Assembly: GCA_006226415.1 (NCBI GenBank)
Contig: SBGZ01000061.1
Coordinates: 7,341-71,340, forward strand
Length of the DNA: 64,000 nucleotides
Direction: 5' to 3'
From: Alphaproteobacteria bacterium
GTDB lineage: Bacteria > Pseudomonadota > Alphaproteobacteria > M2410
In this document: piece by piece, positions 1 to 64,000 of the stretch
Position numbering within the stretch: the stretch's first letter is position 1
Layout of the letters: the number at the start of each line of letters is the position of its first letter
Program-made: the position numbers and the translations under genes
The notes under the pieces: model-generated
Told to the model about the DNA's origin: nothing
What the model saw: only the letters and a program-made list of their open reading frames with translations
The model's database searches: none

Positions 1-306
1 GCTGACAAGTGGTACAAAAAATCCTGGGCAAGTTTTACCACCACCTTTGATGTGCGCCGGGTGGGTGAAGTAGAGGGCGCTTCCACCAAGGCTGTTTTGT
101 CACGGGCGGAAGTTCGCGTGAAGGCGGGAGACCTCTTCGCCGCGGCGCAGGAGCTTGAGGCCTTGCAAGGGGCGGCGAAAGAAACCATGGCGCCTTGGGT
201 TCATGACGTGAAAGCGCGGGTGCGCCTTAACGGTCTTGTGGCCAAGTTGAACGCGCAGGTCTTGTCGAACCTGAATGCCGCCCTAAAAGCCGCCGGGGAG
301 AAATAA
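1..306 (+). CDS. 3' end of a gene entering from upstream; possibly the mitofilin/Mic60-like protein that precedes hemY in alphaproteobacteria
   Basis: Frame 1 is open from base 1 to TAA at 304-306; the track shows it only from an internal GTG at 52. It ends 6 nt before the HemY-like gene. The family is assigned by synteny only. Confidence 0.4.
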   Translation, partial: ADKWYKKSWASFTTTFDVRRVGEVEGASTKAVLSRAEVRVKAGDLFAAAQELEALQGAAKETMAPWVHDVKARVRLNGLVAKLNAQVLSNLNAALKAAGEK

Positions 307-312
307 AGACCG

Positions 313-1902
313 ATGTACCGCGTCCTTGCCTATTGCCTTGTCGCTTTTCCCCTTGCCGCCGGTGCGGTCTGGCTGGCCACGCGCGAGGGACGTTTTCAGG
401 CGGACTGGCTGGGTTACCACATCGAGATGAATACCTCGCTGGCGGTGGTGGTCTATGTGGCGCTCATTGCCCTGATCTTGCTGTTCGTGCGTTGGACCGG
501 TCTTGTGGTGCGGGGTCCTGAAACTTTTTTCGCCTATCGCCGCGAGCATCGCCGGGCTTTGGGGTTGTCGGCTCTGTCCAAAGGTTTGGTGGCGGTGGCG
601 GCGGGCGATTCTGCCGAAGTGCGCAAATTGGCACGTCAGGCGCACAAGCTGCTGGATGAACCGGCATTGACGCTTCTTTTAAGCGCGCAGGCGGCGCAGC
701 TCGATGGCAATGAGAAGAAAGCGGAAAGCTTTTACCGGGACATGCTGGACCAGGAAGCCACGGAGTTTTTAGGGCTGCGCGGTCTTTTCATGATCGCGGC
801 GCGGCGCGGTGACCGGGAAGCAGCTTATGATTACGCCAACCGCGCCTATGAGCTGCGCCCTGACACGCCCTGGGTTTTTGATGCGCTGTTTGAGCTCAAT
901 TCGTCTCGGCATAATTGGGCAGGCGCGGCGGATATGCTGGAAAGCTCCCTCAAGGCCAAACATATCGGACAGGATGTCGCCAAACGCAAGCGCGCTGTTC
1001 TGTATACGGAGCAAGCGCGCGCTGAAGACGAGGCTGGCAATGGTGCGGCGGCCCAGGAGATGGCGCAAAAGGCGTTGGGGCTTGCGCCGGGCTTTACGCC
1101 TGCGGCGCTGATCGCTGCGAAATATCTCATTCAGGCCGACCAGATGTGGAAGGCGGCGCAGACCCTGGAAACCGCCTGGAGCGTGGACCCGCATCCAGAA
1201 CTTGCCCGGCTCTATGGTAAGATCAAGGTCGGGGATGATGCCAAAGCGAAGGCGCGCTGGCTGCGCGGTCTGGCCAAGTTTAACAAGGACCATGTAGAAA
1301 GCCGGCTCTTGCGGGCACGGCAGAATGTGAAGCTGGGAGAATGGAAGGGCGCACGGCGGGCGCTTTCGGGGCTCGTTGAGAATTTTCCCAGTGTGCGGGT
1401 TTGTGAGCTGATGGCCGACATTGAAAAAGGTGAGCATGGTCGCTCGGAGGTGGTCTCAGAGGCGGCCCGGGCCTGGCTTGCCAAAGCGGTGCATGCGCCG
1501 CGCGATGCCCATTGGATGTGCGGCACCTGTGGCCGCGAGGCGCCGGATTGGTCGGCGGTTTGTCCCAATTGCGGGGCCTTTGACGATCTTTCCTGGCGGG
1601 CGCCGCAGATGACCACTTTGACACCGGTCGAAGAGGATGACGATTTAGAGGGGAATGGCCCGGTCGTTATTTTGACGGCGGATTCACCGCAGGAAGTGCC
1701 GCCGGTTGTCGATTCGGTACGTGTGCCGCCGCATGGGGGCGCCGCGCCCAAGGCGCCGCCAACCTATCGCAGTCGCCGCGAAGACGTTGGCAAGCAAGGG
1801 CTTGAGAACACGGATGCGGCGCCGGTGCCGGATGATCCAGGCCCTGGCGGAGAGGATCCTTATGATCCACGCCCGGAGAAGGTTTCGGGCCGCGACTTCT
1901 AG
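313..1902 (+). CDS. HemY-like protein: HemY_N-type membrane anchor, TPR region and C-terminal zinc ribbon
   Basis: Two N-terminal TM helices are followed by TPR-like helical repeats. A CGTCG...CPNCG zinc-ribbon and a Pro/Asp-rich tail complete the typical alphaproteobacterial HemY-like layout. Confidence 0.7.
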   Translation: MYRVLAYCLVAFPLAAGAVWLATREGRFQADWLGYHIEMNTSLAVVVYVALIALILLFVRWTGLVVRGPETFFAYRREHRRALGLSALSKGLVAVAAGDSAEVRKLARQAHKLLDEPALTLLLSAQAAQLDGNEKKAESFYRDMLDQEATEFLGLRGLFMIAARRGDREAAYDYANRAYELRPDTPWVFDALFELNSSRHNWAGAADMLESSLKAKHIGQDVAKRKRAVLYTEQARAEDEAGNGAAAQEMAQKALGLAPGFTPAALIAAKYLIQADQMWKAAQTLETAWSVDPHPELARLYGKIKVGDDAKAKARWLRGLAKFNKDHVESRLLRARQNVKLGEWKGARRALSGLVENFPSVRVCELMADIEKGEHGRSEVVSEAARAWLAKAVHAPRDAHWMCGTCGREAPDWSAVCPNCGAFDDLSWRAPQMTTLTPVEEDDDLEGNGPVVILTADSPQEVPPVVDSVRVPPHGGAAPKAPPTYRSRREDVGKQGLENTDAAPVPDDPGPGGEDPYDPRPEKVSGRDF

Positions 1903-2025
1903 ACCCGCGCGTCTCAAAATGGTAAAAGTCAATGCGCTTGGCGTTTCGGGGGGAATGCCAGGATTTTGCAGAATGTAGGCTCGCTGGGCCTTTAAAAGTT
2001 TGCGTTCTCGGGTAGTGGGGATCAC

Positions 2026-2970
2026 ATGCGTCGATCGATCATTGGTTTGCTGGCTTTTTTGGCTGTCCTAACCGGCGCTTTTCTTGGCCTTGCCGACTTT
2101 GACATACCGCTTGAGACCTTAAAGGGCCGCTACGGGGCGCCGCCCTCGCGCTTTGTTCAGCTGCCCGGCGGCATGACCGCGCATTACCGCGATCAGGGCA
2201 ATGTCAACGGCCGGGTGTTGGTGCTTTTGCATGGCTCCAACGACTCGCTTTTTACCTGGGAGCCCTGGGTCGCTGAGCTTGGGCAGGATTACCGCCTCAT
2301 CACCGTCGATCTGCCGGGACACGGACTGTCGTCATTTGCTGAAAACAATGTTTACACGAGCGATATCTATCTGAATTTTGTCTCGGAATTCATTGGCGTC
2401 TTGCAGCTCGACACTTTCGTGCTTGGCGGCAATTCGATGGGCGGCAAGATCGCCTGGCGCTACGCGCTCGACCATCCGGAAAAATTGGAAGCGCTTGTGT
2501 TGCTGGATGCCTCGGGGATTGATCTTGGGGGACCGCCGCAGGAAGAAGGCTTGCTCTATCAGGTCGCCGAAACGCCGGGGCTCAATAAAGTGCTGGATTA
2601 TGTGCTGCCTGAGAAGCTGGTTGCCAATACCCTGCGTGATGCCATCTATGATGATGATCTGGTAACCCAGGCCATGGTTGATCAGTATCATGATCTTTTG
2701 TTGCGTGAGGGGCGGCGTCAGGCTTCCAAGGCGCGTCTTTTAGCCCCTAAAGAGGCGCAGCCGACGGAGCGTCTTGGTGAGATTTCAGTTCCCACGCTTA
2801 TTCTCTGGGGCGAAGAAGACACTTATGTGTCTGTGGAGGCGGCATATATTTTCGATGCGCAGATCCCGAATTCAGCCCTGATTGTCTATCCAGAGGTCGG
2901 TCATCTGCCGATGGTGGAGGTGCCAGAGGATAGCGCCGCTTCGCTTAAGGCGTTTTTGATTCTCCACTAG
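2026..2970 (+). CDS. alpha/beta-fold hydrolase with a signal/anchor sequence
   Basis: Carries an HGSNDS oxyanion region, a GNSMGG nucleophile elbow and a C-terminal GH motif. Its stop codon TAG (2968-2970) lies inside the left 14-bp direct repeat of the downstream islet. Confidence 0.85.
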   Translation: MRRSIIGLLAFLAVLTGAFLGLADFDIPLETLKGRYGAPPSRFVQLPGGMTAHYRDQGNVNGRVLVLLHGSNDSLFTWEPWVAELGQDYRLITVDLPGHGLSSFAENNVYTSDIYLNFVSEFIGVLQLDTFVLGGNSMGGKIAWRYALDHPEKLEALVLLDASGIDLGGPPQEEGLLYQVAETPGLNKVLDYVLPEKLVANTLRDAIYDDDLVTQAMVDQYHDLLLREGRRQASKARLLAPKEAQPTERLGEISVPTLILWGEEDTYVSVEAAYIFDAQIPNSALIVYPEVGHLPMVEVPEDSAASLKAFLILH

Positions 2971-2976
2971 ATTGAC
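2963..2976. repeat. left copy of a perfect 14-bp direct repeat, tccactagattgac
   Basis: An identical 14-mer recurs at 4658-4671. The two copies sit exactly at the edges of the AT-rich segment. Confidence 0.85.
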
Positions 2977-3114
2977 TTTCTGAAACTTTACACCCAAAAA
3001 CAATTGTAATTCTGATTGTGCAATCTTAGATTGTCATAGTGCGATTTGAGTCGAATTATGACAACAATGTGTCGAATGTGAACGCTATCGAGAATGTCAA
3101 GGGAGTAGCAAACT

Positions 3115-4158
3115 GTGACTAACCAAGAATGGGAATACTCTGACACAGAAGATGCGCCGGAGATAGAAGCTGAGCCTAAGCTCGAATATGAAATCATGAA
3201 TTATCCGGCAGATACAACACTGCAAGGATACCAAGAAATGTGGGATCGGGGGGAGCTCTCGGTTCCCGAATTCCAAAGGGAATTTATCTGGGATCAGGTT
3301 AAGGCGAGTAAATTGATTGAGAGTTTCTTGCTAGGACTTCCTGTGCCCGGTGTCTTCCTTTTTAAAGAACGAGAAAGTTCTAAGTATCTAATAATTGATG
3401 GGCAGCAACGCATCACATCAATTGTCTCTTTTCTTAAAGGAGTAATTCACGACCGCGTATTTCGTTTAAAGAATGTGGACCGCCGTTGGGAGGGGAGGAC
3501 CTTTAAAGAATTGTCCGAAAGTGATCGATTTACACTAACCGGCCGAGTGTTAAGGGCGACAATAATTCAGCAAATAAGTCCTGATGATAAAACTAGTATC
3601 TATCATATTTTTGAACGCCTCAATACAGGAGGTGTAAATCTAAACCCTATGGAAATAAGACAATGTGTTTCATACGGTCCATTCGTTCAGGTATTGAAAG
3701 ATATGAATGAAGACGCGAGTTGGAGAAAGTTGATTGGGAAAGATAACATTGACAAGCGTCTTCGTGATGTTGAATTGATATTGAGATGTTTGGCTCTATC
3801 GATAAATGCGGACAATTATGAAAAGCCCATGAAAGGTTTTCTCAATAAGTATATGGAACGAGAGCGCGCCAATCCATCAGATTACGAGCAACTCAAAACA
3901 AACTTCTCTAACACGTGCACGGAAATCATTTCATGCCTTGGAGAAAAACCCTTTAATTTGAGAGGTAGGCTGAACTATGGCCTCTTAGACTCTATACTGG
4001 CGACGGCGCTCAGATTGGGTGTTCCCAAAGACCTTGATGTAGATCTAAATGAATTGCTTAAGAATGAGGAATTTCTGGACGCAATTACAAAAAATACTAG
4101 CGACCTTTCGGAAGTAGAATGCCGAATGCGCTTGGCGTCTGAAGCATTTGCTTCTTAG
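3115..4158 (+). CDS. stand-alone DUF262 (ParB/Srx-like, GmrSD N-terminal type) protein
   Basis: Has the PEFQREFIW and LIIDGQQRITSI motifs typical of DUF262. It uses a GTG start after an aaggga SD. No DUF1524/HNH tail is present. Confidence 0.85.
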   Translation: MTNQEWEYSDTEDAPEIEAEPKLEYEIMNYPADTTLQGYQEMWDRGELSVPEFQREFIWDQVKASKLIESFLLGLPVPGVFLFKERESSKYLIIDGQQRITSIVSFLKGVIHDRVFRLKNVDRRWEGRTFKELSESDRFTLTGRVLRATIIQQISPDDKTSIYHIFERLNTGGVNLNPMEIRQCVSYGPFVQVLKDMNEDASWRKLIGKDNIDKRLRDVELILRCLALSINADNYEKPMKGFLNKYMERERANPSDYEQLKTNFSNTCTEIISCLGEKPFNLRGRLNYGLLDSILATALRLGVPKDLDVDLNELLKNEEFLDAITKNTSDLSEVECRMRLASEAFAS

Positions 4159-4633
4159 TGGGGCATATGAGATGTCAAAATTGCTTAGGACAGGACTTGC
4201 GCTCAAAGAGATAGAATCATTTTTGGGCACGGTTGAACATGAATCCCCGTTGGTTGAGAATTATTTGGCTCAGTATCTTGCTGTGGCCTTTTACTCAGAA
4301 ATGGAGGAAAGAGTTAAGGCGGTTTATCAAGACAGAATTCAAGGAAGCGGTGATGTGAGAATAGCCAATTTTATCTTGAAGACTCAGGATGCAATGCTGG
4401 GGAGGGTTAGAAAATCGGACATAAAAGAAATGGCGAAATGTTTTGGAGATGACTGCAGAGACCGTTTCAATGCCGCTCTAAGCGAAGAATTGGTTCAGAA
4501 GTACCAAAACGTAATATTGAATCGACACGAAACAAGCCATACGACTGGAAGTAGTGTCACGATTGATGATGTAAAGGTCGCGGTTGAAGCGGCAGAAACG
4601 ATACTTGATGCCCTAAATTTGGCTATACAGTGA
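4148..4633 (+). CDS. HEPN-like small helical protein with an Rx4H motif
   Basis: Near the C-terminus the sequence NRHETSH gives an R-x4-H motif, and the composition looks all-helical. The TTG start at 4148 overlaps the DUF262 stop; an alternative ATG lies at 4172. It shares the AT-rich composition of the upstream gene. Confidence 0.6.
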   Translation: MLLSGAYEMSKLLRTGLALKEIESFLGTVEHESPLVENYLAQYLAVAFYSEMEERVKAVYQDRIQGSGDVRIANFILKTQDAMLGRVRKSDIKEMAKCFGDDCRDRFNAALSEELVQKYQNVILNRHETSHTTGSSVTIDDVKVAVEAAETILDALNLAIQ

Positions 4634-4657
4634 CGAATTTGTTAGCGCGAGGAAATT

Positions 4658-4671
4658 TCCACTAGATTGAC
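4658..4671. repeat. right copy of the 14-bp direct repeat, tccactagattgac
   Basis: Identical to 2963-2976. Composition returns to the GC-rich background immediately after it. Confidence 0.85.
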
Positions 4672-4739
4672 AATTTTTCTCCGCAAACATAGATTTTACC
4701 CCAGGTAGAAACTTTGGATTTTAACAGGAGGGTCAGGCG

Positions 4740-4826
4740 ATGGATTGCACCAACACCAGCAACTACCATCACTTTCGAACGCGTGGCCCCGTCTTGGCCC
4801 TGCAATCTCACGTTTTGCAGGGCTGA
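4740..4826 (+). CDS. possible 28-codon upstream ORF / leader peptide of the ABC-F gene
   Basis: An AGGAGG SD at 4726-4731 lies 8 nt before the ATG. The product is MDCTNTSNYHHFRTRGPVLALQSHVLQG. An 8-bp hairpin (4798-4822) lies inside its 3' end. It is absent from the track because it is under 60 aa. Confidence 0.3.
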   Translation: MDCTNTSNYHHFRTRGPVLALQSHVLQG

Positions 4827-4962
4827 TCAAAATATGAACTCCTAAACGGCATTCCTTGATCAGGCCTGTTCGGGTTGCAGCTTCGTTGAAGCAGCGACTT
4901 GTCGAACCCCAAAGAGCTTTTTACACGCCACAAAGCTCACGCCTTCTAAAGAGATCAAAAAA

Positions 4963-6480
4963 ATGTCTGTTCTTTCCCTTAAAGACGCCAGCTATCAGGC
5001 CCACGTTCAACTTTTTCAGTCGCTCACCTATTCGTTTGGCCGCGAGGACCGGGTGGGCCTTGTCGCGCTCAATGGCGCGGGCAAATCCACCTTCCTCAAG
5101 TGCCTGACCGGTGAGTTGGAATTTACATCCGGTGAGGTGACCTTCTCGCGCGGCGCGCGCATCGGCTATATGAGCCAAGAGGTCGAGGCTTCTCTCCTGG
5201 ACCTGACCTGCCGCGCGGCCATCACAAGTGCCTTGCCGGAGCCGCAGCGCGTTGACGAAAGTTGGCGGGTGGACATGGTTTTAGGCTCGCTCGGGTTTGA
5301 AGAGGCTCAATACGAACAGACCGTTGCCACGCTCAGTGGGGGCTGGCAGCGCCTTCTCTTGCTGGCGCGGATCTGGGTGACCGAGCCCGATATTCTGTTG
5401 ATGGATGAGCCGACCAATCACCTGGATCTTGAAAAGATTTTGTTTTTGGAGAACTGGCTTCTCACCTGGGCGGCGCATATGCCGGTCATTATTGCCAGTC
5501 ACGACCGGAGCTTTCTGGATGCGGTGACCAATCGCACGTTGTTTTTGCGGCCTGGCCAGTCACAATATTTCAGTTTGCCCTACACCCGCGCCAAGCAGGA
5601 ACTTGAGCGGGTGGATGCCGCGCTGGCGCTCGAACGGGAGCGGCGGCTTGGCGAGGCCGAGCAATTGCGCAAGCAATCGGCCAAACTGAAAAACATTGGC
5701 CTGAACTCCGGCAGCGACTTGTTGCAGAAGAAGCAAAAGCAGTTGCGCGAGCGGGCCGAGCGCATTGAAGAAAAGGTCGAAGAACTGCATGCGGAGCGGG
5801 CGGGCGAGATCCGCCTGGCCACAGGCGGCACCCATGCCAAGGTGTTGGTGCGGGTCGAAAACCTTGAGGTCGCGACACCGGACGGGCGGCTGCTCTTTAA
5901 GGTGCCGGCACTTGATATTGCGCAAGGGGACCGGCTCGTGCTGCTCGGACACAACGGCTGCGGCAAGTCGACCTTCGTCCGCCTCTTGCGCCGGGCGCTG
6001 GTGGCGGGGGAAGAGATCCCCGGCATCCGCGTGACCCCCTCGCTTAACACAGGCTATCTCGATCAGGCACTTTCCGATGTGCCGCCGGACGTGAGCTCGT
6101 TTGAGCATGTGGCCCATCGCGGGGAGAGCGACGCGCGCTGTCATGCGGCGCTTGCCAGTGCGGGCATCTCGTTTGACTGGCAGACAAAGCCGATGCGGCT
6201 CCTCTCCTGGGGACAGCGGGCACGGGTGGCCCTCCTGGCGCTCAGGTTTGAGGCACCCAATTTCTACCTGCTTGATGAGCCGACGAACCATGTGGATATC
6301 GCCGGTCAGGAGATGTTGGCCGACGAGATCAAGTCACGCGGTGCCGGCTCGGTGCTGGTCACCCACGACCGGACGTTCGCGCGGGAGACCGGCAACCGGT
6401 TTTTGGTAATTGAGGGCGGAAAACTCAGCGAAAGCGCCTCGCCGGAGAGCTATTTTGCCTCCGTCGCCGCTGAAATCTAA
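4963..6480 (+). CDS. ABC-F family ATPase: two ABC domains and no TM domain
   Basis: Contains two Walker A motifs (NGAGKST, GHNGCGKST), two signature motifs (LSGGWQ, LSWGQR) and two Walker B motifs (LLMDEPTNHLD, YLLDEPTNHVD). A charged coiled linker joins the domains. Confidence 0.9.
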   Translation: MSVLSLKDASYQAHVQLFQSLTYSFGREDRVGLVALNGAGKSTFLKCLTGELEFTSGEVTFSRGARIGYMSQEVEASLLDLTCRAAITSALPEPQRVDESWRVDMVLGSLGFEEAQYEQTVATLSGGWQRLLLLARIWVTEPDILLMDEPTNHLDLEKILFLENWLLTWAAHMPVIIASHDRSFLDAVTNRTLFLRPGQSQYFSLPYTRAKQELERVDAALALERERRLGEAEQLRKQSAKLKNIGLNSGSDLLQKKQKQLRERAERIEEKVEELHAERAGEIRLATGGTHAKVLVRVENLEVATPDGRLLFKVPALDIAQGDRLVLLGHNGCGKSTFVRLLRRALVAGEEIPGIRVTPSLNTGYLDQALSDVPPDVSSFEHVAHRGESDARCHAALASAGISFDWQTKPMRLLSWGQRARVALLALRFEAPNFYLLDEPTNHVDIAGQEMLADEIKSRGAGSVLVTHDRTFARETGNRFLVIEGGKLSESASPESYFASVAAEI

Positions 6481-6531
6481 TCTTGCAATGTGAGGCGGGC
6501 AGAAGTAGATAGGGCTACTTTTGCTCCCCTA

Positions 6532-6607
<76 letters not shown>

Positions 6608-6731
6608 TAATTCTTACATAAAAAGAAGCGCGGAGAGCCGCGGGTTATGAGCTCTTCCTGTGAATAACACGAAGGTCCGGTAAAAATGTGTTATCCTTTA
6701 AGCTGCGATATCGTGCGAAGGGGTGACGAGA

Positions 6732-8381
6732 ATGGCAAATCCATCAAAGTTTGGAATTTCACTTGTGGCGTTTGCCGCAATTTCTCTGGTAGGTGGTTGC
6801 GACCAGGTCGCTCAGAGCCCGCAGAGCATCGAAGCCGAACGTTCAGAGCATGAGGCATCTGTTGGCAAGACAGAAGCCGATCAGCCGATGTTGGTGCAGT
6901 TCTCCAACACATGCTCGGCACAGGTTCAAGACGACTTGAACACAGGCATCACTCTCCTGCACTCCTTTGAATACCCGGAGACGCTTCGGGTGTTTTCCAA
7001 TATAACAACGACGGACCCAAGCTGCGCAATTGCGAAGTGGGGCATTGCAATGAGCCTATGGCACCCCTTGTGGGCGCCTCCTTCGAACGCGGATCTCGAT
7101 CTTGGCGCCTCACTTCTTGATGAGGCTATCGCGATGGAGGCAAGTCCAAGAGAGAAAGCCTATTTGGGCGCCCTCCAGGAATTCTATTCCAGCAATGACC
7201 CTCAAAGCCATCGCCAGAGAGTGTTAAGGTATGAAGCTGCCATGGACAGTTTGCAGTCCAATTATCCTGATGATGTTGAAGCCAAGATCTTCCATGCGCT
7301 CGCTTTGCTAGCGACAGCAGACCCACACGACAAGACCTATTCTGTTCAAAACAGAGCCGGGAAAGCACTCAAGGAAATTGGCAGGCAGTACCCGACGCAC
7401 CCCGGTGTTTTGCACTATATAATCCACAGTTACGACTATCCGGGCCTTGCCCAAAATGCACTTGAGGAGGCCAAAACCTATGCCAAGGCCGCCCCAGACT
7501 CTGCTCACGCTCAACATATGCCCTCACATATCTTTACGAGACTGGGGCTTTGGGAGCTCTCACTTGCTTCAAATCATGATTCTACGAAGTCTGCAGAGGA
7601 ATATACTGTTACCGCAAATCTTCCAGGTCTCTATGACGAGGGATTACACAGTATTGATTATCTAATGTATGCAATGTTGCAAACTGGACGGGACGCAGAG
7701 GCTGCGGAACTGCTCAAAAAGATCCAAGGTATCGAGCATGCCTATCCAGAGAATTTCAAGGTCGCATTCACATTTGCATCTTCACCGTCTCGCTATGCGC
7801 TGGAGAGAAGACAGTGGGTCGAAGCGAGTGAACTTGAACTTATTCATGCCGACTTTCCGTGGGACAATTTTCTGTGGGCGAAGTCCATTCATCACTTCAC
7901 CAAAGGCATTGGCGCGGCTCGAAGCGGGCAGCCGGACACAGCTCTGCAAGAACTGGAAACCCTGAGAAAAATAAGAGACGATCTGCCACCTGCGACGCTT
8001 CCTTACTGGCGCGAGGAAGTGGATGTTCAGATAGATGCCCTCAATTCCTGGATCGAAGCGGGCAAAGGTAATGAGCAGGCGGCTATTGCTCTTGCTGAGA
8101 AAGCTGCGGACAAGGAGGATGCTGTAGACAAGCACCCTGTAACCCCGGGTGAGGTCTTACCCGCCCGGGAATTGCTTGCGGACCTTCTCTTTGAATTTGG
8201 TCATCACGAAGCGGCACTGGAGGCATACAGGACAGTTCTAAAATCCTCACCAAATCGCCTCAACGCGCTGATAGGCGCGGAAAAGGCTGCCAGGGAGTTA
8301 GGCAACTCTGACCTAGCAGACGACTACAAAAACACGATCATTGAGCAGATCCAATACGGAGATCGGGAAATTCGAATTTGA
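6732..8381 (+). CDS. TPR-like helical-repeat lipoprotein of unknown function
   Basis: Has a lipobox (SLVGGC) after a signal peptide, followed by a long helical-repeat body. ATG 6732 follows an aagggg SD; the track starts at GTG 6723. GC is lower than the flanks. Confidence 0.7.
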   Translation: MANPSKFGISLVAFAAISLVGGCDQVAQSPQSIEAERSEHEASVGKTEADQPMLVQFSNTCSAQVQDDLNTGITLLHSFEYPETLRVFSNITTTDPSCAIAKWGIAMSLWHPLWAPPSNADLDLGASLLDEAIAMEASPREKAYLGALQEFYSSNDPQSHRQRVLRYEAAMDSLQSNYPDDVEAKIFHALALLATADPHDKTYSVQNRAGKALKEIGRQYPTHPGVLHYIIHSYDYPGLAQNALEEAKTYAKAAPDSAHAQHMPSHIFTRLGLWELSLASNHDSTKSAEEYTVTANLPGLYDEGLHSIDYLMYAMLQTGRDAEAAELLKKIQGIEHAYPENFKVAFTFASSPSRYALERRQWVEASELELIHADFPWDNFLWAKSIHHFTKGIGAARSGQPDTALQELETLRKIRDDLPPATLPYWREEVDVQIDALNSWIEAGKGNEQAAIALAEKAADKEDAVDKHPVTPGEVLPARELLADLLFEFGHHEAALEAYRTVLKSSPNRLNALIGAEKAARELGNSDLADDYKNTIIEQIQYGDREIRI

Positions 8382-8481
8382 AGTCTTGTTACTCGCCAGG
8401 CAAATTCTGAGTTTCCAAGTTTCGATTGAAACTGGTTGATTTGGCGCGATCCTGATCGAAACCCAGATGGCCTGAATTTCA

Positions 8482-8530
8482 CATTCGTAATGCGTCATGT
8501 CGGTGGACCCTAGTCCACTCAGCGGCACCA
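8482..8530 (+). pseudogene. decayed duplicate of the 3' half of tRNA-Thr, from the anticodon loop to CCA
   Basis: It shares cattcgtaatgcgt, gtcggtgg and agtccactcagcggcacca with 6566-6607, but the variable loop and T arm are disrupted. The homology continues into the downstream hairpin. Confidence 0.75.
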
Positions 8531-8584
8531 TTTCCATGACGATAAAAGAAGTGCGGAAGCCGCGGTTTTTCTTTGTTGCTGGCC

Positions 8585-9496
8585 TCACGTCATCTGCATG
8601 AATTGATGTATCATGGGAATGATGATGTGCGATGCGTCTTCCTGGCAGAAGTGGCTGACACCTTTAAGGCGTGTCACGGGCGCGTCCGGATAAATCGCTG
8701 AGAAATCGGCGATCGCCGTTTCCGGATCTATCGCGCGGTCATCCATGCCGTAGACCAGCATGGCGGGTTTTGATTTCAGGGCCTCCAAGTTTCCTTCCGT
8801 CAGTCCGGCCATAATGTAATCTCGGATGCGGCCATAGTGAACATCGAGCGGAAACTCAATCGCGCCCTTGCAGGAAGCGCGGTCCGGGAAGGGCGCAGAG
8901 TAGGCGTCAATCCAGGTCTGGTCGACGGCGGCGGAATTGTTGAAGCCAACAATTTTCATGACCGAGAGAACTGTGGAGCCGAGTTCGCCGACGATACCCT
9001 CGAGGGTTCCGGCTTTTTCGTGCTTTTCGATCCACTGAAACCAAGGCGTCTTTTCTTCTCTGGGTGGCAAACCGCCGTAGCCAAAGAGCGTGTTCATCAA
9101 TACGACGCGCTTGATGCGTTCCGGACAGCGAATGGTGAAAGCGCCCATGATCGGACCGCCCCAGTCTTGACCGATCATTGTGATGTCCTTCAAGTCCAGG
9201 TCCTCGATCAGACGGATCAAGTTTTCGGTGTGGGTCTTGAGTGTGTAGACCTTGTCCTGAGGGGTTTCGCTTTTGCCAAAGCCCATATGGTCGGGCACGA
9301 CAACGCGATAATGCTTCGACAGCTCTTTAATGAAGTTGCGATAGAGATAGCCCCAAGTGGGCTCGCCGTGGAGACAGACCACCACCTCGCCCTCCCGTGG
9401 GCCTTCATCCACATAATGCTGTTTAAAGCCGTTTACATTTGAAAAATGCGGTTTGTAAGGCCAGGTGCCGTTGAAGGTTTCGTCTGCAGGGATCAT
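8585..9496 (-). CDS. haloalkane dehalogenase-like alpha/beta hydrolase (DhlA-type)
   Basis: LHGEPTWGYLYR and GQDWGG (Asp nucleophile) closely resemble the DhlA-type motifs HGEPTWSYLYR and VQDWGG. I prefer ATG 9496 (MIPADETF...) over the GTG at 9589 used by the track. Confidence 0.8.
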   Translation of the reverse strand: MIPADETFNGTWPYKPHFSNVNGFKQHYVDEGPREGEVVVCLHGEPTWGYLYRNFIKELSKHYRVVVPDHMGFGKSETPQDKVYTLKTHTENLIRLIEDLDLKDITMIGQDWGGPIMGAFTIRCPERIKRVVLMNTLFGYGGLPPREEKTPWFQWIEKHEKAGTLEGIVGELGSTVLSVMKIVGFNNSAAVDQTWIDAYSAPFPDRASCKGAIEFPLDVHYGRIRDYIMAGLTEGNLEALKSKPAMLVYGMDDRAIDPETAIADFSAIYPDAPVTRLKGVSHFCQEDASHIIIPMIHQFMQMT

Positions 9497-9595
9497 GGGA
9501 GTGTTTCTCTTTTTTGTTGGCGGGGCGTAGTCAGGTGGCGGCTCTGCGGCTGCCAGGCAGGGGCGCCGGAAAGCCCCCTTAAGCGGCACCGGCTT

Positions 9596-11836
9596 TCAGT
9601 CTTCTCTTAAACTTGCCATCAGCTCTTCCGGGACCGGCAGGAGACCGGCGTCTTCGGCGGCTTTGCGTTCTGCAGCGAGGTGGGCATCTGACTGCTCCAG
9701 CAGCGCTTTGTACCTTGGATCGTCCTGAAGTTCTTCAAAAATGACATCCGCGATCAATTGGGAAAATATCCAGTGGGAGCGTGCCCACTGATCTTCCAAT
9801 GCTTCCAGGGCGGCTTCTTTGTTTCCTTCCGCCATTGCAATGCATGCGCTTAGATAGTCCGTCGTAAAATAGATACCGTCCGGGTCGGCAAGAAGTGTCT
9901 GGTGGATGTATTTCAGTTTATCCAGGATGAGAGCAGCACGCGCCCGCTTCCCAAGCTTTCGGCTTAGATAGAGAGACAGGGTCGCGCCATTGCAGCTTGC
10001 CCCAATGTCATAGTTTGGTCCCCAGCCGTCAGGGTCGGGGTCGTCAAAGTACATGAGCAGGTCGAGGGCTTCCTGGTACTCCCCTTCGCGGGCCTTCCAG
10101 TCGGCCAGAGTGAGCGCGATTTCATGGTTTTTCGCAGCCCCCTCCCGGGCTTCGATTTGCTGGCAAAGACGCCGTGCTGCACTCTCATCTCCAGCTAGCG
10201 TGTATAATGACAACGCCATAACTGGATCAAATTCTTCGAAGACGGCGATATATCCAAGCATGCCAGCAAGGGCCTGGGTGTAATAGAGCGCAACGGCATT
10301 TGCGGTCAGCGCTTCCAAATTCAGCTGCAGGGTCATCGCCTGCGCATAGTGTCCCTTATGCATGGCGATGAGTGATCGACAATAATCAATAAACAGGGAT
10401 CCAGGATGGGATGCCTCCAGCTGGCGGAGAGTGGCGTTGGCGTCGTCCCAATTCTGACGGTACAGGTGTTCATTAAAGACACTCGTAAGGGCGAGCAAGG
10501 AGACCGGGTCTCGCTCGAGTGCCTTGCGCGCACTCGAAAAGACCGGTGCCGAAGGATCCCCGCCCATTTTATGGGCCTGAGTTAAAAGATTGTAACCACG
10601 CGAGTAATTCGGATTGAGGTTGATCGCCATTTCAGCTGAGGTCTGGGCTTTTGCCAGATCGCCGTTCAGCATGTAATACAAGCTCCAAATTCCATGTACC
10701 TCAGCGGCAGTGGGGTCGAGACCTTGTGCCTTTTCCAGAAGAGGCCAGGCGGCGGCCAAAGCTTCTTTCAAAGGGGTCCGGCCATAACAGGAGCCATCGT
10801 CGGAGAGAAGCAGCATGGCATCGGCCAATCCGATAATTGCAGGCGCATAGTCCGGGTCGGATATTAGAGCGGCCTCAAAGTGCTGTTTGCCCGATTCTAT
10901 ATCTTCCCGCGTGCGTTTCCTCAGAAACTGTTGACCCAGCATATAATGCTCATAGGCGCCGACGCTGGCACTGCGGGCCGATTGCGGTGCCTGCATGGTG
11001 CCGCCACCTAGGATGTGATCTTTCAGTTCGGCGACAATGGCGGCGGAGATCTCGTCTTGCACGGCGAAGATGTCATCAAGGGTGCGGTCGTAGGTATCGG
11101 ACCAAAGGTGCGAAGAGTTGCCGGTTTCAATCAGCTGGGCGGTGATGCGTACCCGGTTGCCGGCTTTGCGGACCGAGCCCTCCAGAACATAGGCGACCTG
11201 CAGAAGCTCACCGATCTCAGCGACAGACTTGTCGGTGCCTTTGAAAGCAAAGGACGAGGTGCGGGCAATGACGGTCATCTCCTTGATTTTGGAGAGCAGA
11301 TTGAGCAGTTCCTCGGAAATGCCGTCGGAGAAAAACTCCTGCTCCGGATCCGATGACATATTGACGAAAGGCAGGACGGCGATGGAAGCGTCTGACTTGG
11401 TCTTGCCCGACTTCGGCAATGAGATCGCTTCATTGGGGGTGAGCCGACCGGAGGTCAGATGATGGTCGAGCGCTTGCAGGAGGTCATTGATGCAAGGGGC
11501 CTTGCCGCCGGACCAGCCGGAGAAGTCGATGGTCTGAAGCTGCCGAAAGCCCATGGGCGAACGAATGCCGTCCAGCGAGATCGGTAGCAGGTTACCGGTT
11601 TCCAGCGCCAGGTCCGCTTCGTCGGCAACCCAACGGGATTTGATCGCGTTCGGCGACCAGGCCACCAGCACGACACGGGCGTGGCGCACCTCGGTCTCGA
11701 TTTCTGAGGAAAATCTTGTGCCGCCTTTGAGCTGCCGGTCCCACCAGACGGAATAGCCGGCGCCCTCGAGCTCGGCCACAAGGGGCTCAATGCGCGCGCG
11801 ATCCTCGCTGGCGTAACTGACAAAAATATCGGCCAA
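9596..11836 (-). CDS. TIR-domain protein with a cyclase-type sensor-linker block and C-terminal TPR array (paralog 1)
   Basis: The N-terminus ADIFVSYASEDRA...SRWVADE is TIR-like. The middle block ASIAVLPFVNMSSDPEQ...GSVRKAGNRVRITAQLI follows, then TPR-like helical repeats at the C-terminus. The start codon is TTG. Confidence 0.85.
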   Translation of the reverse strand: MADIFVSYASEDRARIEPLVAELEGAGYSVWWDRQLKGGTRFSSEIETEVRHARVVLVAWSPNAIKSRWVADEADLALETGNLLPISLDGIRSPMGFRQLQTIDFSGWSGGKAPCINDLLQALDHHLTSGRLTPNEAISLPKSGKTKSDASIAVLPFVNMSSDPEQEFFSDGISEELLNLLSKIKEMTVIARTSSFAFKGTDKSVAEIGELLQVAYVLEGSVRKAGNRVRITAQLIETGNSSHLWSDTYDRTLDDIFAVQDEISAAIVAELKDHILGGGTMQAPQSARSASVGAYEHYMLGQQFLRKRTREDIESGKQHFEAALISDPDYAPAIIGLADAMLLLSDDGSCYGRTPLKEALAAAWPLLEKAQGLDPTAAEVHGIWSLYYMLNGDLAKAQTSAEMAINLNPNYSRGYNLLTQAHKMGGDPSAPVFSSARKALERDPVSLLALTSVFNEHLYRQNWDDANATLRQLEASHPGSLFIDYCRSLIAMHKGHYAQAMTLQLNLEALTANAVALYYTQALAGMLGYIAVFEEFDPVMALSLYTLAGDESAARRLCQQIEAREGAAKNHEIALTLADWKAREGEYQEALDLLMYFDDPDPDGWGPNYDIGASCNGATLSLYLSRKLGKRARAALILDKLKYIHQTLLADPDGIYFTTDYLSACIAMAEGNKEAALEALEDQWARSHWIFSQLIADVIFEELQDDPRYKALLEQSDAHLAAERKAAEDAGLLPVPEELMASLRED

Positions 11837-11882
11837 GTTCTTCGCGACCCTTCTGGCGTTCCCTTGAATTCCTGACCCTCAA

Positions 11883-11911
11883 ATAAGATCGGGTTTTGGC
11901 CTTTCGGTCAA
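11883..11911 (-). promoter_or_regulatory. predicted sigma70-type promoter of TIR paralog 1 (TTGACC-N17-TCTTAT)
   Basis: Gene-sense sequence is ccaTTGACCgaaaggccaaaacccgaTCTTATttg. The same boxes and spacing occur upstream of paralogs 2 and 3. Confidence 0.45.
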
Positions 11912-12252
11912 TGGGTTATGGGGTGCGGGGCGACCTTCCGTTCCGCGTCTGATGGGATTGGCAGTTATGACAACAGGCCAAATGGAAAACCAAGACGTTG
12001 GCCATACCCCTGCCACGGCCAATTTACAGGCAGCTTGACATTCCACCTCCAGCGCTATACATACCGCAGCAGCTCGTCAGGATTGCGCAAAAGCGTGTTT
12101 TCAATAATCCGTTTGATCCTGACCTTCCCATTACTCCCACACAGTCTCCTCCAGGTGCGCATGGAACATGACGCCCTGATAACAGACCGCAGTTTAGAGC
12201 GGTCGTTGCCGCACGCTGTTGTGCGCGCGAGACAATTGGAAATTAAACCTAA

Positions 12253-13569
12253 ATGACAAATTCTAATTTTGCCGAGCTTGGTCTCGGAAACGAACTCCTT
12301 AACGCTTTGCACAAGGAAAACTACGAAAGCCCGACGCCTATTCAATCGCAAGCCATCCCGCCGCTCCTTGAGGGGCGCGACCTGCTTGGGGTTGCTCAGA
12401 CCGGGACAGGTAAAACGGCAGCTTTTGTGCTGCCTATTCTTCAAAGACTTTCTGCCAAACCGACAAAGGCTGTCTCCCGGCGACCCCAGGCATTGATCCT
12501 GGCGCCAACAAGGGAGCTCGCCATTCAGATCGGTGAAGCCGTGGCGACTTATGGTCAAAACCTTCACTTGCGTCATGCGGTGATTTTTGGCGGCGTTGGA
12601 CAAGGCCCGCAAATTCAAAAATCTGTGCGCGGCGTCCATGTGCTGGTCGCCACACCGGGTCGGCTGCTTGATTTAGTGCGTAATGGTCATATCTATCTCG
12701 ACAAGCTAGAGACGCTTGTTCTTGATGAGGCCGACCGCATGCTCGACATGGGCTTTATCCATGATATCCGAAAGATCATCGCACTGCTGCCCGAGAAACG
12801 GCAGTCTGTTCTCTTGTCAGCGACCATGCCGCGGGACATTGAGCGTCTGGCTCGAAATCTCTTAAGTGATCCGATCAAAGTTGAGATTTCTCCAAAAGCG
12901 GTCACAGTCGAGCGTATTGAACAATTTGTCTATTTCCCGAATAGCGTTGATAAGTTCTCGCTTATGTTGACGGTTCTCGAAGACAAAGCTTTGTCGCGGG
13001 TTATTGTGTTTACCCGAACCAAGCACCGCGCCAATCGTGTTGCAGAGGTGCTGACAAAGAATGACGTAACCGCCGAAGCAATTCACGGCAACAAGTCTCA
13101 AGGCGCCCGTCAGAAGGCCTTGAAAAATTTCCGTGATGGCAAAACCCGGGTGTTGGTGGCAACTGATATTGCGGCGCGCGGGATTGATATCGATGGCATC
13201 AGCCATGTGATTAATTTTGAACTTCCCAATGAACCTGAAAGCTATGTACACCGAATTGGCCGCACCGCGCGCGCCGGAACGGAAGGTGTGGCAATTTCTT
13301 TCTGTGCGCCGGATGAGCGTCCGTACCTGCGTGACATTGAAAATCTGATCAAACGCCCTCTGGTTGATGCTGAACATCGGCCATTTATGGCCACAATTCC
13401 GAAGAAACCCAAGACGGGGCAACGGGGCGCCGGGAACACATCTCGCAAACCGAAAAGGCATGCGGGCAAGCACCGCGGTGCTGCGTCCCAGGGCGGCGGC
13501 AAATCTTTTGACCCTGCGAAACCGCGGCCACGCCCGGCGCGTCGGAGACGTTCAGCTGTTGCGGCGTAG
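12253..13569 (+). CDS. rhlE: DEAD-box ATP-dependent RNA helicase (RhlE-like)
   Basis: Contains [24 protein letters not shown] and [10 protein letters not shown] motifs, plus a basic C-terminal tail. Confidence 0.9.
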
Positions 13570-13648
13570 TGCAGGTCAGATGCGGTTTGACAGGATGAAA
13601 AAGTCGCTCAACGTGTGATTTGGTCCGCTCAGGCGCGCCGGACCAAGG

Positions 13649-14614
13649 TTAGCTGAACCGGAGGGGGCTTTTAAAACCGTCCGGTTTGATGGCAAGAACG
13701 GAACACTCGATCGCGTTGAGGACCGTCTCTGCCGTATTGCCCATCAACACGCCGGGAAGGCCGGTTCGGGCAAGGGTTCCCATCACGATGAGGTCGGCTT
13801 TGATTTCTTTGGCAACCCGAGGCAGCTCGGTCCCTGCATCTCCCTTGGGTAAGTGACGCTTTGTGCTTGTGCGCGAAAAATCCTGCTCAGGCATCCAGTC
13901 TTGCGCTTTCTCAAGCAATTGACCCAGCCAGGTCTCGTGTAATTCACGGTTGGCCTTGAGGTAGGTTTCGATTTCTTCGTCCGTTGAATGAACACGGGTG
14001 CTCTTCATGAGGTCTTCGCCGATGGCCTCCCAAGCATGAACAACATGCAGCTCGGCGTCATGTCTTTGTGAGAGACTGCCGGACAGTTCCAAAATTTTTC
14101 GGTTGAGCGGTTCAGAGCCTTTGTCAGACTGTGGGTCAATTTCACTAAAATCAACCGCGGCTAAAATTCTTTCAATCTTGAAGTCGGTCCCTTCCTTGAC
14201 CAACCAGACGGGACAGGGGCATTTGCGCAGGATATGTATGTCCGTTGCTCCGAGGAGAAGAGCGCGCAGGCCGCTCTCTGGATCGGCGGACTTGATGACA
14301 AGGTCTATGCGGTATTTGAAAACCTCTCTGATGACCTCGACGAAGGGCTTTCCTTTAACCTTCTTGATGGTGACATTGACTTTGTCTGAAAAGGTTTTGG
14401 TCAAGGCAGCCATGAAGTTCTCGACCTCCAGATCTTTCGATGCGATCAGGGAGGGCGGCGCCAGTCGTTGAAGGTATCCGGGCAGCTCTTGCAACACCAC
14501 CAATACCGTCAGCTCGGCGCTGTTTGTCACTGCCAGTTCCGTTGCGGCCTGAACAGCATTTGGTGAGGCGTTGGTGGCTTCCATCACCAGCAGGATATTG
14601 CGAAATCTTTTCAT
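13649..14614 (-). CDS. tandem universal stress protein (UspA-domain x2)
   Basis: Two Usp-like halves are present, with a GTLARTGLPGVLMGNTAE ATP-binding-type motif in the second. Confidence 0.8.
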   Translation of the reverse strand: MKRFRNILLVMEATNASPNAVQAATELAVTNSAELTVLVVLQELPGYLQRLAPPSLIASKDLEVENFMAALTKTFSDKVNVTIKKVKGKPFVEVIREVFKYRIDLVIKSADPESGLRALLLGATDIHILRKCPCPVWLVKEGTDFKIERILAAVDFSEIDPQSDKGSEPLNRKILELSGSLSQRHDAELHVVHAWEAIGEDLMKSTRVHSTDEEIETYLKANRELHETWLGQLLEKAQDWMPEQDFSRTSTKRHLPKGDAGTELPRVAKEIKADLIVMGTLARTGLPGVLMGNTAETVLNAIECSVLAIKPDGFKSPLRFS

Positions 14615-14758
14615 GCCATCACGGCCTTAGGGAGTTAATCAAAGACACGACTCTTTTGGGTGAATGTTCAGGCTATCAAGCCGACAAGAGCAGTTTCAGA
14701 TATGGTGGATTGTTGGCCGGATTCAAGTTATCAATCGATCAGGCCTGGGGTCACTGAT

Positions 14759-14782
14759 CCCCAGGCCCCCAGGCCCCCAGGC
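14759..14782. repeat. tandem octamer (ccccaggc) x3 in the usp/kef divergent intergenic region
   Basis: Three perfect head-to-tail copies read directly from the sequence. The arm ggcctgggg at 14742-14750 is complementary to any copy. Confidence 0.8.
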
Positions 14783-14823
14783 CAAAAAATGACAAATGTC
14801 AGTATCCAGATACCGAGATCGCT

Positions 14824-16521
14824 TTGCATCAAACCGCTCCCTTTGTCGAAGTTCTCATTTTCCTGCTTGCCGCCGTCGGGGTGGTAACGGCTATTCAGCG
14901 ACTTAGGACCAGTCCCATTATTGGCTATTTGATCGCCGGGGCCTTGATCGGACCTTATGGGCTTGCGCTGATCCACGACTCTGACAGCACGCATATATTG
15001 GCCGAGCTTGGGGTGATTTTTCTCCTGTTTACGATCGGCCTTGAATTTTCCTTTGCGAAATTGCGAAGTATGGCGCTGCAGGTCTTTGGACTGGGTGGTC
15101 TTCAGGTTCTGATAACGGCCGTTGCCATTGCTGGGGTTGTCGCCGCGCTTGGGGTCAGCCGGGAGGGGGCGATCATCATTGGCGGAGGGTTAGCCCTTTC
15201 GTCCACGGCCTTTGTTCTGCAGCTGCTTGGGGAGAGGGGGGAAAGATCCACGCCCTATGGCCAAACGGCCCTGGCGGTTCTGCTGTTCCAGGACCTGGCC
15301 ATTGTGCCTCTGCTCATGCTTGTGACCCTGCTGGGCGGCGATCACGGCGCCTTTTGGAGTGTCCTCGGCATGGCTATTCTGGAGGCGGCTGTGGCTTTGA
15401 CCTGCATGGCCTTCGTCGGCCGGCTACTCCTCAGGCCGCTCTACAAGCTTATTGCGGGGACGGACAATAGCGAGCTCTTCGTCGCCACGACGCTTTTGGT
15501 GATCCTGGGGGCGGGCTGGGTGCTCAGCTTGTTCGATATCTCGATGGTCTTGGGGGCCTTTCTTGCAGGCATCTTGTTGTCGGAAACTGAATATCGCCAT
15601 CAAATTGAATCGGATATCCATCCCTTTAAGGGCATCCTTCTGGGGTTGTTTTTCATGACCGTGGGCATGTCCATTGATCCTGCCTTTATTGTGAATAACT
15701 CTTTAGAGATTCTGGCGGCGGTCTTTGCTCTGCTGATTTTCAAGATGTTTCTGACCGGGGGGTTGACGCTGCTGTTCAAGCAACCGGTGGCCCTGGCTAT
15801 TCGAACCGGATTTATCCTGTCGCAAGGGGGTGAATTTGGTTTTGTCCTGTTCTTGGCCGCCGGCGCCTTGGGGCTTCTGACCGATCAAATGGTTCAGTTT
15901 TTGTTGACCGTGGTCGCGCTGACCATGGTGTCGACACCCTTTGCGGCCATGGCGGGTCAGAGGCTGGCGGAACTATTTGAAAAGAAGCTGCACAGAGACT
16001 TAGAGCCCGGGACCCAAAGCGTTGCAGATCAGTCGGGGCACATCATTATCGCCGGTTTTGGGCGTGTCGGGCAGGTGGTGGCTTTGTTGCTTCGAACCGC
16101 TGATTTCAAATGCGTTGCGCTGGACCTTGATGCCAACCGGGTTTCGAACTGCCGGACCTCGGGGTTTGACATTTATTATGGTGATGCCAGCCTTGCCGCC
16201 ATCTTGCGCGCGGTCGGGATTGAGCGTGCCAGGGCTCTGATTGTGTCGATCGATCAGCCCGCTTCGCTGGAAAGGATCATTTCCGCAGCGCGGGAGGTGG
16301 CGCCCGAAATTCGAATATTCACCCGCGCGCGGGATCTGGTGCATGGCAGTAAGCTTGTTGCCAAAGGCGCGACAGAGGCCGTCCCTGAATCCCTGGAAGC
16401 CAGCATTCAACTTGGCTCCATTGCTCTGACCTCTCTGGGGGTAGACCCTGACGAGGCCCAAAAGATCGTTCAGGAAATTCGAGATGATGACTATGCGCCG
16501 ATCCGACAAGAGATTGAGTAA
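14824..16521 (+). CDS. CPA2-family monovalent cation:proton antiporter, KefB/KefC-like, with a TrkA-N (RCK) domain
   Basis: About 12 TM helices are followed by IIIAGFGRVGQ (a Rossmann GxGxxG). The start codon is TTG. Confidence 0.85.
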   Translation: MHQTAPFVEVLIFLLAAVGVVTAIQRLRTSPIIGYLIAGALIGPYGLALIHDSDSTHILAELGVIFLLFTIGLEFSFAKLRSMALQVFGLGGLQVLITAVAIAGVVAALGVSREGAIIIGGGLALSSTAFVLQLLGERGERSTPYGQTALAVLLFQDLAIVPLLMLVTLLGGDHGAFWSVLGMAILEAAVALTCMAFVGRLLLRPLYKLIAGTDNSELFVATTLLVILGAGWVLSLFDISMVLGAFLAGILLSETEYRHQIESDIHPFKGILLGLFFMTVGMSIDPAFIVNNSLEILAAVFALLIFKMFLTGGLTLLFKQPVALAIRTGFILSQGGEFGFVLFLAAGALGLLTDQMVQFLLTVVALTMVSTPFAAMAGQRLAELFEKKLHRDLEPGTQSVADQSGHIIIAGFGRVGQVVALLLRTADFKCVALDLDANRVSNCRTSGFDIYYGDASLAAILRAVGIERARALIVSIDQPASLERIISAAREVAPEIRIFTRARDLVHGSKLVAKGATEAVPESLEASIQLGSIALTSLGVDPDEAQKIVQEIRDDDYAPIRQEIE

Positions 16522-16601
16522 ATAGGCATCTCAATCGCCCTGGTCACTCCCCTTTTTCATCGCCCCCTGGTGACCATTTGGGATGTGGGGGTGTTGGCGG
16601 T

Positions 16602-16697
16602 GAGCTCAGAGAACTTGGTAAGGAGATTGAGATGCTCCTGTGATATGCCGTCGGAGAGAAATTCCTGCTTCGGGCTGGAAGACATGTTGACGAAGCG
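16602..16697 (-). pseudogene. remnant of a fourth copy of the TIR-family sensor-linker block
   Basis: The minus-strand translation RFVNMSSSPKQEFLSDGISQEHLNLLTKFSEL matches LPFVNMSSDPEQEFFSDGISEELLNLLSKIKEM of paralog 1 at about 20 of 32 positions. The nucleotide similarity is also obvious. No TIR or TPR parts flank it. Confidence 0.7.
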
Positions 16698-16785
16698 CGT
16701 GTTTGGGTGAGAGCCATTCTACGGGTTTGCGCTCAGGACCAAAACCCGGTACCCCTAAAGAAAACAAAACATTCGGGAGTGAGAC

Positions 16786-17463
16786 ATGGAATTTGATGAC
16801 GTCATTATGGGGCGGCGTAGCATTCGAGGCTATAAGCCGGAGCCGGTTCCCAAAGAATTGATCGAGGAGATCCTTAAACTGGCCATGCGCGCGCCCTCGT
16901 CGATGAACACGCAGCCCTGGAATTTTTATGTGATTACTGGCGAACCATTGGACCGCATTCGCGCCGGGAACACGGAGCGGAATCTGGCTGGTGTGCCGCA
17001 TTCGCGTGAGTTTCGCATTGGTGAGCCCTTTGCCGGCAAGCACCGTGAACGCCAGATCGGAGTCGCCAAGCAGCTCTTCGGCGCCATGGGCATTGAACGT
17101 GAGGATAAGGAAGGGCGGCTCGACTGGGTGCTCAGGGGCTTTCGTCAGTTTGACGCGCCGGTCTGTGTGATCATCACCTATGACAAAGAACTTGCTGGCA
17201 GTGATGACACGCCCTTTGACTGCGGCGCGGTGACCACGGCGCTGGTCAATGCGGCCTGGTCGCGCGGGCTTGGCGCGGTGATCAACAGCCAGGGGATCAT
17301 GCAGTCGCCAGTGGTGCGCGAGCATGCGGGCATTGCCGAGGACCAGGTGATCATGAAGGCGGTGGCGCTTGGCTGGCCGGACGAAAGATTTCCGGCCAAT
17401 GCGGTGGTCTCGACGCGCAAAGAGGTGGATGAGGCAGCGACATTTGTCGGATTTGACGACTAA
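16786..17463 (+). CDS. nitroreductase-family oxidoreductase
   Basis: The N-terminus RRSIRGY...PS..N.QPW is typical of the NfsB/NfnB-type nitroreductase fold. Confidence 0.85.
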   Translation: MEFDDVIMGRRSIRGYKPEPVPKELIEEILKLAMRAPSSMNTQPWNFYVITGEPLDRIRAGNTERNLAGVPHSREFRIGEPFAGKHRERQIGVAKQLFGAMGIEREDKEGRLDWVLRGFRQFDAPVCVIITYDKELAGSDDTPFDCGAVTTALVNAAWSRGLGAVINSQGIMQSPVVREHAGIAEDQVIMKAVALGWPDERFPANAVVSTRKEVDEAATFVGFDD

Positions 17464-17505
17464 ATACCCCTTCCTCTCCCTTACGCCGGGCTGATAACAC
17501 CCTGA

Positions 17506-17982
17506 TCAATCCGCATGCCGGATTGCGATTGCGATGAGGGTGTCGACTTCATCTCGGAAATTCTGGCTGAAATTATCTCGTTGTTTGGACCACCAATTCA
17601 TGATGCCGGGGCGTGAGACAATGTGTTCGAGCTGGGTGTGGTATCGATGTGCCAGATCGGGGTTGATAAGCCCTTCTTGTTCCAGCACCAAATGACTCTC
17701 GTAGCCATTAAACGCTGACGCGCAGAGAAGATTGAACTGCATCCACTCATCCTCATCCAGGTCGCTGTCTCCTTTTAAGCCCTTGCGCCAAACACGCGCG
17801 GCCTGCTTATCCAAGCCGAGGGATTGGTTGTAGCTGGCAATTCCGGTGACCGTGGCATGAGACAATTGGATCTTCATCAGGCGGTTGTTAATTTTGATCT
17901 GAGCGATGGCGTAACCTAAGGACCCGATGATCGCCAAAGCGGCTACGATTTGGGCGATAAAGTAGGCTGTTTCTATGTTCAT
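17506..17982 (-). CDS. hypothetical protein with an N-terminal TM anchor
   Basis: A strong SD (aaagggga) precedes the start. One TM helix is followed by a helical soluble domain. I recognise no family. Confidence 0.55.
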   Translation of the reverse strand: MNIETAYFIAQIVAALAIIGSLGYAIAQIKINNRLMKIQLSHATVTGIASYNQSLGLDKQAARVWRKGLKGDSDLDEDEWMQFNLLCASAFNGYESHLVLEQEGLINPDLAHRYHTQLEHIVSRPGIMNWWSKQRDNFSQNFRDEVDTLIAIAIRHAD

Positions 17983-18251
17983 GGCGGGTCCCCTTTGTTA
18001 ATTCGCCAAATCCGACATTGCGCTCAGGATAAGCTTGCACAATTTCTGCTACAAAAGAATCTGAAATTGGGCAAGGCATTCGTCTGAAGACAGGTCTTCT
18101 TGTCTGGCGGCCGATCGCAGGCTTCGCAACGGTGTCATTGAAGCCGTCGACATCCACTGTGATTGGCTCAGTGTTCAATTCGCGATCTATGAGACGACCC
18201 AAAAGATCGATGACCGGCTGCGCGCTTTGGACTGAGCCCCGTCCCTGCCGA

Positions 18252-19028
18252 TCAATGGCGCTCCTGAAGCTTCTGTTCAATTTCAGAAAGCAGATCTGAC
18301 GCCCGCTTTGAATGCTGCTCCAGCACGTTGCTAACCAATGTATGTTGCTGGTAAATGCGCGGCAGCCATTTTATGGCTTCGGGGCGGGAGATGAAATCTT
18401 CAGCGACGGTCTCGATTTGAGCCGGGTCCAATTGAAACCCTTCCGGCTGCCCCCATGTGCTGTCGTTGTTTTCAATCAGGATCAGGATGTCCTTGTTTAA
18501 AACCCCGGCGGTCTCGTGGACATAATGTTGCTGGGCACCGGTTGCATCAATCACCAGTTCCCAATGGTCAATTTCTGAATAATAGGCGGACAGACCTTCT
18601 CTCAAATCTTCAGACTCGATGAGGATCATGTTGCCGGTGTTGACAAGCTCTGAATAGACCGTGCGGTTGATCGGCAAATAAGACTTCCAGGCGGCCTTCT
18701 CAATGGCCTCGACAAAGGCGCGTTGATTGCTTTGGGCCAAGTGGGGCGCTTCAATGATCTGATAGAGAAGCTCAATCTGCGCGCGACGCTCGTTTACCAG
18801 TTTCTGGCCGAACTCGAAATGTGCAATGTCGTTTTCGAGCTCCTGATGAAGCCGCTCCAGGTACCGCGTTTCCAGATTGCGCTCCAGGCGCGCGTCATTC
18901 CAGCTATTGACCTGAAGGCCGACGAAGATGCCCGCGACCACAATGGTGAAATCCAGGACGGCGGCCGTCCAGTTCTGCTGTGTGACGTGATCCATAAACC
19001 GTCGCAGTAACATATGTGTCCCCTTCAA
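18252..19028 (-). CDS. DUF6090-like protein with an N-terminal TM anchor
   Basis: The N-terminus (FMDHVTQQNWTAAVLDFTIVVAGIFVGLQVNSWND) resembles the DUF6090 pattern of a TM helix followed by QINNWNE, then a long helical region. An alternative start lies at the internal Met (MLLRRF). Confidence 0.55.
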   Translation of the reverse strand: MKGTHMLLRRFMDHVTQQNWTAAVLDFTIVVAGIFVGLQVNSWNDARLERNLETRYLERLHQELENDIAHFEFGQKLVNERRAQIELLYQIIEAPHLAQSNQRAFVEAIEKAAWKSYLPINRTVYSELVNTGNMILIESEDLREGLSAYYSEIDHWELVIDATGAQQHYVHETAGVLNKDILILIENNDSTWGQPEGFQLDPAQIETVAEDFISRPEAIKWLPRIYQQHTLVSNVLEQHSKRASDLLSEIEQKLQERH

Positions 19029-19096
19029 CTGTGTATCAAGTATAGGGTTTAATGGACGCTCACCTCAAGGTCCGGCTGGTTTCTTATGGTCTTTGA

Positions 19097-19124
19097 GTGA
19101 CAAACCCTAAAGTCTCCCTATAAT
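19097..19124 (+). promoter_or_regulatory. predicted promoter of the nitronate monooxygenase gene (GTGACA-N16-TATAAT)
   Basis: A perfect TATAAT at 19119-19124 lies 16 nt after GTGACA and about 65 nt upstream of the ATG. Confidence 0.45.
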
Positions 19125-19165
19125 CTCTGAGCAAAAGAAAAAGGAAGCTCCATGCAACGTCATGA

Positions 19166-22035
<2,870 letters not shown>

Positions 22036-22077
22036 TTTCTTGAAGCCTTTTAGGTTTTCCTCGCGACTCTCTGGCAA

Positions 22078-22106
22078 ATAAGACCGGGTTTTGGGAGGCG
22101 GGTCAA
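22078..22106 (-). promoter_or_regulatory. predicted promoter of TIR paralog 2 (TTGACC-N17-TCTTAT)
   Basis: Gene-sense sequence is ccaTTGACCcgcctcccaaaacccggTCTTATttg. Confidence 0.45.
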
Positions 22107-22125
22107 TGGGGTGCGGGTGAGCATC

Positions 22126-22788
22126 TTAAAGCGGCGGCGATGCACTTGCAGGGTTTTGCCTGACTGTTTGTCGCGCGTAGAAGAAGATGAGCGTGCTCAA
22201 AGCGGCGGCAAAGAAACACCAGACGGAAATCAGGGCCTGGAAGAAGAAGTATTGCGAGATTGCAAATGACACGGCGACCAGAGCGCCAAAGGCAACCAGC
22301 GTTCGGCGACTTGACAGGAGAAGCGGCAGGATGACCGCGACGGCATAGAAAACCACGAGCCAATCGTTGGTTTTGAAGTCTGATTCATAGCGGATGGAGT
22401 GACCGACAATTTCTGCGCTATAGGGCCAGATGATCATTCGTAGGAGAAGAAGCGCGGCAATCAGATATCCATAAGGAGTGAGCCACTTCATGACCCGGCT
22501 CCTTTGAGGCTCTGTCTCGACACGCCGAACGGCCGGTGCGACCAGGGCTGGCCATATGATCTGCGCGAAGAATAAAAAGCCGTGCGTGGAGAGATCGCGC
22601 AAAAAGCCAATTTGACCCGTGCCAAGCTGCAGCCAAAGCACGCCTTCTGTGAATTGCTGGGCCGCGAAAATCAAAGGGATTGCCAAAATAGGCTTTTCCT
22701 CCGGGCTTTTAGCCTGGCGAAGAGACATCACGCCAACGGCGGCAAGGCCGGCGCTCAGGGCAAAACTGGCTTCAGCGGAAAAACACAT
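22126..22788 (-). CDS. polytopic membrane protein of unknown function (about 6 TM; possibly DUF6629-like)
   Basis: Hydrophobic helices run throughout, with no catalytic motif recognised. Confidence 0.55.
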   Translation of the reverse strand: MCFSAEASFALSAGLAAVGVMSLRQAKSPEEKPILAIPLIFAAQQFTEGVLWLQLGTGQIGFLRDLSTHGFLFFAQIIWPALVAPAVRRVETEPQRSRVMKWLTPYGYLIAALLLLRMIIWPYSAEIVGHSIRYESDFKTNDWLVVFYAVAVILPLLLSSRRTLVAFGALVAVSFAISQYFFFQALISVWCFFAAALSTLIFFYARQTVRQNPASASPPL

Positions 22789-22975
22789 TAAGGGCCCCCT
22801 TTGGCGCGGATCATTTCAGGAAGTATAGCATTGCCTTTCTGCGGAATGATAGCTCAAGAACAAAATGGGCGGCAGGGCGTCTCGCAGCCCGCAGGGGCCC
22901 TTTGATTCCAATTGTATATAGATCGATGAATCTTTATGCTGACTAAATCTTCTTGAAAGAGCGCTGGAGGGAATA

Positions 22976-23245
22976 ATGCGCAGGTTTGTGATCGAAAGGG
23001 ATCTACCCAAAATCGGTGAGGCAGGGCCTGAAGAGCTGAAAGGGGCCGCCAAGACATCGAACGATGCCATTGCCAAGGTGGGAACTGTCAAATGGGAGCA
23101 CTCCTATGTGACAGAAGATAAGACGTTTTGCATCTATCAGGCAGAAGATGAGGATGCCATTCGCCAACACGCCGAGGTCAGCGGATTTCCGGCCACGAAG
23201 ATAACCGAAATTCTTCGTGAGATCAGTCCGGCCACGGCTGACTAA
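22976..23245 (+). CDS. DUF4242 domain protein
   Basis: The pattern RFVIERDLP...V.W.HSYVTEDKTFCIYQAEDEDAIRQHA...GFPA..I.EI matches the DUF4242 family as I remember it. Confidence 0.65.
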   Translation: MRRFVIERDLPKIGEAGPEELKGAAKTSNDAIAKVGTVKWEHSYVTEDKTFCIYQAEDEDAIRQHAEVSGFPATKITEILREISPATAD

Positions 23246-23273
23246 AGCGAAACGGGCGAGCGGTCCAAATCTC

Positions 23274-25508
23274 TTAGGTGGTCTCGCTGGAAAAGTTCCG
23301 GTCTATTTGTTCCAAGTTTTCCGGGCTCAATGGGAGGAGGCCTGAGAGCTGCGCTTTTTCTTTCTCGCGTTCTGAATGCGTGCGATCCCGATCTTGAAGT
23401 TCCTGGAACTCTTCTTCCTGCCATAACGGCTTGAGCAATGGGGTATTGATCAAAACCTTGGCCATGCCTGGCGCCTGGCGCGCAAACTGCCGAGCTTCGC
23501 GGATGGCAACGGCGTGTTCGCCATCCATCATACAAATGCAGGCGCCAATAAAATGGGTACCGCGATGAACGCCCTCGTGGTCGGTCAGATAGACCGAATA
23601 GACTTCTTTGAGCCTGCGCTTGTCGGCATCGGCGGCAGGGGCGTCGCCCTTTCGCGCCTTAATGGCCCAAAGCGTGATCGCGCCGAGGCAGAATTCGTTA
23701 ATTTCAAACAAAGGTCCCCATCCCGATGTTTCTCGGGGTTCCAGCTCGGTTAGAATTTCGTGGGCGGCCTCAATCCGATCATTTAGAAAATGCCAATAGG
23801 CAAGGATGGTCGGCGTTGCATCGGGAACCTCATTCTGCAAAACGGCGGCCATGCGATTGGCGTCCTCGGTCATGCCAAAGAGCGTGTAAATGTTGAAGGC
23901 GGAGCCCGCGTCAAGATGTTCGACGGTTGGGCCATCGCCGAGAGCCGTCATTACCGTTTGCAGGCAGGTACTCCACTGCGTTTTATTAAAGACGTTGAGC
24001 CTAGAAAGGCAGATACTGAGGCATTTTCGAAGCTCGCCCCGGTTCCATGCAATATGAAATGCGCCCCATTGACTGAACATTGAATTGGGCTCAACGACCT
24101 CAATACGTTCAAGCAGTTGTTGTGCTTCGTCATAGCGCATGCGTTGGGGCAGTTCTTCCAAGAGATTGAGAAGGTCCACGCCGGATACGGGGTCGAGGCT
24201 CAGGGCTTTTTGCAAGGACCTGACAACCAGTGCGCGCGGGTTGGCGCCCCGTTTCAGGATCAGGCCCAGCAAACGATAGCCGCGGGCGCAATTGGCATTG
24301 ATGCTGATGGCCTTTTCAACATGGGTTTGCGCTTCGGCCATATTGTGGCCCATGTAGAAGTAGAGGGCCCAAGAGAGAAGGCACTCGTCGGAATTAGGGT
24401 TCAGGCGGGCAGACTTTTCGAGATAGGGCCGAGCTTCGATCAAAGTCTCTTCAACCGGGCGCGTGCCATAACAAATGGGGTGGTTGCTTGATAATAAAAT
24501 GGCGTCGGCCATACCGACTAATGAAGGGACAAATTCTGAATCCGCCTGCAGGGAGATTTCGAAATGGCGATGTGCCTCCTTGATGCTCGCGACGGTACGG
24601 GTCTTGAGGCTTTGCTGGCCAAGCAGATATTCTTCATAGGCCGTAATGGAATGGGCGCGGGTCACGGCTGGCGCGACCGGGTTTACGGCAATGCGCTCTT
24701 TTAAAGCATCCACGATGGCGGCGGCGATTTCGTCCTGAATGGCGAAGACGTCTTCAAGCACCCGGTCATAGGTTTCTGACCAGAGATGACTGTCGTCGGC
24801 CACTTTGATGAGCTGAGCTGTGATACGCACCCGATTGCCGGCTTTGCGCACCGAGCCTTCCAGCACATGCGCCACGCCAAGGATCTCGCCCATAGTTGAG
24901 ATCGACAGGTTCTTGTCTTTGAACTGAAACGACGAGGTGCGGGCTGTGACTTTCAAATTACCGATCTTGGCCAATAAATTGAGGAGTTCTTCGGAGATAC
25001 CGTCTGAAAAGAACGCCTGTTCCGGGTCAGATGACATATTCACGAAAGGCAGAACCGCGATGGAAGCCTCGGGGGTTGCAGATCCGGTGGGCGACCCGGT
25101 TCGGCCGGCGGCCTTGTTTTGTGAAACATGAAAATGGATGGCCTGATCCAGGGTTGTTAAGGCGTGACTGTCCTCGCCCAATTGCCATGTCGTAAAATCA
25201 ATGGTCTGGATTTGGCGAAATCCGATTGGGGCATCCAGAACGTCAAATTTTATGGGGATCAGCTTGGCGGCAGCAAGTGCGCAATCCGCCTCATCTGTCA
25301 CCCACCGGGACTTTCGTGATTCCTTGGTCCAGACGACGATGACGGCTTTGGCTTGTTCGAGCTCTCTTTCGATTTCTTCTGAGAATCGTGAGCCACCGCG
25401 CAGGTCGTTGTCCCACCAGACGGAGTAACCTTTTTGTTCAAGGATTTCGACGAGTGGTTTGACCTCAGCGTGGTCGTGACTGGAGTAGCTGACAAAAATA
25501 TCCGCCAA
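23274..25508 (-). CDS. TIR / sensor-linker / TPR protein (paralog 3)
   Basis: Begins ADIFVSYSSHDHA...SRWVTDE, followed by ASIAVLPFVNMSSDPEQAFF...GSVRKAGNRVRITAQLI and a TPR-like C-terminus. The TTG start is forced by an in-frame TGA three codons upstream. Confidence 0.85.
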   Translation of the reverse strand: MADIFVSYSSHDHAEVKPLVEILEQKGYSVWWDNDLRGGSRFSEEIERELEQAKAVIVVWTKESRKSRWVTDEADCALAAAKLIPIKFDVLDAPIGFRQIQTIDFTTWQLGEDSHALTTLDQAIHFHVSQNKAAGRTGSPTGSATPEASIAVLPFVNMSSDPEQAFFSDGISEELLNLLAKIGNLKVTARTSSFQFKDKNLSISTMGEILGVAHVLEGSVRKAGNRVRITAQLIKVADDSHLWSETYDRVLEDVFAIQDEIAAAIVDALKERIAVNPVAPAVTRAHSITAYEEYLLGQQSLKTRTVASIKEAHRHFEISLQADSEFVPSLVGMADAILLSSNHPICYGTRPVEETLIEARPYLEKSARLNPNSDECLLSWALYFYMGHNMAEAQTHVEKAISINANCARGYRLLGLILKRGANPRALVVRSLQKALSLDPVSGVDLLNLLEELPQRMRYDEAQQLLERIEVVEPNSMFSQWGAFHIAWNRGELRKCLSICLSRLNVFNKTQWSTCLQTVMTALGDGPTVEHLDAGSAFNIYTLFGMTEDANRMAAVLQNEVPDATPTILAYWHFLNDRIEAAHEILTELEPRETSGWGPLFEINEFCLGAITLWAIKARKGDAPAADADKRRLKEVYSVYLTDHEGVHRGTHFIGACICMMDGEHAVAIREARQFARQAPGMAKVLINTPLLKPLWQEEEFQELQDRDRTHSEREKEKAQLSGLLPLSPENLEQIDRNFSSETT

Positions 25509-25555
25509 TTCGCTTCAGGCCCCTTCAACCGCCATGCGAGAAAATCAGTCCCCAG

Positions 25556-25584
25556 ATAAAAGCCTCTTTCCCCTTTCGGGTCAA
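25556..25584 (-). promoter_or_regulatory. predicted promoter of TIR paralog 3 (TTGACC-N17-TTTTAT)
   Basis: Gene-sense sequence is ccaTTGACCcgaaaggggaaagaggcTTTTATct. Confidence 0.4.
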
Positions 25585-25786
25585 TGGCATGTGGTTCGTC
25601 GTGGGCGGGGAGGGAGAAGTTTTGATTGGCGCGACCCCGATAAAAGCCACTGAGGAGGGCGGTGGTGGACTTGTTGTCTTGTAGATCGGAAAAATCGATC
25701 AGATTGACAATTATAACTCATTTCACCAATTAAATTCTGAGTGATAAGCGTGGTTATAGGAGCGCTGGCTCCTCTGCAACATGTGA

Positions 25787-27991
<2,205 letters not shown>

Positions 27992-28020
27992 AGCTCTGCA
28001 AGCTCATAAAAATGACAAAA

Positions 28021-28050
28021 GGCCGTTCCAGAGATCTGGAGCGGCCTTTC
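28021..28050. terminator. bidirectional hairpin terminator between katG and the DUF2852 gene
   Basis: A 10-bp stem ggccgttcca/tggagcggcc (one G-U pair) has a 6-nt loop. It is flanked by A-rich sequence on the left and tttc on the right, between convergent genes. Confidence 0.55.
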
Positions 28051-28071
28051 ACATTTAGGGAAGGAATTAAA

Positions 28072-28584
28072 TTATCCGTTCTCGGATGGACCCTGTTCGT
28101 CCGGATCTGTTTCGGGCTCTGGGCTTCCGGGGTCAGGAACCACTGCACCTTTTGATTTTCGCTCGGCGACAAAGGCTTCAAATTCTTCCTTGTCTTTGGC
28201 CTGGCGCAGGCGGTTGAGGTAATCCTGAAACTCGGATTGTTCTTCTTCCAGGCGGCGCAGCACTTCCTCGCGATAGTCATCAAAGGCTGAATTACCGCTT
28301 GAGGGTGCGTGGCGTTTGCGGCGATGCCCGCGAGGGCGCCCGCCACATCCCCCGCGATAGCGGCGGGGATGGCATGTCTCTCGCGCGTGGCTATTGCCGG
28401 AAGGGCCGCCCGCCAGAAGATGTCGCTCGTAGCGCCAATCGGAAAACCTTCCGGAGAAGATCAGGAAGAACAGGGCGGCAAGGCCGACCGGCCAGAAAAT
28501 AACAAATCCGAGGATCATTAAGGTGAGCCAGGCGGGTTTTCCCATCTCATCCATTTTACTCAGAAAGTCTTGCATGGGGTTCAT
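28072..28584 (-). CDS. DUF2852 domain membrane protein
   Basis: The N-terminus KPAWLTLMILGFVIFWPVGLAALFF is followed by an Arg-rich region and an acidic coiled C-terminus, a typical DUF2852 layout. Confidence 0.65.
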   Translation of the reverse strand: MNPMQDFLSKMDEMGKPAWLTLMILGFVIFWPVGLAALFFLIFSGRFSDWRYERHLLAGGPSGNSHARETCHPRRYRGGCGGRPRGHRRKRHAPSSGNSAFDDYREEVLRRLEEEQSEFQDYLNRLRQAKDKEEFEAFVAERKSKGAVVPDPGSPEPETDPDEQGPSENG

Positions 28585-28592
28585 CTCACTGA

Positions 28593-28617
28593 ATGTTAAT
28601 GTTTATAACATTAACAT
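28593..28617. promoter_or_regulatory. perfect inverted repeat atgttaatgtt-N3-aacattaacat (candidate operator)
   Basis: The 11-bp arms are perfectly complementary. It lies 9-33 nt upstream of the DUF2852 start codon and immediately after a possible TTGACA(28645-28640)-N17-TATCTA(28622-28617) promoter on the minus strand. Confidence 0.5.
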
Positions 28618-28726
28618 AGATAGGGTAGATCGAAGGCGCTGTCAAGATAGAGATGGGGAAGAAAGACGCCGGGCTCAAGAACCGGGAGAGCTAGATCGGG
28701 CGTAGATCCACCCAAAAAGGTGGTTT

Positions 28727-29380
28727 TCAGCCATTTTTGGCAGGTGAAAGCGGGATGCCCAGGCCTTCCAGATAAATTAGAACGCCCGCCTCGAGGAGGT
28801 CTTCGGGCTCCATGGGAATGGGGTGAGCATTGGGATTGTTGCGGCCAAAGAGGTCGGCAATGCCGTGCGACAGGGACCAAATGTGCAAGGCCACCATCAT
28901 GGCAGGCGGGCGCTTGGGTTTCGGCATGTCGGCAATGAGGGTCTCAACAGCCTGGCGCAATACGGCAAAGGCATCGGTACTGGCGTCGGTCACTTCCTGT
29001 TGCAGTTGAGTGGGCAGGCGCGCTTCAAACATGGCGGCGTAATAGGCGGGTTCTCTTTCGGCAAACTTCAGATAAGCCCGTCCGACGTTCATGAAGGCGG
29101 TGCCGGGATCGGGCGCGCCTTCGTTCCAGGCGGCGTTCAAAGCGGCGGTGAATTTTTCAAAGCCACGGCTGGCGATATGCGCGATCAGCGCCTCACGATC
29201 CTTAAAATGGCGATAGGGGGCAGCAGCGCTGACGCCAATCACGCGGGCGACTTCAGCAAGGGTAAAACCAGCCGGCCCAAACTCGGCAATGAGTTTGAGG
29301 GCCACATCGGTCATGGCCTCTGCGAGGTCGCCGTGGTGGTAGCCGCGTTTGCGGTGGGGTCTGGATCGATGTTCTGACAT
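28727..29380 (-). CDS. TetR/AcrR-family transcriptional regulator
   Basis: The HTH region reads FTLAEVARVIGVSAAAPYRHFKDREAL. I prefer ATG 29380 (MSEHRS...) over the longer track ORF. Confidence 0.85.
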   Translation of the reverse strand: MSEHRSRPHRKRGYHHGDLAEAMTDVALKLIAEFGPAGFTLAEVARVIGVSAAAPYRHFKDREALIAHIASRGFEKFTAALNAAWNEGAPDPGTAFMNVGRAYLKFAEREPAYYAAMFEARLPTQLQQEVTDASTDAFAVLRQAVETLIADMPKPKRPPAMMVALHIWSLSHGIADLFGRNNPNAHPIPMEPEDLLEAGVLIYLEGLGIPLSPAKNG

Positions 29381-29486
29381 GTGAAGGGTTTTTACATGAA
29401 CTGGCCGCGTTTTGTCGCGTCTTTTGTTGCGCACAACCGAAGCCTCATGCTTTCCTGGGTCAATTGGCAGGAGAAAGGATCAAATT

Positions 29487-29786
29487 GTGACAGCGGTGCT
29501 CGCAATAGCGCATTTGAAAATTCACGACCCGGAAACTTACGCCCAATACGGCGAGCCTTTTATGGCCATTTTGGCGGGATTTGACGCCAAGCTTCTTGGG
29601 TTTGCCGATGGGCCGGAGGTGCTCGAAGGCCGTTTTGACGGCACGCGGCTGGTGGTTCTGGAGTTTGCCAGCCGTGAGGAGCTCGATCGCTGGTATCAGT
29701 CTGAGGCCTATCAGGGGATTTTACCCCATCGGCTCGCGGCCTCAGACGGAGATGTGTGGATCGTGCCCAAGTTGGACTTGCCGTAG
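29487..29786 (+). CDS. DUF1330 domain protein
   Basis: The sequence AIAHLKIHDPETYAQY...VVLEF.S.EEL..WY.S..YQ is DUF1330-like. GTG 29487 follows a ggagaaagga SD; the track begins at 29412. Confidence 0.65.
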   Translation: MTAVLAIAHLKIHDPETYAQYGEPFMAILAGFDAKLLGFADGPEVLEGRFDGTRLVVLEFASREELDRWYQSEAYQGILPHRLAASDGDVWIVPKLDLP

Positions 29787-29865
29787 AGGCCGCCAAGACA
29801 CTATCTTGACCACTTGATCAGCCACTCGGGTGGCTTCCCTTGCAAAAATTTCAGGTGTCGTGCTC

Positions 29866-31647
29866 ATGAAATACCGTCTTTCAAGCCTTCTTTTGATTTC
29901 AGCTTTTCTGGTTTCTTGCTCCTCGCTGGAGCGCGTTAATCCATGGGACCAGGGCCCCAAGGAAGAAAAGAAACTGACGGCTGAGGAGTTCCGCAAAGCT
30001 TCGGAGACCGTGGTTTCGTGGCACGCGAAAGGAACTCCGCGCAAGCGCTCCGGCGAAGATTATCTCGATGTCAAAATTCTTGGCATCAATGACTTGCATG
30101 GACATCTCAACGGAGAGACCTTGGCGGGGCGGCCACTTGGCGGCGCGGCGGTTCTTGCTTCTTACATTGACGCGGCGGAAGTACCCGGGCGCACATTGAT
30201 CGTCCACGCGGGGGATATCGCAGGAGCCAGCCCGCCGGTCTCCGCATTGTTGCAGGATGAGCCGACGGTTGCCTTTCTCAACATGCTGGCCAATGACCAT
30301 TGTTCGCAGGAAGATCTTGCCAACCCGAACTGCAATATGGTCGGGACTATTGGCAACCATGAGTTTGATGATGGCCGCCCGGAAATGATGCGGCTCATCA
30401 ATGGGGGGCCGTTCAAGGACGACATAGGCCAGGTGCGGCAATGGGAGGGATCAGAGTTTCCTTATGTTTCCGCCAATATCGTCGTCACAGAAACCGGTAA
30501 AACTTTGGTGCCGCCTTATGTGATCAAGGAAGTGGAGGGTGAAAAGATCGCCTTCATTGGCGCGGTCCTTGAAGATGTGGCGAGCATTGTCATGCCGGCC
30601 TCGGTGGAAGGTCTGACCATTCTTGATGAAGCGGAAGCGGTCAACAGCTATATCCCGGAATTACACGCACAAGGGGTGCATGCCATTGTGCTCATCATTC
30701 ACCAGGGGCTGCGGCAAGAGCATTTTGGTAAGCATGCCATTGTCGGCGAGGGTGAGCTGTCGGGTGAAATTATTGACGTCACCCAGCGGCTGCATGATGA
30801 CGTGGACCTTGTTGTTTCCGGTCATGCCCATGCCTATACCAATGTTTTGGTGCCCAATAACAATGGCAAGGAAATCCTTCTGGTGCAGGCCTATTCCTAT
30901 GGGACGGCCTTTGATGACATCGACATCACCATTGACCGGGCTTCCGGGGACATCGTTGCCAAATCCGCGACGATTGTGACCACCTGGGCCGACAAGGGAC
31001 CCGGGCTTTCGCCGGATATTCAAGTGGCCCAATTCGTCGCGGCCAAGAACAAGGAAGTGGAACCCCTGGTGACCCGTGTTGTGGGTCAGGCAGCGGAGTT
31101 TTTGACGCGGGTCCCCAATGAAGCTGGCGAATCGCCGCTCGGCGTCCTCATCGCCGAAGCCAACCGCGCCGCAACGGACGCGGATTTTGCCTTTGTGATG
31201 ATGGGCGGGGTGCGCGCTAGTCTTGAAAAGGGGGATATTCAATGGGGGCAGGTTTCAACTCTTCTGCCGTTCCGCAATCAGCTCATCACAATGAGTCTGA
31301 CGGGCGCGCAATTGGAACGTCTGATGCGTCAGCAGTGGCACGCAGAAGGACGTGACCATATTCTGCAGGCCTCAGGCATGGTGTTCACCTGGGATGCGGC
31401 CAAGCCCTGGGATCAACGGTTTGTCAGTTTCAAAAAGGCCAATGGGGACCCCATTGAGCCGGACAAACTCTACCGGGTGACGGTAACGAATTTTCATGCC
31501 TCGGGCGGTGACGGCTTTACCGTCTTGAAAGAAGGCACCGATGTGGTGCCAGGACCGATGGATATCGATGCGCTGATTGATTACTTCAAGGCACAAGGCG
31601 GGCCGGTGTCGCCGCCCACGCCGGGGCGTGTGATCCGGCTCAACTAG
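29866..31647 (+). CDS. bifunctional metallophosphatase / 5'-nucleotidase (UshA family) lipoprotein
   Basis: Has a lipobox (FLVSCSS), GINDLHGHL and GNHEFD metallophosphatase motifs, and a C-terminal 5'-nucleotidase domain. I prefer ATG 29866. Confidence 0.85.
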   Translation: MKYRLSSLLLISAFLVSCSSLERVNPWDQGPKEEKKLTAEEFRKASETVVSWHAKGTPRKRSGEDYLDVKILGINDLHGHLNGETLAGRPLGGAAVLASYIDAAEVPGRTLIVHAGDIAGASPPVSALLQDEPTVAFLNMLANDHCSQEDLANPNCNMVGTIGNHEFDDGRPEMMRLINGGPFKDDIGQVRQWEGSEFPYVSANIVVTETGKTLVPPYVIKEVEGEKIAFIGAVLEDVASIVMPASVEGLTILDEAEAVNSYIPELHAQGVHAIVLIIHQGLRQEHFGKHAIVGEGELSGEIIDVTQRLHDDVDLVVSGHAHAYTNVLVPNNNGKEILLVQAYSYGTAFDDIDITIDRASGDIVAKSATIVTTWADKGPGLSPDIQVAQFVAAKNKEVEPLVTRVVGQAAEFLTRVPNEAGESPLGVLIAEANRAATDADFAFVMMGGVRASLEKGDIQWGQVSTLLPFRNQLITMSLTGAQLERLMRQQWHAEGRDHILQASGMVFTWDAAKPWDQRFVSFKKANGDPIEPDKLYRVTVTNFHASGGDGFTVLKEGTDVVPGPMDIDALIDYFKAQGGPVSPPTPGRVIRLN

Positions 31648-31692
31648 GCGCTGTTGAAACCTCCAGTCGAGGACAGAAAGGACGTCAGGTTC

Positions 31693-32142
31693 ATGTCAAT
31701 CAACTTTCCACTGAAGGGCGGCTGTGCTTGCGGTGCCATAGAATTTGAGTGCCATGCCGACCCCGTCTTTTTCTTCCTGTGTCATTGTGTGGATTGCCGC
31801 AAGGCAACTGGCAGCGTTTATGCGCCCAATGTCTGGTTTTACATTGACGCGGTAAAGATCACGAAGGAGCCCGCGGCCCATCTTGAAAAAAGTATCGCGG
31901 GCGATGATGTGCGGCATGAGTTCTGCCCGGACTGCGGCACGCCGATCGGGATGTCGACGGCAGCCAATCCCAATATGCGCGGATTTCGGGCCTCCTGTTT
32001 TGAGGATCTGCAAGGACTGGAACCGATTGCCAGCATTTGGATTTCCACCAAATTGCCATGGGAAAAACTTGACCCCTCGCTCCCGCAATTTGAGACGCAG
32101 CCAACCCGCGAGGAATTTCTCAAGCTCATTGGCCGTGGTTAG
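31693..32142 (+). CDS. GFA (glutathione-dependent formaldehyde-activating / CENP-V) family protein
   Basis: Carries the Cys clusters GGCACGA, CHCVDCRK and CPDCG. Confidence 0.8.
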   Translation: MSINFPLKGGCACGAIEFECHADPVFFFLCHCVDCRKATGSVYAPNVWFYIDAVKITKEPAAHLEKSIAGDDVRHEFCPDCGTPIGMSTAANPNMRGFRASCFEDLQGLEPIASIWISTKLPWEKLDPSLPQFETQPTREEFLKLIGRG

Positions 32143-32191
32143 AGGTTCGTTGGTCTGATCGGACGGGATTGCGGGCTAATTCAACAGGCGG

Positions 32192-33100
32192 TTAAGAGGC
32201 CTCATTCTTGAGCTGCTCCAAGACCTTTGGCAAATTATCGGTGATCAGCGAAATATGGCCGTGATCCGGTTCGCGGTAGAGCGTGGATCCAGGAATGTGT
32301 TCGTGCAACCAGGGGCCATGAGCGCCGGGCACCATCTTATCGAGATCCCCTTGCCAAATGGCAATTGGTACTTTGATGCTGGCAAGATCAACGCCCCAGT
32401 CGCGACAAAAGGCAAGGTCGTCATCCACCCAGCCATCCATGCTGACATGTAGACCCCAGCGGATGCTGGCGGCCAGGGTGTCGGCGACCTCTTCAGTGAA
32501 GGCGGCTTTGTCGACGGGTGGAATGAGGCTGCCAAAGGCGTCCGCAAGGTCAGGACCGGTCACCTCGCGCATGCCCTTAAATGCATCCGCGATGGCGGGG
32601 CGCAGTACGTCTTCGCCTTCCAGAGCGGCTGAGAATTCCTCAATGTTTTCCTCTCCCATGCCCGCCATGAAATCGAGATCCGGGGCGCCATAGGGGGCGA
32701 CCCCGGCAAGGCTGGCCGCGGCCTTGCAGCGGTCTGGCATCAGTGCCGCGCAGGCGATGGCATGAGGTCCGCCGCCGGACCAACCGGCGGTGATGAACGT
32801 GTCCATATCCAAACTGTCCAGTAGATGCGCGGTATCTGAGACCGCGTCAGCAACCTGGCGGCCCGGATGGCGCGTGGACAGGCCATAGCCCGGACGGCTG
32901 TAGGCGATGATCGTTATATCGGCGGCGGCCGCCGCGGCCTCCCACTTGTCATAGACGAAGGAAGAGCCGGGCGTGCCATGGTGGCAGACTAGCGGCAGAC
33001 CCTTTGGCGCGCCCAGCCGAATGTAATCAAGGGTTCTGCCATCCGGCAGTTCGAGGGTTTTGATTTTTTGTCGGAGGGCTTGTGAAACGGGAGAGGTCAT
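32192..33100 (-). CDS. alpha/beta-fold hydrolase
   Basis: Has an HGTPGS oxyanion region, a GWSGGG nucleophile elbow and a C-terminal DHGH. ATG 33100 leaves 16 nt after the tauD-like stop. Confidence 0.8.
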   Translation of the reverse strand: MTSPVSQALRQKIKTLELPDGRTLDYIRLGAPKGLPLVCHHGTPGSSFVYDKWEAAAAAADITIIAYSRPGYGLSTRHPGRQVADAVSDTAHLLDSLDMDTFITAGWSGGGPHAIACAALMPDRCKAAASLAGVAPYGAPDLDFMAGMGEENIEEFSAALEGEDVLRPAIADAFKGMREVTGPDLADAFGSLIPPVDKAAFTEEVADTLAASIRWGLHVSMDGWVDDDLAFCRDWGVDLASIKVPIAIWQGDLDKMVPGAHGPWLHEHIPGSTLYREPDHGHISLITDNLPKVLEQLKNEAS

Positions 33101-33116
33101 GTGATGGGTTTCTGCT

Positions 33117-33977
33117 TTAAGCCCTCGGCCGCTGATCACCCAGAACCGACACGCGTTCGCCGTAACGCGAATGGGGATAATAGTCCCAGACGGCATGGTG
33201 CTGGGTGCAACGATTGTCCCAGAAGGTGAGCGTGTTTTCTTCCCATCTTACGCGGCAGGTCAGACTGGGCGTTTCAGCGATATGCTTAAACAGCATGTCC
33301 AGAAGGGCGCGACTTTCAGCCGGGGCGAGACCTTTGATACGGGTCGTGAAGCCTGAGTTGACGTAGAGCAGTTTGCGGCCGGTTTCCGGATGGGTCGCGA
33401 TAACGGGATGCTCGTTCCTGGGATAACTTTGCCCCTCTGGTGCGCCAATGCCATAGGCGCCGATATAAGGAAGCGCGCCGTCGTGAATGGCGGTCAGGCC
33501 GGAGAGGAAATGCTTCATGGTGTCCGAGAGCATGTCATAGGCGCGGTACATGTCTGCATACATGGTGTCGCCGCCGCCGCTTGCGGGTACTTGCGTGATG
33601 TAAAGCATGGAGCCCAAGGGCGGGATCTCCTCGCAGGACACATCTGTATGCCAGCCATTGCCAGCAGTGTAAGGCGAGTCTTTTGTGGTTTTAACGACAA
33701 GGACTTCGTCATCGCCGCCGCGTGCGTGGTTGACCGGGTGCACGTGCAGTTTGCCAAAAAGACGCCCGAAGGCCTTGTGTTGGTCTCGCGTTAATTGCTG
33801 ATCGCGAAAAACCAGCACCATATGGTCGAGCCAGGCCTGGCGGATATCGCGGATCTGGGTGTTGGAGAGTTGCTGGGAAAGGTCAATGCCGCTCACCTCG
33901 GCGCCGATATGCGGGGTCAGGGGTACGACATCAAAAGAGTCATATTCGGTTCGCGGCAATTGATTTTCTGGGTCCAT
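33117..33977 (-). CDS. TauD/TfdA-family Fe(II)/2-oxoglutarate dioxygenase
   Basis: The WHTD (HxD) iron-binding motif and a distal H, together with the length and order of motifs, match taurine dioxygenase relatives. Confidence 0.85.
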   Translation of the reverse strand: MDPENQLPRTEYDSFDVVPLTPHIGAEVSGIDLSQQLSNTQIRDIRQAWLDHMVLVFRDQQLTRDQHKAFGRLFGKLHVHPVNHARGGDDEVLVVKTTKDSPYTAGNGWHTDVSCEEIPPLGSMLYITQVPASGGGDTMYADMYRAYDMLSDTMKHFLSGLTAIHDGALPYIGAYGIGAPEGQSYPRNEHPVIATHPETGRKLLYVNSGFTTRIKGLAPAESRALLDMLFKHIAETPSLTCRVRWEENTLTFWDNRCTQHHAVWDYYPHSRYGERVSVLGDQRPRA

Positions 33978-34042
33978 GTTCTTTCCTCCCTTTTTTTAAG
34001 AAGGGTCTCACAGGCGCCCGGAATTGGCAATATCGCCTGCGG

Positions 34043-34483
34043 CTATAGCATCGGAAATGTCGGCGCCGCTTTTTGCCAAACCAGCCATCCCATGGCGATC
34101 ATACAAAAGATCTGACTGATAAAGAAAAGGAAGCGAATGAGGACTGTCGCACTTGTTTCACTGAAGATCACGTGCGTTAGCGTTTGTAAGACGCGGCACG
34201 CAAGGAGAACGACCGCGAGCTGCGCGAAAAGGGCGGACTGAAGCCCGGTGACACTTTCCAGGTACACTAGCACCATCAGGATGGGCAGGTTTTCAAGGCA
34301 ATTGGCATGGGCGCGAATGATGCGGCGATAACGCGGGCTGCCATGCGGTTGATCGCCTGGAAAATCTGTTAAGGCGGCGCGGCCGGTCAACACTCTTGAC
34401 CAACGGGACACGCCGATACCGAACATCAACACAACCAGCGTCCATAAGGCAAAACCGAAAAGTACCCACTGTGAAATCGTCAT
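34043..34483 (-). CDS. MAPEG-family membrane protein
   Basis: It has about 4 TM helices and an RAHANCLENLP motif (the RAH.N..EN pattern of MAPEG). I prefer ATG 34483. Confidence 0.65.
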   Translation of the reverse strand: MTISQWVLFGFALWTLVVLMFGIGVSRWSRVLTGRAALTDFPGDQPHGSPRYRRIIRAHANCLENLPILMVLVYLESVTGLQSALFAQLAVVLLACRVLQTLTHVIFSETSATVLIRFLFFISQIFCMIAMGWLVWQKAAPTFPML

Positions 34484-34574
34484 GGCGTGTATCCCTTCCT
34501 TGACCATGATTGTCCGTTCCAAGACTAACGGGCCGATTTTTCAAGTCAAGCGCTAGAGAGGGTGTGTGGCGCGC

Positions 34575-36092
34575 CTAAGGGCGCACACTGGCTGTCGCTG
34601 GCTTGTCCAGCAATAGGAGTAAGGGAGCAATCAAGATGGTTACCCACATCATCATCAAAAAGTCATTGGCATAGGAGATGACCGCAGCTTGCCTTGTCAC
34701 CTCGGCGTTGAGTGCCAGAGCGCCCTCGGGCATATGCCAGTTCCACAGGGCTGGGGCATCCGGCCCGTTGAGCGCCTGGTTGAAGGGCGTAAGTGTCTGC
34801 GCGATCTCAGCGTGATTGATTTGCATGTTCTTGGCGAAGATCGCCATGACTATCGAAATGCCGATGGAGCTGCCGATGTTGCGGATGAGATTGTAAAAAG
34901 AGGTCCCTTCTCCGCGCAGGTGATCGCTCAAGGTGGAAAAGGACATGGTGGAGAGCGGTACGAAAACGAAGCCGAGACCAAACCCTTGCAGAAGCCCGGA
35001 CCAGGCGACCGTATTGAGAGATACATCGGGCGTGAAATTCGACATGATCCAGAACGAGATCACATTGAGCGACAAGCCAAACAGGAAGAGCATGCGCGGG
35101 TCATACCTGGCAATTAGCCGCGCGATCATCAACATCGCGACCATCATGCCAACGCCGCGAGGCGCCAAAATCCAACCGGTGGTGCGCACCGGCACGCCCA
35201 TCAGATTTTGCAGATAGGGCGGCAAGAGGACGTAAGTGGCAAGCATGGCGCCGCCGATGAAGAAGGTGAGCACCATGCCGACAGTAAAATTCTTGTCGAG
35301 GAAAAGGCGGGGCTCAAGGAAGGGTTCCTTGGTCGTGAAGATCTGCACGACAAAGAGGTATAAAAAGAGCAGGGTCAGGGCGAGTTCAATCAATATCTCT
35401 GGTGAAGCAAACCAATCCTGGGACTGTCCCCGGTCGAGCATCATTTGCAGGGCGCCGATGGAAAGGCTGAGCACAAGAAAGCCGAAGACATCAAAGCGGC
35501 GCGATACTTTTTCGGTCTCGGATAAAAAGCTTGAGATGCCGAGAAAGGCGAGAATGCCGAAAGGCAGATTGATGTAGAAGACCCAGCGCCAGGAATACAT
35601 GTCCGTGAGATAGCCGCCGAGGGTCGGTCCCAGGATGGGGCCGATCATCAGGCCGCCCGACCAGATGGCCATGGCGGCGCCGTATTTTTCGCGCGGATAG
35701 ATGTCGAGCATCAAGGCCTGGGACAGGGGAATAAAGCCCGCACCGAAGGCACCCTGAAGCAGGCGAAAGAAAACAATCTCCGGCAGGGTTTGCGCCGCGC
35801 CGCAAAGCATGGAAGTGACCACAAAGCCCACAATGTAAATGAGGAAGAGGCGCTTGCGACCAAAGCGCTGGGCGAGCACGCCGGTGGGTGGTGTCATGAT
35901 GGCGGAAGCCACGATGTAGGAGGTGAGCACCCAGGCGATCTGATCCTGTGTCGCCGACATGGCGCCCTGCATATGCGGCAGGGCCACATTGGCAATGGTG
36001 GAATCCAGCGTTTGCATGATGGTGGCCATCATGGCCGCGATGGTAATCAGGTTGCGGCGCAGGATCGGATTGGCGGCAATCGCCTCTCTCAC
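34575..36092 (-). CDS. emrB: MFS drug efflux transporter, DHA2 / EmrB-QacA family (14 TM)
   Basis: The N-terminus MMATIMQTLDSTIANVALPHMQG is typical of EmrB. It overlaps the upstream HlyD-family gene by 4 nt. Confidence 0.85.
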   Translation of the reverse strand: MREAIAANPILRRNLITIAAMMATIMQTLDSTIANVALPHMQGAMSATQDQIAWVLTSYIVASAIMTPPTGVLAQRFGRKRLFLIYIVGFVVTSMLCGAAQTLPEIVFFRLLQGAFGAGFIPLSQALMLDIYPREKYGAAMAIWSGGLMIGPILGPTLGGYLTDMYSWRWVFYINLPFGILAFLGISSFLSETEKVSRRFDVFGFLVLSLSIGALQMMLDRGQSQDWFASPEILIELALTLLFLYLFVVQIFTTKEPFLEPRLFLDKNFTVGMVLTFFIGGAMLATYVLLPPYLQNLMGVPVRTTGWILAPRGVGMMVAMLMIARLIARYDPRMLFLFGLSLNVISFWIMSNFTPDVSLNTVAWSGLLQGFGLGFVFVPLSTMSFSTLSDHLRGEGTSFYNLIRNIGSSIGISIVMAIFAKNMQINHAEIAQTLTPFNQALNGPDAPALWNWHMPEGALALNAEVTRQAAVISYANDFLMMMWVTILIAPLLLLLDKPATASVRP

Positions 36093-37228
36093 GAGGGCTC
36101 TCCGCCTTTCGGCGCGCGTGTGTCGACCCGCACCTCGGCGCTCATGCCAGCGCGCAGCATGGGCGCCCCTTCACGCGGATCGATGGAGATGCGCACGGGC
36201 ACGCGCTGCACCACCTTGACCCAGTTGCCGGATGCGTTTTGCGGCGGGATCACCGAGAACTCGGCACCTGTGGCCTGGGCAATACTTTCGACCTGGCCGC
36301 GCCAGCTTTCGCCTGGATAGGCGTCGACATGTATGGTGACCGGCTGGCCCACCTTCATGTGCGTGAGTTCTGTTTCCTTGAAGTTCGCGGTAATTCGGGC
36401 GTGGTCGCTGGCGACGAGGCTCATGACGGGACTTGAAAAGAGAGAGGACCCGACAACCTGTTCGCCGACATTTGGCGTGTCACTGGCAATGCCATCAAAG
36501 GGCGCGCGGACAACCGTGCGGTCGAGGTCATATTGGGCGCGATCCACGGAGGCCTTGGCGGCGAGATATTTCGGATGCGCTTCGATGGGCGTCTCCGGAT
36601 CGCCGGCCAGTTTGGCGCGGATGTCGGCCAATTGCTGCTCGGTAATGATGATCTTTTGACGCGCGGTTTCCACAGCAAGGGCAGCATCGTCGTAGGCGCT
36701 GTCAGAAATGGTCCGGGACTTAAGAAGCTTTGATTGGCGACCGAGTTCCTTTTCGGCGAAGGCAAGAGTGGTGCGCGCCAGAGAAAGCTCTGCTTCTTTC
36801 TGGTGATAGCCTGCCCTGAGGCTAAAGAGTTCGTCTCGAATGTTCTGAAGATTGGCTTCAGCCGCGGCCAGCGTGATCTGGTAGGTCCGATCATCGATAA
36901 TAAACAGAACCTCACCTTGCCGGACGGCCTGATTGTCCCGCACGGCAACGGACAGGATCGGACCGGAGACTTCTGCGGCAATCATGGCCTTGTCGGTTTT
37001 GATATAGGCGTTTTCGGTCGAGATGTAGCGACCGCTGGTGGCGTAAAAATAACCAGCGATAAGCGCCAGTAGGGCGGGGCCAAGAAGCAACAAGAAAAGC
37101 CGCTTGCCTTCTCGGGTTGAAAAGTCGAGCCGGTTGTGCCGGGTAAGCGTGCGAACAGAGGCGGCATTGTCGTTTTGCGCGGCGCTTTCTTCTTTGGTTT
37201 TTATTTCTGCGGCAGCGTTGCTGGACAT
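36089..37228 (-). CDS. emrA: HlyD-family membrane fusion protein (EmrA-like)
   Basis: A single TM is followed by a coiled-coil hairpin and lipoyl/beta-barrel segments. It forms an operon with emrB and marR. Confidence 0.85.
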   Translation of the reverse strand: MSSNAAAEIKTKEESAAQNDNAASVRTLTRHNRLDFSTREGKRLFLLLLGPALLALIAGYFYATSGRYISTENAYIKTDKAMIAAEVSGPILSVAVRDNQAVRQGEVLFIIDDRTYQITLAAAEANLQNIRDELFSLRAGYHQKEAELSLARTTLAFAEKELGRQSKLLKSRTISDSAYDDAALAVETARQKIIITEQQLADIRAKLAGDPETPIEAHPKYLAAKASVDRAQYDLDRTVVRAPFDGIASDTPNVGEQVVGSSLFSSPVMSLVASDHARITANFKETELTHMKVGQPVTIHVDAYPGESWRGQVESIAQATGAEFSVIPPQNASGNWVKVVQRVPVRISIDPREGAPMLRAGMSAEVRVDTRAPKGGEPS

Positions 37229-37247
37229 GTGAGTGGTCTCTCAGGGG

Positions 37248-37748
37248 TTACTGAATTTCTGTTTGCAGCAGGGGCGCGGGCACCTGCTCGGGGATCGGGC
37301 TTGCCTTGAGCAGATTGGCCTTCATTTTTTCAAGCGCCTGGGTCATGGCCTTGAGTTCGGCCTCGCTGACACCGGCCTGTGCGAGGTCGCGCGTCTCTTC
37401 GGCCAGCTGCCAGACCTCTTCCATGAGGGATTGGCCTTTGTCGGTGAGGAAGAGGCAGAAGGCGCGGCGGTCTGAGGGATCAGGGCGTCGCTCGACCAGT
37501 TCTATGCCCTGCAGATGGTCAATAAGCCGGGCGAGGGTCATGGGCTGGATCTCAAGCGCCTCGGCGAGCGTTTTCTGATTGGCGCCTTCCTGGCGGGCGA
37601 GGGCGACGAGGGCGCGCCACTGCGCCTGAGACAGGCCCAGCCCCTGCGCGCGTCTGTTGAACTCCTGCCGCAACAGGCGGGTGACGTCTGAAATCAGAAA
37701 GCCAAGGCTTTGGCTCGGGTCATAGAGAGGTTTTCGGGCCATAGGCAC
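37248..37748 (-). CDS. MarR-family transcriptional regulator
   Basis: It has a winged-HTH (LSQAQWRALVALA...QKTLAEALEIQPMTLARLIDHL...V.R..DP.DRR). Confidence 0.85.
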   Translation of the reverse strand: MPMARKPLYDPSQSLGFLISDVTRLLRQEFNRRAQGLGLSQAQWRALVALARQEGANQKTLAEALEIQPMTLARLIDHLQGIELVERRPDPSDRRAFCLFLTDKGQSLMEEVWQLAEETRDLAQAGVSEAELKAMTQALEKMKANLLKASPIPEQVPAPLLQTEIQ

Positions 37749-37883
37749 CTTTGTTTGGTTTTTTGGCGTACATTTGCAATGTCACCTTATTATATGCTCT
37801 ACTTACTATATTGGGAAGCGAGCAGTTTTAACAAGCAAAAACAAAGGGTTGAGCCTGCGCGCGGGGAAGGGGTTTGGGTGGGA

Positions 37884-38159
37884 TTAGCCTGAGAAATGGC
37901 CCCAGATCGACCAGAGGCCGATGAGGACAAATCCGATGCCGGCGATCAGCTCCAGCGGCAGTCGTTCAAGGTGCGCCTGCGCGAAGTTGCCAACGAGGAC
38001 GGCCATGGCGGTCGAGGCGACCAGGGCTCCCGCCGCGGCAATGAAAACCAGGATGGGGGACAATTTTCCGTCCGTCGCGAAGAGGAGCGTTGCGAGCTGC
38101 GTTTTGTCGCCAAGCTCAGCCAGGAAGACGGTGACGAAGATAACGAGTAGAGGTTTCAT
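37884..38159 (-). CDS. UPF0016 / GDT1 (TMEM165) family half-size membrane protein
   Basis: Contains the ELGDKTQ signature motif and three TM helices. Confidence 0.75.
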   Translation of the reverse strand: MKPLLVIFVTVFLAELGDKTQLATLLFATDGKLSPILVFIAAAGALVASTAMAVLVGNFAQAHLERLPLELIAGIGFVLIGLWSIWGHFSG

Positions 38160-38177
38160 AAAAAAAATTTCCCGAAA

Positions 38178-39611
38178 CTATTTGGTTTTGTCGTCTGCCG
38201 AGCGGCGCTGAATTCTTTCGGAAGCCTGACGAACAGAATTTGTGACTTTGAGGACCGGATCGAAGATCAGGCCAGAAACGTTTGAAAATCTGGTCACTCG
38301 GAAAATAAGACCAGAGGGCGTCATGGGCCGCACCCGCCGCACTTCCTGCATCATGGGTAGGAACAGAAGTGCTACAATGAGACGCGCGCAAGTGGCCGAC
38401 ATGAAAACGCCGTAGAGCGCAAACTCCCATTGCAGTTGCCAGCCGAAAAGGCTGACGGACAGGGGCAAATGGGTGGAAAGCCATCCGCCAAAACTTGCCC
38501 CGAAAAAGACTGCCGTTGCCGCGATGGTGCCGTGCACCGCCATATAGACCGCGCGTCGATGCGGCTCGGTCAGGTCGTAAACGAAATTCGTGGCGCTCAA
38601 TGTGAAACCCGACCAAGTGACACCGCTCAGCGCCTGGAGGCTCAGCAGGTAGTAATAATTCGACGACAGGGTCCAAAGGGTTGGAATGAAGGGGATGGTA
38701 AATCCCGTCACGACCAGGATGAGGCGATTGCCGAAAAGATCGGACAATCGGCCCCAGCGGCTGAGGGTGAGGATTTGGAACAACACCGAGGTGGCGTTGT
38801 TAAAGGTCAGTTCCACGTAGCTGAAATGCAGATCCCGCAGCATATGCACCACGATAAAGGGGCCTGAAATGGCCACGGCGAACTGCATCAGGGCGAAGAA
38901 AAGTGAAAACCGAATAAAACGGGAGCGGGTCAGGCGCCGCAGGATATTGGGGCCGAAGAGCGCCAGCTTGGGGCCTCTCTTTTGGCCGGGGTCGACCATC
39001 TGCAGGAGATGCCATGTGGATATGCCGCGCGCGACAGAGGCGGCGAGGAAAATGGTCATGAAGCCATAATAGGGCATGGCCCAGCTGTCGAAGAGCTGCA
39101 AGGTCAGGCCGGCTCCGATGAGTGCGGAAAAGCTGGCAATGGAGCAATAGCGCGTCCGCCGCGCGAAAAACCGCCCGCGTTTTGACTCTGGCACGATAGC
39201 GCCCATCAGACTGCCCCATTGGGGCGAGCCAAGGTGCGGTCCGATGTAATAGAGGATGATGCAGAGGATCAAAATGGGCACCGCATGGGCGGGGAACAGG
39301 AGGGGCAGAATTGCCAAGGGGATCAGCATCAAGGCCTGGATTATGGCGCCGGCAATAATGATTTCCTTGCGCCAGCCGGTGCGATTGCCAAGCCAAACGG
39401 AGATAAGTTGAAAGTAAGAGGCGACCATGGGCGGCAAGGTGGCGATGGCGCCAACTTGAGCGGTAGAGGCCTTGAGCAGCACGGCAAAGGCTGAGAAATA
39501 GCTCTCGCCCGCCCCGGCCATCAAAGAATAGGTCACCCCATCCCTCACGGAGTGCTGGAGGGAGCGTTCTGTGATTTCATCTGACGAAAATTTCTTCCGC
39601 CGCCGCGCCAT
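38178..39611 (-). CDS. MFS transporter
   Basis: It has about 12 TM helices. I prefer ATG 39611 (MARRRKKF...) over the track start at 39701. Confidence 0.7.
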   Translation of the reverse strand: MARRRKKFSSDEITERSLQHSVRDGVTYSLMAGAGESYFSAFAVLLKASTAQVGAIATLPPMVASYFQLISVWLGNRTGWRKEIIIAGAIIQALMLIPLAILPLLFPAHAVPILILCIILYYIGPHLGSPQWGSLMGAIVPESKRGRFFARRTRYCSIASFSALIGAGLTLQLFDSWAMPYYGFMTIFLAASVARGISTWHLLQMVDPGQKRGPKLALFGPNILRRLTRSRFIRFSLFFALMQFAVAISGPFIVVHMLRDLHFSYVELTFNNATSVLFQILTLSRWGRLSDLFGNRLILVVTGFTIPFIPTLWTLSSNYYYLLSLQALSGVTWSGFTLSATNFVYDLTEPHRRAVYMAVHGTIAATAVFFGASFGGWLSTHLPLSVSLFGWQLQWEFALYGVFMSATCARLIVALLFLPMMQEVRRVRPMTPSGLIFRVTRFSNVSGLIFDPVLKVTNSVRQASERIQRRSADDKTK

Positions 39612-39764
39612 AATTAAATGAACCTTTTGGGGAGCTTTATCCGAATAATGGGATCTCTCGCGATAATCGGTTTTTGCAGATGCGTAAAGAAGAAAGAGCA
39701 AGGGACGGGAAACTGATACGGTCCTTTTGCGAGGGCCGGCCAGGCCGGAAGCTTCCTGCAGGGG

Positions 39765-39796
39765 TTGACCTTCCGGTGAATGGAGGGTCCATTAAT
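39765..39796 (+). promoter_or_regulatory. MerR/CueR-type copper-responsive promoter of copA
   Basis: TTGACC is followed by a 19-nt spacer containing the dyad CCTTCC-N7-GGAGGG, then cATTAAt. This is nearly the layout of E. coli PcopA (TTGACCTTCC...GGAAGG, 19-bp spacer). Confidence 0.55.
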
Positions 39797-39841
39797 GACC
39801 TCTAAATTTCCCTTTTGTATGGATGCACAGGCCGTTCTCAA

Positions 39842-41671
39842 ATGATCTCCCGCCGGAAATTTCTCTCCTCAATATCTCTGGCCTCGCTGGGTTTATTGGG
39901 CCCTTTGCCGCTTTGGGCGCAAGTGGCTCCTGCGCAGCCCAAACATCCGCGCGGTCTGTCCGGCAAAGATTTTCGCCTGGATATTTCCTCCTCCAATATC
40001 CGCATTGATGGTCGCCCGACCCGGGCGATGACTGTTAACGGCAGCACGCCTGCCCCGCTCTTGCGCTGGCGGGAGGGAGACAAGGTACGCCTTGAGGTGA
40101 AAAACCACCTTGAAGCCGACAGCTCCATTCATTGGCACGGCATTTTGTTGCCGGAGCATATGGACGGGGTGCCGGGGGTTTCCTTCGACGGGATCCAACC
40201 CGGCGAGACGTTCACTTACGAGTTTCCTGTGCGGCAGGCGGGGACCTATTGGTATCACAGCCATTCAGGCCTTCAGGAGCAGCAAGGTCACTACGGTCCC
40301 ATCATCATTGACCCGGCGGGCTCAGATCCGGTGGCCTATGACCGAGAATTTGTGCTGATGCTGGGGGACTGGACCTTCATGGACCCGCATGAGCTTTTCC
40401 GAAAGCTGAAGCTTGCCGCCCATGACCTTAATTACAACCGCCGCACACTTGGCGACTTCTTTGCCGATGTGGGTGACAAGGGATTTGGCGCGGCATTTGC
40501 CGAGCGCCACATGTGGCAGACCATGCGCATGTCCTCGCGTGATATCGCTGACGTGACGGGAGAGACCTATACCTATCTGATCAATGGTCATGGACCGGGG
40601 GACAATTGGACCATGATCTTTACGCCCGGTGAGCGCATTCGGCTGCGCGTTATCAATGCGGCGGCGATGACGCTTTTTAATTTCCGCATTCCGGGGCTCA
40701 CCATGGAAGTGGTGCAGGCGGACGGGCAGGATATTGTGCCGGTCCCGGTTGAAGAGTTTCAGATCGGCCCTGCTGAAACCTATGATGTAATTGTGACGCC
40801 GACCGAGCGGCGGGCCTTTACGGTGATGTGCGAATCGATTGATCGATCAGGCTTTGCGCGGGCGACCTTAACGCCAGAGCTTGGGATGACAGCGCCCGTG
40901 CCGCCGCTTCGAGAGCCGCCAGAGCTGACCATGCGGGATATGGGTATGGACCACGGCGCTATGGACCACGGAGCCATGAATTCTGGCACCATGGATCACA
41001 GTTCAATGGACCACAGCCAGATGGGGCATAGTCAGATGGATGGGTCTCTCGATGTCACGCGAAGGGACTTTTCGCGCGGGCCCGGGGTGGCCAACCTGGT
41101 CCAAATGCCGGGAAGCCGCCTCAGCGAGCCGGGCATTGGCCTTGAAAATGTGGGGCACCGGGTTCTCACTTACGCGGATCTGAAGGGACGCAAGATGATC
41201 CCCGACATGCGCGCACCGGGCCGGGAGATCGAGATCCATCTCACCAGCAATATGGAGCGCTACATGTGGTCCTTTGATGGCAAACGCTTTTCAGAAGTTG
41301 TGGACCCGATCCTCTTTCATGAGGGCGAGCGCCTGCGGATGACGCTTGTTAATGACACCATGATGCCGCATCCCATTCACCTGCATGGCATGTTCTTTGA
41401 GGTGGTCAACGGCCATGGCCATTTTAACCCACGCAAGCACACGATTGTGGTGAAACCGGCAGAGAAAGTGTCGCTGGACATCACTGCCGATGAGGTGGGG
41501 GACTGGGCCTTCCATTGTCATCTGATGTACCACATGCATGCGGGCATGTTTCAGGTGGTGCGGGTTGAAAAGTCCGCGATGAAGATGGATCACAAATCCC
41601 ACCAGATGCACGACATGAAAGATATGTCGCACGGCCCTCACAAGATGGACAAAGGAGCGCGCCATGATTAA
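39842..41671 (+). CDS. copA: copper-resistance multicopper oxidase CopA (Tat-exported)
   Basis: It has a twin-arginine signal (SRRKFL), the copper-site motifs HWHG, HSH, HPIHLHG and HCHLMYHMHAGM, and a Met/His-rich MDH repeat insert. Confidence 0.9.
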   Translation: MISRRKFLSSISLASLGLLGPLPLWAQVAPAQPKHPRGLSGKDFRLDISSSNIRIDGRPTRAMTVNGSTPAPLLRWREGDKVRLEVKNHLEADSSIHWHGILLPEHMDGVPGVSFDGIQPGETFTYEFPVRQAGTYWYHSHSGLQEQQGHYGPIIIDPAGSDPVAYDREFVLMLGDWTFMDPHELFRKLKLAAHDLNYNRRTLGDFFADVGDKGFGAAFAERHMWQTMRMSSRDIADVTGETYTYLINGHGPGDNWTMIFTPGERIRLRVINAAAMTLFNFRIPGLTMEVVQADGQDIVPVPVEEFQIGPAETYDVIVTPTERRAFTVMCESIDRSGFARATLTPELGMTAPVPPLREPPELTMRDMGMDHGAMDHGAMNSGTMDHSSMDHSQMGHSQMDGSLDVTRRDFSRGPGVANLVQMPGSRLSEPGIGLENVGHRVLTYADLKGRKMIPDMRAPGREIEIHLTSNMERYMWSFDGKRFSEVVDPILFHEGERLRMTLVNDTMMPHPIHLHGMFFEVVNGHGHFNPRKHTIVVKPAEKVSLDITADEVGDWAFHCHLMYHMHAGMFQVVRVEKSAMKMDHKSHQMHDMKDMSHGPHKMDKGARHD

Positions 41672-42410
41672 ACGCGTGCCTTTGGTGGCATTTTTCATGG
41701 GGGCGGGACTTTCCGGTGCCTTTGCTTCGGACGATTTGCCCGCGTCCTATCAAGCACTTTTGGCCGGGACGGGCGCACAGACCCATTGGCAGGTTTCCTT
41801 TGACCGTTTTGAGGTTCAAAGCAACGAGGGCGACCTGAGTGCGGTCGCAGAAGGTGATTTCTGGTTTGGCGGCGACCTCAATAAGCTTTGGATCAAAATG
41901 GGGGGCGAGTTTGATCTTGAGACCCATGGCGGCCATGAGGTGGACGTCGAAGCGCTCTACGCGCGCGCCATGACGCCCTTCTTTGATTTACAGATGGGGC
42001 TCGCACACGATTTTACCGATGGCGACGACCGCAGCTATGGGGTCCTTGGCGTCATGGGACATGCGCCTTATTGGATCGGTGTTGATGCGGCGCTTTATGT
42101 CAGTGAAGGTGGAGATCTTTCGGCACGGTTTGAAGTTGAACGCGATATCCTTTTGACCCAGCGGCTTATTTTGCAGCCACGCTTTGAAACGCGCTGGCTG
42201 GCGGAGAGTTTACTGGCGGACATGCTGGGGGCTGGTGTTACCGGCACGGAACTTGGTCTGCGGCTGCGCTATGACGTGAGCCGCCAATTTGCCCCTTATG
42301 TGGGGGTCAGTGCGGCATGGGCGCTTGGAGACACGGCAGATCTTTTGCGTCTGAGCGGTGAGAATACCCAGGACACCTCGCTCGTTGTGGGCCTCAAATT
42401 CTGGTTCTAA
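41664..42410 (+). CDS. copB: copper resistance protein B (outer-membrane beta-barrel)
   Basis: It overlaps the copA stop, has a signal peptide, and ends in the aromatic KFWF. Confidence 0.8.
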   Translation: MIKRVPLVAFFMGAGLSGAFASDDLPASYQALLAGTGAQTHWQVSFDRFEVQSNEGDLSAVAEGDFWFGGDLNKLWIKMGGEFDLETHGGHEVDVEALYARAMTPFFDLQMGLAHDFTDGDDRSYGVLGVMGHAPYWIGVDAALYVSEGGDLSARFEVERDILLTQRLILQPRFETRWLAESLLADMLGAGVTGTELGLRLRYDVSRQFAPYVGVSAAWALGDTADLLRLSGENTQDTSLVVGLKFWF

Positions 42411-42441
42411 AACTAATGGCGGCGCTTGGGCCCGGACAGGC

Positions 42442-42469
42442 AAAAGAAAACCGGGGCGTCACGCCCCGG
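42442..42469 (-). terminator. rho-independent terminator of the minus-strand membrane gene
   Basis: The stem ccggggcg/cgccccgg has a tca loop. On the minus strand it is followed by TTTTCTTTT. Confidence 0.65.
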
Positions 42470-42497
42470 CCTTCAAAAAGAAATTTTGTAGCTGTCT

Positions 42498-42881
42498 CTA
42501 ATCGCGTCCGGCAAATTTGAAAATCTGAAACGCGAAGATGATGTAGCCGACCAGGACAATCGGTTCGGTAATCATGAAGATGGGCTCTGCAGCTTCTGGG
42601 GTTGTGGCCCCTTTGACCAACAGAAAAAGATTGATCAGGATGATCGGCACCATGGTCTGATGAATCCAGAAATGTATTTTTGGCAGGATGCCATCCTGCA
42701 TTTTTGGAAACAGGTGGTAGGCAAAGCCAAATACCGCCATGGAAACAAAACCCAGAAGATTGATATGGGCATGTGTTGGCGCCTGTGAATGGTCGCCCGA
42801 TGCGCCCATGTGGATCCCAAGCGCAACGCCGACAACGATATAAAGTGAGGCCATCACCAAAAACGCGCGACCAATATTCAT
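42498..42881 (-). CDS. small His-rich 4-TM membrane protein of unknown function next to copAB
   Basis: A strong SD (GGGGGAG) precedes ATG 42881. Conserved-looking His residues lie at helix ends (IHMGASGDHSQAPTHAHINLLGF, HLFP, HFWIHQ). Confidence 0.55.
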   Translation of the reverse strand: MNIGRAFLVMASLYIVVGVALGIHMGASGDHSQAPTHAHINLLGFVSMAVFGFAYHLFPKMQDGILPKIHFWIHQTMVPIILINLFLLVKGATTPEAAEPIFMITEPIVLVGYIIFAFQIFKFAGRD

Positions 42882-43141
42882 AACTTCTCCCCCTTTTGTG
42901 ATCGAGAATGATTCGCAGTTGAACTTTGATACTGGCGACATCGAAATTCAAGATGTTTTCTGGGCCTTAAATCAGGACACGAACTATCGCCTGGAATATG
43001 TAAAATTTCCCGCGCCCTGATGACAGGGACCGAAGGTCGCAAAAAAGTGCGGTATTTTGAGACGTGAGCTTCTAATAGACGTGGCCAGATATTATATGGG
43101 CATGTTATCAGTTCATAACGCGTCCTGACAAAACGTCATCT

Positions 43142-44947
43142 TTGATCATGGGAAAGAACGTGCGTTCTCTCATTTCTTTTGTTGCCCCTATCTGGTTGGT
43201 TGCGGCCCTGGCCTTATGGTTGCCTGTCAACGCACCCATGGCCGCGGCGGCTGAGATTCCATCTTGTGCGGCCGGACTGCGCTTTGAAAGCGCCGTACCA
43301 GAGGTTCATTGTCAGGCCATGAAAGAAATCTTAGCGGCCTCGCCACTGAACCCCGGTGACTCCCTTCTTATTCGTGGGTCCAAGGCCAAAGAAATGTCAG
43401 CGCGATTGCAGGCCTATCTGGTCGGGGAAGGTTATTATGAGGCGCAAGTCCATGCGCATTACTCAGATGCCCGGCGCAGCGAGTTTGTCTTTGTGGTGGG
43501 GGCACAGGATCGATACCGGATTACCGGTTACAAAGCGGTCTATGTCGGCGATCCTGCGCAAGAGGCTTTGCCCCAGCCCGGAGATTTGTTTGAGGATCTC
43601 ACGCCATCGCCTGTGGCCCGTGATATTGTCGCTGTTCAGGCGCGCATGCTGACCTATCTCCACAATAACGGGCATCCCTTTGCTCTGCTTGATGAAAGAT
43701 ATTTGGAGGCTCACCAGGAAAGTCAAAGCGCGCAAGTGATCTTTCAGATTAACCCGGGCGCATCTTGTGTTTACGGCCCAGTGGAGGTGCAAGGGCTCGA
43801 CCGGGTTGAACGCTCCTATGTGCAAAACCTTTTGACCTTAAAGCCCGGTACGGCTTGTTCGCGGGAAGGGATAGCCGCGCAAAAGTCCAAACTGGGAGGT
43901 ACCGGACTTTTTTCCTATGCCGACGTCAAGTTGGTTCCGGAAGAAGCGGATGGATCCCATGTCCCGGTCTTAATTACGGTCAATGAAGGCCCGCCGCGAA
44001 CCCTGCGCATTGGTCTTTCCTATGAGACAAACACGGGTCTTGGGTCAAAGGTCAGCTGGACGCACCGCAATCTTTTTGGCCGCGGCGAAAAGCTTGAGGC
44101 CGTGGTTAAGTTACGGGAAGTCTCGCAGTCCGTGGCGGTGGATTTCCGAAAATTCTACCCGAAGCGCAACACCACTTTGTTTGGCGGTTTCGATGTGGTC
44201 CAGGACCGCCTGGATGCCTATGACGCGACGCAGGTTTCCACACACCTTGGGTATGACCGGCCGTTTCTGAAAAACTGGCGGCTCAACTATGCGCTCTATC
44301 TGCATTATGTGGAGGTGGAAACCGACGGTGTGACAGACAAGGGTGTGGAGCTTTCCTTGCCGACCCGTCTGCAACGCGCCAAGGTTGATAATGCATTGTC
44401 GCCCCTTGCCGGTTACAGGATCAGTTTTAAAGTCGAGCCTGTGCGCTCAGCTGTCGGCGATGGCCTCACCTTTGTGCAAATGCAGTCTCGTGGATCGTTG
44501 TACTATCCCCTTGATGACGACAAAAAATATTCTCTGGCTCTCTGGAGCCATGTCGGGGGCACCTTTGGCGGGAGCTTTGAGGATATTCCGTCAACACGCC
44601 TCTTTTATGGTGGGGGGTTGCAATCGGTTCGGGCAATTGAATACGAACGGCTTGGCACGATTGACGCCAATAATGTACCGGTGGGGGGGCGATCCATTTT
44701 TGAGGGCGGCATGGAGCTGCGCTCGCAAATCAATAAAAACTGGAGCGTGGTGACCTTTGTGGAAGCCGGTCGCAGCTTTGCCGCGGAAGTGCCGGACTTT
44801 AAAGAAGACCTTCTGGCGGGCGGCGGGATTGGGCTGCGCTATGGGACGCCTGTGGGGCCGCTGCGCATGGATCTGGCTGTTCCCTTTGATCCACGGCCAT
44901 CGGATGCGGAGCTGCAGTTTTATATCGGCATTGGGCAGGCATTTTGA
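43142..44947 (+). CDS. tamA: Omp85-family outer-membrane protein TamA (translocation and assembly module)
   Basis: A signal peptide, POTRA-like region and C-terminal surface-antigen barrel ending in GQAF are present. It overlaps the downstream tamB-like gene by 4 nt. Confidence 0.8.
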   Translation: MIMGKNVRSLISFVAPIWLVAALALWLPVNAPMAAAAEIPSCAAGLRFESAVPEVHCQAMKEILAASPLNPGDSLLIRGSKAKEMSARLQAYLVGEGYYEAQVHAHYSDARRSEFVFVVGAQDRYRITGYKAVYVGDPAQEALPQPGDLFEDLTPSPVARDIVAVQARMLTYLHNNGHPFALLDERYLEAHQESQSAQVIFQINPGASCVYGPVEVQGLDRVERSYVQNLLTLKPGTACSREGIAAQKSKLGGTGLFSYADVKLVPEEADGSHVPVLITVNEGPPRTLRIGLSYETNTGLGSKVSWTHRNLFGRGEKLEAVVKLREVSQSVAVDFRKFYPKRNTTLFGGFDVVQDRLDAYDATQVSTHLGYDRPFLKNWRLNYALYLHYVEVETDGVTDKGVELSLPTRLQRAKVDNALSPLAGYRISFKVEPVRSAVGDGLTFVQMQSRGSLYYPLDDDKKYSLALWSHVGGTFGGSFEDIPSTRLFYGGGLQSVRAIEYERLGTIDANNVPVGGRSIFEGGMELRSQINKNWSVVTFVEAGRSFAAEVPDFKEDLLAGGGIGLRYGTPVGPLRMDLAVPFDPRPSDAELQFYIGIGQAF

Positions 44948-47900
44948 TGAGACCCTGGCAAAAGAAACTCTTGATCGCCGGTGCCACGCTCGTGGGGGCG
45001 GGCAGTCTGCTGATCGCCGCGTTGCAATTGCCCTCTGTGCAGCAGCGTATTCTCGACAAAGCATTGCATGTGGCGGCTCAGCAGACAGATACGCATATTC
45101 GCCTGGAAGGCACTCATGGGTTCTTTCCCTGGACCTTGCAAGCGGACCGCCTTCGTGTCGCTCAAGCCGATCACGAGCTCCTTGACGTCAGCGGACTCGT
45201 CGTGCGTTGGTCACCCATGTCGCTGCTGCGCAAACAGATCATCATCGATGAGGTGCGCATGGGGGCGGCATCGTTCTGGCAACCCCTTGAGACTATGACC
45301 GATGATCCTGAGGCGGTAACGGTCCCGGACTTAAGTGCCTTTCCTTCGTTGCGGGTCACTAACTTTCAGATTGAGCGCCTGGCCTTTCATGCGCCCAATG
45401 CAAGGGCGCAACATTTCAAATTCCTGGGCGGGTTTGAACTCATGCCGAACGGTCAGGTGTTGCGGTTTGATCTGACGGACCTCGACACAGGGGCAGAGCG
45501 TATACAGCTTGTTCTCGATCACAGCCTTGAGGCGGATCGGCTTGACCTGAGCGCGGATATCGATGTGACGGACCAGGGGGTCCTTGGGGGTCTCCTTGGT
45601 TCTTTGGATGCGCCGCGCGGCAAGGCAAAACTGGTTGGCTCAGGCCCTGCCTCCAATTGGCAGGGGCATCTTAGTTTCGAGATGGGAACGGCGCTCGGCG
45701 CTGATCTGGATTTGACCTGCGCCTGCAATCGAACCTGGAGCTTTTCATTAAAGGGTTCAGCCCAAGGAACTGCTCTTGCGGCCTTGGACCAGGCCCTTGG
45801 CAACGAGGCGCCGCTTGATTTGGGTCTTGTCTTGGCGGGTGAGGGGCTTTCGCCGCAGCTCACCTTGAAGGACCTTCAAATCACCAAGGGTGATTTTAAG
45901 GCATCTGCTGGGGCGGAGATTGATTTTGCACCGGAAGCAGGGGCTGTCTTAACGTTTGATCTTACTGCTTTGATCAAAGAAATCGGCCGCGAAGAGTTGC
46001 AAGCCTATCTGCCCTTGCGGATTTCGGCGGAGGGAACCTACGGTCAAGACGGAGGGCTCATCCTTCCGCGACTTGCCGCAGAAACCGATTTTGGCCAAGC
46101 GGTGCTGGCCGACTTTACCCGGGCGCGCGATGGTGCGATGGCGGGCAGGCTTCAGGCAGAAGTGATCAGTGATCAACTCCCCAATGTGGATTTGGCAGCA
46201 CTTGAACTTGGGTCCGTTTCTTTGTCTGGTGACCTGGCGTTTTCGCCCGCTCAGATTTTTACGCTTAGCAAGGGGCGCTTTGTTGCAGACGCGCGCGCTC
46301 TTGAGGGTCAAGTTGACGCGGTCTTTGACATTCCCTCTGAGACACTGCACCTTGAGAGCGCTGCGACGGTCCAGCAAGCGATCACCGTACAGGGGCGATC
46401 TGTTGAACTGCAGGGGGCCGTGCGTCTGACCGCAAACGCGTCTGAATTTACCCAGAGCGGCCAGCTCGCGCTCCAGCTTGAGCTTCCCGCTCTTTTGCTG
46501 GACCATGAAAATGTACCGCCGCTCCATCTGGACGCGTCTGTTGAAGGGATTGCCTCTCCTCAGCTGGTGCAAGTGGCATTGACGTCAGAAGGCTCGACCC
46601 CCTGGCTGTCGGAACTTGATTTGACGCTCCAGTGGCAGGCCAATGCCGCCTCGGCGTGTTCGGGGGAGTTAAGGCTTCATGTGCGCGGCCTGGATATGAG
46701 CGGCGATGCTCAGGGCTGCTTGATCGCCAGCAATCCTTTTGCCGGGGGCACAGCGGCGCTGCAAGGACAATCTCTGCGATGGCTGGAGACATCGGCAGGT
46801 GAAGTCTCGGCAAATTTAGATTGGTCGCTACATGATGCAGATCGCTTTGTCGGCTCTGCTTCCGGGGCGGGGAAGGATCTCAACCTCGGCGGCTTGCTTG
46901 TGCCGGAAGCGCAAATGTCTGTGCAGGCCTCTCGGGTGGGTGAGACCCTGGCGGTAAAAGTTGAAACCTTTGAGGTGTCGCTGCGCGAGGCGGACTATAG
47001 CCTGGCGGCCCCTTTCGATCTGACCTGGGCGGCTGGCGCGATCGATCTTACAGATGTGCGTCTTAACAGCGAGAGCGAAGAGTTTGGGGCCGGGTCCCTG
47101 ACGATTTCCGACCTTCGGGTGGGTGAAGAGATTTCTGCCGCCGCGGCCTTTGACAATCTGCCCTTGGTGGCCATACCGGCAAAGCTGGATGGATCGGCGC
47201 GGCTTTCTTTATCGGCGCGCCAGGTGGAGGGCGATGTTGCTCTTGCTCTGACCTCTCGTCTTGACGGCGTGCCGCCGACAAAGATCTTTCTGAAGAGCGA
47301 TTGGCGCGATGGGCGTATCGCGGGCGGGGCCGATATCTCGTTCGGCAGTGAAGAAGCGGCGCCCTCGCGGGTTGCGCATTGGCATATTCCGCTTGAGGTC
47401 TCGCGCGGCGCCAGGGGCTGGACTGCCCAGGTGGGGCAGGCCTCGGCAGAGTTTGAATATGATGGCCCGATTGATCCATTGATTGCGCTTTTGCCGATCT
47501 ATGCGCACGAGGTCAGCGGACATTTGGTTTTAGAGGGCGATCTGCAAGTGAGATCGGATGGGCCGTACTGGCAGGGCTCGGCCGTTTTGTCGGAGGCGAG
47601 TTACGCCTATGCGCGCGGCGGGGTGGCGCTCGACCGGATCTCGGCGACCGCGACTGCCTCCGGACAAGGCATGAAGATGTCGGGGGCCGTCGATCTGGTT
47701 CAGAAAGGGCCTGCGGCCGACGGCGATGGGTCAGACGAGGTAGCGGCCCAGTTGATTGGCAAAGGGACGTTTGATTTTTCTTCTTTTGAGAGTTGGAAGA
47801 CAGCCATAGATCTTCAATTAAATGACAGCCCTTTGTTGCACCATGCCTCTTATCAGGGGCGTGCGAGCGGCGATCTGACTTTGCAGGCCAGTCCGGCAGC

Positions 47901-48780
47901 TGCGACGCTTAAAGGAGATATCCTTTTTGATACGCTGGACATTCAAATACCGCCACCGGGCCCAGCCGAAGTGATCCCGCTTAAGATCGTGCCGGTGGAT
48001 GCCAATGGGGTCCCGCTTCCGACGCGGGAAACCCGCAAGAGCACCACCTGGTTGCCGGGGCTTGATCTGGACGTGACCCTGGAGGCGAAAAACCGGCTGA
48101 TGCTGACAGGGCGCGGCATCAACACAGAATGGCAGGCCAAGGGCGCGCTCAAAGGTCCCGCTTCGGCGGCGGCGGTTTCGGGATCCATGGAGGCCTTGCG
48201 CGGAACCATTGAATTTGGCGGCCGCGTCTTTGAGATTGAGCGCGGTGCCTTTGACCTTGTTAATGGCGACCTGGACGGCGCGCAGATCGACCTTCAGGCG
48301 AGCTATGGGGCGCCTGGTGGCACGACGGCGCGTATTCTGGTGGGCGGAACTGTCGGCACACCCAAGATCAGCTTTGCCTCCACACCGCCCTTGCCGGAAG
48401 AAGAGATCGTTGCCCTTGTTCTCTTTGGTAAGCCGCTTGCTCAACTGGGGCCTCTTGAAGTTCTGCGCACCGGAACCGCCGTGGCGCAAATTTCCGGGCG
48501 TGCTGGCGGTTATGACGGCGGTCTGGTGACCCGGATGCGCCGGTCGCTGGGGATTGATTATCTGTCGATCGATCCGACAGGCGGCGGCGGCGAGACACCG
48601 GTCGTTACCGCTGGCAAATATATTGGCAAGGGGGTCTTCCTTAAGGTCATCCAGGGGCTTGGGGATTTTACCGGTGCGCTCAGCGTTGAATATGCGGTGA
48701 CCGATGAGATCACCCTGTCGACGGAGGTCAATGAAGTCTTTCAGTCGGAAGCCGCGATTGAGTGGAAGCGGGACTACTGA
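44944..48780 (+). CDS. tamB: translocation and assembly module protein TamB (DUF490)
   Basis: The 1278-aa product has an N-terminal anchor, a long beta-rich repetitive body and a DUF490-like C-terminus. It is paired with tamA. Confidence 0.8.
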   Translation: MMRPWQKKLLIAGATLVGAGSLLIAALQLPSVQQRILDKALHVAAQQTDTHIRLEGTHGFFPWTLQADRLRVAQADHELLDVSGLVVRWSPMSLLRKQIIIDEVRMGAASFWQPLETMTDDPEAVTVPDLSAFPSLRVTNFQIERLAFHAPNARAQHFKFLGGFELMPNGQVLRFDLTDLDTGAERIQLVLDHSLEADRLDLSADIDVTDQGVLGGLLGSLDAPRGKAKLVGSGPASNWQGHLSFEMGTALGADLDLTCACNRTWSFSLKGSAQGTALAALDQALGNEAPLDLGLVLAGEGLSPQLTLKDLQITKGDFKASAGAEIDFAPEAGAVLTFDLTALIKEIGREELQAYLPLRISAEGTYGQDGGLILPRLAAETDFGQAVLADFTRARDGAMAGRLQAEVISDQLPNVDLAALELGSVSLSGDLAFSPAQIFTLSKGRFVADARALEGQVDAVFDIPSETLHLESAATVQQAITVQGRSVELQGAVRLTANASEFTQSGQLALQLELPALLLDHENVPPLHLDASVEGIASPQLVQVALTSEGSTPWLSELDLTLQWQANAASACSGELRLHVRGLDMSGDAQGCLIASNPFAGGTAALQGQSLRWLETSAGEVSANLDWSLHDADRFVGSASGAGKDLNLGGLLVPEAQMSVQASRVGETLAVKVETFEVSLREADYSLAAPFDLTWAAGAIDLTDVRLNSESEEFGAGSLTISDLRVGEEISAAAAFDNLPLVAIPAKLDGSARLSLSARQVEGDVALALTSRLDGVPPTKIFLKSDWRDGRIAGGADISFGSEEAAPSRVAHWHIPLEVSRGARGWTAQVGQASAEFEYDGPIDPLIALLPIYAHEVSGHLVLEGDLQVRSDGPYWQGSAVLSEASYAYARGGVALDRISATATASGQGMKMSGAVDLVQKGPAADGDGSDEVAAQLIGKGTFDFSSFESWKTAIDLQLNDSPLLHHASYQGRASGDLTLQASPAAATLKGDILFDTLDIQIPPPGPAEVIPLKIVPVDANGVPLPTRETRKSTTWLPGLDLDVTLEAKNRLMLTGRGINTEWQAKGALKGPASAAAVSGSMEALRGTIEFGGRVFEIERGAFDLVNGDLDGAQIDLQASYGAPGGTTARILVGGTVGTPKISFASTPPLPEEEIVALVLFGKPLAQLGPLEVLRTGTAVAQISGRAGGYDGGLVTRMRRSLGIDYLSIDPTGGGGETPVVTAGKYIGKGVFLKVIQGLGDFTGALSVEYAVTDEITLSTEVNEVFQSEAAIEWKRDY

Positions 48781-48907
48781 CGCTTGTTTCTTGCGTCAGG
48801 GGCCTCAAGATATTTGATTGACCTTAGGGCCTGTTTGGCTTGATAAAAGTCTCGGTGATCCCGTCCCTTAAGGGGCGCGTGTATCGACAAACAGTAAGAC
48901 ACCCTCG

Positions 48908-49774
48908 ATGGACATTGAATTTGCCAGAACCTTTTTAGCTGTTATCGAAACCGGTAGCTTTCTGAAGGCGGCCGAGAAGGTCCATGCGACCCAGTCGACG
49001 GTCAGTATGCGCATCAAGGGGATTGAAGAGCGTCTCGGGCAGGCTTTGTTTGAGAGACGTAAGACGGGGGTGATCCTCACGCCAGCGGGCGCAAAGTTTC
49101 AGAGGCATGCCTTGCAACTGGTTCGGGTTTGGGATCAAGCCCGACGGGATGCCAGCTTGCCGGAGGGCATTCGTTCGACCCTTGCGATTGGGGGCCAGTA
49201 CAGTCTGTGGGACGGGTTTTTACTCAACTGGCTCGCCGAGATGCGGCAGCGGCACCCAGATTTTGGTATCGAGGCGCGGTTTTCGCCGGCCGCTCAGCTG
49301 ATGGATATGTTGGCTTTGGGCATGCTGGATATCGCGGTTATGTATTCGCCGCAGGTCCGGCCTGGCTTTCAGGCGCAATATCTTTTTGACGAGGAACTGG
49401 TGCTTGTATCCAGTGCGTCAGACGCGGGTGTCTTTCACCCAGATGGCTATATACAGATGGACTGGGGACAAAGCTTTCAGGCTGAGCTTGATTTGGCGAT
49501 GCCTTTGGACGATGCCCCGATATTGAAATTTGATCTGGGATCGCTCGGGTTGCGTTATCTGCTCGACAATCCGTCCTCAGGATATCTCCCTCGGCGAATC
49601 GTGGCGTCCTATCTGGAGAGCGGAAGGCTGCGTCAGATAAAGGGGTCGCCGGAATTTTCCTATTCTGCCTACGCTGTTTATGGCAAAGATTCTGATCGTA
49701 GAGCTGTTGAGGCGGCGCGCGCCCAACTCGTCGAAGTGGCCCAAAGGTTTGAATCTCGCAAAGGAGCGCCATGA
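48908..49774 (+). CDS. LysR-family transcriptional regulator
   Basis: The N-terminal HTH reads FLAVIETGSFLKAAEKVHATQSTVSMRIKGIEERLG. A substrate-binding domain follows. Confidence 0.9.
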   Translation: MDIEFARTFLAVIETGSFLKAAEKVHATQSTVSMRIKGIEERLGQALFERRKTGVILTPAGAKFQRHALQLVRVWDQARRDASLPEGIRSTLAIGGQYSLWDGFLLNWLAEMRQRHPDFGIEARFSPAAQLMDMLALGMLDIAVMYSPQVRPGFQAQYLFDEELVLVSSASDAGVFHPDGYIQMDWGQSFQAELDLAMPLDDAPILKFDLGSLGLRYLLDNPSSGYLPRRIVASYLESGRLRQIKGSPEFSYSAYAVYGKDSDRRAVEAARAQLVEVAQRFESRKGAP

Positions 49775-50496
49775 TTCAGAATCCGCAATCAGATGGATTT
49801 GGCTTCAAGCCCGGCTATGTGCTTGCGGGCAAGTACAAAGTTTTGGCGCGCCTTGGGTCCGGGATCGAGGGTGAGGTTTACCAGATTGAGGAAGAGCTTA
49901 CCAAGCTAACCCGCGCCGTGAAGCTCTTTTACCCGGCCCAGGAAGCAAAGCCCCGCGCGGTGGTGCGCTATGCGAAAATGCTGGAGCAGCTGCGCGACTG
50001 CCCTTCAGTCATTCGCTACCATTCGATTGAGAAGATCCGGTGGCGCCGGCAGCAGGTCTTTATGCTGGTGAGTGAATATACCAGCGGCCTGCTTCTGTCG
50101 GATCTGATCCAGGACGCGCGTGGCAAACGGCTGCCGGTCTTTGAGGCGCTTGCCATTGTCTATGAGGTCACCAAGGCCTTGCAGGAAATCCACAAGCGGC
50201 GGCTTTATCATGGCGATCTGCACTCGGGAAATGTTCTCGTTCAGCGGCGCGGGGTCCACTTCGATATCAAGATCGTTGATTTCTATGACAGGGGACCGTC
50301 GACGCTGAGCGAGCGGCAGGAAGATGTGGTTGATCTGGTGCGTCTGCTCTTTGAGATGCTGGGTGAGCGCAAGCATTACCAACAACTTCCACCTCAGGTC
50401 CGGGCGATCATTCTTGGGCCGCGGCGGGATCGCATTCTGGCGAAATTTCCGACGGTGACCAAATTGCGCGATCATCTGGATCAATTTTCCTGGTAA
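49771..50496 (+). CDS. minimal protein-kinase-like (PKL) domain protein
   Basis: It has a G-loop (LGSGIEGEVY), a Lys in AVKLF, a catalytic loop (HGDLHSGNVLV) and KIVDFY in place of DFG. Its start overlaps the lysR stop (ATGA). Confidence 0.7.
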   Translation: MIQNPQSDGFGFKPGYVLAGKYKVLARLGSGIEGEVYQIEEELTKLTRAVKLFYPAQEAKPRAVVRYAKMLEQLRDCPSVIRYHSIEKIRWRRQQVFMLVSEYTSGLLLSDLIQDARGKRLPVFEALAIVYEVTKALQEIHKRRLYHGDLHSGNVLVQRRGVHFDIKIVDFYDRGPSTLSERQEDVVDLVRLLFEMLGERKHYQQLPPQVRAIILGPRRDRILAKFPTVTKLRDHLDQFSW

Positions 50497-50683
50497 GGCC
50501 GCTCTGATATCGAAAAGTCCGATAACAGGTATATGAGAAATTCGATATACAGAGGACATTGTCCGATGGTCTCATTTAGCGCATGAGGTCGGAGTTCCTG
50601 GGCTTGCGTTTGGGAGCTGAGCGTTATCGAGCCAGATCTTTTCGGGCCTCAAGGAAAGCGGCTCAACATGGCTGAGGGCAAAA

Positions 50684-51055
50684 TTGGCTCGCATCACAGT
50701 CGAGGACTGTATTCCTCATATTCCTAATCGATTTGATCTTGTCTTGCTGGCTGCGGAAAGGGCGCGCCAAATCGAACGGCCATCGCCGGGCTCGACTTCA
50801 GAACCGGCCCCAGAACCCAAAACTGTCACCGCCCTTCGGGAATTGGAAACAGGTCTTTGGAACCCCGCGGATATGTCTGAGGGCCTTGTGCGCCGCATGA
50901 TGCGTGCGCCCGTGCCCGACGAGGATTTACCGGAAATGGTTGATGCCATGGCTTTGGCATCTGAAGAAGCCTTTTTGAGAGAAAATCTCGCTTCCATTCG
51001 TGCCGGCGAGATGCGGAGACGCAAGTTGGCGACGGGATTTGATGGGGACTGGTAA
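50684..51055 (+). CDS. rpoZ: DNA-directed RNA polymerase subunit omega
   Basis: The canonical N-terminus MARITVEDCIPHIPNRFDLVLLAAERARQI is present. The start codon is TTG. Confidence 0.9.
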   Translation: MARITVEDCIPHIPNRFDLVLLAAERARQIERPSPGSTSEPAPEPKTVTALRELETGLWNPADMSEGLVRRMMRAPVPDEDLPEMVDAMALASEEAFLRENLASIRAGEMRRRKLATGFDGDW

Positions 51056-51088
51056 AAGAGCGTTGATCCAGGTGTTAGGTGATTGAAA

Positions 51089-51271
51089 ATGGAAAAATCT
51101 AAAACGGGTTACCACGAAAAATTCGAAACTTCGGAAATGACCAAGCAACCGCCTCGTCAGTCTATTGGCGACGAGGCGTGGGATGTGCCCAAGTCCAGTC
51201 GCTACGAAAACCGCATGAAGTTTAAGAAACGCGATGCCCGTCGCGGCGCCTGGGACGACGACGAAGACTGA
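51089..51271 (+). CDS. small, highly charged hypothetical protein (60 aa)
   Basis: An aggtg SD lies 8 nt before ATG 51089. No family is recognised, and coding status is uncertain. Confidence 0.3.
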   Translation: MEKSKTGYHEKFETSEMTKQPPRQSIGDEAWDVPKSSRYENRMKFKKRDARRGAWDDDED

Positions 51272-51275
51272 GTGG

Positions 51276-51932
51276 TTATACGGGCCCTTTGATCGACTTT
51301 TGCGCCAGGTAGAACACCAGGGCAAGGGTCACTAGGATCTGTCCTAGAATCAGGACCGGAAACAAGCTCACTTCAAAAGCAGATCCCAAATTCCAAGCGC
51401 GCGGCAGATAGCTGGGCGCGGCGAGGACAAACGACAGGATAAAGACCGCGAGGAGCGCGCGGCTGCCCCCGAATATCCGCCAGCAAATCAATCCATAAGC
51501 GGTCTCAAAGAGAAGCTCGGGGAAGGGAAGCGCGGCGATAAAATTGGTGCCGTATTTGGCATTGCCGATAAAGGGGGCAAGGGCGATGTCTGGCTCATGA
51601 ACCGCGATATCAAGCAGGATATGTGAGAAAACGGCGGCCGCCAGCGCTGCGGCCACGCGAGCGGAGCCTTTCCGCCAGAGGGCAAACATCGCCAGGAGGG
51701 CCGCACATAGGATCGTTCCCACAATCGAATGTGAATAGGGCATATGGGTCAGATGCATATCAGTGATATGTGTGCCCGGCGCGTCCAGCGTGACAAATTC
51801 CACCCCAACTAGATTTAGGCCGACCCAGATAAATTCAATCGCCTCAGTGGCGAGTAGTAAGGGCAACAAAGGCGCTTCTGGAACCGTCTTCTTGACGACC
51901 AGGGCTGTTGCCAGGTGGTTGATGGCTTGCAT
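51276..51932 (-). CDS. polytopic membrane protein, possibly a YdjM/DUF457-like membrane-bound metal-dependent hydrolase
   Basis: His-containing motifs at membrane interfaces (MPYSHSIVG, FSHILLDIAVHEPD) are reminiscent of the DUF457 family. Confidence 0.45.
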   Translation of the reverse strand: MQAINHLATALVVKKTVPEAPLLPLLLATEAIEFIWVGLNLVGVEFVTLDAPGTHITDMHLTHMPYSHSIVGTILCAALLAMFALWRKGSARVAAALAAAVFSHILLDIAVHEPDIALAPFIGNAKYGTNFIAALPFPELLFETAYGLICWRIFGGSRALLAVFILSFVLAAPSYLPRAWNLGSAFEVSLFPVLILGQILVTLALVFYLAQKSIKGPV

Positions 51933-51982
51933 GATGGGTTCCTTTCGAGGGTTAGCAATTGCTCACCTTTGCGGCAAAAAAA

Positions 51983-52579
51983 TTATCTCAGCGCGGCGCT
52001 TAACAAACGAAACAAGTCGGAAGTCAGACGTGTTGCAGGCCCCTCTGTGGCGCCCAGATAGAGTTGACGTGTCAGTTGAGTGACGGTTCCTGTGACCAGG
52101 GCGATTTGAAGCTCTAATGAATGGTCGCGTGAGACAGCTCTCTCTCGCCTTCCTTTCATAAGCAATTCCCGGGTCAGGGTAATCACGGTTCGCTTTTTCA
52201 TGGCGGCGGGCATATGCGGCCAAAAATCCGGCAGATAGTTCGCCAGAAAAATGGTTGCTTCAGGTGCCTCGTCATAGAGACGGGCGAGGGTGCGCAGATA
52301 TTCGCGCAGGCTCTGGTCAAAATCTTTACGGTCTTTGAGGGCCGTGTTGAGACGCGAAAATTGTTCCCGATAGCAAAGCGCGAACAGATACTGAGCGAGG
52401 GCTTCTTTTGAGGGGAAGTGCTTGTAAAGCGCGGGATTGGAATAGCCTGTAGCAGCGGCAATGTCCCGGACCGTCGTTTCAGATAAGCCCTTGCTGGCAA
52501 ACAGACGCAAACCCTCGGCCAATATCCGCTGTTTGGCAGGCGGATCGTTGGGGTCAATGTAAAAGGGCGTCGTTGTCAT
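51983..52579 (-). CDS. TetR/AcrR-family transcriptional regulator
   Basis: The HTH region reads TTVRDIAAATGYSNPALYKHFPSKEAL. Confidence 0.85.
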   Translation of the reverse strand: MTTTPFYIDPNDPPAKQRILAEGLRLFASKGLSETTVRDIAAATGYSNPALYKHFPSKEALAQYLFALCYREQFSRLNTALKDRKDFDQSLREYLRTLARLYDEAPEATIFLANYLPDFWPHMPAAMKKRTVITLTRELLMKGRRERAVSRDHSLELQIALVTGTVTQLTRQLYLGATEGPATRLTSDLFRLLSAALR

Positions 52580-52642
52580 ACCGCAAGGTAAGCATTTGCT
52601 AACTGGCCTGTCAATTCAGCAAGGCAGTAAATTGTTCGTTCG

Positions 52643-53308
52643 TTACACGCGGCCTTTGACCGGCAGGCGCGTTCCCGTGACGCCTGAAGCAGCATCGGAC
52701 AGCAGGAATGTAATGACTTGGGCAAGTTCATCGGCTGTGACCCAATCTGCGAAATTGGCATCTGGCATGTCGCGGCGATTGGCAGGCGTGTCGATAATCG
52801 AAGGCTGAATGGCATTGACCCGAATGCCGTCGGATTTAAGTTCCTCCGCCAGGTTTTCAGTGAGGCGCGAGACCGCGGCCTTGGAGGCTGCATAAGCGCC
52901 CATGCCGGCCGCCGCGCTTTCGGAGGCGGCGGCGGAAATGTTTACAATGGATCCACCTGGGCTGGCGAGGATGGGCAGTGCGGCCTTGGACATGTTGAGT
53001 GCTGTTTTGAGGTTGAGGGCCCACATGCGGTCCCAGGTGTCGACCGAGCCCTCTGTTGTCATTTCCCAGACAAAGCCGCCGGCGATATTGACGAGGCCGT
53101 GGAGGACGATATTTTCGTCTTTCAGCGTGCTGATAATACGTTCAGCATCCGCAAAATTGGTAAGATCTGCTTTTCCAAAATAGTGCTCGACCGGGGCGGG
53201 GGTCGTTTCTGCGAGGTCGACGCCTATCACCTCCCAGCCATTTTGATCGAGATGTCTGGCAACGGTTTGTCCAAGAGCTCCGGCGACGCCGGTAACAAGT
53301 GCGCGCAT
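52643..53308 (-). CDS. short-chain dehydrogenase/reductase (SDR)
   Basis: Carries the VTGVAGALG cofactor motif, the YAASKAA catalytic motif (YxxxK) and NAIQPSIIDTP. Confidence 0.85.
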   Translation of the reverse strand: MRALVTGVAGALGQTVARHLDQNGWEVIGVDLAETTPAPVEHYFGKADLTNFADAERIISTLKDENIVLHGLVNIAGGFVWEMTTEGSVDTWDRMWALNLKTALNMSKAALPILASPGGSIVNISAAASESAAAGMGAYAASKAAVSRLTENLAEELKSDGIRVNAIQPSIIDTPANRRDMPDANFADWVTADELAQVITFLLSDAASGVTGTRLPVKGRV

Positions 53309-53454
53309 ATCATTTGTCCGTATTTGTAAAGAAATCGGGTTGGCTGTTGGTTTAGCAAGTGTTCCGCGTGCCGTCTATGGGGCCGAGCTGCTTGTTTTGA
53401 CCTGTGGTTTTGATAGACTTTCCACCAGACACCCAAGGGAAAGGATTTTACATC

Positions 53455-54453
53455 ATGTCGTTTGGCAAAATTCACAGACTCTCTTTGCTTGTGTCCGCTT
53501 CTGCGTTGATCTTATCGGCTTGCGGTGAGGGGAAAAAGGAAGAAGAGACAGCGGTTATCTCACCTGCCGCCACTGAAGACATGACCTCAGCGGTTGTGGA
53601 GGCGCCGGGCCCCAATGTTTTGGAGATCGAGGCGGTTGGCATGTCCTTTGAAGGACCGAGCGAGGTTCCTTCTGGATGGACCACCATTCGCATGAAGAAT
53701 ACCTCCGACATGCTGCATTTTGCGATTGTGGATGTTCTGCCGGAAGGTGTGACCGCTGAAGCCTTTGCCAGTGATGTCGCTGTACCATTCCAAAAGGCCA
53801 TGAATGGTATGAATGCGGGAGACGAGGAAGCCACGAATGCTGCCTTTGGGGAGTTTCCAGCCTGGATTGCGGAATTGGGGCGTAATGGTGGCCCGGGATT
53901 TACTTCAGCCGGACATAACAGTGAAGCGACGGTTTATCTGGCGCCAGGGCAGTATGCGATTGAGTGCTATGTCAAAACGGCGGGTATTTTTCATACAACA
54001 CCGATGGAAGACCGCCCTCTTGGTATGTTGCTCCCTTTGACAGTGACTGAAAGTGAAGCGGCAACAGGTGAGCCGGAAGCCAATGTCACCGTTAATGTGA
54101 CGAATTCTGGGTATGAGATTGTCGAGGGGGCTCTGCAAGTGGGGAGCAATATGATCCGCGTCAATTTTGTCGAGCAACAGGCGCTTCCAACATTTGTAGG
54201 TAACGACATCCATCTGATGCGCGTGTCAGATGAGAGTGATCTCGATGTTGCCAATAGTTGGATGGACTGGAGTGCGCCGGAAGGTATGGAAACCCCGTCG
54301 CCTGTGGAATTTGTTGGTGGGCTCAATGATTTGCCACAAGGAGCACACGGCTATTTTAAGGTGGATCTGGCACCGGGCGATTATGCGTTCATCGGTGAAC
54401 AACCTGATCCGGCCGCTCACGGCTTCCTGCTCCCTGTAAGCGTCTCGGAATAG
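53455..54453 (+). CDS. lipoprotein with two tandem cupredoxin-like domains, function unknown
   Basis: It has a lipobox (ILSACG). An internal duplication is evident because both halves end in LAPG(Q/D)YA...G(M/F)LLP(L/V)(T/S)V(T/S)E. The first half keeps a His...Cys...His...Met set. I prefer ATG 53455. Confidence 0.65.
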   Translation: MSFGKIHRLSLLVSASALILSACGEGKKEEETAVISPAATEDMTSAVVEAPGPNVLEIEAVGMSFEGPSEVPSGWTTIRMKNTSDMLHFAIVDVLPEGVTAEAFASDVAVPFQKAMNGMNAGDEEATNAAFGEFPAWIAELGRNGGPGFTSAGHNSEATVYLAPGQYAIECYVKTAGIFHTTPMEDRPLGMLLPLTVTESEAATGEPEANVTVNVTNSGYEIVEGALQVGSNMIRVNFVEQQALPTFVGNDIHLMRVSDESDLDVANSWMDWSAPEGMETPSPVEFVGGLNDLPQGAHGYFKVDLAPGDYAFIGEQPDPAAHGFLLPVSVSE

Positions 54454-54461
54454 AACTGGAA

Positions 54462-54947
54462 ATGACAGCCATGATACCGAAAATCACCTACAGTCTTGCT
54501 TTCACCCTTGCCTTGACCATGGCATTGAGTGCCTGTGCCTCGGAGGCGCCTTACGGCCCGGCCGCGAGCAGCGCTTCGAGCGGGTATACGCAGAAATCCC
54601 TTGAGGAAGGCCGCTACCGGGTGACCTATCGTGCTCGTACGGCGGAAGCTGCTCGTGATGGGGCGCTCCGCCGGGCGGCCGAGATTACGCTTGGCGATGG
54701 CGCCGAGTGGTTCCAAATTGTGCACGCCTATTCAGAGGGAACCGCCGCGCAGCCGCGAACCTCGGTCGGCATTGGTGGCCACTCCGGTGGAGGCGGCTCT
54801 GGGGTTGGTGTGGGTATTGGCATGAGTTTTCCGCTCGGTGGCGGCTCGTCCTACGAACATAGTTTTGAATTCATCGTCGGCTCAGGCGAACGGCCAGAAG
54901 GCGGCGATGTTTATGATGCCCGCAGCCTCTTTCGAGTGGCTGGATAG
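54462..54947 (+). CDS. small lipoprotein (CC0125/CC1285-like) with a Gly-rich segment
   Basis: It has a lipobox (ALSACA), the sequence YRVTYRARTAEAARDGALRRAAEITL and a GGHSGGGGSGVGVGIG stretch. Confidence 0.55.
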   Translation: MTAMIPKITYSLAFTLALTMALSACASEAPYGPAASSASSGYTQKSLEEGRYRVTYRARTAEAARDGALRRAAEITLGDGAEWFQIVHAYSEGTAAQPRTSVGIGGHSGGGGSGVGVGIGMSFPLGGGSSYEHSFEFIVGSGERPEGGDVYDARSLFRVAG

Positions 54948-54967
54948 CTTGTGACCAGGGCTGGGCA

Positions 54968-56122
54968 ATGAAACTCCTTGGCGCCGCGCTTGCGGCCCTT
55001 TTGATGATGCAAGGGGCGGTGCGCGCTGAAGACTTTTCTTTGTCGCAAGCCTGTCCGCCCAGTTTTCAGAAGGTGGATGGGCTTTGCCAGTTTCGCTCGC
55101 TTTATCAGCTTTATCCATCGCTTGAAGGCCAGGGGGTTGGCGGTCTTAAAACTGGCCTACCGCCGATCCGGGACGGGTTTTCACCTCAACAGATTGATCT
55201 GGGTCGCTATCTCTTTTTTGACCCTCTCCTGTCAGCCGATGGCACCGTGGCTTGCGCCTCTTGTCATGAACCTGACAAGGGGTTTGCCGATGGCAGGGGG
55301 CGGGCGATCGGGATCACGGGAGAACCGGTCAAGCGGTCGGCGCCATCGCTTTGGAATGTTGGATTTTTGAAGCGGCTCTTTTGGGATGCGCGCGCCGACA
55401 GTCTGGAAGCCCAAATGGAAGGCCCGCTTTATGATGCCATGGAGATGGGCAACACCCGGGAAGGGCTGTTGGCGGCGCTCAATGGCAACTTGAATTACCG
55501 ACGGCTTTTTGCAACGGCCTTTGAGCGCCCGGCAACAAACGAGATCACCTTGGCGGAAATTTATCTCGCCATTGCCGGGTTTGAATCCAGTCTCATCTCT
55601 CTTAACAGCCGCTACGACTATTATGCCCATGGGCAAGCGGATGCACTTTCAGAGGAAGAAATTGAGGGGCTCAATGTTTTTCGCTCCTTCGTGGCGCGCT
55701 GCGCGGAATGCCATACGCCGCCGCTTTTTACCAATCAGCAGATCGCTGTGATCGGGACACCGGAGCCGGAAGGCATGGCGCGGGACACAGGGGTGGCAGG
55801 ACCCACGGGCGACCCTACGCTGCGTGGCGGTTTTAAGGTGCCCTCGCTTCGCAATGTGGCTTTAACCGGTCCTTACATGCATTCGGGCCGTTTTAAGACG
55901 CTGGAAGAGGTTGGCGACTTTTACACAAAAGGGCGCGGCCATGCGGTGCCGGAAGGTGAAGAGCTTTATTTGCATTGGCATATCTGGGAGCCGCAGTTGC
56001 GGCCGGAGGAAGTTAAAAGCGTTGCGGCTTTTCTTCAGGCGCTCACCGATGAAAGCATGAAACCGGAGACACCTGCCGCGGTGCCTTCGGGGCTTCGCGT
56101 TGGCGCGCGCGTGCTGGATTAG
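54968..56122 (+). CDS. di-haem cytochrome c peroxidase / MauG-family enzyme
   Basis: A signal peptide and two CxxCH sites (CASCH, CAECH) are present, along with the PSLRNV motif typical of the CCP/MauG family. Confidence 0.9.
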   Translation: MKLLGAALAALLMMQGAVRAEDFSLSQACPPSFQKVDGLCQFRSLYQLYPSLEGQGVGGLKTGLPPIRDGFSPQQIDLGRYLFFDPLLSADGTVACASCHEPDKGFADGRGRAIGITGEPVKRSAPSLWNVGFLKRLFWDARADSLEAQMEGPLYDAMEMGNTREGLLAALNGNLNYRRLFATAFERPATNEITLAEIYLAIAGFESSLISLNSRYDYYAHGQADALSEEEIEGLNVFRSFVARCAECHTPPLFTNQQIAVIGTPEPEGMARDTGVAGPTGDPTLRGGFKVPSLRNVALTGPYMHSGRFKTLEEVGDFYTKGRGHAVPEGEELYLHWHIWEPQLRPEEVKSVAAFLQALTDESMKPETPAAVPSGLRVGARVLD

Positions 56123-56185
56123 GGCGCAAGCCCCTGCTAGGCTGGCGACTCAAGATTGAAGTTAACTCTGGGGAGGGTTGGTCTC

Positions 56186-57715
56186 GTGGAACGTCATCTG
56201 AAATGGATTGTGCCGGTCGGCACCGCTGCTATCGGCCTTGTTCTTGGCGCTCTGATTTTTGGCGGCGGCGACAAACCGCATGACGAGGTCCTGGTGGCAG
56301 CCAACCCGCTTTTTTCAGGCGGCGATGGCGGCTCCCTGCAGGGCATGCAGGTCACGGGCGTGCGGCATGAGGTTCATGACGGGGAGAGCATTCAGGCAGC
56401 GGTTAAGGCGGCGAAGGCTGGCGATGTAATCGCTGTTTATCCTGGAACCTATCATGAGACGGTTTATATCGATAAGAGCAGCATTACGATGACCGGGGTT
56501 GTTCGCGAGGGCCGATATCCGACCCTTGATGGCGAGAAGAAGCTCAATGATGCTTTTCTTTATTCGGGCGACAATATCACCATCGAGAATTTCAAGATCA
56601 TCAATTACAAGGGCAATGGGGTGATGGGGCAGGCGGGCAACAATTTTGTCATCCGCAATAACCTCATTCATGACGCCGGGGTCTACGGCATCTTTCCCGA
56701 GTTCGGCAAGAACGGGTTGGTGGAACACAATGTGCTTTCCGGCATTGAAGATGCGGCGATCTATATCGGCATGTCGGACAATGTGGATGTGCGCCACAAT
56801 AAGGTCTATGACAATGTGGCGGGGATTGAGATTGAAAACTCACGCCATGCTCTGGTGGAAGGCAACTATGCCTATAACAACACGGGCGGCATTCTGGTTT
56901 TCATTACACCGGGCCTGCCGATTAAAACCACCTATGATGTGATCGTGCGCGATAACTTTGTGCTCGACAACAATCACGAAAACTTTGGCGCTCCGGGCTC
57001 GATTGTTTCCGGCATCCCGGCGGGCACGGGGATCCTTGTCATGGCGGCGGACGATGTGGTGATCGAAAACAACATCATAGCTGGCAATGATAATGCGGGG
57101 CTCATCGTGACCGATATTTCGTCTGTGACCAATGTGGCGAGCGATCCGGAGTCTGAACCCAACCCGGATCGGGTGCGTATTCTCGAGAACGTTATGTTCA
57201 ACAATGGCAATAATCCCATTGGTGAGCTGAAGGCTCTGATGTTGACGCAGTTGGAGACCAAGGGGCCGGATATTGTCGATACCGGGGCGGGCTCTGACAA
57301 ATGCGTGATGAATGGCGCGCGCTACCGGGCCTATGGGCTTGGGAGCTATCGGCCTTGCCGCGCTGATGAAATCTCGACAGCGACAATTGCCAGCATGACC
57401 TTGAGCGCGCCGGCCGAGCCTTTTGTGATCGCGGCGGACACTCAAGATGGGTATGAACGTATCGTGGGCGAGCGGGCCTATTACGGCGTTTGTACCGGCT
57501 GCCATGCCTATGGGGTGCGCTTGATTGGTCCTCCGGTGACGGAGATCCAGGCGATCTATGAAGACAATCCCGAAGCGCTCGCCGCCTATATTGCCGATCC
57601 GGTGAAGGTGCGCGAAAATTTCCCTGAAATGCCGCCGCAGGACTATCTCTCCGAAGAGACGCGCCTCGCGGTTGCCAAATATATTCTATCGACGACCAAT
57701 ACGGACGGGCGGTAG
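56186..57715 (+). CDS. NosD-like right-handed parallel beta-helix protein fused to a C-terminal class I cytochrome c domain
   Basis: It has an N-terminal anchor and repeated N.I..N...GI beta-helix rungs. The C-terminus carries CTGCH plus a distal EMPP Met ligand. GTG 56186 follows a ggggaggg SD; the track starts at TTG 56156. Confidence 0.7.
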   Translation: MERHLKWIVPVGTAAIGLVLGALIFGGGDKPHDEVLVAANPLFSGGDGGSLQGMQVTGVRHEVHDGESIQAAVKAAKAGDVIAVYPGTYHETVYIDKSSITMTGVVREGRYPTLDGEKKLNDAFLYSGDNITIENFKIINYKGNGVMGQAGNNFVIRNNLIHDAGVYGIFPEFGKNGLVEHNVLSGIEDAAIYIGMSDNVDVRHNKVYDNVAGIEIENSRHALVEGNYAYNNTGGILVFITPGLPIKTTYDVIVRDNFVLDNNHENFGAPGSIVSGIPAGTGILVMAADDVVIENNIIAGNDNAGLIVTDISSVTNVASDPESEPNPDRVRILENVMFNNGNNPIGELKALMLTQLETKGPDIVDTGAGSDKCVMNGARYRAYGLGSYRPCRADEISTATIASMTLSAPAEPFVIAADTQDGYERIVGERAYYGVCTGCHAYGVRLIGPPVTEIQAIYEDNPEALAAYIADPVKVRENFPEMPPQDYLSEETRLAVAKYILSTTNTDGR

Positions 57716-57771
57716 GCCAGGCTTTTGTTTGCTGCCCTGGACCCCCGCCTTCGCGGGGGAACAGATTTTAC

Positions 57772-59505
57772 TTACTCCGCCGCCATCGTCGTGGGTGCTC
57801 GTTGCGCGCCGCGAACCAACCTGCCGGGCAGAGCGCCGGTGGGTTTACCGCCCGACATAACCTCCACACCGCTGACAAATGTCGCCTCATAGCCTTTTGC
57901 GTCCTGGAAGAGACGCTTGCCGCCTGCTGGCAGATCATAGGTGACGCGCGGTGCATTGAGGGTCAGACCGTCATAATCGATGAGATTGATGTCGGCCTTG
58001 TAGCCGGGTTTTAAGAGCCCCCGATCCTTCAGGCCGACCGCTTTGGCGGTCTCTTGTGTTTGGGCCTTAATCACTTGCGCGAGATCCAGCTTCGGGCCGC
58101 GCGTGCGATCCCGGGTCCAATGGGTCAGCATATAGGTGGGGAAAGAGCCATCGCAGATGATGCCCACATGGGCGCCGCCATCGCCAAGGCCGAGCACGGT
58201 GGACGGGTGCTCGATCATTTCCCGCGAGGGTTCAAGGCTGCCGCTCGCGTAGTTCAGGAAAGGGTAGAGCAGCATGGCGTGGCCGTCCTCAGCCAGCATG
58301 AGGTCGAGCGCAAGTTCCTGCGGGCTGATGCCTTTGGCGCGGGCCTGCGCCCCGAGGCACATGTCCGGCTCGGGCTCATAGTTGGGCGGATCGCTTAAGG
58401 GAAACATATTGTCAAAGTTGCGCAACACGGACTTCATGAAAGGGTTTTCGCTGGCCCCTTTGTCAGAGAGCAATCGCGCGCGGAACTCAGGATCTTTCAG
58501 AATACGAACTTTTTCTTCCAGAGGCTTGTCAGCAATTTCCTGGAAGGCCGGATGGCCGGTGAAGGGGTTGAGGGTGAGCTCGAGGCCGAGGAGAAGACTG
58601 ACAGGGCGGCCGCAGACCTGGGCTCGCATTTCAAGGCCCGCGTCATTGGCGGCTTTAAGGCCTGCCAGGATGCGTTGATAACTGAGCGGCGCCACCGGGC
58701 TTTGCGCCAGGGAAACCGAGAGGGGGCGACCCGAGGCTTCCACCAAATGGCGCAGCATGTTGAACTCGCGTTCGGGGTCGTCGAAATCGGTGACGAATTG
58801 CAAGACGCCGGTGCCGGCTTCCTTCAGCCCCATGGCAATGCCCAGGAGCTCTTCCTCCGCCGCTGTGAGTGTGGGGGTGGGGTCGCCCTTGGAGGTGCGG
58901 TGGTTCAAGGTGCGGGAGGTGGAAAAGCCGAGCGCGCCGGCCTTGATGGCCTCGCGGGCGAGCTCGGACATTTGCGTAATTTCATCGCTGGTGGCGGCTT
59001 CGCGGTTGGCGCCGCGCTCGCCCATGACATAGACCCGGAGCGCGGCATGGGGAACCTGCGCGGCAATATCGATGTCATGAGGCCGTGCCTCCACGGCGTC
59101 GAGATATTCCGGGAAGCTCTCCCAGTTCCATTCAAGCCCTTCGGCGAGGACCGCGTGGGGGATGTCCTCCACGCCCTCCATGAGATGAATGAGATTGTCG
59201 TGGTCTTCCTGGCGGCAGGGGGCAAAGCCGACCCCGCAATTGCCCATGACGGCGGTGGTGACCCCGTGGTTTGAGGAAGGCGAAAGCTCAGAGCCCCAGG
59301 TGGCCTGGCCATCGTAGTGGGTATGGATATCAACAAAGCCGGGCGTGACCAGAAGGCCGTGCGCGTCAACCTCACGGGCGGCCGAACCGGTGATGTCGCC
59401 CACGGCGGCAATTTTGCCGTCCTTCACCGCCAGATCGCCGGTAAAAGGCGCCGCGCCGGAGCCATCGACAATCGTGCCGCCGCGTATGATGAGATCGTAG
59501 TTCAT
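57772..59505 (-). CDS. N-acyl-D-amino-acid deacylase (D-aminoacylase) family amidohydrolase
   Basis: The N-terminus is YDLIIRGGTIVDGSG...GFVDIHTHYDG. ATG 59505 follows a GGGAGGA SD; the track's N-terminal extension is rejected. Confidence 0.85.
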   Translation of the reverse strand: MNYDLIIRGGTIVDGSGAAPFTGDLAVKDGKIAAVGDITGSAAREVDAHGLLVTPGFVDIHTHYDGQATWGSELSPSSNHGVTTAVMGNCGVGFAPCRQEDHDNLIHLMEGVEDIPHAVLAEGLEWNWESFPEYLDAVEARPHDIDIAAQVPHAALRVYVMGERGANREAATSDEITQMSELAREAIKAGALGFSTSRTLNHRTSKGDPTPTLTAAEEELLGIAMGLKEAGTGVLQFVTDFDDPEREFNMLRHLVEASGRPLSVSLAQSPVAPLSYQRILAGLKAANDAGLEMRAQVCGRPVSLLLGLELTLNPFTGHPAFQEIADKPLEEKVRILKDPEFRARLLSDKGASENPFMKSVLRNFDNMFPLSDPPNYEPEPDMCLGAQARAKGISPQELALDLMLAEDGHAMLLYPFLNYASGSLEPSREMIEHPSTVLGLGDGGAHVGIICDGSFPTYMLTHWTRDRTRGPKLDLAQVIKAQTQETAKAVGLKDRGLLKPGYKADINLIDYDGLTLNAPRVTYDLPAGGKRLFQDAKGYEATFVSGVEVMSGGKPTGALPGRLVRGAQRAPTTMAAE

Positions 59506-59634
59506 TGTATGTCCTCCCTGGCGCTCTAGTAGAGCCCTGAACTTTGAAGAGGTCAATATGAGGACCAGCAAGGGCGGGCTTTGCAAGCGCCGCGCTTGTG
59601 CCTAAAGTTGCAAGAAAAAGAGGAGGAGGCCCCC

Positions 59635-60636
59635 ATGGCACGCACGGCTGAGGAACAGAGCGCCTGGCTGGACCAGGTGCAGGAAGTGATAATTGATCCG
59701 GAGCGGCGGATTATTGATCCCCATCACCACTTGTGGCGCAATCGGGAGCGGCCCTATCTTCTGGATGAGCTTTGGGCGGATACGGGCACGGGGCACAAGG
59801 TTGAAAAAACGGTCTTCATCGAATGTGGCTCGGAATATCGCGCGGCAGGTCCTGAGCATCTGAAGCCCGTGGGGGAAACCGAATTTGTCGCGGAAATCGC
59901 CAAGGCTTCGCGGGCCGGACCGGGTCCCGAGATCGCGGGCATTGTGGCGCATGCCAATCTCTTGTCGGACCGGCTTGAAGAAATTCTGGATGCCCATGAA
60001 GAAGCCGCAGATGGGCTCTTTCGCGGTATCCGCCATTCGGGCGCCTTTGATGACGCGCCTCAGATCCGCGCCGGACATTCCAACCCGCCGAAAGATCTTT
60101 TCCTGCATCCCACCTATCAGGCATCGGTGCGCGAAATTGGCGCGCGCGGTCATACTTTGGATGTCTGGTGCTACCACAAACAGATACCCCAGGTTACTGA
60201 GCTGGCCCGCGCGGCGCCGGAAACCATCCTTATCTTTGATCACTTCGGCGGGCCGCTCGGCATCGGGCCCTATGAGGGGCAGCATGCGGAGATTTTCAAA
60301 CAATGGCGCGAGGATGTGGCGGAACTTGCCACCTGCCCCAATGTGCATGCCAAGCTTGGCGGTTTTGCCATGGTGGTCAATGGTTGGGGCTGGGACAAAC
60401 GCGGCAAGCCTGCGACGTCGGATGAGCTCGTGGCGGCGCAAGGGGATTGGTACGCCCATACGCTGGACTGCTTTGGTCCGGAGCGCTGTCTCTTTGAAAG
60501 TAATTACCCGATGGATCGGCAGTCGATTTCCTATGGGGTTTTGTGGAATGCCTTTAAGAAAATGGCCAAAAATTTCTCTGAAGAGGCCAAGGACGCCCTC
60601 TTTTACGGAAATTCTAAACAGATTTATCGGCTGTAA
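59635..60636 (+). CDS. amidohydrolase-2 (TIM-barrel metal-dependent hydrolase) family protein
   Basis: Has IDPHHHLW at the N-terminus and DHFG plus a late D in NYPMD. ATG 59635 follows a gaggaggagg SD. Confidence 0.75.
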   Translation: MARTAEEQSAWLDQVQEVIIDPERRIIDPHHHLWRNRERPYLLDELWADTGTGHKVEKTVFIECGSEYRAAGPEHLKPVGETEFVAEIAKASRAGPGPEIAGIVAHANLLSDRLEEILDAHEEAADGLFRGIRHSGAFDDAPQIRAGHSNPPKDLFLHPTYQASVREIGARGHTLDVWCYHKQIPQVTELARAAPETILIFDHFGGPLGIGPYEGQHAEIFKQWREDVAELATCPNVHAKLGGFAMVVNGWGWDKRGKPATSDELVAAQGDWYAHTLDCFGPERCLFESNYPMDRQSISYGVLWNAFKKMAKNFSEEAKDALFYGNSKQIYRL

Positions 60637-60801
60637 AACTGGCTATTTTCTGCGGAATTTTCCGTAATGGGCGCAAATTTCCCATAAATTACTTCAAAAT
60701 TTACGCTTTCTTTACGCGAATTCTATTTTTTAGAACCTGACAAAGCAGCGGGCCTCCCTTTTCCCTTTCAACACCAAGGGCTCGCGCCAGGAGTAAGTAA
60801 G

Positions 60802-60876
60802 ATGATTTTGAAAATTACAACGGTCATGGCCTGCATGTTCTCCGCTTATCTGGTGGTGGTCACAACCTTACTCTAA
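60802..60876 (+). CDS. unannotated 24-codon hydrophobic ORF (MILKITTVMACMFSAYLVVVTTLL)
   Basis: An AGGAG lies 8 nt before the ATG. The product is a single predicted TM helix. It sits alone in a 388-bp intergenic region and is followed about 95 nt later by a strong terminator. Confidence 0.3.
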   Translation: MILKITTVMACMFSAYLVVVTTLL

Positions 60877-60970
60877 CTCACTACAGCATTACCCCGGTTC
60901 GTTTTCCCGCGAGCCACTTCCTCTGGAGTCCTCACACTCACACCCAATCTCAAGGGCTCCAACCAATAAA

Positions 60971-61003
60971 GCCCCGCACTTTTCCCGGTGCGGGGCTTTT
61001 TCT
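60971..61003. terminator. rho-independent (bidirectional) terminator
   Basis: A 9-bp GC stem gccccgcac/gtgcggggc is followed by tttttct on the plus strand. On the minus strand, tttatt follows the same stem after the LLM gene stop. Confidence 0.7.
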
Positions 61004-61024
61004 CATCCAAAATGTTTTGCGAGG

Positions 61025-62062
<1,038 letters not shown>

Positions 62063-62119
62063 AAAAAAAGGCCTCCCAAATTTTTCGTTTGGAAGACCTT
62101 ACGCGGATGACCTTGGATG

Positions 62120-63133
62120 TCAAAGGTCGAAATGGCAGGAAACCTGATGAGGCAGGCCTTCCTTGTCGCCGACTTCACGCAGCTGCGGCGCTTCCTTTTT
62201 GCAGATGTCCTGTGCAAAGGGACAGCGCGGATGGAAGGTGCAGCCCGATGGCGGGTTGATCGGCGAGGGCACATCCCCCGAGAGCACAATGCTTTCGCTC
62301 TTGTTGTGCGGGTCGGGGATCGGAATTGCCGAGATCAGCGCCTTTGTGTAGGGGTGGCGTGGCTTGCGGTTTACCTCATCACCATCACCGATCTCTACGA
62401 CCTTGCCCAGGTACATAATGGCGATGCGGTCAGAGATATGTTTCACCACCGCAAGGTCATGGGCGATGAAGAAGTAGGAAAGATTCATCTCCTTTTGAAG
62501 GTCGTTCAAAAGATTGAGAATTTGGCTCTGGATCGATACGTCGAGCGCGGAAACCGGTTCGTCGCAAATGATCAGTTTCGGATTGAGCGCGATGGCGCGG
62601 GCAATGCCGATACGTTGGCGCTGACCGCCGGAAAACTCAAACGGATAACGCGATGTCGAGCGTGATTGCAGGCCGACGATATCAAGAAGCTCGAGAACTC
62701 GCTTCTTGCGTGAAGCGGCGTCTCCGATGCCTTGAATTTTCAGCGGCTCTTCGATGATATCGCCTACCGTGTGGCGCGCGTTCAAGCTTTCCACCGGATC
62801 CTGGAAGATCATTTGGATGTTGCGGCGACGGGGCTTGAGGCGCTTGGCGGACATATTGGTAATGTCTTCGCCTTCAAAGATCACCTTACCGCCGGTGGGC
62901 TTGTAAAGCCGAATGATGGATTTGCCGAGGGTTGATTTTCCGCAGCCACTCTCGCCCACAATACCGAGCGTCTCTCCCTGGCCAACGGTCAGACTGACGT
63001 CATCGACTGCCTTGTTGAAGACCTTGGCACGCATAAGCACGCCCTGACGCACGGGGAAGTGCATTTTCAGGCCCTTGATCTCAAGGAGCGGTTTGCCGGC
63101 TTTGCCTTTGTTTAACAGGTTGGCCATTCTCAT
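62120..63133 (-). CDS. oligopeptide/dipeptide ABC transporter ATP-binding protein (OppF/DppF type)
   Basis: Contains [23 protein letters not shown] and [12 protein letters not shown], plus the C-terminal oligopeptide-type Cys motif (CxFxxRC). Confidence 0.9.
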
Positions 63134-64000
63134 GCGTCTCCCTGACCCTGATCAATTTCGCGCCAGCGGTAGCAGCTGACCTCATGTTCGCCTTCAACCG
63201 TTTCGATGGGCGGCGGCGCCGTGTCGCAGATCTCCCGCTTGTAGGGGCACCGGTTTTCAAAACGACAGCCGCTGGGCAGGTCGAGAAGTCCGGGCACCAA
63301 ACCTTCGATGGTGTCGAGCTTAGTCTTGCGCGCATGCTCCAGACGCGGGATCGATTGCAAGAGCCCCTTGGTGTAGGGGTGCTTGGGTGCATCGAAAATA
63401 TCGTAGACGGAGCCTTCTTCCGCCACTTTGCCGGCATACATAACCACCACCGAATCACAAGTCTCGGCAATGACGCCAAGGTCGTGGGTGATGAGAATGA
63501 CCGACATACCCATCTCGTCCTGCAGTTCTTTGATGAGGCGCAGGATCTGAGCCTGGATGGTGACATCCAGCGCAGTGGTGGGCTCGTCGGCAATGAGCAG
63601 GCTCGGCTTGCAGGCCAGGGCCATGGCGATCACGACCCGCTGGCGCATCCCACCGGAGAGCTGGTGCGGATATTCACCGACCCGGATTTCCGGAGAAGGG
63701 ATGCCAACTTTTTGCAGAATTTCAACGGATTGGCGCAGAGCCTCTTCCTTGGAAACCTTCTGGTGCAACAAGATCACCTCGGCAAGCTGTTTGCCGATGG
63801 TGTGCACCGGATTGAGCGCCGTCATGGGCTCCTGGAACACCATGCCAATGGACCCACCGCGCACTTTTTCCATCTCTTCGCGGGAAAGCTGGGTGAGGTC
63901 ACGGCCGCCAAACATAATGCGGCCCGAGACGATCTTGCCCATGGGCTGCGGAAGGAGCCGCATAATGGACAAAGCCGTCACGGACTTGCCGCAACCACTT
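63130..64000 (-). CDS. oligopeptide/dipeptide ABC transporter ATP-binding protein (OppD/DppD type), 5' end outside the window
   Basis: Contains [14 protein letters not shown] and [12 protein letters not shown]. Walker A (SGCGKS) is read from the last bases of the window, so the ORF continues beyond 64000. Confidence 0.9.

What the first reader, a model, noticed from the sequence alone, without database searches (positions are those of the whole stretch)
2963..4671. 1.7-kb AT-rich islet with perfect 14-bp direct repeats, inserted exactly on a stop codon and lacking any recombinase
The sequence tccactagattgac occurs at 2963-2976 and again at 4658-4671, 1695 bp apart. These positions coincide with the drop from the GC-rich background to roughly 40% GC (by eye) and the return to it. 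The left copy contains the TAG stop of the alpha/beta hydrolase gene, so the duplication preserves the host gene's end. The unit carries only two cargo genes, with no integrase or transposase and no terminal inverted repeats that I can see. A partial third copy (ttagattgtca, about 3036-3046) lies just inside the left end and could be a recombinase-binding relic. This resembles a minimal att-flanked, cis-mobilisable cassette that depends on a trans-acting recombinase. It shows how a defence-type module can be delivered as a tiny islet.
Basis: seen in the sequence. Interest (0 to 1): 0.7.

Follow-up and report, generated by a model that had tools for sequence, protein, structure and literature searches.

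The report
Two-gene phage-defence cassette, repeat-flanked insertion
A 1.7-kb piece of foreign DNA carrying a known type of two-gene anti-phage system (DUF262 plus HEPN) was inserted between two host genes and left a 14-base duplication; the insertion is real and a related genome shows the empty site, but nothing indicates a dedicated attachment site or helper recombinase, so it is a neat but fairly ordinary case.

Summary
TCCACTAGATTGAC occurs exactly twice in the window (2963-2976, 4658-4671). It brackets a 1,681-bp segment with GC 0.42 and GC3 0.40, against 0.59 and 0.63-0.74 in the flanks. A related MAG (L003, flanking proteins about 90% identical) has the empty site, with one copy of the motif and homology breakpoints exactly at the repeat. 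The cargo is a PD-T4-2-type defence pair: a DUF262/GmrSD_N ParB-like NTPase (3115-4158) and a small PF18735 HEPN protein (4172-4633). There is no recombinase and there are no terminal inverted repeats. The duplication keeps both the hydrolase stop codon and the -35 box (TTGACA) of the downstream leader-peptide/ABC-F promoter. The att-site, trans-recombinase reading is not supported by comparison. The closest cassette relatives (up to 68% aa) sit as similar 1.6-2-kb low-GC islets at unrelated sites, with unrelated non-coding ends and no shared repeat. Only 3 of 149 neighbouring ORFs are integrases. The few other repeat-flanked copies have repeats of different sequence and length (19, at least 105, about 250 bp). 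This fits recombinase-independent insertion with target duplication, as described for restriction-modification genes, or a short-homology crossover of a small circle. It is a new member of known kinds and of moderate interest.

The parts
2026..2970 (+). Host alpha/beta-hydrolase gene (left flank). Its TAG stop (2968-2970) lies inside the left repeat copy.
   Evidence: Pfam Abhydrolase_1 3.1e-28. The orthologue in L003 is 90% identical and has the same C-terminus...AFLILH*.
2963..2976 (+). Left copy of the 14-bp direct repeat TCCACTAGATTGAC (junction duplication).
   Evidence: It aligns to the single copy in the empty site L003 2246-2259.
2977..3114 (+). Left non-coding end of the insert. It contains the palindrome GATTGTGCAATC (3014-3025), the partial third copy ttagattgtca (3026-3036), a promoter-like TTGTCA-17-AATTAT (3031-3059), and the inverted repeat TTGTCATA...TATGACAA (3031-3044 / 3051-3064).
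   Evidence: (I15). Promoter or operator function is inferred, not shown. This region is not conserved in the closest relative cassette L127.
3115..4158 (+). DUF262 / GmrSD_N (ParB-like NTPase, DGQQR motif) protein of 347 aa, with no DUF1524 nuclease domain. It corresponds to the PD-T4-2_A / NsnA-like component.
   Evidence: Pfam PF03235 4.2e-28. PADLOC NsnA 3.8e-62 and PD-T4-2_A 1.6e-48. AF2 model pLDDT 81; best PDB fold match is BrxU at 7.6e-6, followed by ParB CTPases and SspE. 5286 homologues; N-terminal residues are conserved from position 1, so the GTG 3115 start is preferred over the 320-aa database call.
4172..4633 (+). Small HEPN protein of 153 aa with the R-x4-H motif RHETSH. It is the predicted RNase effector and corresponds to the PD-T4-2_B-like component.
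   Evidence: Pfam PF18735 HEPN_RiboL-PSP 9.6e-8, 32.6 bits against a cut-off of 28.4. A 150-170-aa ORF with R[HN]xxxH follows the DUF262 gene in most family loci. There is no PADLOC hit. The single-sequence AF2 model is all-helical but of low confidence, pLDDT 45.
4634..4657 (+). 24-bp right end of the insert, with no hairpin or attC-like structure. Together with the first 3 bases of the repeat it forms the palindrome GGAAATTTCC.
   Evidence: Read directly from the sequence. No significant inverted repeat was found.
4658..4671 (+). Right copy of the 14-bp direct repeat.
4667..4695 (+). Host promoter-like site TTGACA-17-TAGATT. Its -35 box is rebuilt by the right repeat copy. It lies upstream of the leader ORF and the ABC-F gene.
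   Evidence: 10 of 12 matches. The empty site has TTGACA-17-TAAATT at the same place. Function is inferred.
4740..4826 (+). Host 28-codon leader ORF (MDCTNTSNYHHFRTRGPVLALQSHVLQG) upstream of the ABC-F gene. It belongs to the right flank, not to the insert.
   Evidence: 26 of 28 residues identical in L003.
4963..6480 (+). Host ABC-F ATPase (right flank). It is not part of the cassette and is not an NsnB.
   Evidence: Pfam ABC_tran x2. NCBIfam ribo_prot_ABC_F 1.4e-85, below the cut-off. It is present next to the empty site in L003 at 90% aa identity.

Best explanation
A 1,695-bp horizontally acquired insertion consists of 1,681 unique bp plus one extra copy of a 14-bp host sequence. It delivered a PD-T4-2-type two-gene anti-phage module into the very tight junction between the stop codon of an alpha/beta-hydrolase gene and the -35 box of the promoter for a leader-peptide/ABC-F operon.

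**Function (inferred from family knowledge).** The DUF262 ParB-like NTPase with its C-terminal helical domain senses invading, possibly modified, DNA. The small HEPN protein is the RNase effector, giving abortive-infection-type defence.

**Mobility.** The unit is non-autonomous. The 14-bp repeat is the scar of a single insertion event, not a reusable family-wide att site. The most likely route is recombinase-independent. One option is insertion with target duplication, as described for restriction-modification units. The equivalent option is a single crossover at a short homology between the chromosome and a small circular carrier; tiny plasmids carrying this same gene pair exist.

**Why this event was tolerated.** The duplication preserves both the hydrolase stop codon (left copy) and the ABC-F promoter -35 (right copy). 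The two 14-bp copies could later allow precise loss by slippage.

**Shown:** the insertion, the empty site, the cargo identity, and the absence of a recombinase or TIRs. **Inferred:** the defence mechanism and the insertion route.
For: - **Empty site with breakpoints at the repeat:**
- **Foreign composition:**
- **Cargo:**. The PD-T4-2 domain content (DUF262 plus PF18735 HEPN) is taken from PMC10952713 and PMC12065111.
- **No shared att.** The 12-mer core is absent from all other family loci. The closest relative L127 (68% aa) is a roughly 2-kb low-GC islet with unrelated ends and no repeat of 8 bp or more. In 43 family loci the longest flanking exact repeat is 8-11 bp, the same as controls, except in the window, L074 and L113.
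- **Variable-length repeats in relatives.** L113 has about 220-290 bp of imperfect repeat. L097 has a 105-bp identical overlap that closes a 2,767-bp cycle made of the argS 3' part plus the cassette.
- **Few integrases nearby:** 3 of 149 flanking ORFs.
- **Same-slot swap without repeats.** L033 carries the DUF262-HEPN pair where relatives L121/L122 carry MazE-PemK, with breakpoints at the TGA stop and the ATG start.
- **Small plasmid vehicle:** the 3.9-kb E. coli plasmid pLR-27_3 carries DUF262 plus HEPN.
- **Precedent.** RM units, including type IV, inserted with target duplication and no mobility genes: PMC2853133. Defence hotspots with no detectable mobile element: PMC10121019.
Against: - A 14-bp identity is also the typical size of a tyrosine-integrase common core.
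- 14 bp is shorter than the more-than-30-bp criterion used to define 'long target duplication'.
- A non-random partial third copy (TAGATTGTCA) and GATTG-containing palindromes lie about 50 bp inside the left end. They could be protein-binding sites of an attP arm. I can only tentatively explain them as promoter or operator elements.
- No donor molecule or second copy of this exact unit was found, so the state of the 14-mer in the incoming DNA is unknown.
- Only one closely related genome (L003) was available.
- Most family loci show no repeats at all, so no single route is demonstrated for the family.
Confidence: 0.55

Rival explanations
1. The islet is a minimal att-flanked, cis-mobilisable element (CIME-like). 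The 14-mer is the common core of attL/attR. A tyrosine integrase encoded elsewhere, on an ICE, IME or phage using the same attB, integrates and excises it in trans. The partial third copy and the GATTG palindromes are recombinase or excisionase binding sites.
For: - Perfect 14-bp repeat matching a single-copy site in the empty locus.
- Core length is typical of lambda-like integrases (established knowledge).
- The target is at the 3' end of a gene, with the gene end restored.
- The third copy is statistically non-random and there are palindromes at the left end.
- A neighbouring tRNA-Thr relic shows that integrase-type events occurred in this region.
- One distant relative of the pair sits next to a tyrosine recombinase on a Hymenobacter plasmid.
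Against: - There is no integrase in the islet, and no other clearly foreign region in the 64-kb window.
- The core is not found in any other family locus, and the attP-like junction is not found in viral contigs.
- The closest cassette relatives have unrelated ends and no repeats.
- Integrases are rare near family members.
- There is no inverted core-type half-site pair around a 6-8-bp overlap in the 14-mer (inspection).
- Only 24 bp lie between the HEPN stop and the core, which leaves little room for an attP arm on that side.
Confidence: 0.22
2. The islet is the decayed remnant of a larger integrase-bearing genomic island. The island integrated by site-specific recombination at this 14-bp core. 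Internal deletions later removed the integrase and all other genes, leaving only the defence pair between intact attL and attR.
For: - The repeat and empty site fit this as well as they fit the CIME model.
- The window has another recombinase-less relic bounded by a tRNA-Thr 3' repeat about 2 kb away.
Against: - The unit is extremely compact: 138 bp before and 24 bp after the two genes.
- The repeats are perfect and the GC is un-ameliorated, so repeated deletions trimming exactly to a functional two-gene operon seem unlikely.
- Family relatives at unrelated sites are equally compact 1.6-2-kb islets. This argues that the two-gene unit itself is what arrives.
Confidence: 0.1
3. The cassette was ancestral to the lineage, and L003 lost it by precise deletion between the two 14-bp repeats. 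On this view the 'empty site' is secondary.
For: Deletion between short direct repeats is a well-known process and would leave exactly one copy, as seen in L003.
Against: - This does not remove the need for an earlier insertion that created the repeat. A chance 14-bp repeat lying exactly at both edges of a compositionally foreign segment is about 4e-9 unlikely.
- Cassette GC3 of 0.40 against 0.63-0.74 argues for recent arrival.
- More distant relatives (L123-L126) also lack it.
Confidence: 0.08
4. The unit is a non-autonomous DDE transposon or MITE-like element, or an integron cassette, mobilised in trans, with the 14 bp as the target-site duplication.
For: Direct repeat flanking the insert, with a single copy at the empty site.
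Against: - No terminal inverted repeats: the ends TTTCTGAAAC... and ...GAGGAAATT share only about 4 bases.
- A 14-bp target-site duplication is unusual for DDE transposases.
- There is no attC-like structure in the 24-bp 3' end.
- No second copy in the window or in any fetched locus.
Confidence: 0.03

Closest known systems
PD-T4-2 anti-phage system (Vassallo et al. 2022; domain content as summarised in PMC10952713)
   Same: It is a two-gene operon. The first gene is a roughly 350-aa DUF262/GmrSD_N protein without DUF1524. It is followed immediately by a small PF18735-type HEPN protein.
   Different: The HEPN partner does not reach the PADLOC PD-T4-2_B model. The DUF262 protein scores higher against NsnA than against PD-T4-2_A. 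Identity to enterobacterial plasmid examples is only about 35%. Activity is untested.
Menshen (NsnABC)
   Same: The DUF262 protein has the NsnA-like architecture, a ParB-DUF262 domain plus a helical C-terminal domain. It gives the best PADLOC hit, 3.8e-62.
   Different: There is no NsnB (ABC ATPase plus DUF3696) and no NsnC. The adjacent ABC-F gene is a host gene that is also present at the empty site.
Insertion of restriction-modification units with long, variable target duplication and no mobility genes (Nobusato 2000; Furuta, Abe and Kobayashi 2010, PMC2853133)
   Same: A defence gene unit without a recombinase is flanked by a direct repeat that is single-copy in the empty genome. Type IV-like systems are included in that work. 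Relatives of this cassette show long repeats (L113, L097).
   Different: Here the duplication is only 14 bp, below their more-than-30-bp criterion and within the range of site-specific recombination cores.
CIMEs (cis-mobilisable elements flanked by att sites, lacking integration and conjugation genes; ICEberg 2.0, PMC6323972)
   Same: The unit is bounded by direct repeats equal to the target site and has no recombination genes.
   Different: No cognate ICE, IME or integrase using this site is known, and there is no tandem accretion with an autonomous element. At 1.7 kb it is far smaller than typical CIMEs. Mobility is untested.
Defence hotspots without detectable mobile elements (E. coli hotspot #37, P. 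aeruginosa core defence hotspots; PMC10121019)
   Same: A defence system sits between conserved host genes with no identifiable mobilisation genes. The same slot holds different small cassettes in relatives: L033 has this pair and L121/L122 have MazEF.
   Different: Here a precise junction duplication is visible. This is not a reported feature of those hotspots.

Membership tests
PD-T4-2 | DUF262/GmrSD_N protein lacking the DUF1524 HNH nuclease domain | tested here: met
   The only Pfam hit is PF03235, at 4.2e-28. PADLOC PD-T4-2_A gives 1.6e-48 over nearly the full length.
PD-T4-2 | Adjacent co-oriented small HEPN (PF18735) protein | tested here: met
   PF18735 at 9.6e-8, 32.6 bits against a cut-off of 28.4, with the RHETSH motif. 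The gene starts 14 bp after the DUF262 stop. Caveat: no hit to any PADLOC model, including PD-T4-2_B.
PD-T4-2 | Protects against phage (T4 in the original screen) | not testable with these tools
   This needs a phage challenge.
Menshen (NsnABC) | NsnA-like ParB-DUF262 protein | tested here: met
   PADLOC NsnA 3.8e-62.
Menshen (NsnABC) | NsnB ABC-ATPase/DUF3696 and NsnC effector immediately downstream | tested here: not met
   The downstream gene is a 153-aa HEPN. The next ATPase is a host ABC-F that is conserved at the empty site.
GmrSD / BrxU type IV restriction enzymes | DUF262 fused or paired with a DUF1524 His-Me nuclease | tested here: not met
   No DUF1524 in either protein. The fold match to BrxU is confined to the ParB-like part, TM 0.27.
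CIME / att-flanked element mobilised in trans | Flanked by direct repeats identical to a single-copy target in the empty site; no recombination genes inside | tested here: met
CIME / att-flanked element mobilised in trans | The same att core is used by a related autonomous element or integrase, or the same unit recurs with the same core | tested here: not met
   The core 12-mer occurs only in the same-organism contigs and in the empty site. The attP-like 19-mer is absent from viral contigs. Relatives have different ends. The sampling of this lineage is thin.
CIME / att-flanked element mobilised in trans | Excision to a circle and re-integration | not testable with these tools
   This needs read-level data or PCR.
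Insertion with long target duplication (RM-type mobility) | Defence unit without mobility genes, flanked by a direct repeat that aligns once in the empty genome | tested here: met
   The definition is taken from PMC2853133.
Insertion with long target duplication (RM-type mobility) | Duplication longer than 30 bp (operational criterion of Furuta et al.) | tested here: not met
   The repeat is 14 bp and does not extend with mismatches.
DDE transposon / MITE | Terminal inverted repeats inside the target duplication | tested here: not met
   No inverted repeat at the ends.
Integron gene cassette | attC recombination site at the 3' end | tested here: not met
   Only 24 bp follow the HEPN stop, and no imperfect palindrome of attC type is present.

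The most novel reading that the evidence does not exclude
DUF262-HEPN (PD-T4-2-like) pairs could be a class of selfish, recombinase-free, self-inserting defence cassettes. On this reading they enter chromosomes at gene boundaries through target duplications of very variable length: 14 bp here, about 250 bp in L113, and 105 bp or more up to about 700 bp in L097. They might use the ParB-like nuclease/NTPase or small circular intermediates, and they could leave again through the repeats. This would extend Kobayashi's 'virus-like life cycle' idea from restriction-modification systems to abortive-infection modules. It would also explain how thousands of 1.6-2-kb low-GC islets arise in high-GC Alphaproteobacteria.
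Probability: 0.1. Interest if true: 0.7.

Novelty: new member of a known kind. Interest (0 to 1): 0.35.

Why it matters
This is a clean, base-resolved example of how a complete anti-phage system can arrive as a 1.7-kb unit with no mobility gene. The filled and empty sites are both in hand, and the junction duplication keeps both neighbouring host signals intact. Many defence systems sit in hotspots with 'no identifiable mode of mobilisation' (PMC10121019). Junction scars like this one, together with the variable repeats seen around relatives, are the kind of evidence needed to decide between trans-acting recombinases and recombinase-independent insertion. On its own, however, this is a single event in a poorly sampled lineage. 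Both the cargo type and the insertion pattern already have precedents.

Tried and rejected
1. **Chance repeat.** Rejected. 14-mer pairs are common in the window, but this one coincides with independent homology breakpoints.
2. **Exact look-ups of the hydrolase and ABC-F proteins**, to find empty-site variants in the same population. Nothing is on record. The DUF262 look-up returned only two short same-organism contigs with the filled site.
3. **Donor search.**
   - tblastn against plasmids and phages gave at most 38% identity.
   - The attP-like 19-mer gave 0 hits in viral contigs.
4. **Shared att among relatives.** Rejected.
5. **Integrase detection by jackhmmer** from one seed over 843 flanking ORFs found only the seed, so the method was insensitive. 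It was replaced by a Pfam census of 149 flanking ORFs.
6. **Menshen.** Rejected: no NsnB or NsnC, and the adjacent ABC-F is a host gene.
7. **Other element types.** Transposon or MITE, integron cassette and tRNA-targeting island were rejected for this islet. A XerCD/dif-type module was rejected by eye only, because there is no dif-like 11-6-11 motif.
8. **Rfam.** There is no known RNA family in 2700-8700 apart from the tRNA.
9. **PDB sequence search** found nothing for either protein. The HEPN single-sequence AF2 model was too poor to use.
10. **Ambiguous or chance repeats in relatives.** The L074 19-bp repeat is a palindromic, REP-like sequence lying beyond the GC boundary, so it is ambiguous. 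The L033 16-bp and L068 13-bp matches lie away from the boundaries and are probably chance.
11. **More relatives of the host lineage.** The next hydrolase homologues are 65% identical or less, and their downstream synteny differs.
Full report
**1. Observation**

The 14-mer TCCACTAGATTGAC occurs at 2963-2976 and 4658-4671. There is no further match in the window, even with two mismatches.

A repeated 14-mer is not remarkable in itself. The 64-kb window contains 44 repeated 14-mers, about 25 independent pairs. What makes this pair significant is independent evidence.

- A genome-collection scan with the neighbouring hydrolase found a related MAG contig (L003, SBHG01000165.1). Its hydrolase, HemY and ABC-F proteins are 86-90% identical to the window's.
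- In L003 the hydrolase stop is followed directly by the ABC-F leader region...cttattctGCACTAGATTGACAtttaaattcc....
- blastn shows that L003 1-2262 matches window 727-2979, and L003 2297-4195 matches window 4710-6607 (alignment).

Homology therefore breaks exactly at the two repeat copies, and the empty site has one copy.

The enclosed 1,681 bp have GC 0.416, against 0.589 on the left. This is the only strongly low-GC stretch in the window. GC3 is 0.40-0.41, against 0.63-0.74 for the neighbours.

The TAG of the hydrolase (2968-2970) lies inside the left copy. The 'partial third copy' is real but lies at 3026-3036. TAGATTGWCA occurs only there and at the right junction in the whole window, where 0.06 is expected.

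**2. Anatomy**

The insert holds two co-oriented genes and almost nothing else. There are 138 bp of upstream non-coding DNA and 24 bp downstream.

*Gene 1 (3115-4158, 347 aa).*
- It is a DUF262/GmrSD_N protein with the DGQQR motif and no DUF1524 domain (Pfam 4.2e-28).
- In PADLOC it matches NsnA (3.8e-62) and PD-T4-2_A (1.6e-48).
- An AlphaFold model built on 26 homologues (pLDDT 81) finds BrxU as its best solved neighbour. ParB CTPases and SspE follow. This is consistent with a ParB/Srx-like NTPase plus a helical C-terminal domain.

*Gene 2 (4172-4633, 153 aa).*
- It passes the Pfam threshold for PF18735 HEPN_RiboL-PSP.
- It carries the R-x4-H motif RHETSH.
- It has no PADLOC hit. Its single-sequence model was too poor to use.

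DUF262 plus a PF18735 HEPN is the published domain content of PD-T4-2 (PMC10952713; PMC12065111).

Menshen is excluded. There is no NsnB or NsnC, and the ABC-type ATPase next door is a host ABC-F that is also present at the empty site.

No recombinase domain, terminal inverted repeats, attC-like structure or tRNA is present at the junctions.

**3. The target site**

In the empty site the hydrolase stop codon is followed after two bases by TTGACA-17 nt-TAAATT. Next come a Shine-Dalgarno sequence, a 28-codon leader ORF that is 26/28 identical between the two genomes, and then the ABC-F gene.

In the window the right repeat copy rebuilds TTGACA-17-TAGATT. The 14-bp duplication thus leaves an intact stop codon on the left and an intact -35 box on the right. 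In so tight a junction, an insertion without duplication would have damaged one of the two. This may be why this particular event survived (inference).

**4. Relatives of the cassette**

The DUF262 protein has more than 5,000 homologues. The nearest non-self hits are 60-68% identical and come mostly from Sphingomonadaceae and other Alphaproteobacteria. On plasmids and phages the best identity is 38% or less.

*Genomic contexts.* The same pair recurs as a 1.6-2-kb islet of about 0.38-0.45 GC between ordinary genes of 0.55-0.73 GC genomes.
- L033 lies between an acyl-CoA dehydrogenase and a CoA-transferase.
- L037 is in Sphingomonas cannabina.
- L127 lies between an ABM-domain gene and an FAA hydrolase.

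*No shared ends.* Their non-coding ends are unrelated to the window's. The 12-mer core CACTAGATTGAC is found in none of them.

*Repeat survey.* In 43 loci with both flanks, the longest exact flanking repeat was 8-11 bp, the same as reversed-sequence controls, with three exceptions: the window (14 bp), L074 (19 bp, a palindromic REP-like sequence lying beyond the GC boundary, so ambiguous) and L113.

A gapped comparison added two points.
- L113 is flanked by about 220-290 bp of imperfect direct repeat.
- L097 is a 2,872-bp contig whose ends are identical over 105 bp. They close a 2,767-bp cycle made of the 3' part of argS plus the cassette. This means either a long target duplication or a circle or tandem array.

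*Neighbourhood census.* Among 149 ORFs lying within 3.5 kb of 46 family cassettes, only three were Phage_integrase. The rest were RM and other defence genes or unrelated housekeeping genes.

*Same-slot swap.* In L033's relatives (94% identical flanking gene), the very same gap holds a MazE-PemK pair instead. Homology ends exactly at the TGA stop and resumes at the ATG start, and there is no repeat longer than about 4 bp.

*A small vehicle.* A 3.9-kb E. coli plasmid carries a DUF262-HEPN pair as its main cargo.

**5. Mechanism**

*Function.* By analogy with GmrSD/BrxU/SspE and the proposals for Menshen, the DUF262 protein is most likely an NTP-dependent sensor of invading DNA. The HEPN protein is most likely the RNase effector. 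This is inference; nothing here tests it.

*Mobility: what the comparative data say.*
- They speak against a family-wide att site and against a nearby recombinase.
- They show that, when repeats are present, they differ in sequence and range from 14 bp to hundreds of bp.
- This is the pattern that Kobayashi's group described for restriction-modification units, type IV included: insertion with variable target duplication and no mobility genes (PMC2853133).
- An equivalent route is a single crossover between the chromosome and a small circle at a short chance homology. By my own estimate, a 1.7-kb circle has roughly 25 co-oriented chance exact 14-mer matches to a 4-Mb genome, so such a site is not hard to find.

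I therefore rank a recombinase-independent, one-off insertion first (0.55).

*Rival 1: trans-acting integrase (CIME) model, 0.22.* It remains possible for three reasons. A 14-bp core is typical for tyrosine integrases. The third partial copy and the GATTG palindromes at the left end are non-random and not fully explained by my promoter or operator reading. The lineage is too thinly sampled to exclude other users of this site.

*Other rivals.*
- A decayed larger island (0.10) is disfavoured by the extreme compactness seen here and in relatives.
- Secondary loss in L003 (0.08) does not change the origin of the repeat.
- A transposon or integron cassette (0.03) fails its defining features.

**6. 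Comparison with known systems and novelty**

The cargo is a new, divergent member of the PD-T4-2 type. The insertion pattern falls between two known categories: site-specific att scars and RM-style target duplication. It also resembles defence hotspots with no detectable mobile element (PMC10121019). Nothing here is categorically new.

The case is valuable mainly as a base-resolved filled/empty pair. It also hints that this very abundant cassette family repeatedly lands at gene boundaries without a recombinase.

**7. Verdict**

| Item | Verdict |
|---|---|
| Observation | Confirmed |
| Interest | About 0.35 |
| Novelty | New member of a known kind |

Noticed in passing
window 6532-9581 (tRNA-Thr 6532-6607; repeat 8435-8531): A second recombinase-less islet lies 2 kb away. 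The 3' part of tRNA-Thr(CGT) is repeated about 1.9 kb downstream: a 14-mer at 6561/8482 and a 20-mer at 6589/8512. A single 552-aa TPR-like ORF (6723-8381, GC about 0.50) lies in between. Compared with L003 the window has about 3 kb extra here. L003 has its own tRNA-3'-like relic at 6647-6741. More distant relatives (L124-L126) have the hydrolase followed directly by tRNA-Thr with no ABC-F. The hydrolase-to-tRNA-Thr interval is therefore a variable hotspot.
   Followed up: partly
window 4667-6480; L003 2254-4067: The ABC-F ATPase is preceded by a conserved promoter-like site, a Shine-Dalgarno sequence and a 28-codon leader ORF that is 26/28 identical in L003. This is the layout expected for translation-attenuation control of ribosome-protection-type ABC-F genes. 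NCBIfam ribo_prot_ABC_F scores 288 bits, below the 380-bit cut-off.
   Followed up: partly
L033 5909-7513 vs L121 4212-4968 and L122 4236-4975: The same intergenic slot, between an acyl-CoA dehydrogenase and a CoA-transferase, holds a DUF262-HEPN pair in one genome (1,603 bp, GC 0.39). In two relatives it holds a MazE-PemK toxin-antitoxin pair (about 750 bp, GC 0.64). The breakpoints fall exactly on the stop and start codons, and the HEPN stop overlaps the next gene's ATG.
   Followed up: partly
L097 1-2872 (Ga0187893_10085497): The contig ends are 100% identical over 105 bp. The sequence reads as a 2,767-bp cycle made of about 700 bp of the 3' part of argS plus the DUF262-HEPN cassette. This could be a long target duplication, a tandem amplification or an excised circle.
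   Followed up: partly
L113 about 4600-4790 and 6600-6870: A DUF262-HEPN cassette, whose DUF262 gene looks disrupted, is flanked by about 220-290-bp imperfect direct repeats of about 88-90% identity with indels. It sits between a PpiC rotamase gene and an N6/N4 methylase-containing RM unit.
   Followed up: partly
family loci L033-L127: Across hosts of 0.55-0.76 GC the cassette stays at about 0.38-0.56 GC and is nearly always below its flanks. This holds even though family members are only 35-68% identical to the window's DUF262 protein. The low GC is therefore either maintained or reflects constant turnover.
   Followed up: no
L128 (NZ_AP027509.1, E. coli plasmid pLR-27_3, 3,948 bp): A tiny plasmid has DUF262 plus HEPN genes as its main cargo, alongside a VbhA-family antitoxin and a short rep annotation. 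This is a possible kind of circular vehicle for such cassettes.
   Followed up: no
window 3115-3195: The public annotation of the DUF262 protein (P0001, 320 aa) starts 27 codons downstream of GTG 3115. Homologues conserve residues from position 1 (W6, T11, E12, E16, E18, Y25, E26), so the longer form is probably the real one.
   Followed up: partly
window 2937-2962: A terminator-like hairpin plus T-run (CGCTTCGCTTAAGGCG TTTTTGATTC) lies inside the last 30 nt of the hydrolase coding sequence, just before the repeat.
   Followed up: no
window 30162/31839; 11157-11817 vs 24835-25489: Another exact 14-mer pair (TTACATTGACGCGG) lies 1,677 bp apart. There is also a set of 14-mers offset by about 13.67 kb, which indicates paralogous genes related to the L003 761-aa gene family.
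   Followed up: no

What the first reader, a model, noticed from the sequence alone, without database searches (positions are those of the whole stretch)
3115..4633. Stand-alone DUF262 (ParB-like) protein coupled to a small Rx4H HEPN-like protein: candidate two-gene defence module
Gene 1 (347 aa) has the DUF262 signature (PEFQREFIW, LIIDGQQRITSI). It lacks the DUF1524/HNH nuclease tail found in GmrSD, BrxU and SspE-type enzymes. Gene 2 (153-161 aa) either overlaps gene 1 or starts 13 nt after it. It is helical and carries NRHETSH, an R-x4-H motif of the HEPN RNase type, near its C-terminus. Both genes share the foreign composition of the islet. A plausible reading is that a DUF262 NTP-dependent sensor is paired in trans with a HEPN RNase effector, replacing the usual in-cis DNase. 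This would be an abortive-infection or toxin-like logic. I recall that computational surveys of the HEPN superfamily noted HEPN genes next to DUF262 genes. I know of no experimental characterisation of such a pair and cannot verify this here.
Basis: partly seen in the sequence, partly recalled or inferred. Interest (0 to 1): 0.75.

Follow-up and report, generated by a model that had tools for sequence, protein, structure and literature searches.

The report
PD-T4-2-like DUF262 plus HEPN defence pair
This is a small horizontally acquired two-gene cassette, a ParB-like DUF262 protein followed by a small HEPN RNase-type protein, and it belongs to a gene-pair type already shown to protect E. coli against phage T4 (PD-T4-2), so it is a new, diverged member of a known defence system.

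Summary
Gene 1 (3115-4158, 347 aa) is a DUF262/GmrSD_N protein with no DUF1524 or HNH tail. Gene 2 (4172-4633, 153 aa) is a RiboL-PSP-type HEPN protein (Pfam PF18735, above the gathering score). Its R118-x4-H123 motif is present in every sequence that has a residue there, across 150 cluster representatives. The pair sits in a 1.7-kb low-GC islet between housekeeping genes.

The pairing is strongly conserved. 60 of 66 genome loci with a gene-1 relative carry a gene-2 relative directly downstream. Two more carry a diverged R-x4-H ORF there. These loci span many bacterial phyla and archaea. The two proteins co-evolve (r = 0.87). No third gene is conserved.

'DUF262, HEPN' is the E. coli system PD-T4-2 (Vassallo 2022), validated against T4, also by deletion in its native strain. 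A RiboL-PSP-HEPN 'operon with ParB' was noted in 2013. PADLOC's PD-T4-2_A model covers gene 1 full length. Its narrow PD-T4-2_B model misses gene 2, but an E. coli prophage HEPN matches both that model and my gene-2 profile.

The mechanism (DNA-sensing NTPase licensing an RNase) is inferred and is untested even for PD-T4-2. Verdict: new member of a known kind; modest interest.

The parts
2963..2976 (+). Left copy of a 14-bp perfect direct repeat, TCCACTAGATTGAC. It overlaps the last two codons and the stop of the upstream alpha/beta-hydrolase gene (2026-2970).
   Evidence: family D4; sequence. In 57 other loci the longest flanking repeat is mostly 8-11 nt.
3031..3059 (+). Sigma-70-like promoter candidate (TTGTCA-17-AATTAT). 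It overlaps a 14-nt inverted repeat (3031-3044 / 3051-3064) about 55 nt upstream of gene 1. Weak evidence only.
   Evidence: I7. The number of promoter-like sites is no higher than in shuffled sequence.
3115..4158 (+). Gene 1: a 347-aa DUF262 (ParB/Srx-fold NTPase-type) protein with a helical C-terminal domain and no DUF1524/HNH. It is the PD-T4-2_A / NsnA-like component.
   Evidence: Pfam GmrSD_N 4.2e-28. PADLOC NsnA 3.8e-62 and PD-T4-2_A 1.6e-48, both full length. AF2 model pLDDT 82; best Foldseek hits are BrxU (2.5e-6), SspE, and ParB/Noc CTPases.
3115..3192 (+). Conserved acidic N-terminal tail of gene 1 (res 1-26), predicted disordered.
   Evidence: W6, T11, E12, E16, E18, Y25 and E26 are conserved in alignment A4. 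pLDDT is below 50-55. E. coli homologues have similar acidic tails.
3256..3663 (+). DUF262 / GmrSD_N domain (res 48-183), including the DGQQR nucleotide-binding motif at res 95-99 (nt 3397-3411).
   Evidence: D95, G96, Q97, Q98 and R99 are invariant in A4.
3676..4152 (+). C-terminal all-helical domain of gene 1 (res ~188-346). It corresponds to the 'ParBDB' DNA-binding domain described for NsnA, GmrSD and SspE.
   Evidence: The NsnA and PD-T4-2_A profiles cover it. The AF2 model shows helices 188-346. Domain description from PMC12065111.
4172..4633 (+). Gene 2: a 153-aa single-domain HEPN protein of the RiboL-PSP type (an alternative TTG start at 4148 gives 161 aa). Predicted RNase effector; PD-T4-2_B-like.
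   Evidence: PF18735 32.3 bits against cut-off 28.4. 127/150 family representatives hit PF18735. AF2 model is all-helical, pLDDT 84, pTM 0.81. A gene-2 relative lies directly downstream of a gene-1 relative in 60 of 66 GTDB loci.
4523..4540 (+). R-x4-H catalytic motif of HEPN (R118 H119 E T S H123).
   Evidence: R is present in 147/147 and H in 146/146 ungapped representatives. The residue after R is polar (H in 126/150, otherwise mostly D, N or Q), as is usual for HEPN.
4658..4671 (+). Right copy of the 14-bp direct repeat, 25 nt after the gene-2 stop. It marks the right edge of the low-GC islet.

Best explanation
This is a self-contained, horizontally acquired two-gene anti-phage module of the PD-T4-2 type.

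Gene 1 is a DUF262 (ParB/Srx-fold) NTP-binding protein with a helical DNA-binding-type C-terminal domain. It most likely acts as the infection sensor or switch, recognising phage DNA (possibly modified DNA, as GmrSD, BrxU and SspE do).

Gene 2 is a single-domain RiboL-PSP-type HEPN protein. It would homodimerise to form a composite R-x4-H active site and act as the RNase effector, cleaving tRNA or mRNA. The outcome would be growth arrest or abortive infection.

**Shown here:** domain identities, conservation of the catalytic motifs, strict gene pairing, co-evolution of the two proteins, foreign composition, and homology to E. coli pairs that PADLOC recognises as PD-T4-2.

**Taken from the literature:** a DUF262+HEPN pair protects against T4, T2 and T6.

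**Inferred only:** that this particular copy is active, what it senses, that gene 1 controls gene 2 by direct contact, the RNA target, and the abortive outcome.
For: **Domains**
- Pfam hits for both genes; PADLOC PD-T4-2_A at 1.6e-48 over positions 45-362 of 363.
- Gene 1 model matches BrxU, SspE and ParB.

**Gene-2 family**
- 484 clusters. R118 and H123 are invariant where a residue is present. 127/150 hit PF18735.

**Pairing**
- 60 of 66 GTDB loci with a gene-1 relative have a gene-2-family ORF at -41 to +27 nt (one disrupted locus at +199).
- Two more loci have diverged R-x4-H ORFs in the same place; one of them hits PF18735.
- The remaining four are one locus with no partner, one with a different architecture, and two contig ends.
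- The closest independent pair (68% / 44% identity) lies in an unrelated context.

**Co-evolution**
- Pairwise-identity matrices of A and B correlate at r = 0.87, Mantel p = 0.001, n = 58.

**Self-contained module**
- No third conserved gene; the largest flank cluster occurs in 5 loci.
- The pair has lower GC than its flanks in nearly all loci.

**Link to PD-T4-2**
- PMC9519451 Table S1 describes it as 'DUF262, HEPN'. Table S2 gives two ORFs spanning 1540 bp (ours span 1519 bp).
- The HHpred top hit for PD-T4-2B is PF18735 (97.8%), followed by MAE_28990 and Swt1. My family scan finds the same three families.
- The HEPN protein of the E. coli TW11681 P2-like prophage hits PADLOC PD-T4-2_B (1.3e-8) and also my gene-2 family HMM (8e-21). 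Its DUF262 partner is 37% identical to gene 1.
- Similar pairs occur on plasmids, prophages and phages.
Against: - PADLOC's PD-T4-2_B model does not hit gene 2, nor any of 150 family representatives, at E<=0.01. PADLOC would therefore not call the system here.
- Gene 1 scores higher on the Menshen NsnA model than on PD-T4-2_A. The same is true of every E. coli DUF262+HEPN pair tested, so this ranking does not discriminate.
- Foldseek of the gene-2 model against PDB gives no significant match (best E 0.37, TM 0.3-0.46). HEPN proteins (Csm6, AF_0298, HepT, SO_3166, TM0613) are merely enriched among the top hits.
- I could not retrieve the ECOR65 PD-T4-2 sequences for a direct comparison.
- No phenotype, RNase activity or protein-protein contact has been shown, either for this copy or mechanistically for PD-T4-2 itself.
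- The islet is not in a defence island.
Confidence: 0.72

Rival explanations
1. Toxin-antitoxin / addiction module. The HEPN protein is a constitutive RNase toxin, and the upstream DUF262 NTP-using enzyme is its antitoxin, by binding or by nucleotide-dependent modification as MNT does for HepT. The main role would be stabilising the mobile DNA that carries it; any phage defence would be a by-product.
For: - The gene order (larger NTP-using protein upstream, small HEPN downstream, tight spacing or overlap) resembles MNT-HEPN modules.
- HepT/MntA structures are among the top, though non-significant, fold matches.
- The pair is the main cargo of 3.9-kb E. coli plasmids and is common on conjugative plasmids.
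- The tight co-evolution fits direct neutralisation.
Against: - PD-T4-2 was not among the systems Vassallo et al. classed as TA-like.
- DUF262 domains with a known function are DNA-sensing NTPases, not protein modifiers (PMC12065111).
- Gene 1 carries a conserved DNA-binding-type C-terminal domain that a simple antitoxin would not need.
- This rival is not mutually exclusive with defence.
Confidence: 0.15
2. Degenerate Menshen (NsnABC) system. Gene 1 is an NsnA sensor that has lost its NsnB ATPase and NsnC effector, and gene 2 is an unrelated neighbour.
For: The best PADLOC hit of gene 1 is NsnA (3.8e-62, positions 42-379 of 385). An ABC-type ATPase gene lies 330 nt downstream (4963-6480).
Against: - The downstream ATPase is a two-cassette ABC-F protein with host-like GC, and it gives no NsnB hit.
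- It is absent from the 68%-identical pair's locus.
- Across 60 loci the conserved partner is the HEPN gene, and no ATPase recurs.
- Known DUF262+HEPN pairs also score best on NsnA.
Confidence: 0.03
3. Split type IV restriction-like enzyme. DUF262 recognises modified phage DNA, and the partner degrades DNA rather than RNA, giving direct immunity rather than abortive infection.
For: - The closest solved relatives of gene 1 are BrxU and SspE.
- The neighbouring DUF262 clade carries HNH in cis, once with an EVE modified-base reader.
- T4-selected systems generally also protected against T2 and T6, which carry modified cytosine.
- A few loci and one phage have an adjacent DNA methyltransferase.
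Against: - Gene 2 matches only HEPN families, with the canonical R-x4-H RNase motif and no metal-dependent DNase motif.
- All characterised HEPN nucleases cleave RNA (background in 10.64898/2026.02.22.705581).
Confidence: 0.07

Closest known systems
PD-T4-2 (E. coli ECOR65; Vassallo et al. 2022, PMC9519451)
   Same: - Two adjacent same-strand genes: a ~350-aa DUF262 protein without DUF1524, followed by a small HEPN protein whose best family is PF18735 RiboL-PSP.
- Total length about 1.5 kb (1540 bp against 1519 bp here).
- Carried on mobile or foreign DNA.
- The PADLOC PD-T4-2_A model covers gene 1 end to end.
   Different: - Gene 2 is not detected by PADLOC's PD-T4-2_B model. The link rests on an intermediate, the E. 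coli TW11681 prophage HEPN.
- The E. coli pairs I could retrieve are only 29-37% (A) and about 20-26% (B) identical to this pair.
- The host is an alphaproteobacterial MAG.
- There are no experimental data for this clade.
Menshen NsnABC (Millman 2022; PMC12065111)
   Same: Gene 1 has the NsnA architecture (ParB-DUF262 plus a helical 'ParBDB' domain) and scores best on the NsnA profile. The proposed logic is also the same: a DNA-sensing DUF262 protein controls an RNase effector encoded in trans.
   Different: There is no NsnB ABC-ATPase/DUF3696 transducer and no inPIN-nuclease NsnC. The effector is a HEPN protein, and the system has two genes rather than three.
GmrSD / BrxU / SspE (type IV restriction-like DUF262-DUF1524 enzymes)
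   Same: DUF262 domain with DGQQR. BrxU and SspE are the best structural matches for gene 1.
   Different: There is no DUF1524 His-Me nuclease in cis. The predicted effector is an RNase in trans.
DARNA / PD-T7-3 (bioRxiv 10.64898/2026.02.22.705581)
   Same: It has a HEPN domain of about 159 aa with R117-x4-H122 at almost the same position as R118-x4-H123 here. A DNA-sensing part activates a tRNA-cleaving HEPN, giving abortive infection. This is a plausible mechanistic analogue.
   Different: DARNA is a single polypeptide with a Pds5-like C-terminal ssDNA sensor and forms dodecamers. It has no DUF262. Only one of 150 gene-2 family representatives touches the PADLOC PD-T7-3 model (E 0.002).
HEPN-MNT (HepT-MntA) toxin-antitoxin modules
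   Same: A small single-domain HEPN protein is encoded directly after an NTP-using partner, and HepT structures are among the top fold matches.
   Different: The partner is a ParB/Srx-fold DUF262 protein, not a nucleotidyltransferase. There is no evidence of AMPylation.

Membership tests
PD-T4-2 | Component A: a DUF262 (PF03235) protein of about 360 aa lacking DUF1524, recognised by the PD-T4-2_A profile | tested here: met
   PF03235 at 4.2e-28 and no other Pfam domain. PADLOC PD-T4-2_A at 1.6e-48, 163.7 bits, positions 45-362 of 363. This is a similar score to the E. coli prophage protein whose partner hits PD-T4-2_B (186.5 bits).
PD-T4-2 | Component B: a small HEPN protein recognised by the PD-T4-2_B profile | tested here: not met
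   No PADLOC hit for gene 2 at E<=10, nor for 150 family representatives at E<=0.01. The model is narrow: other E. coli DUF262-linked HEPNs score only 2e-4 to 1e-8.
PD-T4-2 | Component B belongs to the RiboL-PSP HEPN family (PF18735) and carries R-x4-6-H, as reported for PD-T4-2B | tested here: met
   PF18735 at 32.3 bits against cut-off 28.4. RHETSH is conserved. The published HHpred for PD-T4-2B gives PF18735 at 97.8%. TW11681 HEPN hits both PD-T4-2_B (1.3e-8) and the gene-2 family HMM (8e-21).
PD-T4-2 | A and B are adjacent, co-oriented, and conserved as a pair | tested here: met
   13-nt gap or 11-nt overlap in the window. 60 of 66 loci are paired, plus 2 with a diverged partner. Co-evolution r = 0.87.
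PD-T4-2 | Confers resistance to phage | not testable with these tools
   Shown only for the ECOR65 system (PMC9519451).
Menshen (NsnABC) | An NsnA-like DUF262+ParBDB protein | tested here: met
   PADLOC NsnA at 3.8e-62, positions 42-379 of 385.
Menshen (NsnABC) | An NsnB ABC-ATPase/DUF3696 gene and an NsnC effector gene immediately downstream | tested here: not met
   The downstream gene is a HEPN. The next gene is a host-GC ABC-F protein with no NsnB hit. No recurrent ATPase is found in 60 related loci.
GmrSD / BrxU / SspE | A C-terminal DUF1524 His-Me finger nuclease fused to DUF262 | tested here: not met
   No DUF1524/HNH hit at E<=10. The protein ends after the helical domain.
HEPN superfamily | A four-helix up-down core with R-x4-6-H at the start of the last core helix, forming a dimeric composite active site | tested here: inconclusive
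   The sequence profile and motif criteria are met. The AF2 model is all-helical, but Foldseek gives no significant match; HEPN structures are only enriched among weak hits. In the model the motif lies in a lower-confidence loop (res 117-130). Dimerisation was not tested.

The most novel reading that the evidence does not exclude
DUF262-HEPN pairs may form a much larger and older family than the E. coli PD-T4-2 models capture. I find at least 484 50%-identity HEPN clusters, from Alphaproteobacteria to Saccharibacteria and archaea.

They would move as autonomous ~1.6-kb cassettes, here bounded by a 14-bp target duplication. They would work by a mechanism not yet described for any system: a ParB-fold NTP switch that, on binding phage DNA, releases or activates a separate HEPN dimer in trans. 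The conserved acidic N-terminal tail of the DUF262 protein might act as an autoinhibitory, pseudo-substrate element. A subclade with K in place of the catalytic R may represent an altered chemistry or target.
Probability: 0.3. Interest if true: 0.55.

Novelty: new member of a known kind. Interest (0 to 1): 0.3.

Why it matters
The pair type is already in the defence catalogues, so this finding does not open a new category. Two points have practical value.

1. Current PADLOC models would not call this locus, because the B model is too narrow. A sizeable, phylogenetically broad clade of PD-T4-2-like systems is therefore probably going unannotated.
2. The mechanism of PD-T4-2 is still unknown. 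This work provides the invariant R and H of the HEPN, the invariant DGQQR, the conserved acidic tail of the DUF262 protein, the strict 1:1 co-evolution, and a natural K-for-R subclade. Together these give concrete mutational and comparative handles for working out how a ParB-fold NTPase controls an RNase in trans.

Tried and rejected
- **The search for related loci with gene-2 alignments (A2, A3).** This failed because no stretch was conserved enough to back-translate. I used gene 1 as bait instead.
- **Word-indexed search with gene 2 alone.** It found only 2 relatives. The exhaustive HMMER search was needed.
- **tblastn of gene 2 against plasmids.** No match.
- **PDB sequence search with the gene-2 profile.** Nothing meaningful.
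- **Foldseek of the gene-2 model.** No significant hit.
- **Authentic ECOR65 PD-T4-2 sequences.** I tried to retrieve them through E. coli genome, plasmid and phage searches. I found four or five diverged E. coli DUF262+HEPN pairs but not a certain ECOR65 match.
- **Empty (uninserted) site.**
  - Exact-protein look-ups of the two flanking genes returned nothing.
  - A junction-pattern scan of metagenome contigs also returned nothing.
- **RNA elements.**
  - Rfam found no RNA element, such as an RNA antitoxin, in 2800-5100.
  - The only tRNA (Thr, 6532-6607) is not at the islet border.
- **Menshen remnant.** Considered and rejected, because no NsnB or NsnC is present.
- **Downstream ABC-F ATPase as part of the system.** Considered and rejected, because it has host-like GC and is not conserved with the pair.
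Full report
**1. What is in the sequence**

- Gene 1 runs 3115-4158 on the + strand (GTG start, 347 aa). It contains PEFQREFIW and LIIDGQQRITSI.
- Gene 2 is in frame from TTG 4148 (161 aa, 11-nt overlap) or ATG 4172 (153 aa, 13 nt after the stop). NRHETSH lies at residues 117-123 of the 153-aa form.
- Homologues are 152-165 aa and align from the first residues of the 153-aa form. A GGGG stretch lies 8 nt upstream of ATG 4172. I take 4172 as the start.
- For gene 1, an AAGGGAG Shine-Dalgarno lies 9 nt upstream of GTG 3115. Residues 1-26 are conserved in relatives. This supports the long form over the 320-aa form annotated for the identical MAG protein P0003.
- GC falls to 0.39-0.43 across the pair, against 0.56-0.63 in the flanks.
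- The flanking genes are ordinary: HemY and an alpha/beta hydrolase upstream, an ABC-F ATPase downstream, then tRNA-Thr. The pair is a solitary islet, not part of a defence island.

**2. What the proteins are**

*Gene 1*
- It matches Pfam GmrSD_N/DUF262 (4.2e-28, residues 48-183) and nothing else, even at E<=10. There is no DUF1524 or HNH tail.
- In PADLOC it is covered end to end by NsnA (3.8e-62) and PD-T4-2_A (1.6e-48).
- An AlphaFold model (pLDDT 82) has an N-terminal alpha/beta ParB-like domain and an all-helical C-terminal half.
- The best PDB matches are BrxU (2.5e-6), SspE, and then the ParB, Noc and KorB CTPases (sequence search).
- DGQQR is invariant in close relatives.

*Gene 2*
- It passes Pfam's gathering score for HEPN_RiboL-PSP (PF18735; 32.3 bits against 28.4).
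- An exhaustive HMMER search found 484 50%-identity clusters at E<=1e-3.
- Of the 150 best representatives, 127 hit PF18735, with Swt1-like and MAE_28990-like HEPN as secondary hits.
- R118 is present in 147 of 147 and H123 in 146 of 146 ungapped sequences. The residue after R is polar, as is typical of HEPN.
- The model is confident (pLDDT 84, pTM 0.81) and all-helical.
- Foldseek against PDB gave no significant match. Solved HEPN proteins (Csm6, AF_0298, HepT/MntA, SO_3166, TM0613) are only enriched among weak hits. The HEPN assignment therefore rests on profiles and motif conservation, not on a structural match.

**3. Is the pairing real?**

Using gene 1 as bait on one genome per GTDB species gave 79 loci.

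- 66 of these loci (L004-L069) hold the closer gene-1 relatives (about 31-64% identity). In 60 of them, an ORF matching the gene-2 family HMM lies directly downstream, at -41 to +27 nt.
- Two more have a small downstream ORF with RNAVAH or RHYLAH; one of these hits PF18735.
- One locus has no partner, one has a different fused architecture, and two are cut by contig ends.
- The loci span Alpha- and Gammaproteobacteria, Acidobacteriota, Cyanobacteria, Spirochaetia, Verrucomicrobiota, Bacteroidia, Nitrospirota, Saccharibacteria, and two archaeal MAGs.
- The closest independent pair (68% / 44% identity) sits among unrelated genes.
- Pairwise-identity matrices of the two proteins correlate at r = 0.87 (Mantel p = 0.001, 58 pairs). 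The HEPN protein evolves faster: mean identity is 26% against 44%.
- No third gene is conserved. The largest flanking cluster occurs in 5 loci and looks like an IS transposase. A Dcm-like methyltransferase recurs in 4 loci.
- The pair is GC-poorer than its flanks almost everywhere.
- The next DUF262 clade out (L071-L082, about 450 aa) has no HEPN partner. The two members tested (L075, L081) carry a C-terminal HNH, one with an N-terminal EVE domain.

**4. Comparison with what is known**

- The 2013 HEPN survey lists 'Ribo L-PSP-HEPN ... operon with ParB' (PMC3710099, Table 1).
- Vassallo et al. 2022 isolated PD-T4-2 from E. coli ECOR65 and described it as 'DUF262, HEPN'. It has two ORFs spanning 1540 bp, the second unannotated.
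- Their HHpred output gives PF03235 for component A. For component B it gives PF18735 (97.8%), then MAE_28990 and Swt1.
- PD-T4-2 protected K-12 against T4, and deleting it from ECOR65 restored T4 plaquing. The T4-selected systems generally also protected against T2 and T6 (PMC9519451).
- Later reviews list PD-T4-2 with Menshen and Dazbog as DUF262 systems that lack DUF1524 and remain mechanistically uncharacterised (PMC10952713, PMC12065111).
- I found no paper that resolves its mechanism.

**5. Membership**

- Component A is met. Adjacency and conservation as a pair are met. Component B meets the Pfam and motif definition but not PADLOC's PD-T4-2_B profile.
- That profile is narrow. HEPN partners of other E. 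coli DUF262 genes score only 2e-4 (NRG 857C prophage), 4e-4 (plasmid pLR-27_3) and 1.3e-8 (TW11681 P2-like prophage). The pMB06021 plasmid HEPN does not hit at all.
- The TW11681 HEPN also matches my gene-2 family HMM at 8e-21, and its DUF262 partner is 37% identical to gene 1. It bridges the two families. pLR-27_3 does the same more weakly.
- All of these E. coli DUF262 proteins score higher on NsnA than on PD-T4-2_A, as ours does, so that ranking is uninformative.
- Menshen itself is excluded because NsnB and NsnC are absent.
- I could not obtain the ECOR65 sequences themselves. I therefore file this as a diverged member of the PD-T4-2 type, not as an orthologue.

**6. How it most likely works** (inference)

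- In GmrSD, BrxU and SspE, DUF262 domains bind and hydrolyse NTPs. They sense phage-specific DNA and activate the attached nuclease (summarised in PMC12065111 and PMC10952713).
- HEPN domains dimerise to form an R-x4-H RNase site. In defence systems they cleave tRNA or mRNA. In DARNA/PD-T7-3, a HEPN domain with R117-x4-H122 is switched on by a DNA-sensing domain and cleaves tRNA anticodon loops.
- By analogy, gene 1 would sense phage DNA and license a gene-2 dimer to cleave RNA, arresting the infected cell.
- The tight co-evolution argues for direct contact between the two proteins.
- A TA-like reading, in which DUF262 acts as an enzymatic or stoichiometric antitoxin as in MNT-HepT, is not excluded and is compatible with defence.
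- A DNA-targeting reading is unlikely, given the HEPN motif.

**7. Verdict**

This locus is a new, diverged member. Interest is modest. It lies mainly in showing that the clade is large and broadly distributed, that current PADLOC models miss it, and that it offers clear handles for the still-unknown mechanism.

Noticed in passing
window 2963-2976 and 4658-4671: A perfect 14-bp direct repeat (TCCACTAGATTGAC) brackets the low-GC islet. The left copy includes the stop codon of the hydrolase gene. No integrase or transposase lies inside. This suggests site-specific insertion of a 1.7-kb cassette with target duplication. In 57 related loci the longest flanking repeat is 8-11 nt, except in L019 (45 bp) and L006 (13 bp).
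   Followed up: partly
L043, L045, L049, L050, L054, L061 (HEPN partner ORFs, e.g. L054:1678-2142): A subclade of the HEPN partners has lysine in place of the catalytic arginine (N-K-N-x-x-A-H-G). The one tested (L054) still hits PF18735 at 2e-14. The subclade includes archaeal and Saccharibacteria MAGs.
   Followed up: partly
window 3115-3192 (gene 1 residues 1-26): Gene 1 has a conserved, acidic N-terminal tail that is predicted to be disordered (W6, T11, E12, E16, E18, Y25, E26). E. coli homologues have it too. The public annotation of the identical protein starts at M28 and omits it. It may be a regulatory element.
   Followed up: partly
L071-L082 (e.g. L075:3941-5296, L081:3365-5206): The next DUF262 clade out has no HEPN neighbour. 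In the two members tested (L075, L081) it carries a C-terminal HNH nuclease in cis, and L081 also has an N-terminal EVE (modified-base reader) domain.
   Followed up: partly
L003, L083, L084, L085, L087 (E. coli); L086 (Akkermansia phage Chambord): E. coli carries at least four mutually diverged DUF262+HEPN pairs.
- L003: on conjugative-size plasmids.
- L085: on 3.9-kb plasmids.
- L083: inside a split capsid gene of a lambdoid prophage.
- L087: between cI and int of P2-like prophages.

P2-like phage P24B2 (L084) carries a DUF262 gene followed by a 239-aa ORF with RNDLAH. Akkermansia phage Chambord (L086) has methyltransferase + DUF262 + a HEPN-like ORF (RNLLVH).
   Followed up: partly
window 9596-11836 (-): A 746-aa protein with an N-terminal TIR domain (TIR_2, 1.6e-24) followed by TPR repeats. 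It gives weak PADLOC TIR hits. It lies about 5 kb from the islet and has host-like GC.
   Followed up: no
L005, L037, L041, L065 (upstream of the pair): A Dcm-like C5 DNA methyltransferase ORF lies next to the DUF262-HEPN pair in 4 of about 60 loci. This hints at an occasional link to DNA modification.
   Followed up: no
window 3031-3064: A 14-nt inverted repeat (TTGTCATAGTGCGA / TCGAATTATGACAA) overlaps the only + strand promoter-like site upstream of gene 1. It could be an operator.
   Followed up: no

What the first reader, a model, noticed from the sequence alone, without database searches (positions are those of the whole stretch)
53455..57715. Four-gene periplasmic redox cluster: tandem cupredoxin-like lipoprotein, small lipoprotein, di-haem CCP/MauG-like enzyme and NosD-like beta-helix::cytochrome c
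Four co-oriented, tightly spaced genes (gaps of 8, 20 and about 60 nt) all encode exported proteins. The MauG/CCP family includes enzymes that oxidatively modify partner proteins. NosD-type beta-helix proteins are known from maturation of the copper enzyme N2O reductase, yet no nosZ, nosFY or nosL genes are present here. The combination looks like a self-contained periplasmic electron-transfer or protein-maturation module, possibly copper-linked, and I cannot match it to a named system.
Basis: partly seen in the sequence, partly recalled or inferred. Interest (0 to 1): 0.6.

Follow-up and report, generated by a model that had tools for sequence, protein, structure and literature searches.

The report
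Di-haem enzyme plus beta-helix cytochrome pair
Only the last two of the four genes form a conserved unit: a MauG-type two-haem enzyme and a membrane-anchored beta-helix protein fused to a cytochrome c, a widespread and still uncharacterised periplasmic redox enzyme pair that in other phyla is one fused protein.

Summary
The four genes exist as described: co-oriented, with gaps of 8, 20 and 63 nt, and all exported. P1 models as a tandem cupredoxin-like lipoprotein. P2 is a CC0125/CC1285-family lipoprotein. P3 is a di-haem CCP_MauG protein. P4 is a TIGR03805 beta-helix with a C-terminal class-I cytochrome c.

The four-gene unit is not conserved. P1 and P2 sit beside P3-P4 only in this genus, and P1 homologues elsewhere have unrelated neighbours.

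The real unit is P3-P4.
- In 58 of 59 loci from Alpha- and Gammaproteobacteria and Bacteroidota (plus Marinimicrobia-like contigs), a P3 orthologue lies directly upstream of the fusion.
- A c4-type di-haem cytochrome often precedes it, and TonB-dependent or SusC transporters are often nearby.
- In Planctomycetota, Hydrogenedentota, Verrucomicrobiota and Acidobacteriota the two are one polypeptide (CCP_MauG::beta-helix, at least 117 clusters).
- One deltaproteobacterium replaces the cytochrome c with a cupredoxin.

P3 is MauG-type, with a conserved Tyr at the E-haem ligand position. P4 is not NosD (65 bits against a cutoff of 300).

Best reading: a stoichiometric periplasmic haem/beta-helix oxidoreductase with its own electron-transfer domain, substrate unknown. 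I found no characterisation of it in the literature.

The parts
53455..54453 (+). P1: 332-aa lipoprotein with a tandem cupredoxin-like fold. H88, C171, H180 and M191 are invariant and could be type-1 Cu ligands. It is a genus-specific neighbour, not part of the conserved module.
   Evidence: ORF and lipobox. No Pfam, NCBIfam or PDB sequence hit. Family of about 320 proteins at 52-64% identity with invariant residues. AF2 pLDDT 85 with Foldseek hits to two-domain laccases and CuNiR. Not syntenic with the pair elsewhere.
54462..54947 (+). P2: 161-aa CC0125/CC1285-family lipoprotein of unknown function. It is a genus-specific neighbour.
   Evidence: NF047637 at 98.3 bits against a cutoff of 40. 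Found next to the pair only in G000 and G001.
54968..56122 (+). P3: MauG-type di-haem enzyme of the CCP_MauG superfamily. Haem motifs are CASCH at 55253-55267 and CAECH at 55700-55714. The putative Tyr319 E-haem ligand is at 55922-55924. Family-specific features are an N-terminal Cys pair, an HWHI motif and a C-terminal VPSGL tail.
   Evidence: Pfam and NCBIfam. Best PDB match is 6e1c, a 'di-heme enzyme', at 8e-48; I identify it as MbnH from memory. Conservation in 57 orthologues and alignment of Tyr319 with the MbnH Tyr and the NeCCP Met position. It is the only CCP_MauG gene in the genome.
56186..57715 (+). P4: inner-membrane-anchored TIGR03805 parallel beta-helix fused to a class-I cytochrome c. 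An alternative TTG start lies at 56156.
   Evidence: ORF and Shine-Dalgarno. TIGR03805 at 202 bits against 141.5. AF2 pLDDT 82. 2683 homologues at E<1e-10.
56201..56260 (+). P4 N-terminal transmembrane signal-anchor helix.
   Evidence: AF2 helix at residues 10-35; a hydrophobic stretch is conserved in homologues.
56363..57205 (+). P4 right-handed beta-helix domain. Y177, D199, Y203, E225, E227 and N228 are conserved across all three architectures of the family.
   Evidence: AF2 strands 70-348. Foldseek to AlgE4 epimerase, PL6 lyases and RbmB. Conservation analysis.
57443..57691 (+). P4 C-terminal mono-haem cytochrome c domain (CTGCH at 57491-57505; Met492 in PEMPPQ).
   Evidence: Pfam Cytochrome_CBB3 and Cytochrom_C. 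PDB c-552-type hits at E about 0.006. Motifs.

Best explanation
P3 and P4 are the two subunits of one periplasmic redox enzyme. P1 and P2 are unrelated lipoprotein genes that lie upstream only in this genus. P4 is tethered to the outer face of the inner membrane by an N-terminal helix. It presents a beta-helix domain whose conserved Tyr/Asp/Glu/Asn face most likely binds the substrate. P3 is a MauG-type di-haem protein (His/Tyr E-haem, intact peroxidatic haem pocket, inter-haem Trp) that docks onto the beta-helix. By analogy with MauG, MbnH and BthA, it would react with H2O2, or with O2 plus two electrons, to form a high-valent bis-Fe(IV) oxidant that acts on what the beta-helix holds. The cytochrome c fused to P4 connects this centre to the periplasmic electron pool; in most other genomes a c4-type di-haem cytochrome encoded just upstream does so too. 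Shown here: domain identities, export signals, near-obligate adjacency and co-occurrence, natural single-chain fusions, and swapping of the electron-transfer domain. Inferred: the physical complex in this organism, the direction of electron flow, bis-Fe(IV) chemistry, and the substrate. The frequent TonB-dependent or SusC neighbours suggest an imported organic molecule, possibly a glycan.
For: Synteny: 58 of 59 fusion-type loci with at least 1.5 kb of upstream DNA have a P3 orthologue (56-69% identity) directly upstream on the same strand. They span Alpha- and Gammaproteobacteria and Bacteroidota, plus Marinimicrobia-like contigs. The one exception carries the orthologue elsewhere in its genome. 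Rosetta-stone fusion: L091 encodes CCP_MauG and the beta-helix in one 866-aa ORF. All 120 listed protein clusters from Planctomycetota, Hydrogenedentota, Verrucomicrobiota, Acidobacteriota and Armatimonadota carry both domains, and 117 of them are at least 740 aa long. Their haem domain keeps P3's motifs, and P3's C-terminal VPSGL tail corresponds to their interdomain linker. Fused and separate forms interleave in the tree, and all beta-helix-linked di-haem proteins group together (83/84; pair clade 100/100). The electron-transfer domain is exchangeable: cytochrome c here, plastocyanin/azurin-type cupredoxin in L090. That pattern is typical of domains serving a redox-active catalytic partner. 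The more distant TIGR03805 clade is always followed by a different, non-homologous di-haem cytochrome, TIGR03806, so this beta-helix family consistently works with two c-haems. P3 is MauG-type: Tyr319 is at least 95% conserved at the position of the MbnH Tyr and the NeCCP Met, and Trp, Gln and Glu of the peroxidatic site are conserved. The His/Tyr criterion comes from PMC11892367 and PMC6405878. Context: a c4-type cytochrome is upstream in 37 loci, a TonB-dependent receptor is nearby in 17, an AraC regulator in 8, and SusC-like transporters sit in the same gene string in flavobacteria.
Against: There is no biochemical data for any family member. No cofactor or metal site can be assigned to the beta-helix. 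Foldseek gives only generic beta-helix CAZyme matches at 10-17% identity. Gene fusion does not exclude a maturase-substrate relationship. The transporter association holds in a minority of loci and is absent from this window. Tyr ligation is inferred from alignment to partial PDB sequences, not observed. No complex model could be made: structure jobs were exhausted and no multimer tool was available.
Confidence: 0.5

Rival explanations
1. Maturase model. P3 acts like MauG on preMADH or MbnH on MbnP. It oxidatively modifies a Tyr or Trp of the P4 beta-helix to create a protein-derived cofactor or metal site. P4 alone is then a dehydrogenase that passes electrons through its fused cytochrome c to the respiratory chain.
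For: P3 is MauG-type, and its closest solved relative is 6e1c (MbnH by my recollection) at 8e-48. The characterised MauG-type enzymes MauG and MbnH modify a partner protein encoded nearby (PMC11951088; PMC11892367). The beta-helix has strictly conserved Tyr177 and Tyr203 and no recognisable cofactor motif. C-terminal cytochrome c fusions are typical of periplasmic dehydrogenases (established knowledge).
Against: Widespread covalent fusion of the two proteins fits a stoichiometric catalytic partnership better than a catalytic maturase. The canonical TIGR03805 clade usually has no CCP_MauG gene nearby and uses a non-homologous di-haem partner instead. This model is not mutually exclusive with the best explanation.
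Confidence: 0.25
2. Peroxide-defence model. P3 is the cell's periplasmic cytochrome c peroxidase, and the cytochrome c domain of P4 is simply its tethered electron donor. The beta-helix has a structural or unrelated role.
For: P3 is the only CCP_MauG gene in this 84%-complete genome. Its peroxidatic-site residues are intact. The MauG-type enzyme BthA retains H2O2 reduction (PMC6405878).
Against: Tyr rather than Met at the E-haem position marks the low-potential MauG type, which are reported to be poor peroxidases (PMC11892367). This model leaves the 55-75% identity of the beta-helix across phyla, its fusion to the haem domain and the transporter and AraC contexts unexplained.
Confidence: 0.08
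3. P1, a cupredoxin-like lipoprotein, replaces the missing c4-type cytochrome as electron carrier for P3-P4. P1-P2-P3-P4 are co-transcribed as one copper-linked module.
For: The genes are tightly spaced (8, 20 and 63 nt) and the order is the same in the sister genome. P1 and P2 occupy the position held by the c4 cytochrome gene in 37 other loci, and this genome has no c4 orthologue. A cupredoxin replaces cytochrome c as the fused domain in L090. P1 has invariant His/Cys/His/Met.
Against: P1 is absent from G002 and G006, which have the pair, and is unlinked in G004. P1 homologues in Gammaproteobacteria are stand-alone genes with unrelated neighbours. The C-X8-H-X10-M spacing is atypical for type-1 copper (my knowledge). 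No transcript data were obtainable.
Confidence: 0.1
4. NosD-like chaperone model. The beta-helix delivers copper or sulfur to a periplasmic metalloenzyme, as NosD does for N2O reductase.
For: Pfam NosD (PF05048) matches at 51 bits.
Against: The NosD family model TIGR04247 scores 65 bits against a cutoff of 300. No nosZ, nosFY or nosL genes lie nearby, and none appear in any of the neighbourhoods listed with Pfam annotations. No NosD structure is among the top 50 Foldseek hits. NosD works with an ABC transporter, not with haem proteins (established knowledge).
Confidence: 0.03

Closest known systems
MbnH/MbnP (methanobactin-operon di-haem enzyme and its Trp-rich copper-binding partner)
   Same: P3's best solved relative is PDB 6e1c, which I take to be MbnH (8e-48). 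It has the MauG-type Tyr position and is encoded next to a dedicated exported partner. TonB-dependent transporters are often nearby, as MbnT is for MbnPH (the MbnT parallel is from my own knowledge).
   Different: P3 scores 218 bits on the MbnH model against a cutoff of 363. The partner is a beta-helix::cytochrome c, not an MbnP-type protein. No copper site or WxW motif was identified. The partnership can be a covalent fusion.
MauG/pre-methylamine dehydrogenase
   Same: A di-haem CCP-superfamily enzyme with His/Tyr haem and an inter-haem Trp, acting with a specific periplasmic protein partner encoded in the same operon.
   Different: TIGR03791 scores 171 bits against a cutoff of 444. No mau genes are present. 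The partner fold is a beta-helix, not the MADH beta-subunit. Extra cytochrome c domains are part of the module.
TIGR03805/TIGR03806 pair (SO_2931/SO_2930 type: beta-helix protein plus SO2930-family di-haem cytochrome c)
   Same: P4 is a member of TIGR03805 above cutoff. Like the canonical members, it is always paired with a two-haem exported protein. Function is unknown for both.
   Different: Here the partner lies upstream and belongs to the unrelated CCP_MauG superfamily (hhalign finds only the haem motif). The beta-helix has gained a TM anchor and a fused cytochrome c. Identity to canonical members is only 31-42%.
NosD (N2O reductase maturation beta-helix)
   Same: Periplasmic right-handed beta-helix. 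The Pfam NosD model matches part of the domain.
   Different: It fails the NosD family model (65 bits against 300). There is no NosFY ABC partner, NosL or NosZ context. It is fused to a cytochrome and paired with a haem enzyme.
Di-haem CCP-superfamily oxygenases acting on non-protein substrates (rubber oxygenase RoxA; P. aeruginosa oleate diol synthase; hydrazine synthase gamma subunit)
   Same: They show that CCP_MauG-fold proteins can be catalytic subunits for polymer, lipid or small-molecule chemistry, sometimes within hetero-complexes (PMC6311187, PMC4496055 and PMC12607021, listed). Weak RoxA-like cytochrome c Pfam hits occur in the fused relatives.
   Different: There is no close sequence relationship, and none of these uses a beta-helix partner or a fused class-I cytochrome c.

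Membership tests
NosD (TIGR04247, N2O reductase maturation protein) | Scores above the curated family cutoff of 300 bits | tested here: not met
   64.9 bits. Only the generic Pfam NosD/Beta_helix repeats match.
NosD (TIGR04247, N2O reductase maturation protein) | Encoded with nosZ, nosF, nosY and nosL | tested here: not met
   None among the ORFs listed around the cluster at 50000-61000 or in the annotated neighbourhoods of homologues. A genome-wide NosZ propeller search found nothing, but its control did not ring either, so genome absence is inconclusive.
TIGR03805 beta_helix_1 | Scores above the curated cutoff of 141.5 bits | tested here: met
   202 bits over residues 79-363. It is the single member in the genome.
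TIGR03805/TIGR03806 two-gene pair | Adjacent SO2930-family di-haem cytochrome c (TIGR03806) | tested here: not met
   No TIGR03806 homologue lies next to any cytochrome-fused member. The partner is CCP_MauG instead, and the two partner families are not homologous. Canonical members do have the TIGR03806 neighbour.
MauG-type bacterial di-haem peroxidase (bCCP/MauG superfamily) | CCP_MauG domain with two CxxCH motifs and an inter-haem Trp | tested here: met
   PF03150 at 2.4e-51. CASCH at 96-100 and CAECH at 245-249. The Trp of FWDAR is conserved in 57 orthologues.
MauG-type bacterial di-haem peroxidase (bCCP/MauG superfamily) | His/Tyr rather than His/Met ligation of the E-haem | tested here: met
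   By alignment only. Tyr319 (at least 95% conserved) aligns with the Tyr in the MbnH 'DIY' motif and falls where the NeCCP Met follows the aligned stretch. The criterion comes from PMC11892367. Spectroscopy is needed for proof.
MauG-type bacterial di-haem peroxidase (bCCP/MauG superfamily) | Forms a bis-Fe(IV) state with H2O2 | not testable with these tools
   Requires purified protein with near-IR, EPR or Moessbauer spectroscopy.
MauG proper (TIGR03791) | Above the equivalog cutoff of 443.85 bits and encoded in a mau operon | tested here: not met
   170.8 bits. There are no methylamine dehydrogenase genes among the neighbours.
MbnH family (TIGR04039) | Above the cutoff of 362.85 bits and paired with an MbnP-type protein | tested here: not met
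   218.1 bits. None of P1, P2 or P4 matches an MbnP-type model in NCBIfam.
Canonical bacterial cytochrome c peroxidase | His/Met high-potential E-haem | tested here: not met
   Tyr, not Met, at the aligned ligand position across the family.
Cupredoxin / type-1 copper protein (P1) | Cupredoxin beta-sandwich fold | tested here: met
   The AF2 model (pLDDT 85) hits two-domain laccases, multicopper oxidases and CuNiR at E 2e-8 and probability 1.0. TM-scores are only about 0.22, so domain orientation differs.
Cupredoxin / type-1 copper protein (P1) | His, Cys, His, Met copper ligand set in canonical spacing | tested here: inconclusive
   H88, C171, H180 and M191 are invariant in 28 sequences. The Cys-X8-His-X10-Met spacing is unusual, and the geometry was not inspected.
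CC0125/CC1285 lipoprotein family (P2) | Above the NF047637 cutoff of 40 bits, with a lipobox | tested here: met
   98.3 bits. LSAC lipobox.

The most novel reading that the evidence does not exclude
The MauG-type di-haem unit and the carbohydrate-enzyme-like beta-helix form a previously unrecognised class of H2O2- or O2-driven periplasmic oxidative enzyme. It would attack a TonB- or SusC-imported glycan or other organic polymer or oligomer held on the beta-helix. That would make it a haem-based functional counterpart of LPMOs or rubber oxygenase, wired to the respiratory chain through a built-in cytochrome c or cupredoxin, and widespread in marine heterotrophs and Planctomycetota.
Probability: 0.15. 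Interest if true: 0.85.

Novelty: new variant of a known kind. Interest (0 to 1): 0.6.

Why it matters
MauG-type di-haem enzymes are known for rare high-valent chemistry, yet only two partner systems are understood: MauG with preMADH, and MbnH with MbnP. This work defines a third partnership that is much more widespread and involves a completely different partner fold. It comprises thousands of sequences across at least nine phyla or candidate phyla, common in marine Gammaproteobacteria, Flavobacteriia and Marinimicrobia. Natural fusions support a direct physical partnership. The work also gives the first functional handle on the orphan TIGR03805 beta-helix family (SO_2931 type), which always partners with two c-haems. 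Cultured hosts exist for direct testing, including Maribacter ulvicola, Lutimonas, Simiduia, Alteromonas sediminis, Thalassotalea litorea and Kordiimonas sediminis. For this window specifically, it corrects the unit from four genes to two.

Tried and rejected
- **Four-gene synteny.** Rejected, because P1 and P2 co-occur with the pair only within the genus.
- **NosD identity.** Rejected on the family HMM and on context.
- **Sequence search of P1 and P2 against the PDB.** Nothing useful came back.
- **Foldseek of the P4 model.** Only generic beta-helix CAZymes matched (AlgE4, PL6, RbmB, DFA-IIIase), with no specific functional assignment.
- **Remote homology between the two kinds of di-haem partner (TIGR03806 and the P3 family).** None beyond the CxxCH motif.
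- **TonB-receptor subtyping to guess the substrate.** All hits were below family cutoffs, so it was uninformative.
- **Literature searches.** Searches for SO_2930/2931, TIGR03805/6, MauG plus beta-helix, and NosD-like plus peroxidase found no characterisation. SO2931 is only listed as a putative outer-membrane cytochrome.
- **Promoter and terminator scan.** Counts were at chance level.
- **NosZ genome search.** The control was silent, so the result is inconclusive.

Full report
**1. Observation**

One search shows four + strand ORFs at the stated place.
- P1, 53455-54453, 332 aa.
- P2, 54462-54947, 161 aa.
- P3, 54968-56122, 384 aa.
- P4, ending at 57715.

For P4, the ORF listing starts at TTG 56156. 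The likely start is GTG 56186: it lies 9-10 nt after GGGGAGGG, and homologues begin there with M-x-x-x-LKW.

All four products are exported. P1 and P2 have LSAC lipoboxes and P3 has a Sec signal peptide. P4 has an N-terminal hydrophobic helix with no cleavage motif, so it is a signal anchor. The cluster is bounded by a divergent SDR/TetR pair and a convergent amidohydrolase gene.

**2. What each gene is**

- **P3** is a CCP_MauG di-haem protein (2.4e-51). It falls below the curated cutoffs for MbnH (218 against 363 bits) and MauG (171 against 444 bits). Its best solved relative is 6e1c, deposited as 'di-heme enzyme', at 8e-48; I identify it from memory as MbnH. Canonical peroxidases follow at about 1e-39, and MauG at about 1e-22.
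- **P4** is a member of TIGR03805 'beta_helix_1' (202 bits, cutoff 141.5). It scores only 65 bits against a cutoff of 300 on the NosD family model. It carries a C-terminal class-I cytochrome c, with CTGCH and a PEMPPQ Met ligand motif.
- **The AF2 model of P4** (pLDDT 82) shows a TM helix, a linker, a beta-helix at about 70-350, an insert and a cytochrome domain at 430-512. Foldseek returns only generic beta-helix carbohydrate enzymes at 10-17% identity: AlgE4 epimerase, PL6 lyases and RbmB. No NosD structure is in the top 50.
- **P2** is a CC0125/CC1285-family lipoprotein.
- **P1** has no HMM or PDB sequence match. It belongs to a family of about 320 proteins at 52-64% identity. Its AF2 model (pLDDT 85) is two cupredoxin-like sandwiches that hit two-domain laccases and Cu nitrite reductase at E about 2e-8 with low TM-scores. 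H88, C171, H180 and M191 are invariant.

**3. Is the four-gene cluster a unit? No**

The same-genus genome G001 has all four genes and the same flanks. G002, G006 and G004 belong to other genera of the family and keep only P3-P4. P1 is absent from G002 and G006, and in G004 it lies more than 1 Mb from the pair. Three P1 homologues on long contigs have unrelated neighbours. Among 80 genome loci plus several metagenome contigs, P1 and P2 appear only in the window's genus.

**4. The conserved unit is P3-P4**

The beta-helix::cytochrome c fusion is very common: 2683 hits at E<1e-10, with 55-75% identity across phyla. In 58 of 59 fusion-type loci with at least 1.5 kb of upstream DNA, a P3 orthologue (56-69% identity) lies directly upstream on the same strand.
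- Organisms include Kordiimonas, Haliea, Halioglobus, Simiduia, Colwellia, Pseudoalteromonas, Thalassotalea, Alteromonas, Spongiibacter, Arenicella, Woeseiaceae, Povalibacter, Lutimonas, Maribacter, Chryseolinea and Marinimicrobia-like contigs.
- The single exception, Biformimicrobium, has the orthologue elsewhere in its genome.

Recurrent extra genes are:
- a c4-type di-haem cytochrome immediately upstream of P3, in 37 loci;
- a TonB-dependent receptor, in 17 loci;
- an AraC regulator, in 8 loci;
- in flavobacteria, a SusC-like transporter plus an unannotated 528-aa protein in the same gene string.

This window lacks the c4 gene. P1 and P2 occupy its place, and the genome has no c4 orthologue.

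**5. Evidence that the two proteins work as one enzyme**

- In a Pirellulales genome, the CCP_MauG domain and the beta-helix are one 866-aa ORF.
- A database search with that protein lists 120 clusters of roughly 690-866 aa, all carrying both Pfam domains. They come from Planctomycetota, Hydrogenedentota, Verrucomicrobiota, Acidobacteriota and Armatimonadota, out of 1625 hits at E<1e-20. 117 of the 120 are at least 740 aa long.
- Their haem domain keeps both CxxCH motifs, the FWDGRA Trp, PYMHNG and the FY Tyr. P3's C-terminal tail (P..P..VPSGL) corresponds to the linker in the fusions.
- In a maximum-likelihood tree, the pair-type proteins form one clade (100/100). Fused and separate forms interleave. 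All beta-helix-associated di-haem proteins group together (83/84), apart from MbnH and NeCCP. Those outgroups are partial sequences on long branches.
- One deltaproteobacterial relative fuses the beta-helix to a plastocyanin/azurin cupredoxin instead of a cytochrome c. The appended domain is therefore an interchangeable one-electron carrier.
- The more distant canonical TIGR03805 clade (31-42% identity) is invariably followed by the SO2930-type di-haem cytochrome TIGR03806. That family is not homologous to P3.
- Across all three architectures the beta-helix keeps Y177, P181, D199, Y203, E225, E227 and N228, plus Asn-ladder positions. These residues are candidates for the functional face.

**6. 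P3 chemistry**

In 57 orthologues, Tyr319 is at least 95% conserved. It aligns with the Tyr of MbnH and falls at the position where NeCCP has its Met ligand. Per PMC11892367 and PMC6405878, His/Tyr against His/Met at the E-haem separates the MauG type from canonical peroxidases. MauG-type enzymes are H2O2-using oxidants that form bis-Fe(IV). The peroxidatic-site Gln and Glu and the inter-haem Trp are conserved. P3 is the only CCP_MauG gene in this 84%-complete genome.

**7. Mechanism**

Best reading, confidence about 0.5: P3 plus P4 form a membrane-tethered periplasmic holoenzyme.
- The beta-helix binds the substrate.
- The MauG-type haems supply a high-valent oxidant.
- The fused cytochrome c, and the c4 cytochrome where present, couples the centre to the periplasmic electron pool.
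- The substrate is unknown. The transporter contexts suggest an imported organic compound, possibly a glycan.

Rivals:
- P3 as a maturase that installs a protein-derived cofactor in P4 (0.25; not exclusive with the best reading).
- Peroxide defence with a tethered electron donor (0.08).
- A genus-specific four-gene module in which P1 replaces the c4 cytochrome (0.10).
- A NosD-like metallochaperone (0.03).

**8. Novelty**

No paper in the searchable library characterises TIGR03805/03806, SO_2930/2931 or this pair. Earlier first-reader notes from other genomes independently described the same pair. They agree with the synteny measured here but are unchecked notes, not evidence. I class it as a new variant of a known kind: a MauG-type enzyme with a dedicated partner, and a TIGR03805 beta-helix with a di-haem partner.

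**9. Limits**

- There is no biochemistry for any family member.
- Tyr ligation is inferred from alignment.
- No multimer model could be made.
- Promoter and terminator scans were uninformative.

Noticed in passing
window 53455-54453: P1 defines an unannotated family of about 320 lipoproteins, mostly marine Gammaproteobacteria and Xanthomonadales, at 52-64% identity. It has a tandem cupredoxin-like predicted fold, a helical insert in domain 1, and invariant H88, C171, H180 and M191. It may be a new blue-copper-like protein with unusual ligand spacing.
   Followed up: partly
L090:6926-8392: A deltaproteobacterial TIGR03805-like beta-helix carries a C-terminal plastocyanin/azurin-type cupredoxin domain where the window's protein has a cytochrome c. 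It is preceded by a CCP_MauG gene.
   Followed up: partly
L091:5432-8032 and L110:8001-11571: Planctomycete CCP_MauG::beta-helix fusion proteins are followed by a second, stand-alone beta-helix paralogue. In L088 the same three domains are three separate genes.
   Followed up: partly
L095 and L105: Two loci (Polyangiaceae and a deltaproteobacterium) hold a canonical beta-helix, a TIGR03806 di-haem cytochrome and a distant CCP_MauG-like gene together. They may link the two partner types.
   Followed up: no
L109:2280-9488; also L029, L031, L032: In Flavobacteriia the pair is the end of a co-directional four-gene string: a SusC-like transporter, a 528-aa protein with no Pfam match, the CCP_MauG gene, and the beta-helix::cytochrome c gene. 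This looks like a PUL-style operon.
   Followed up: partly
window 56156-56345: The database gene call for the window's P4 (P0001, 456 aa) starts at an internal Met and drops the TM anchor. Homologues and the Shine-Dalgarno sequence support GTG 56186.
   Followed up: yes
L004 (G006:C67:19442-20965): The P4 orthologue in G006 contains one in-frame TAA. This is either a pseudogene or a sequencing error.
   Followed up: no
window 39765-42881: Earlier notes report a copAB-type copper-resistance operon about 11 kb upstream of the cluster. I found no evidence linking it to P1-P4.
   Followed up: no
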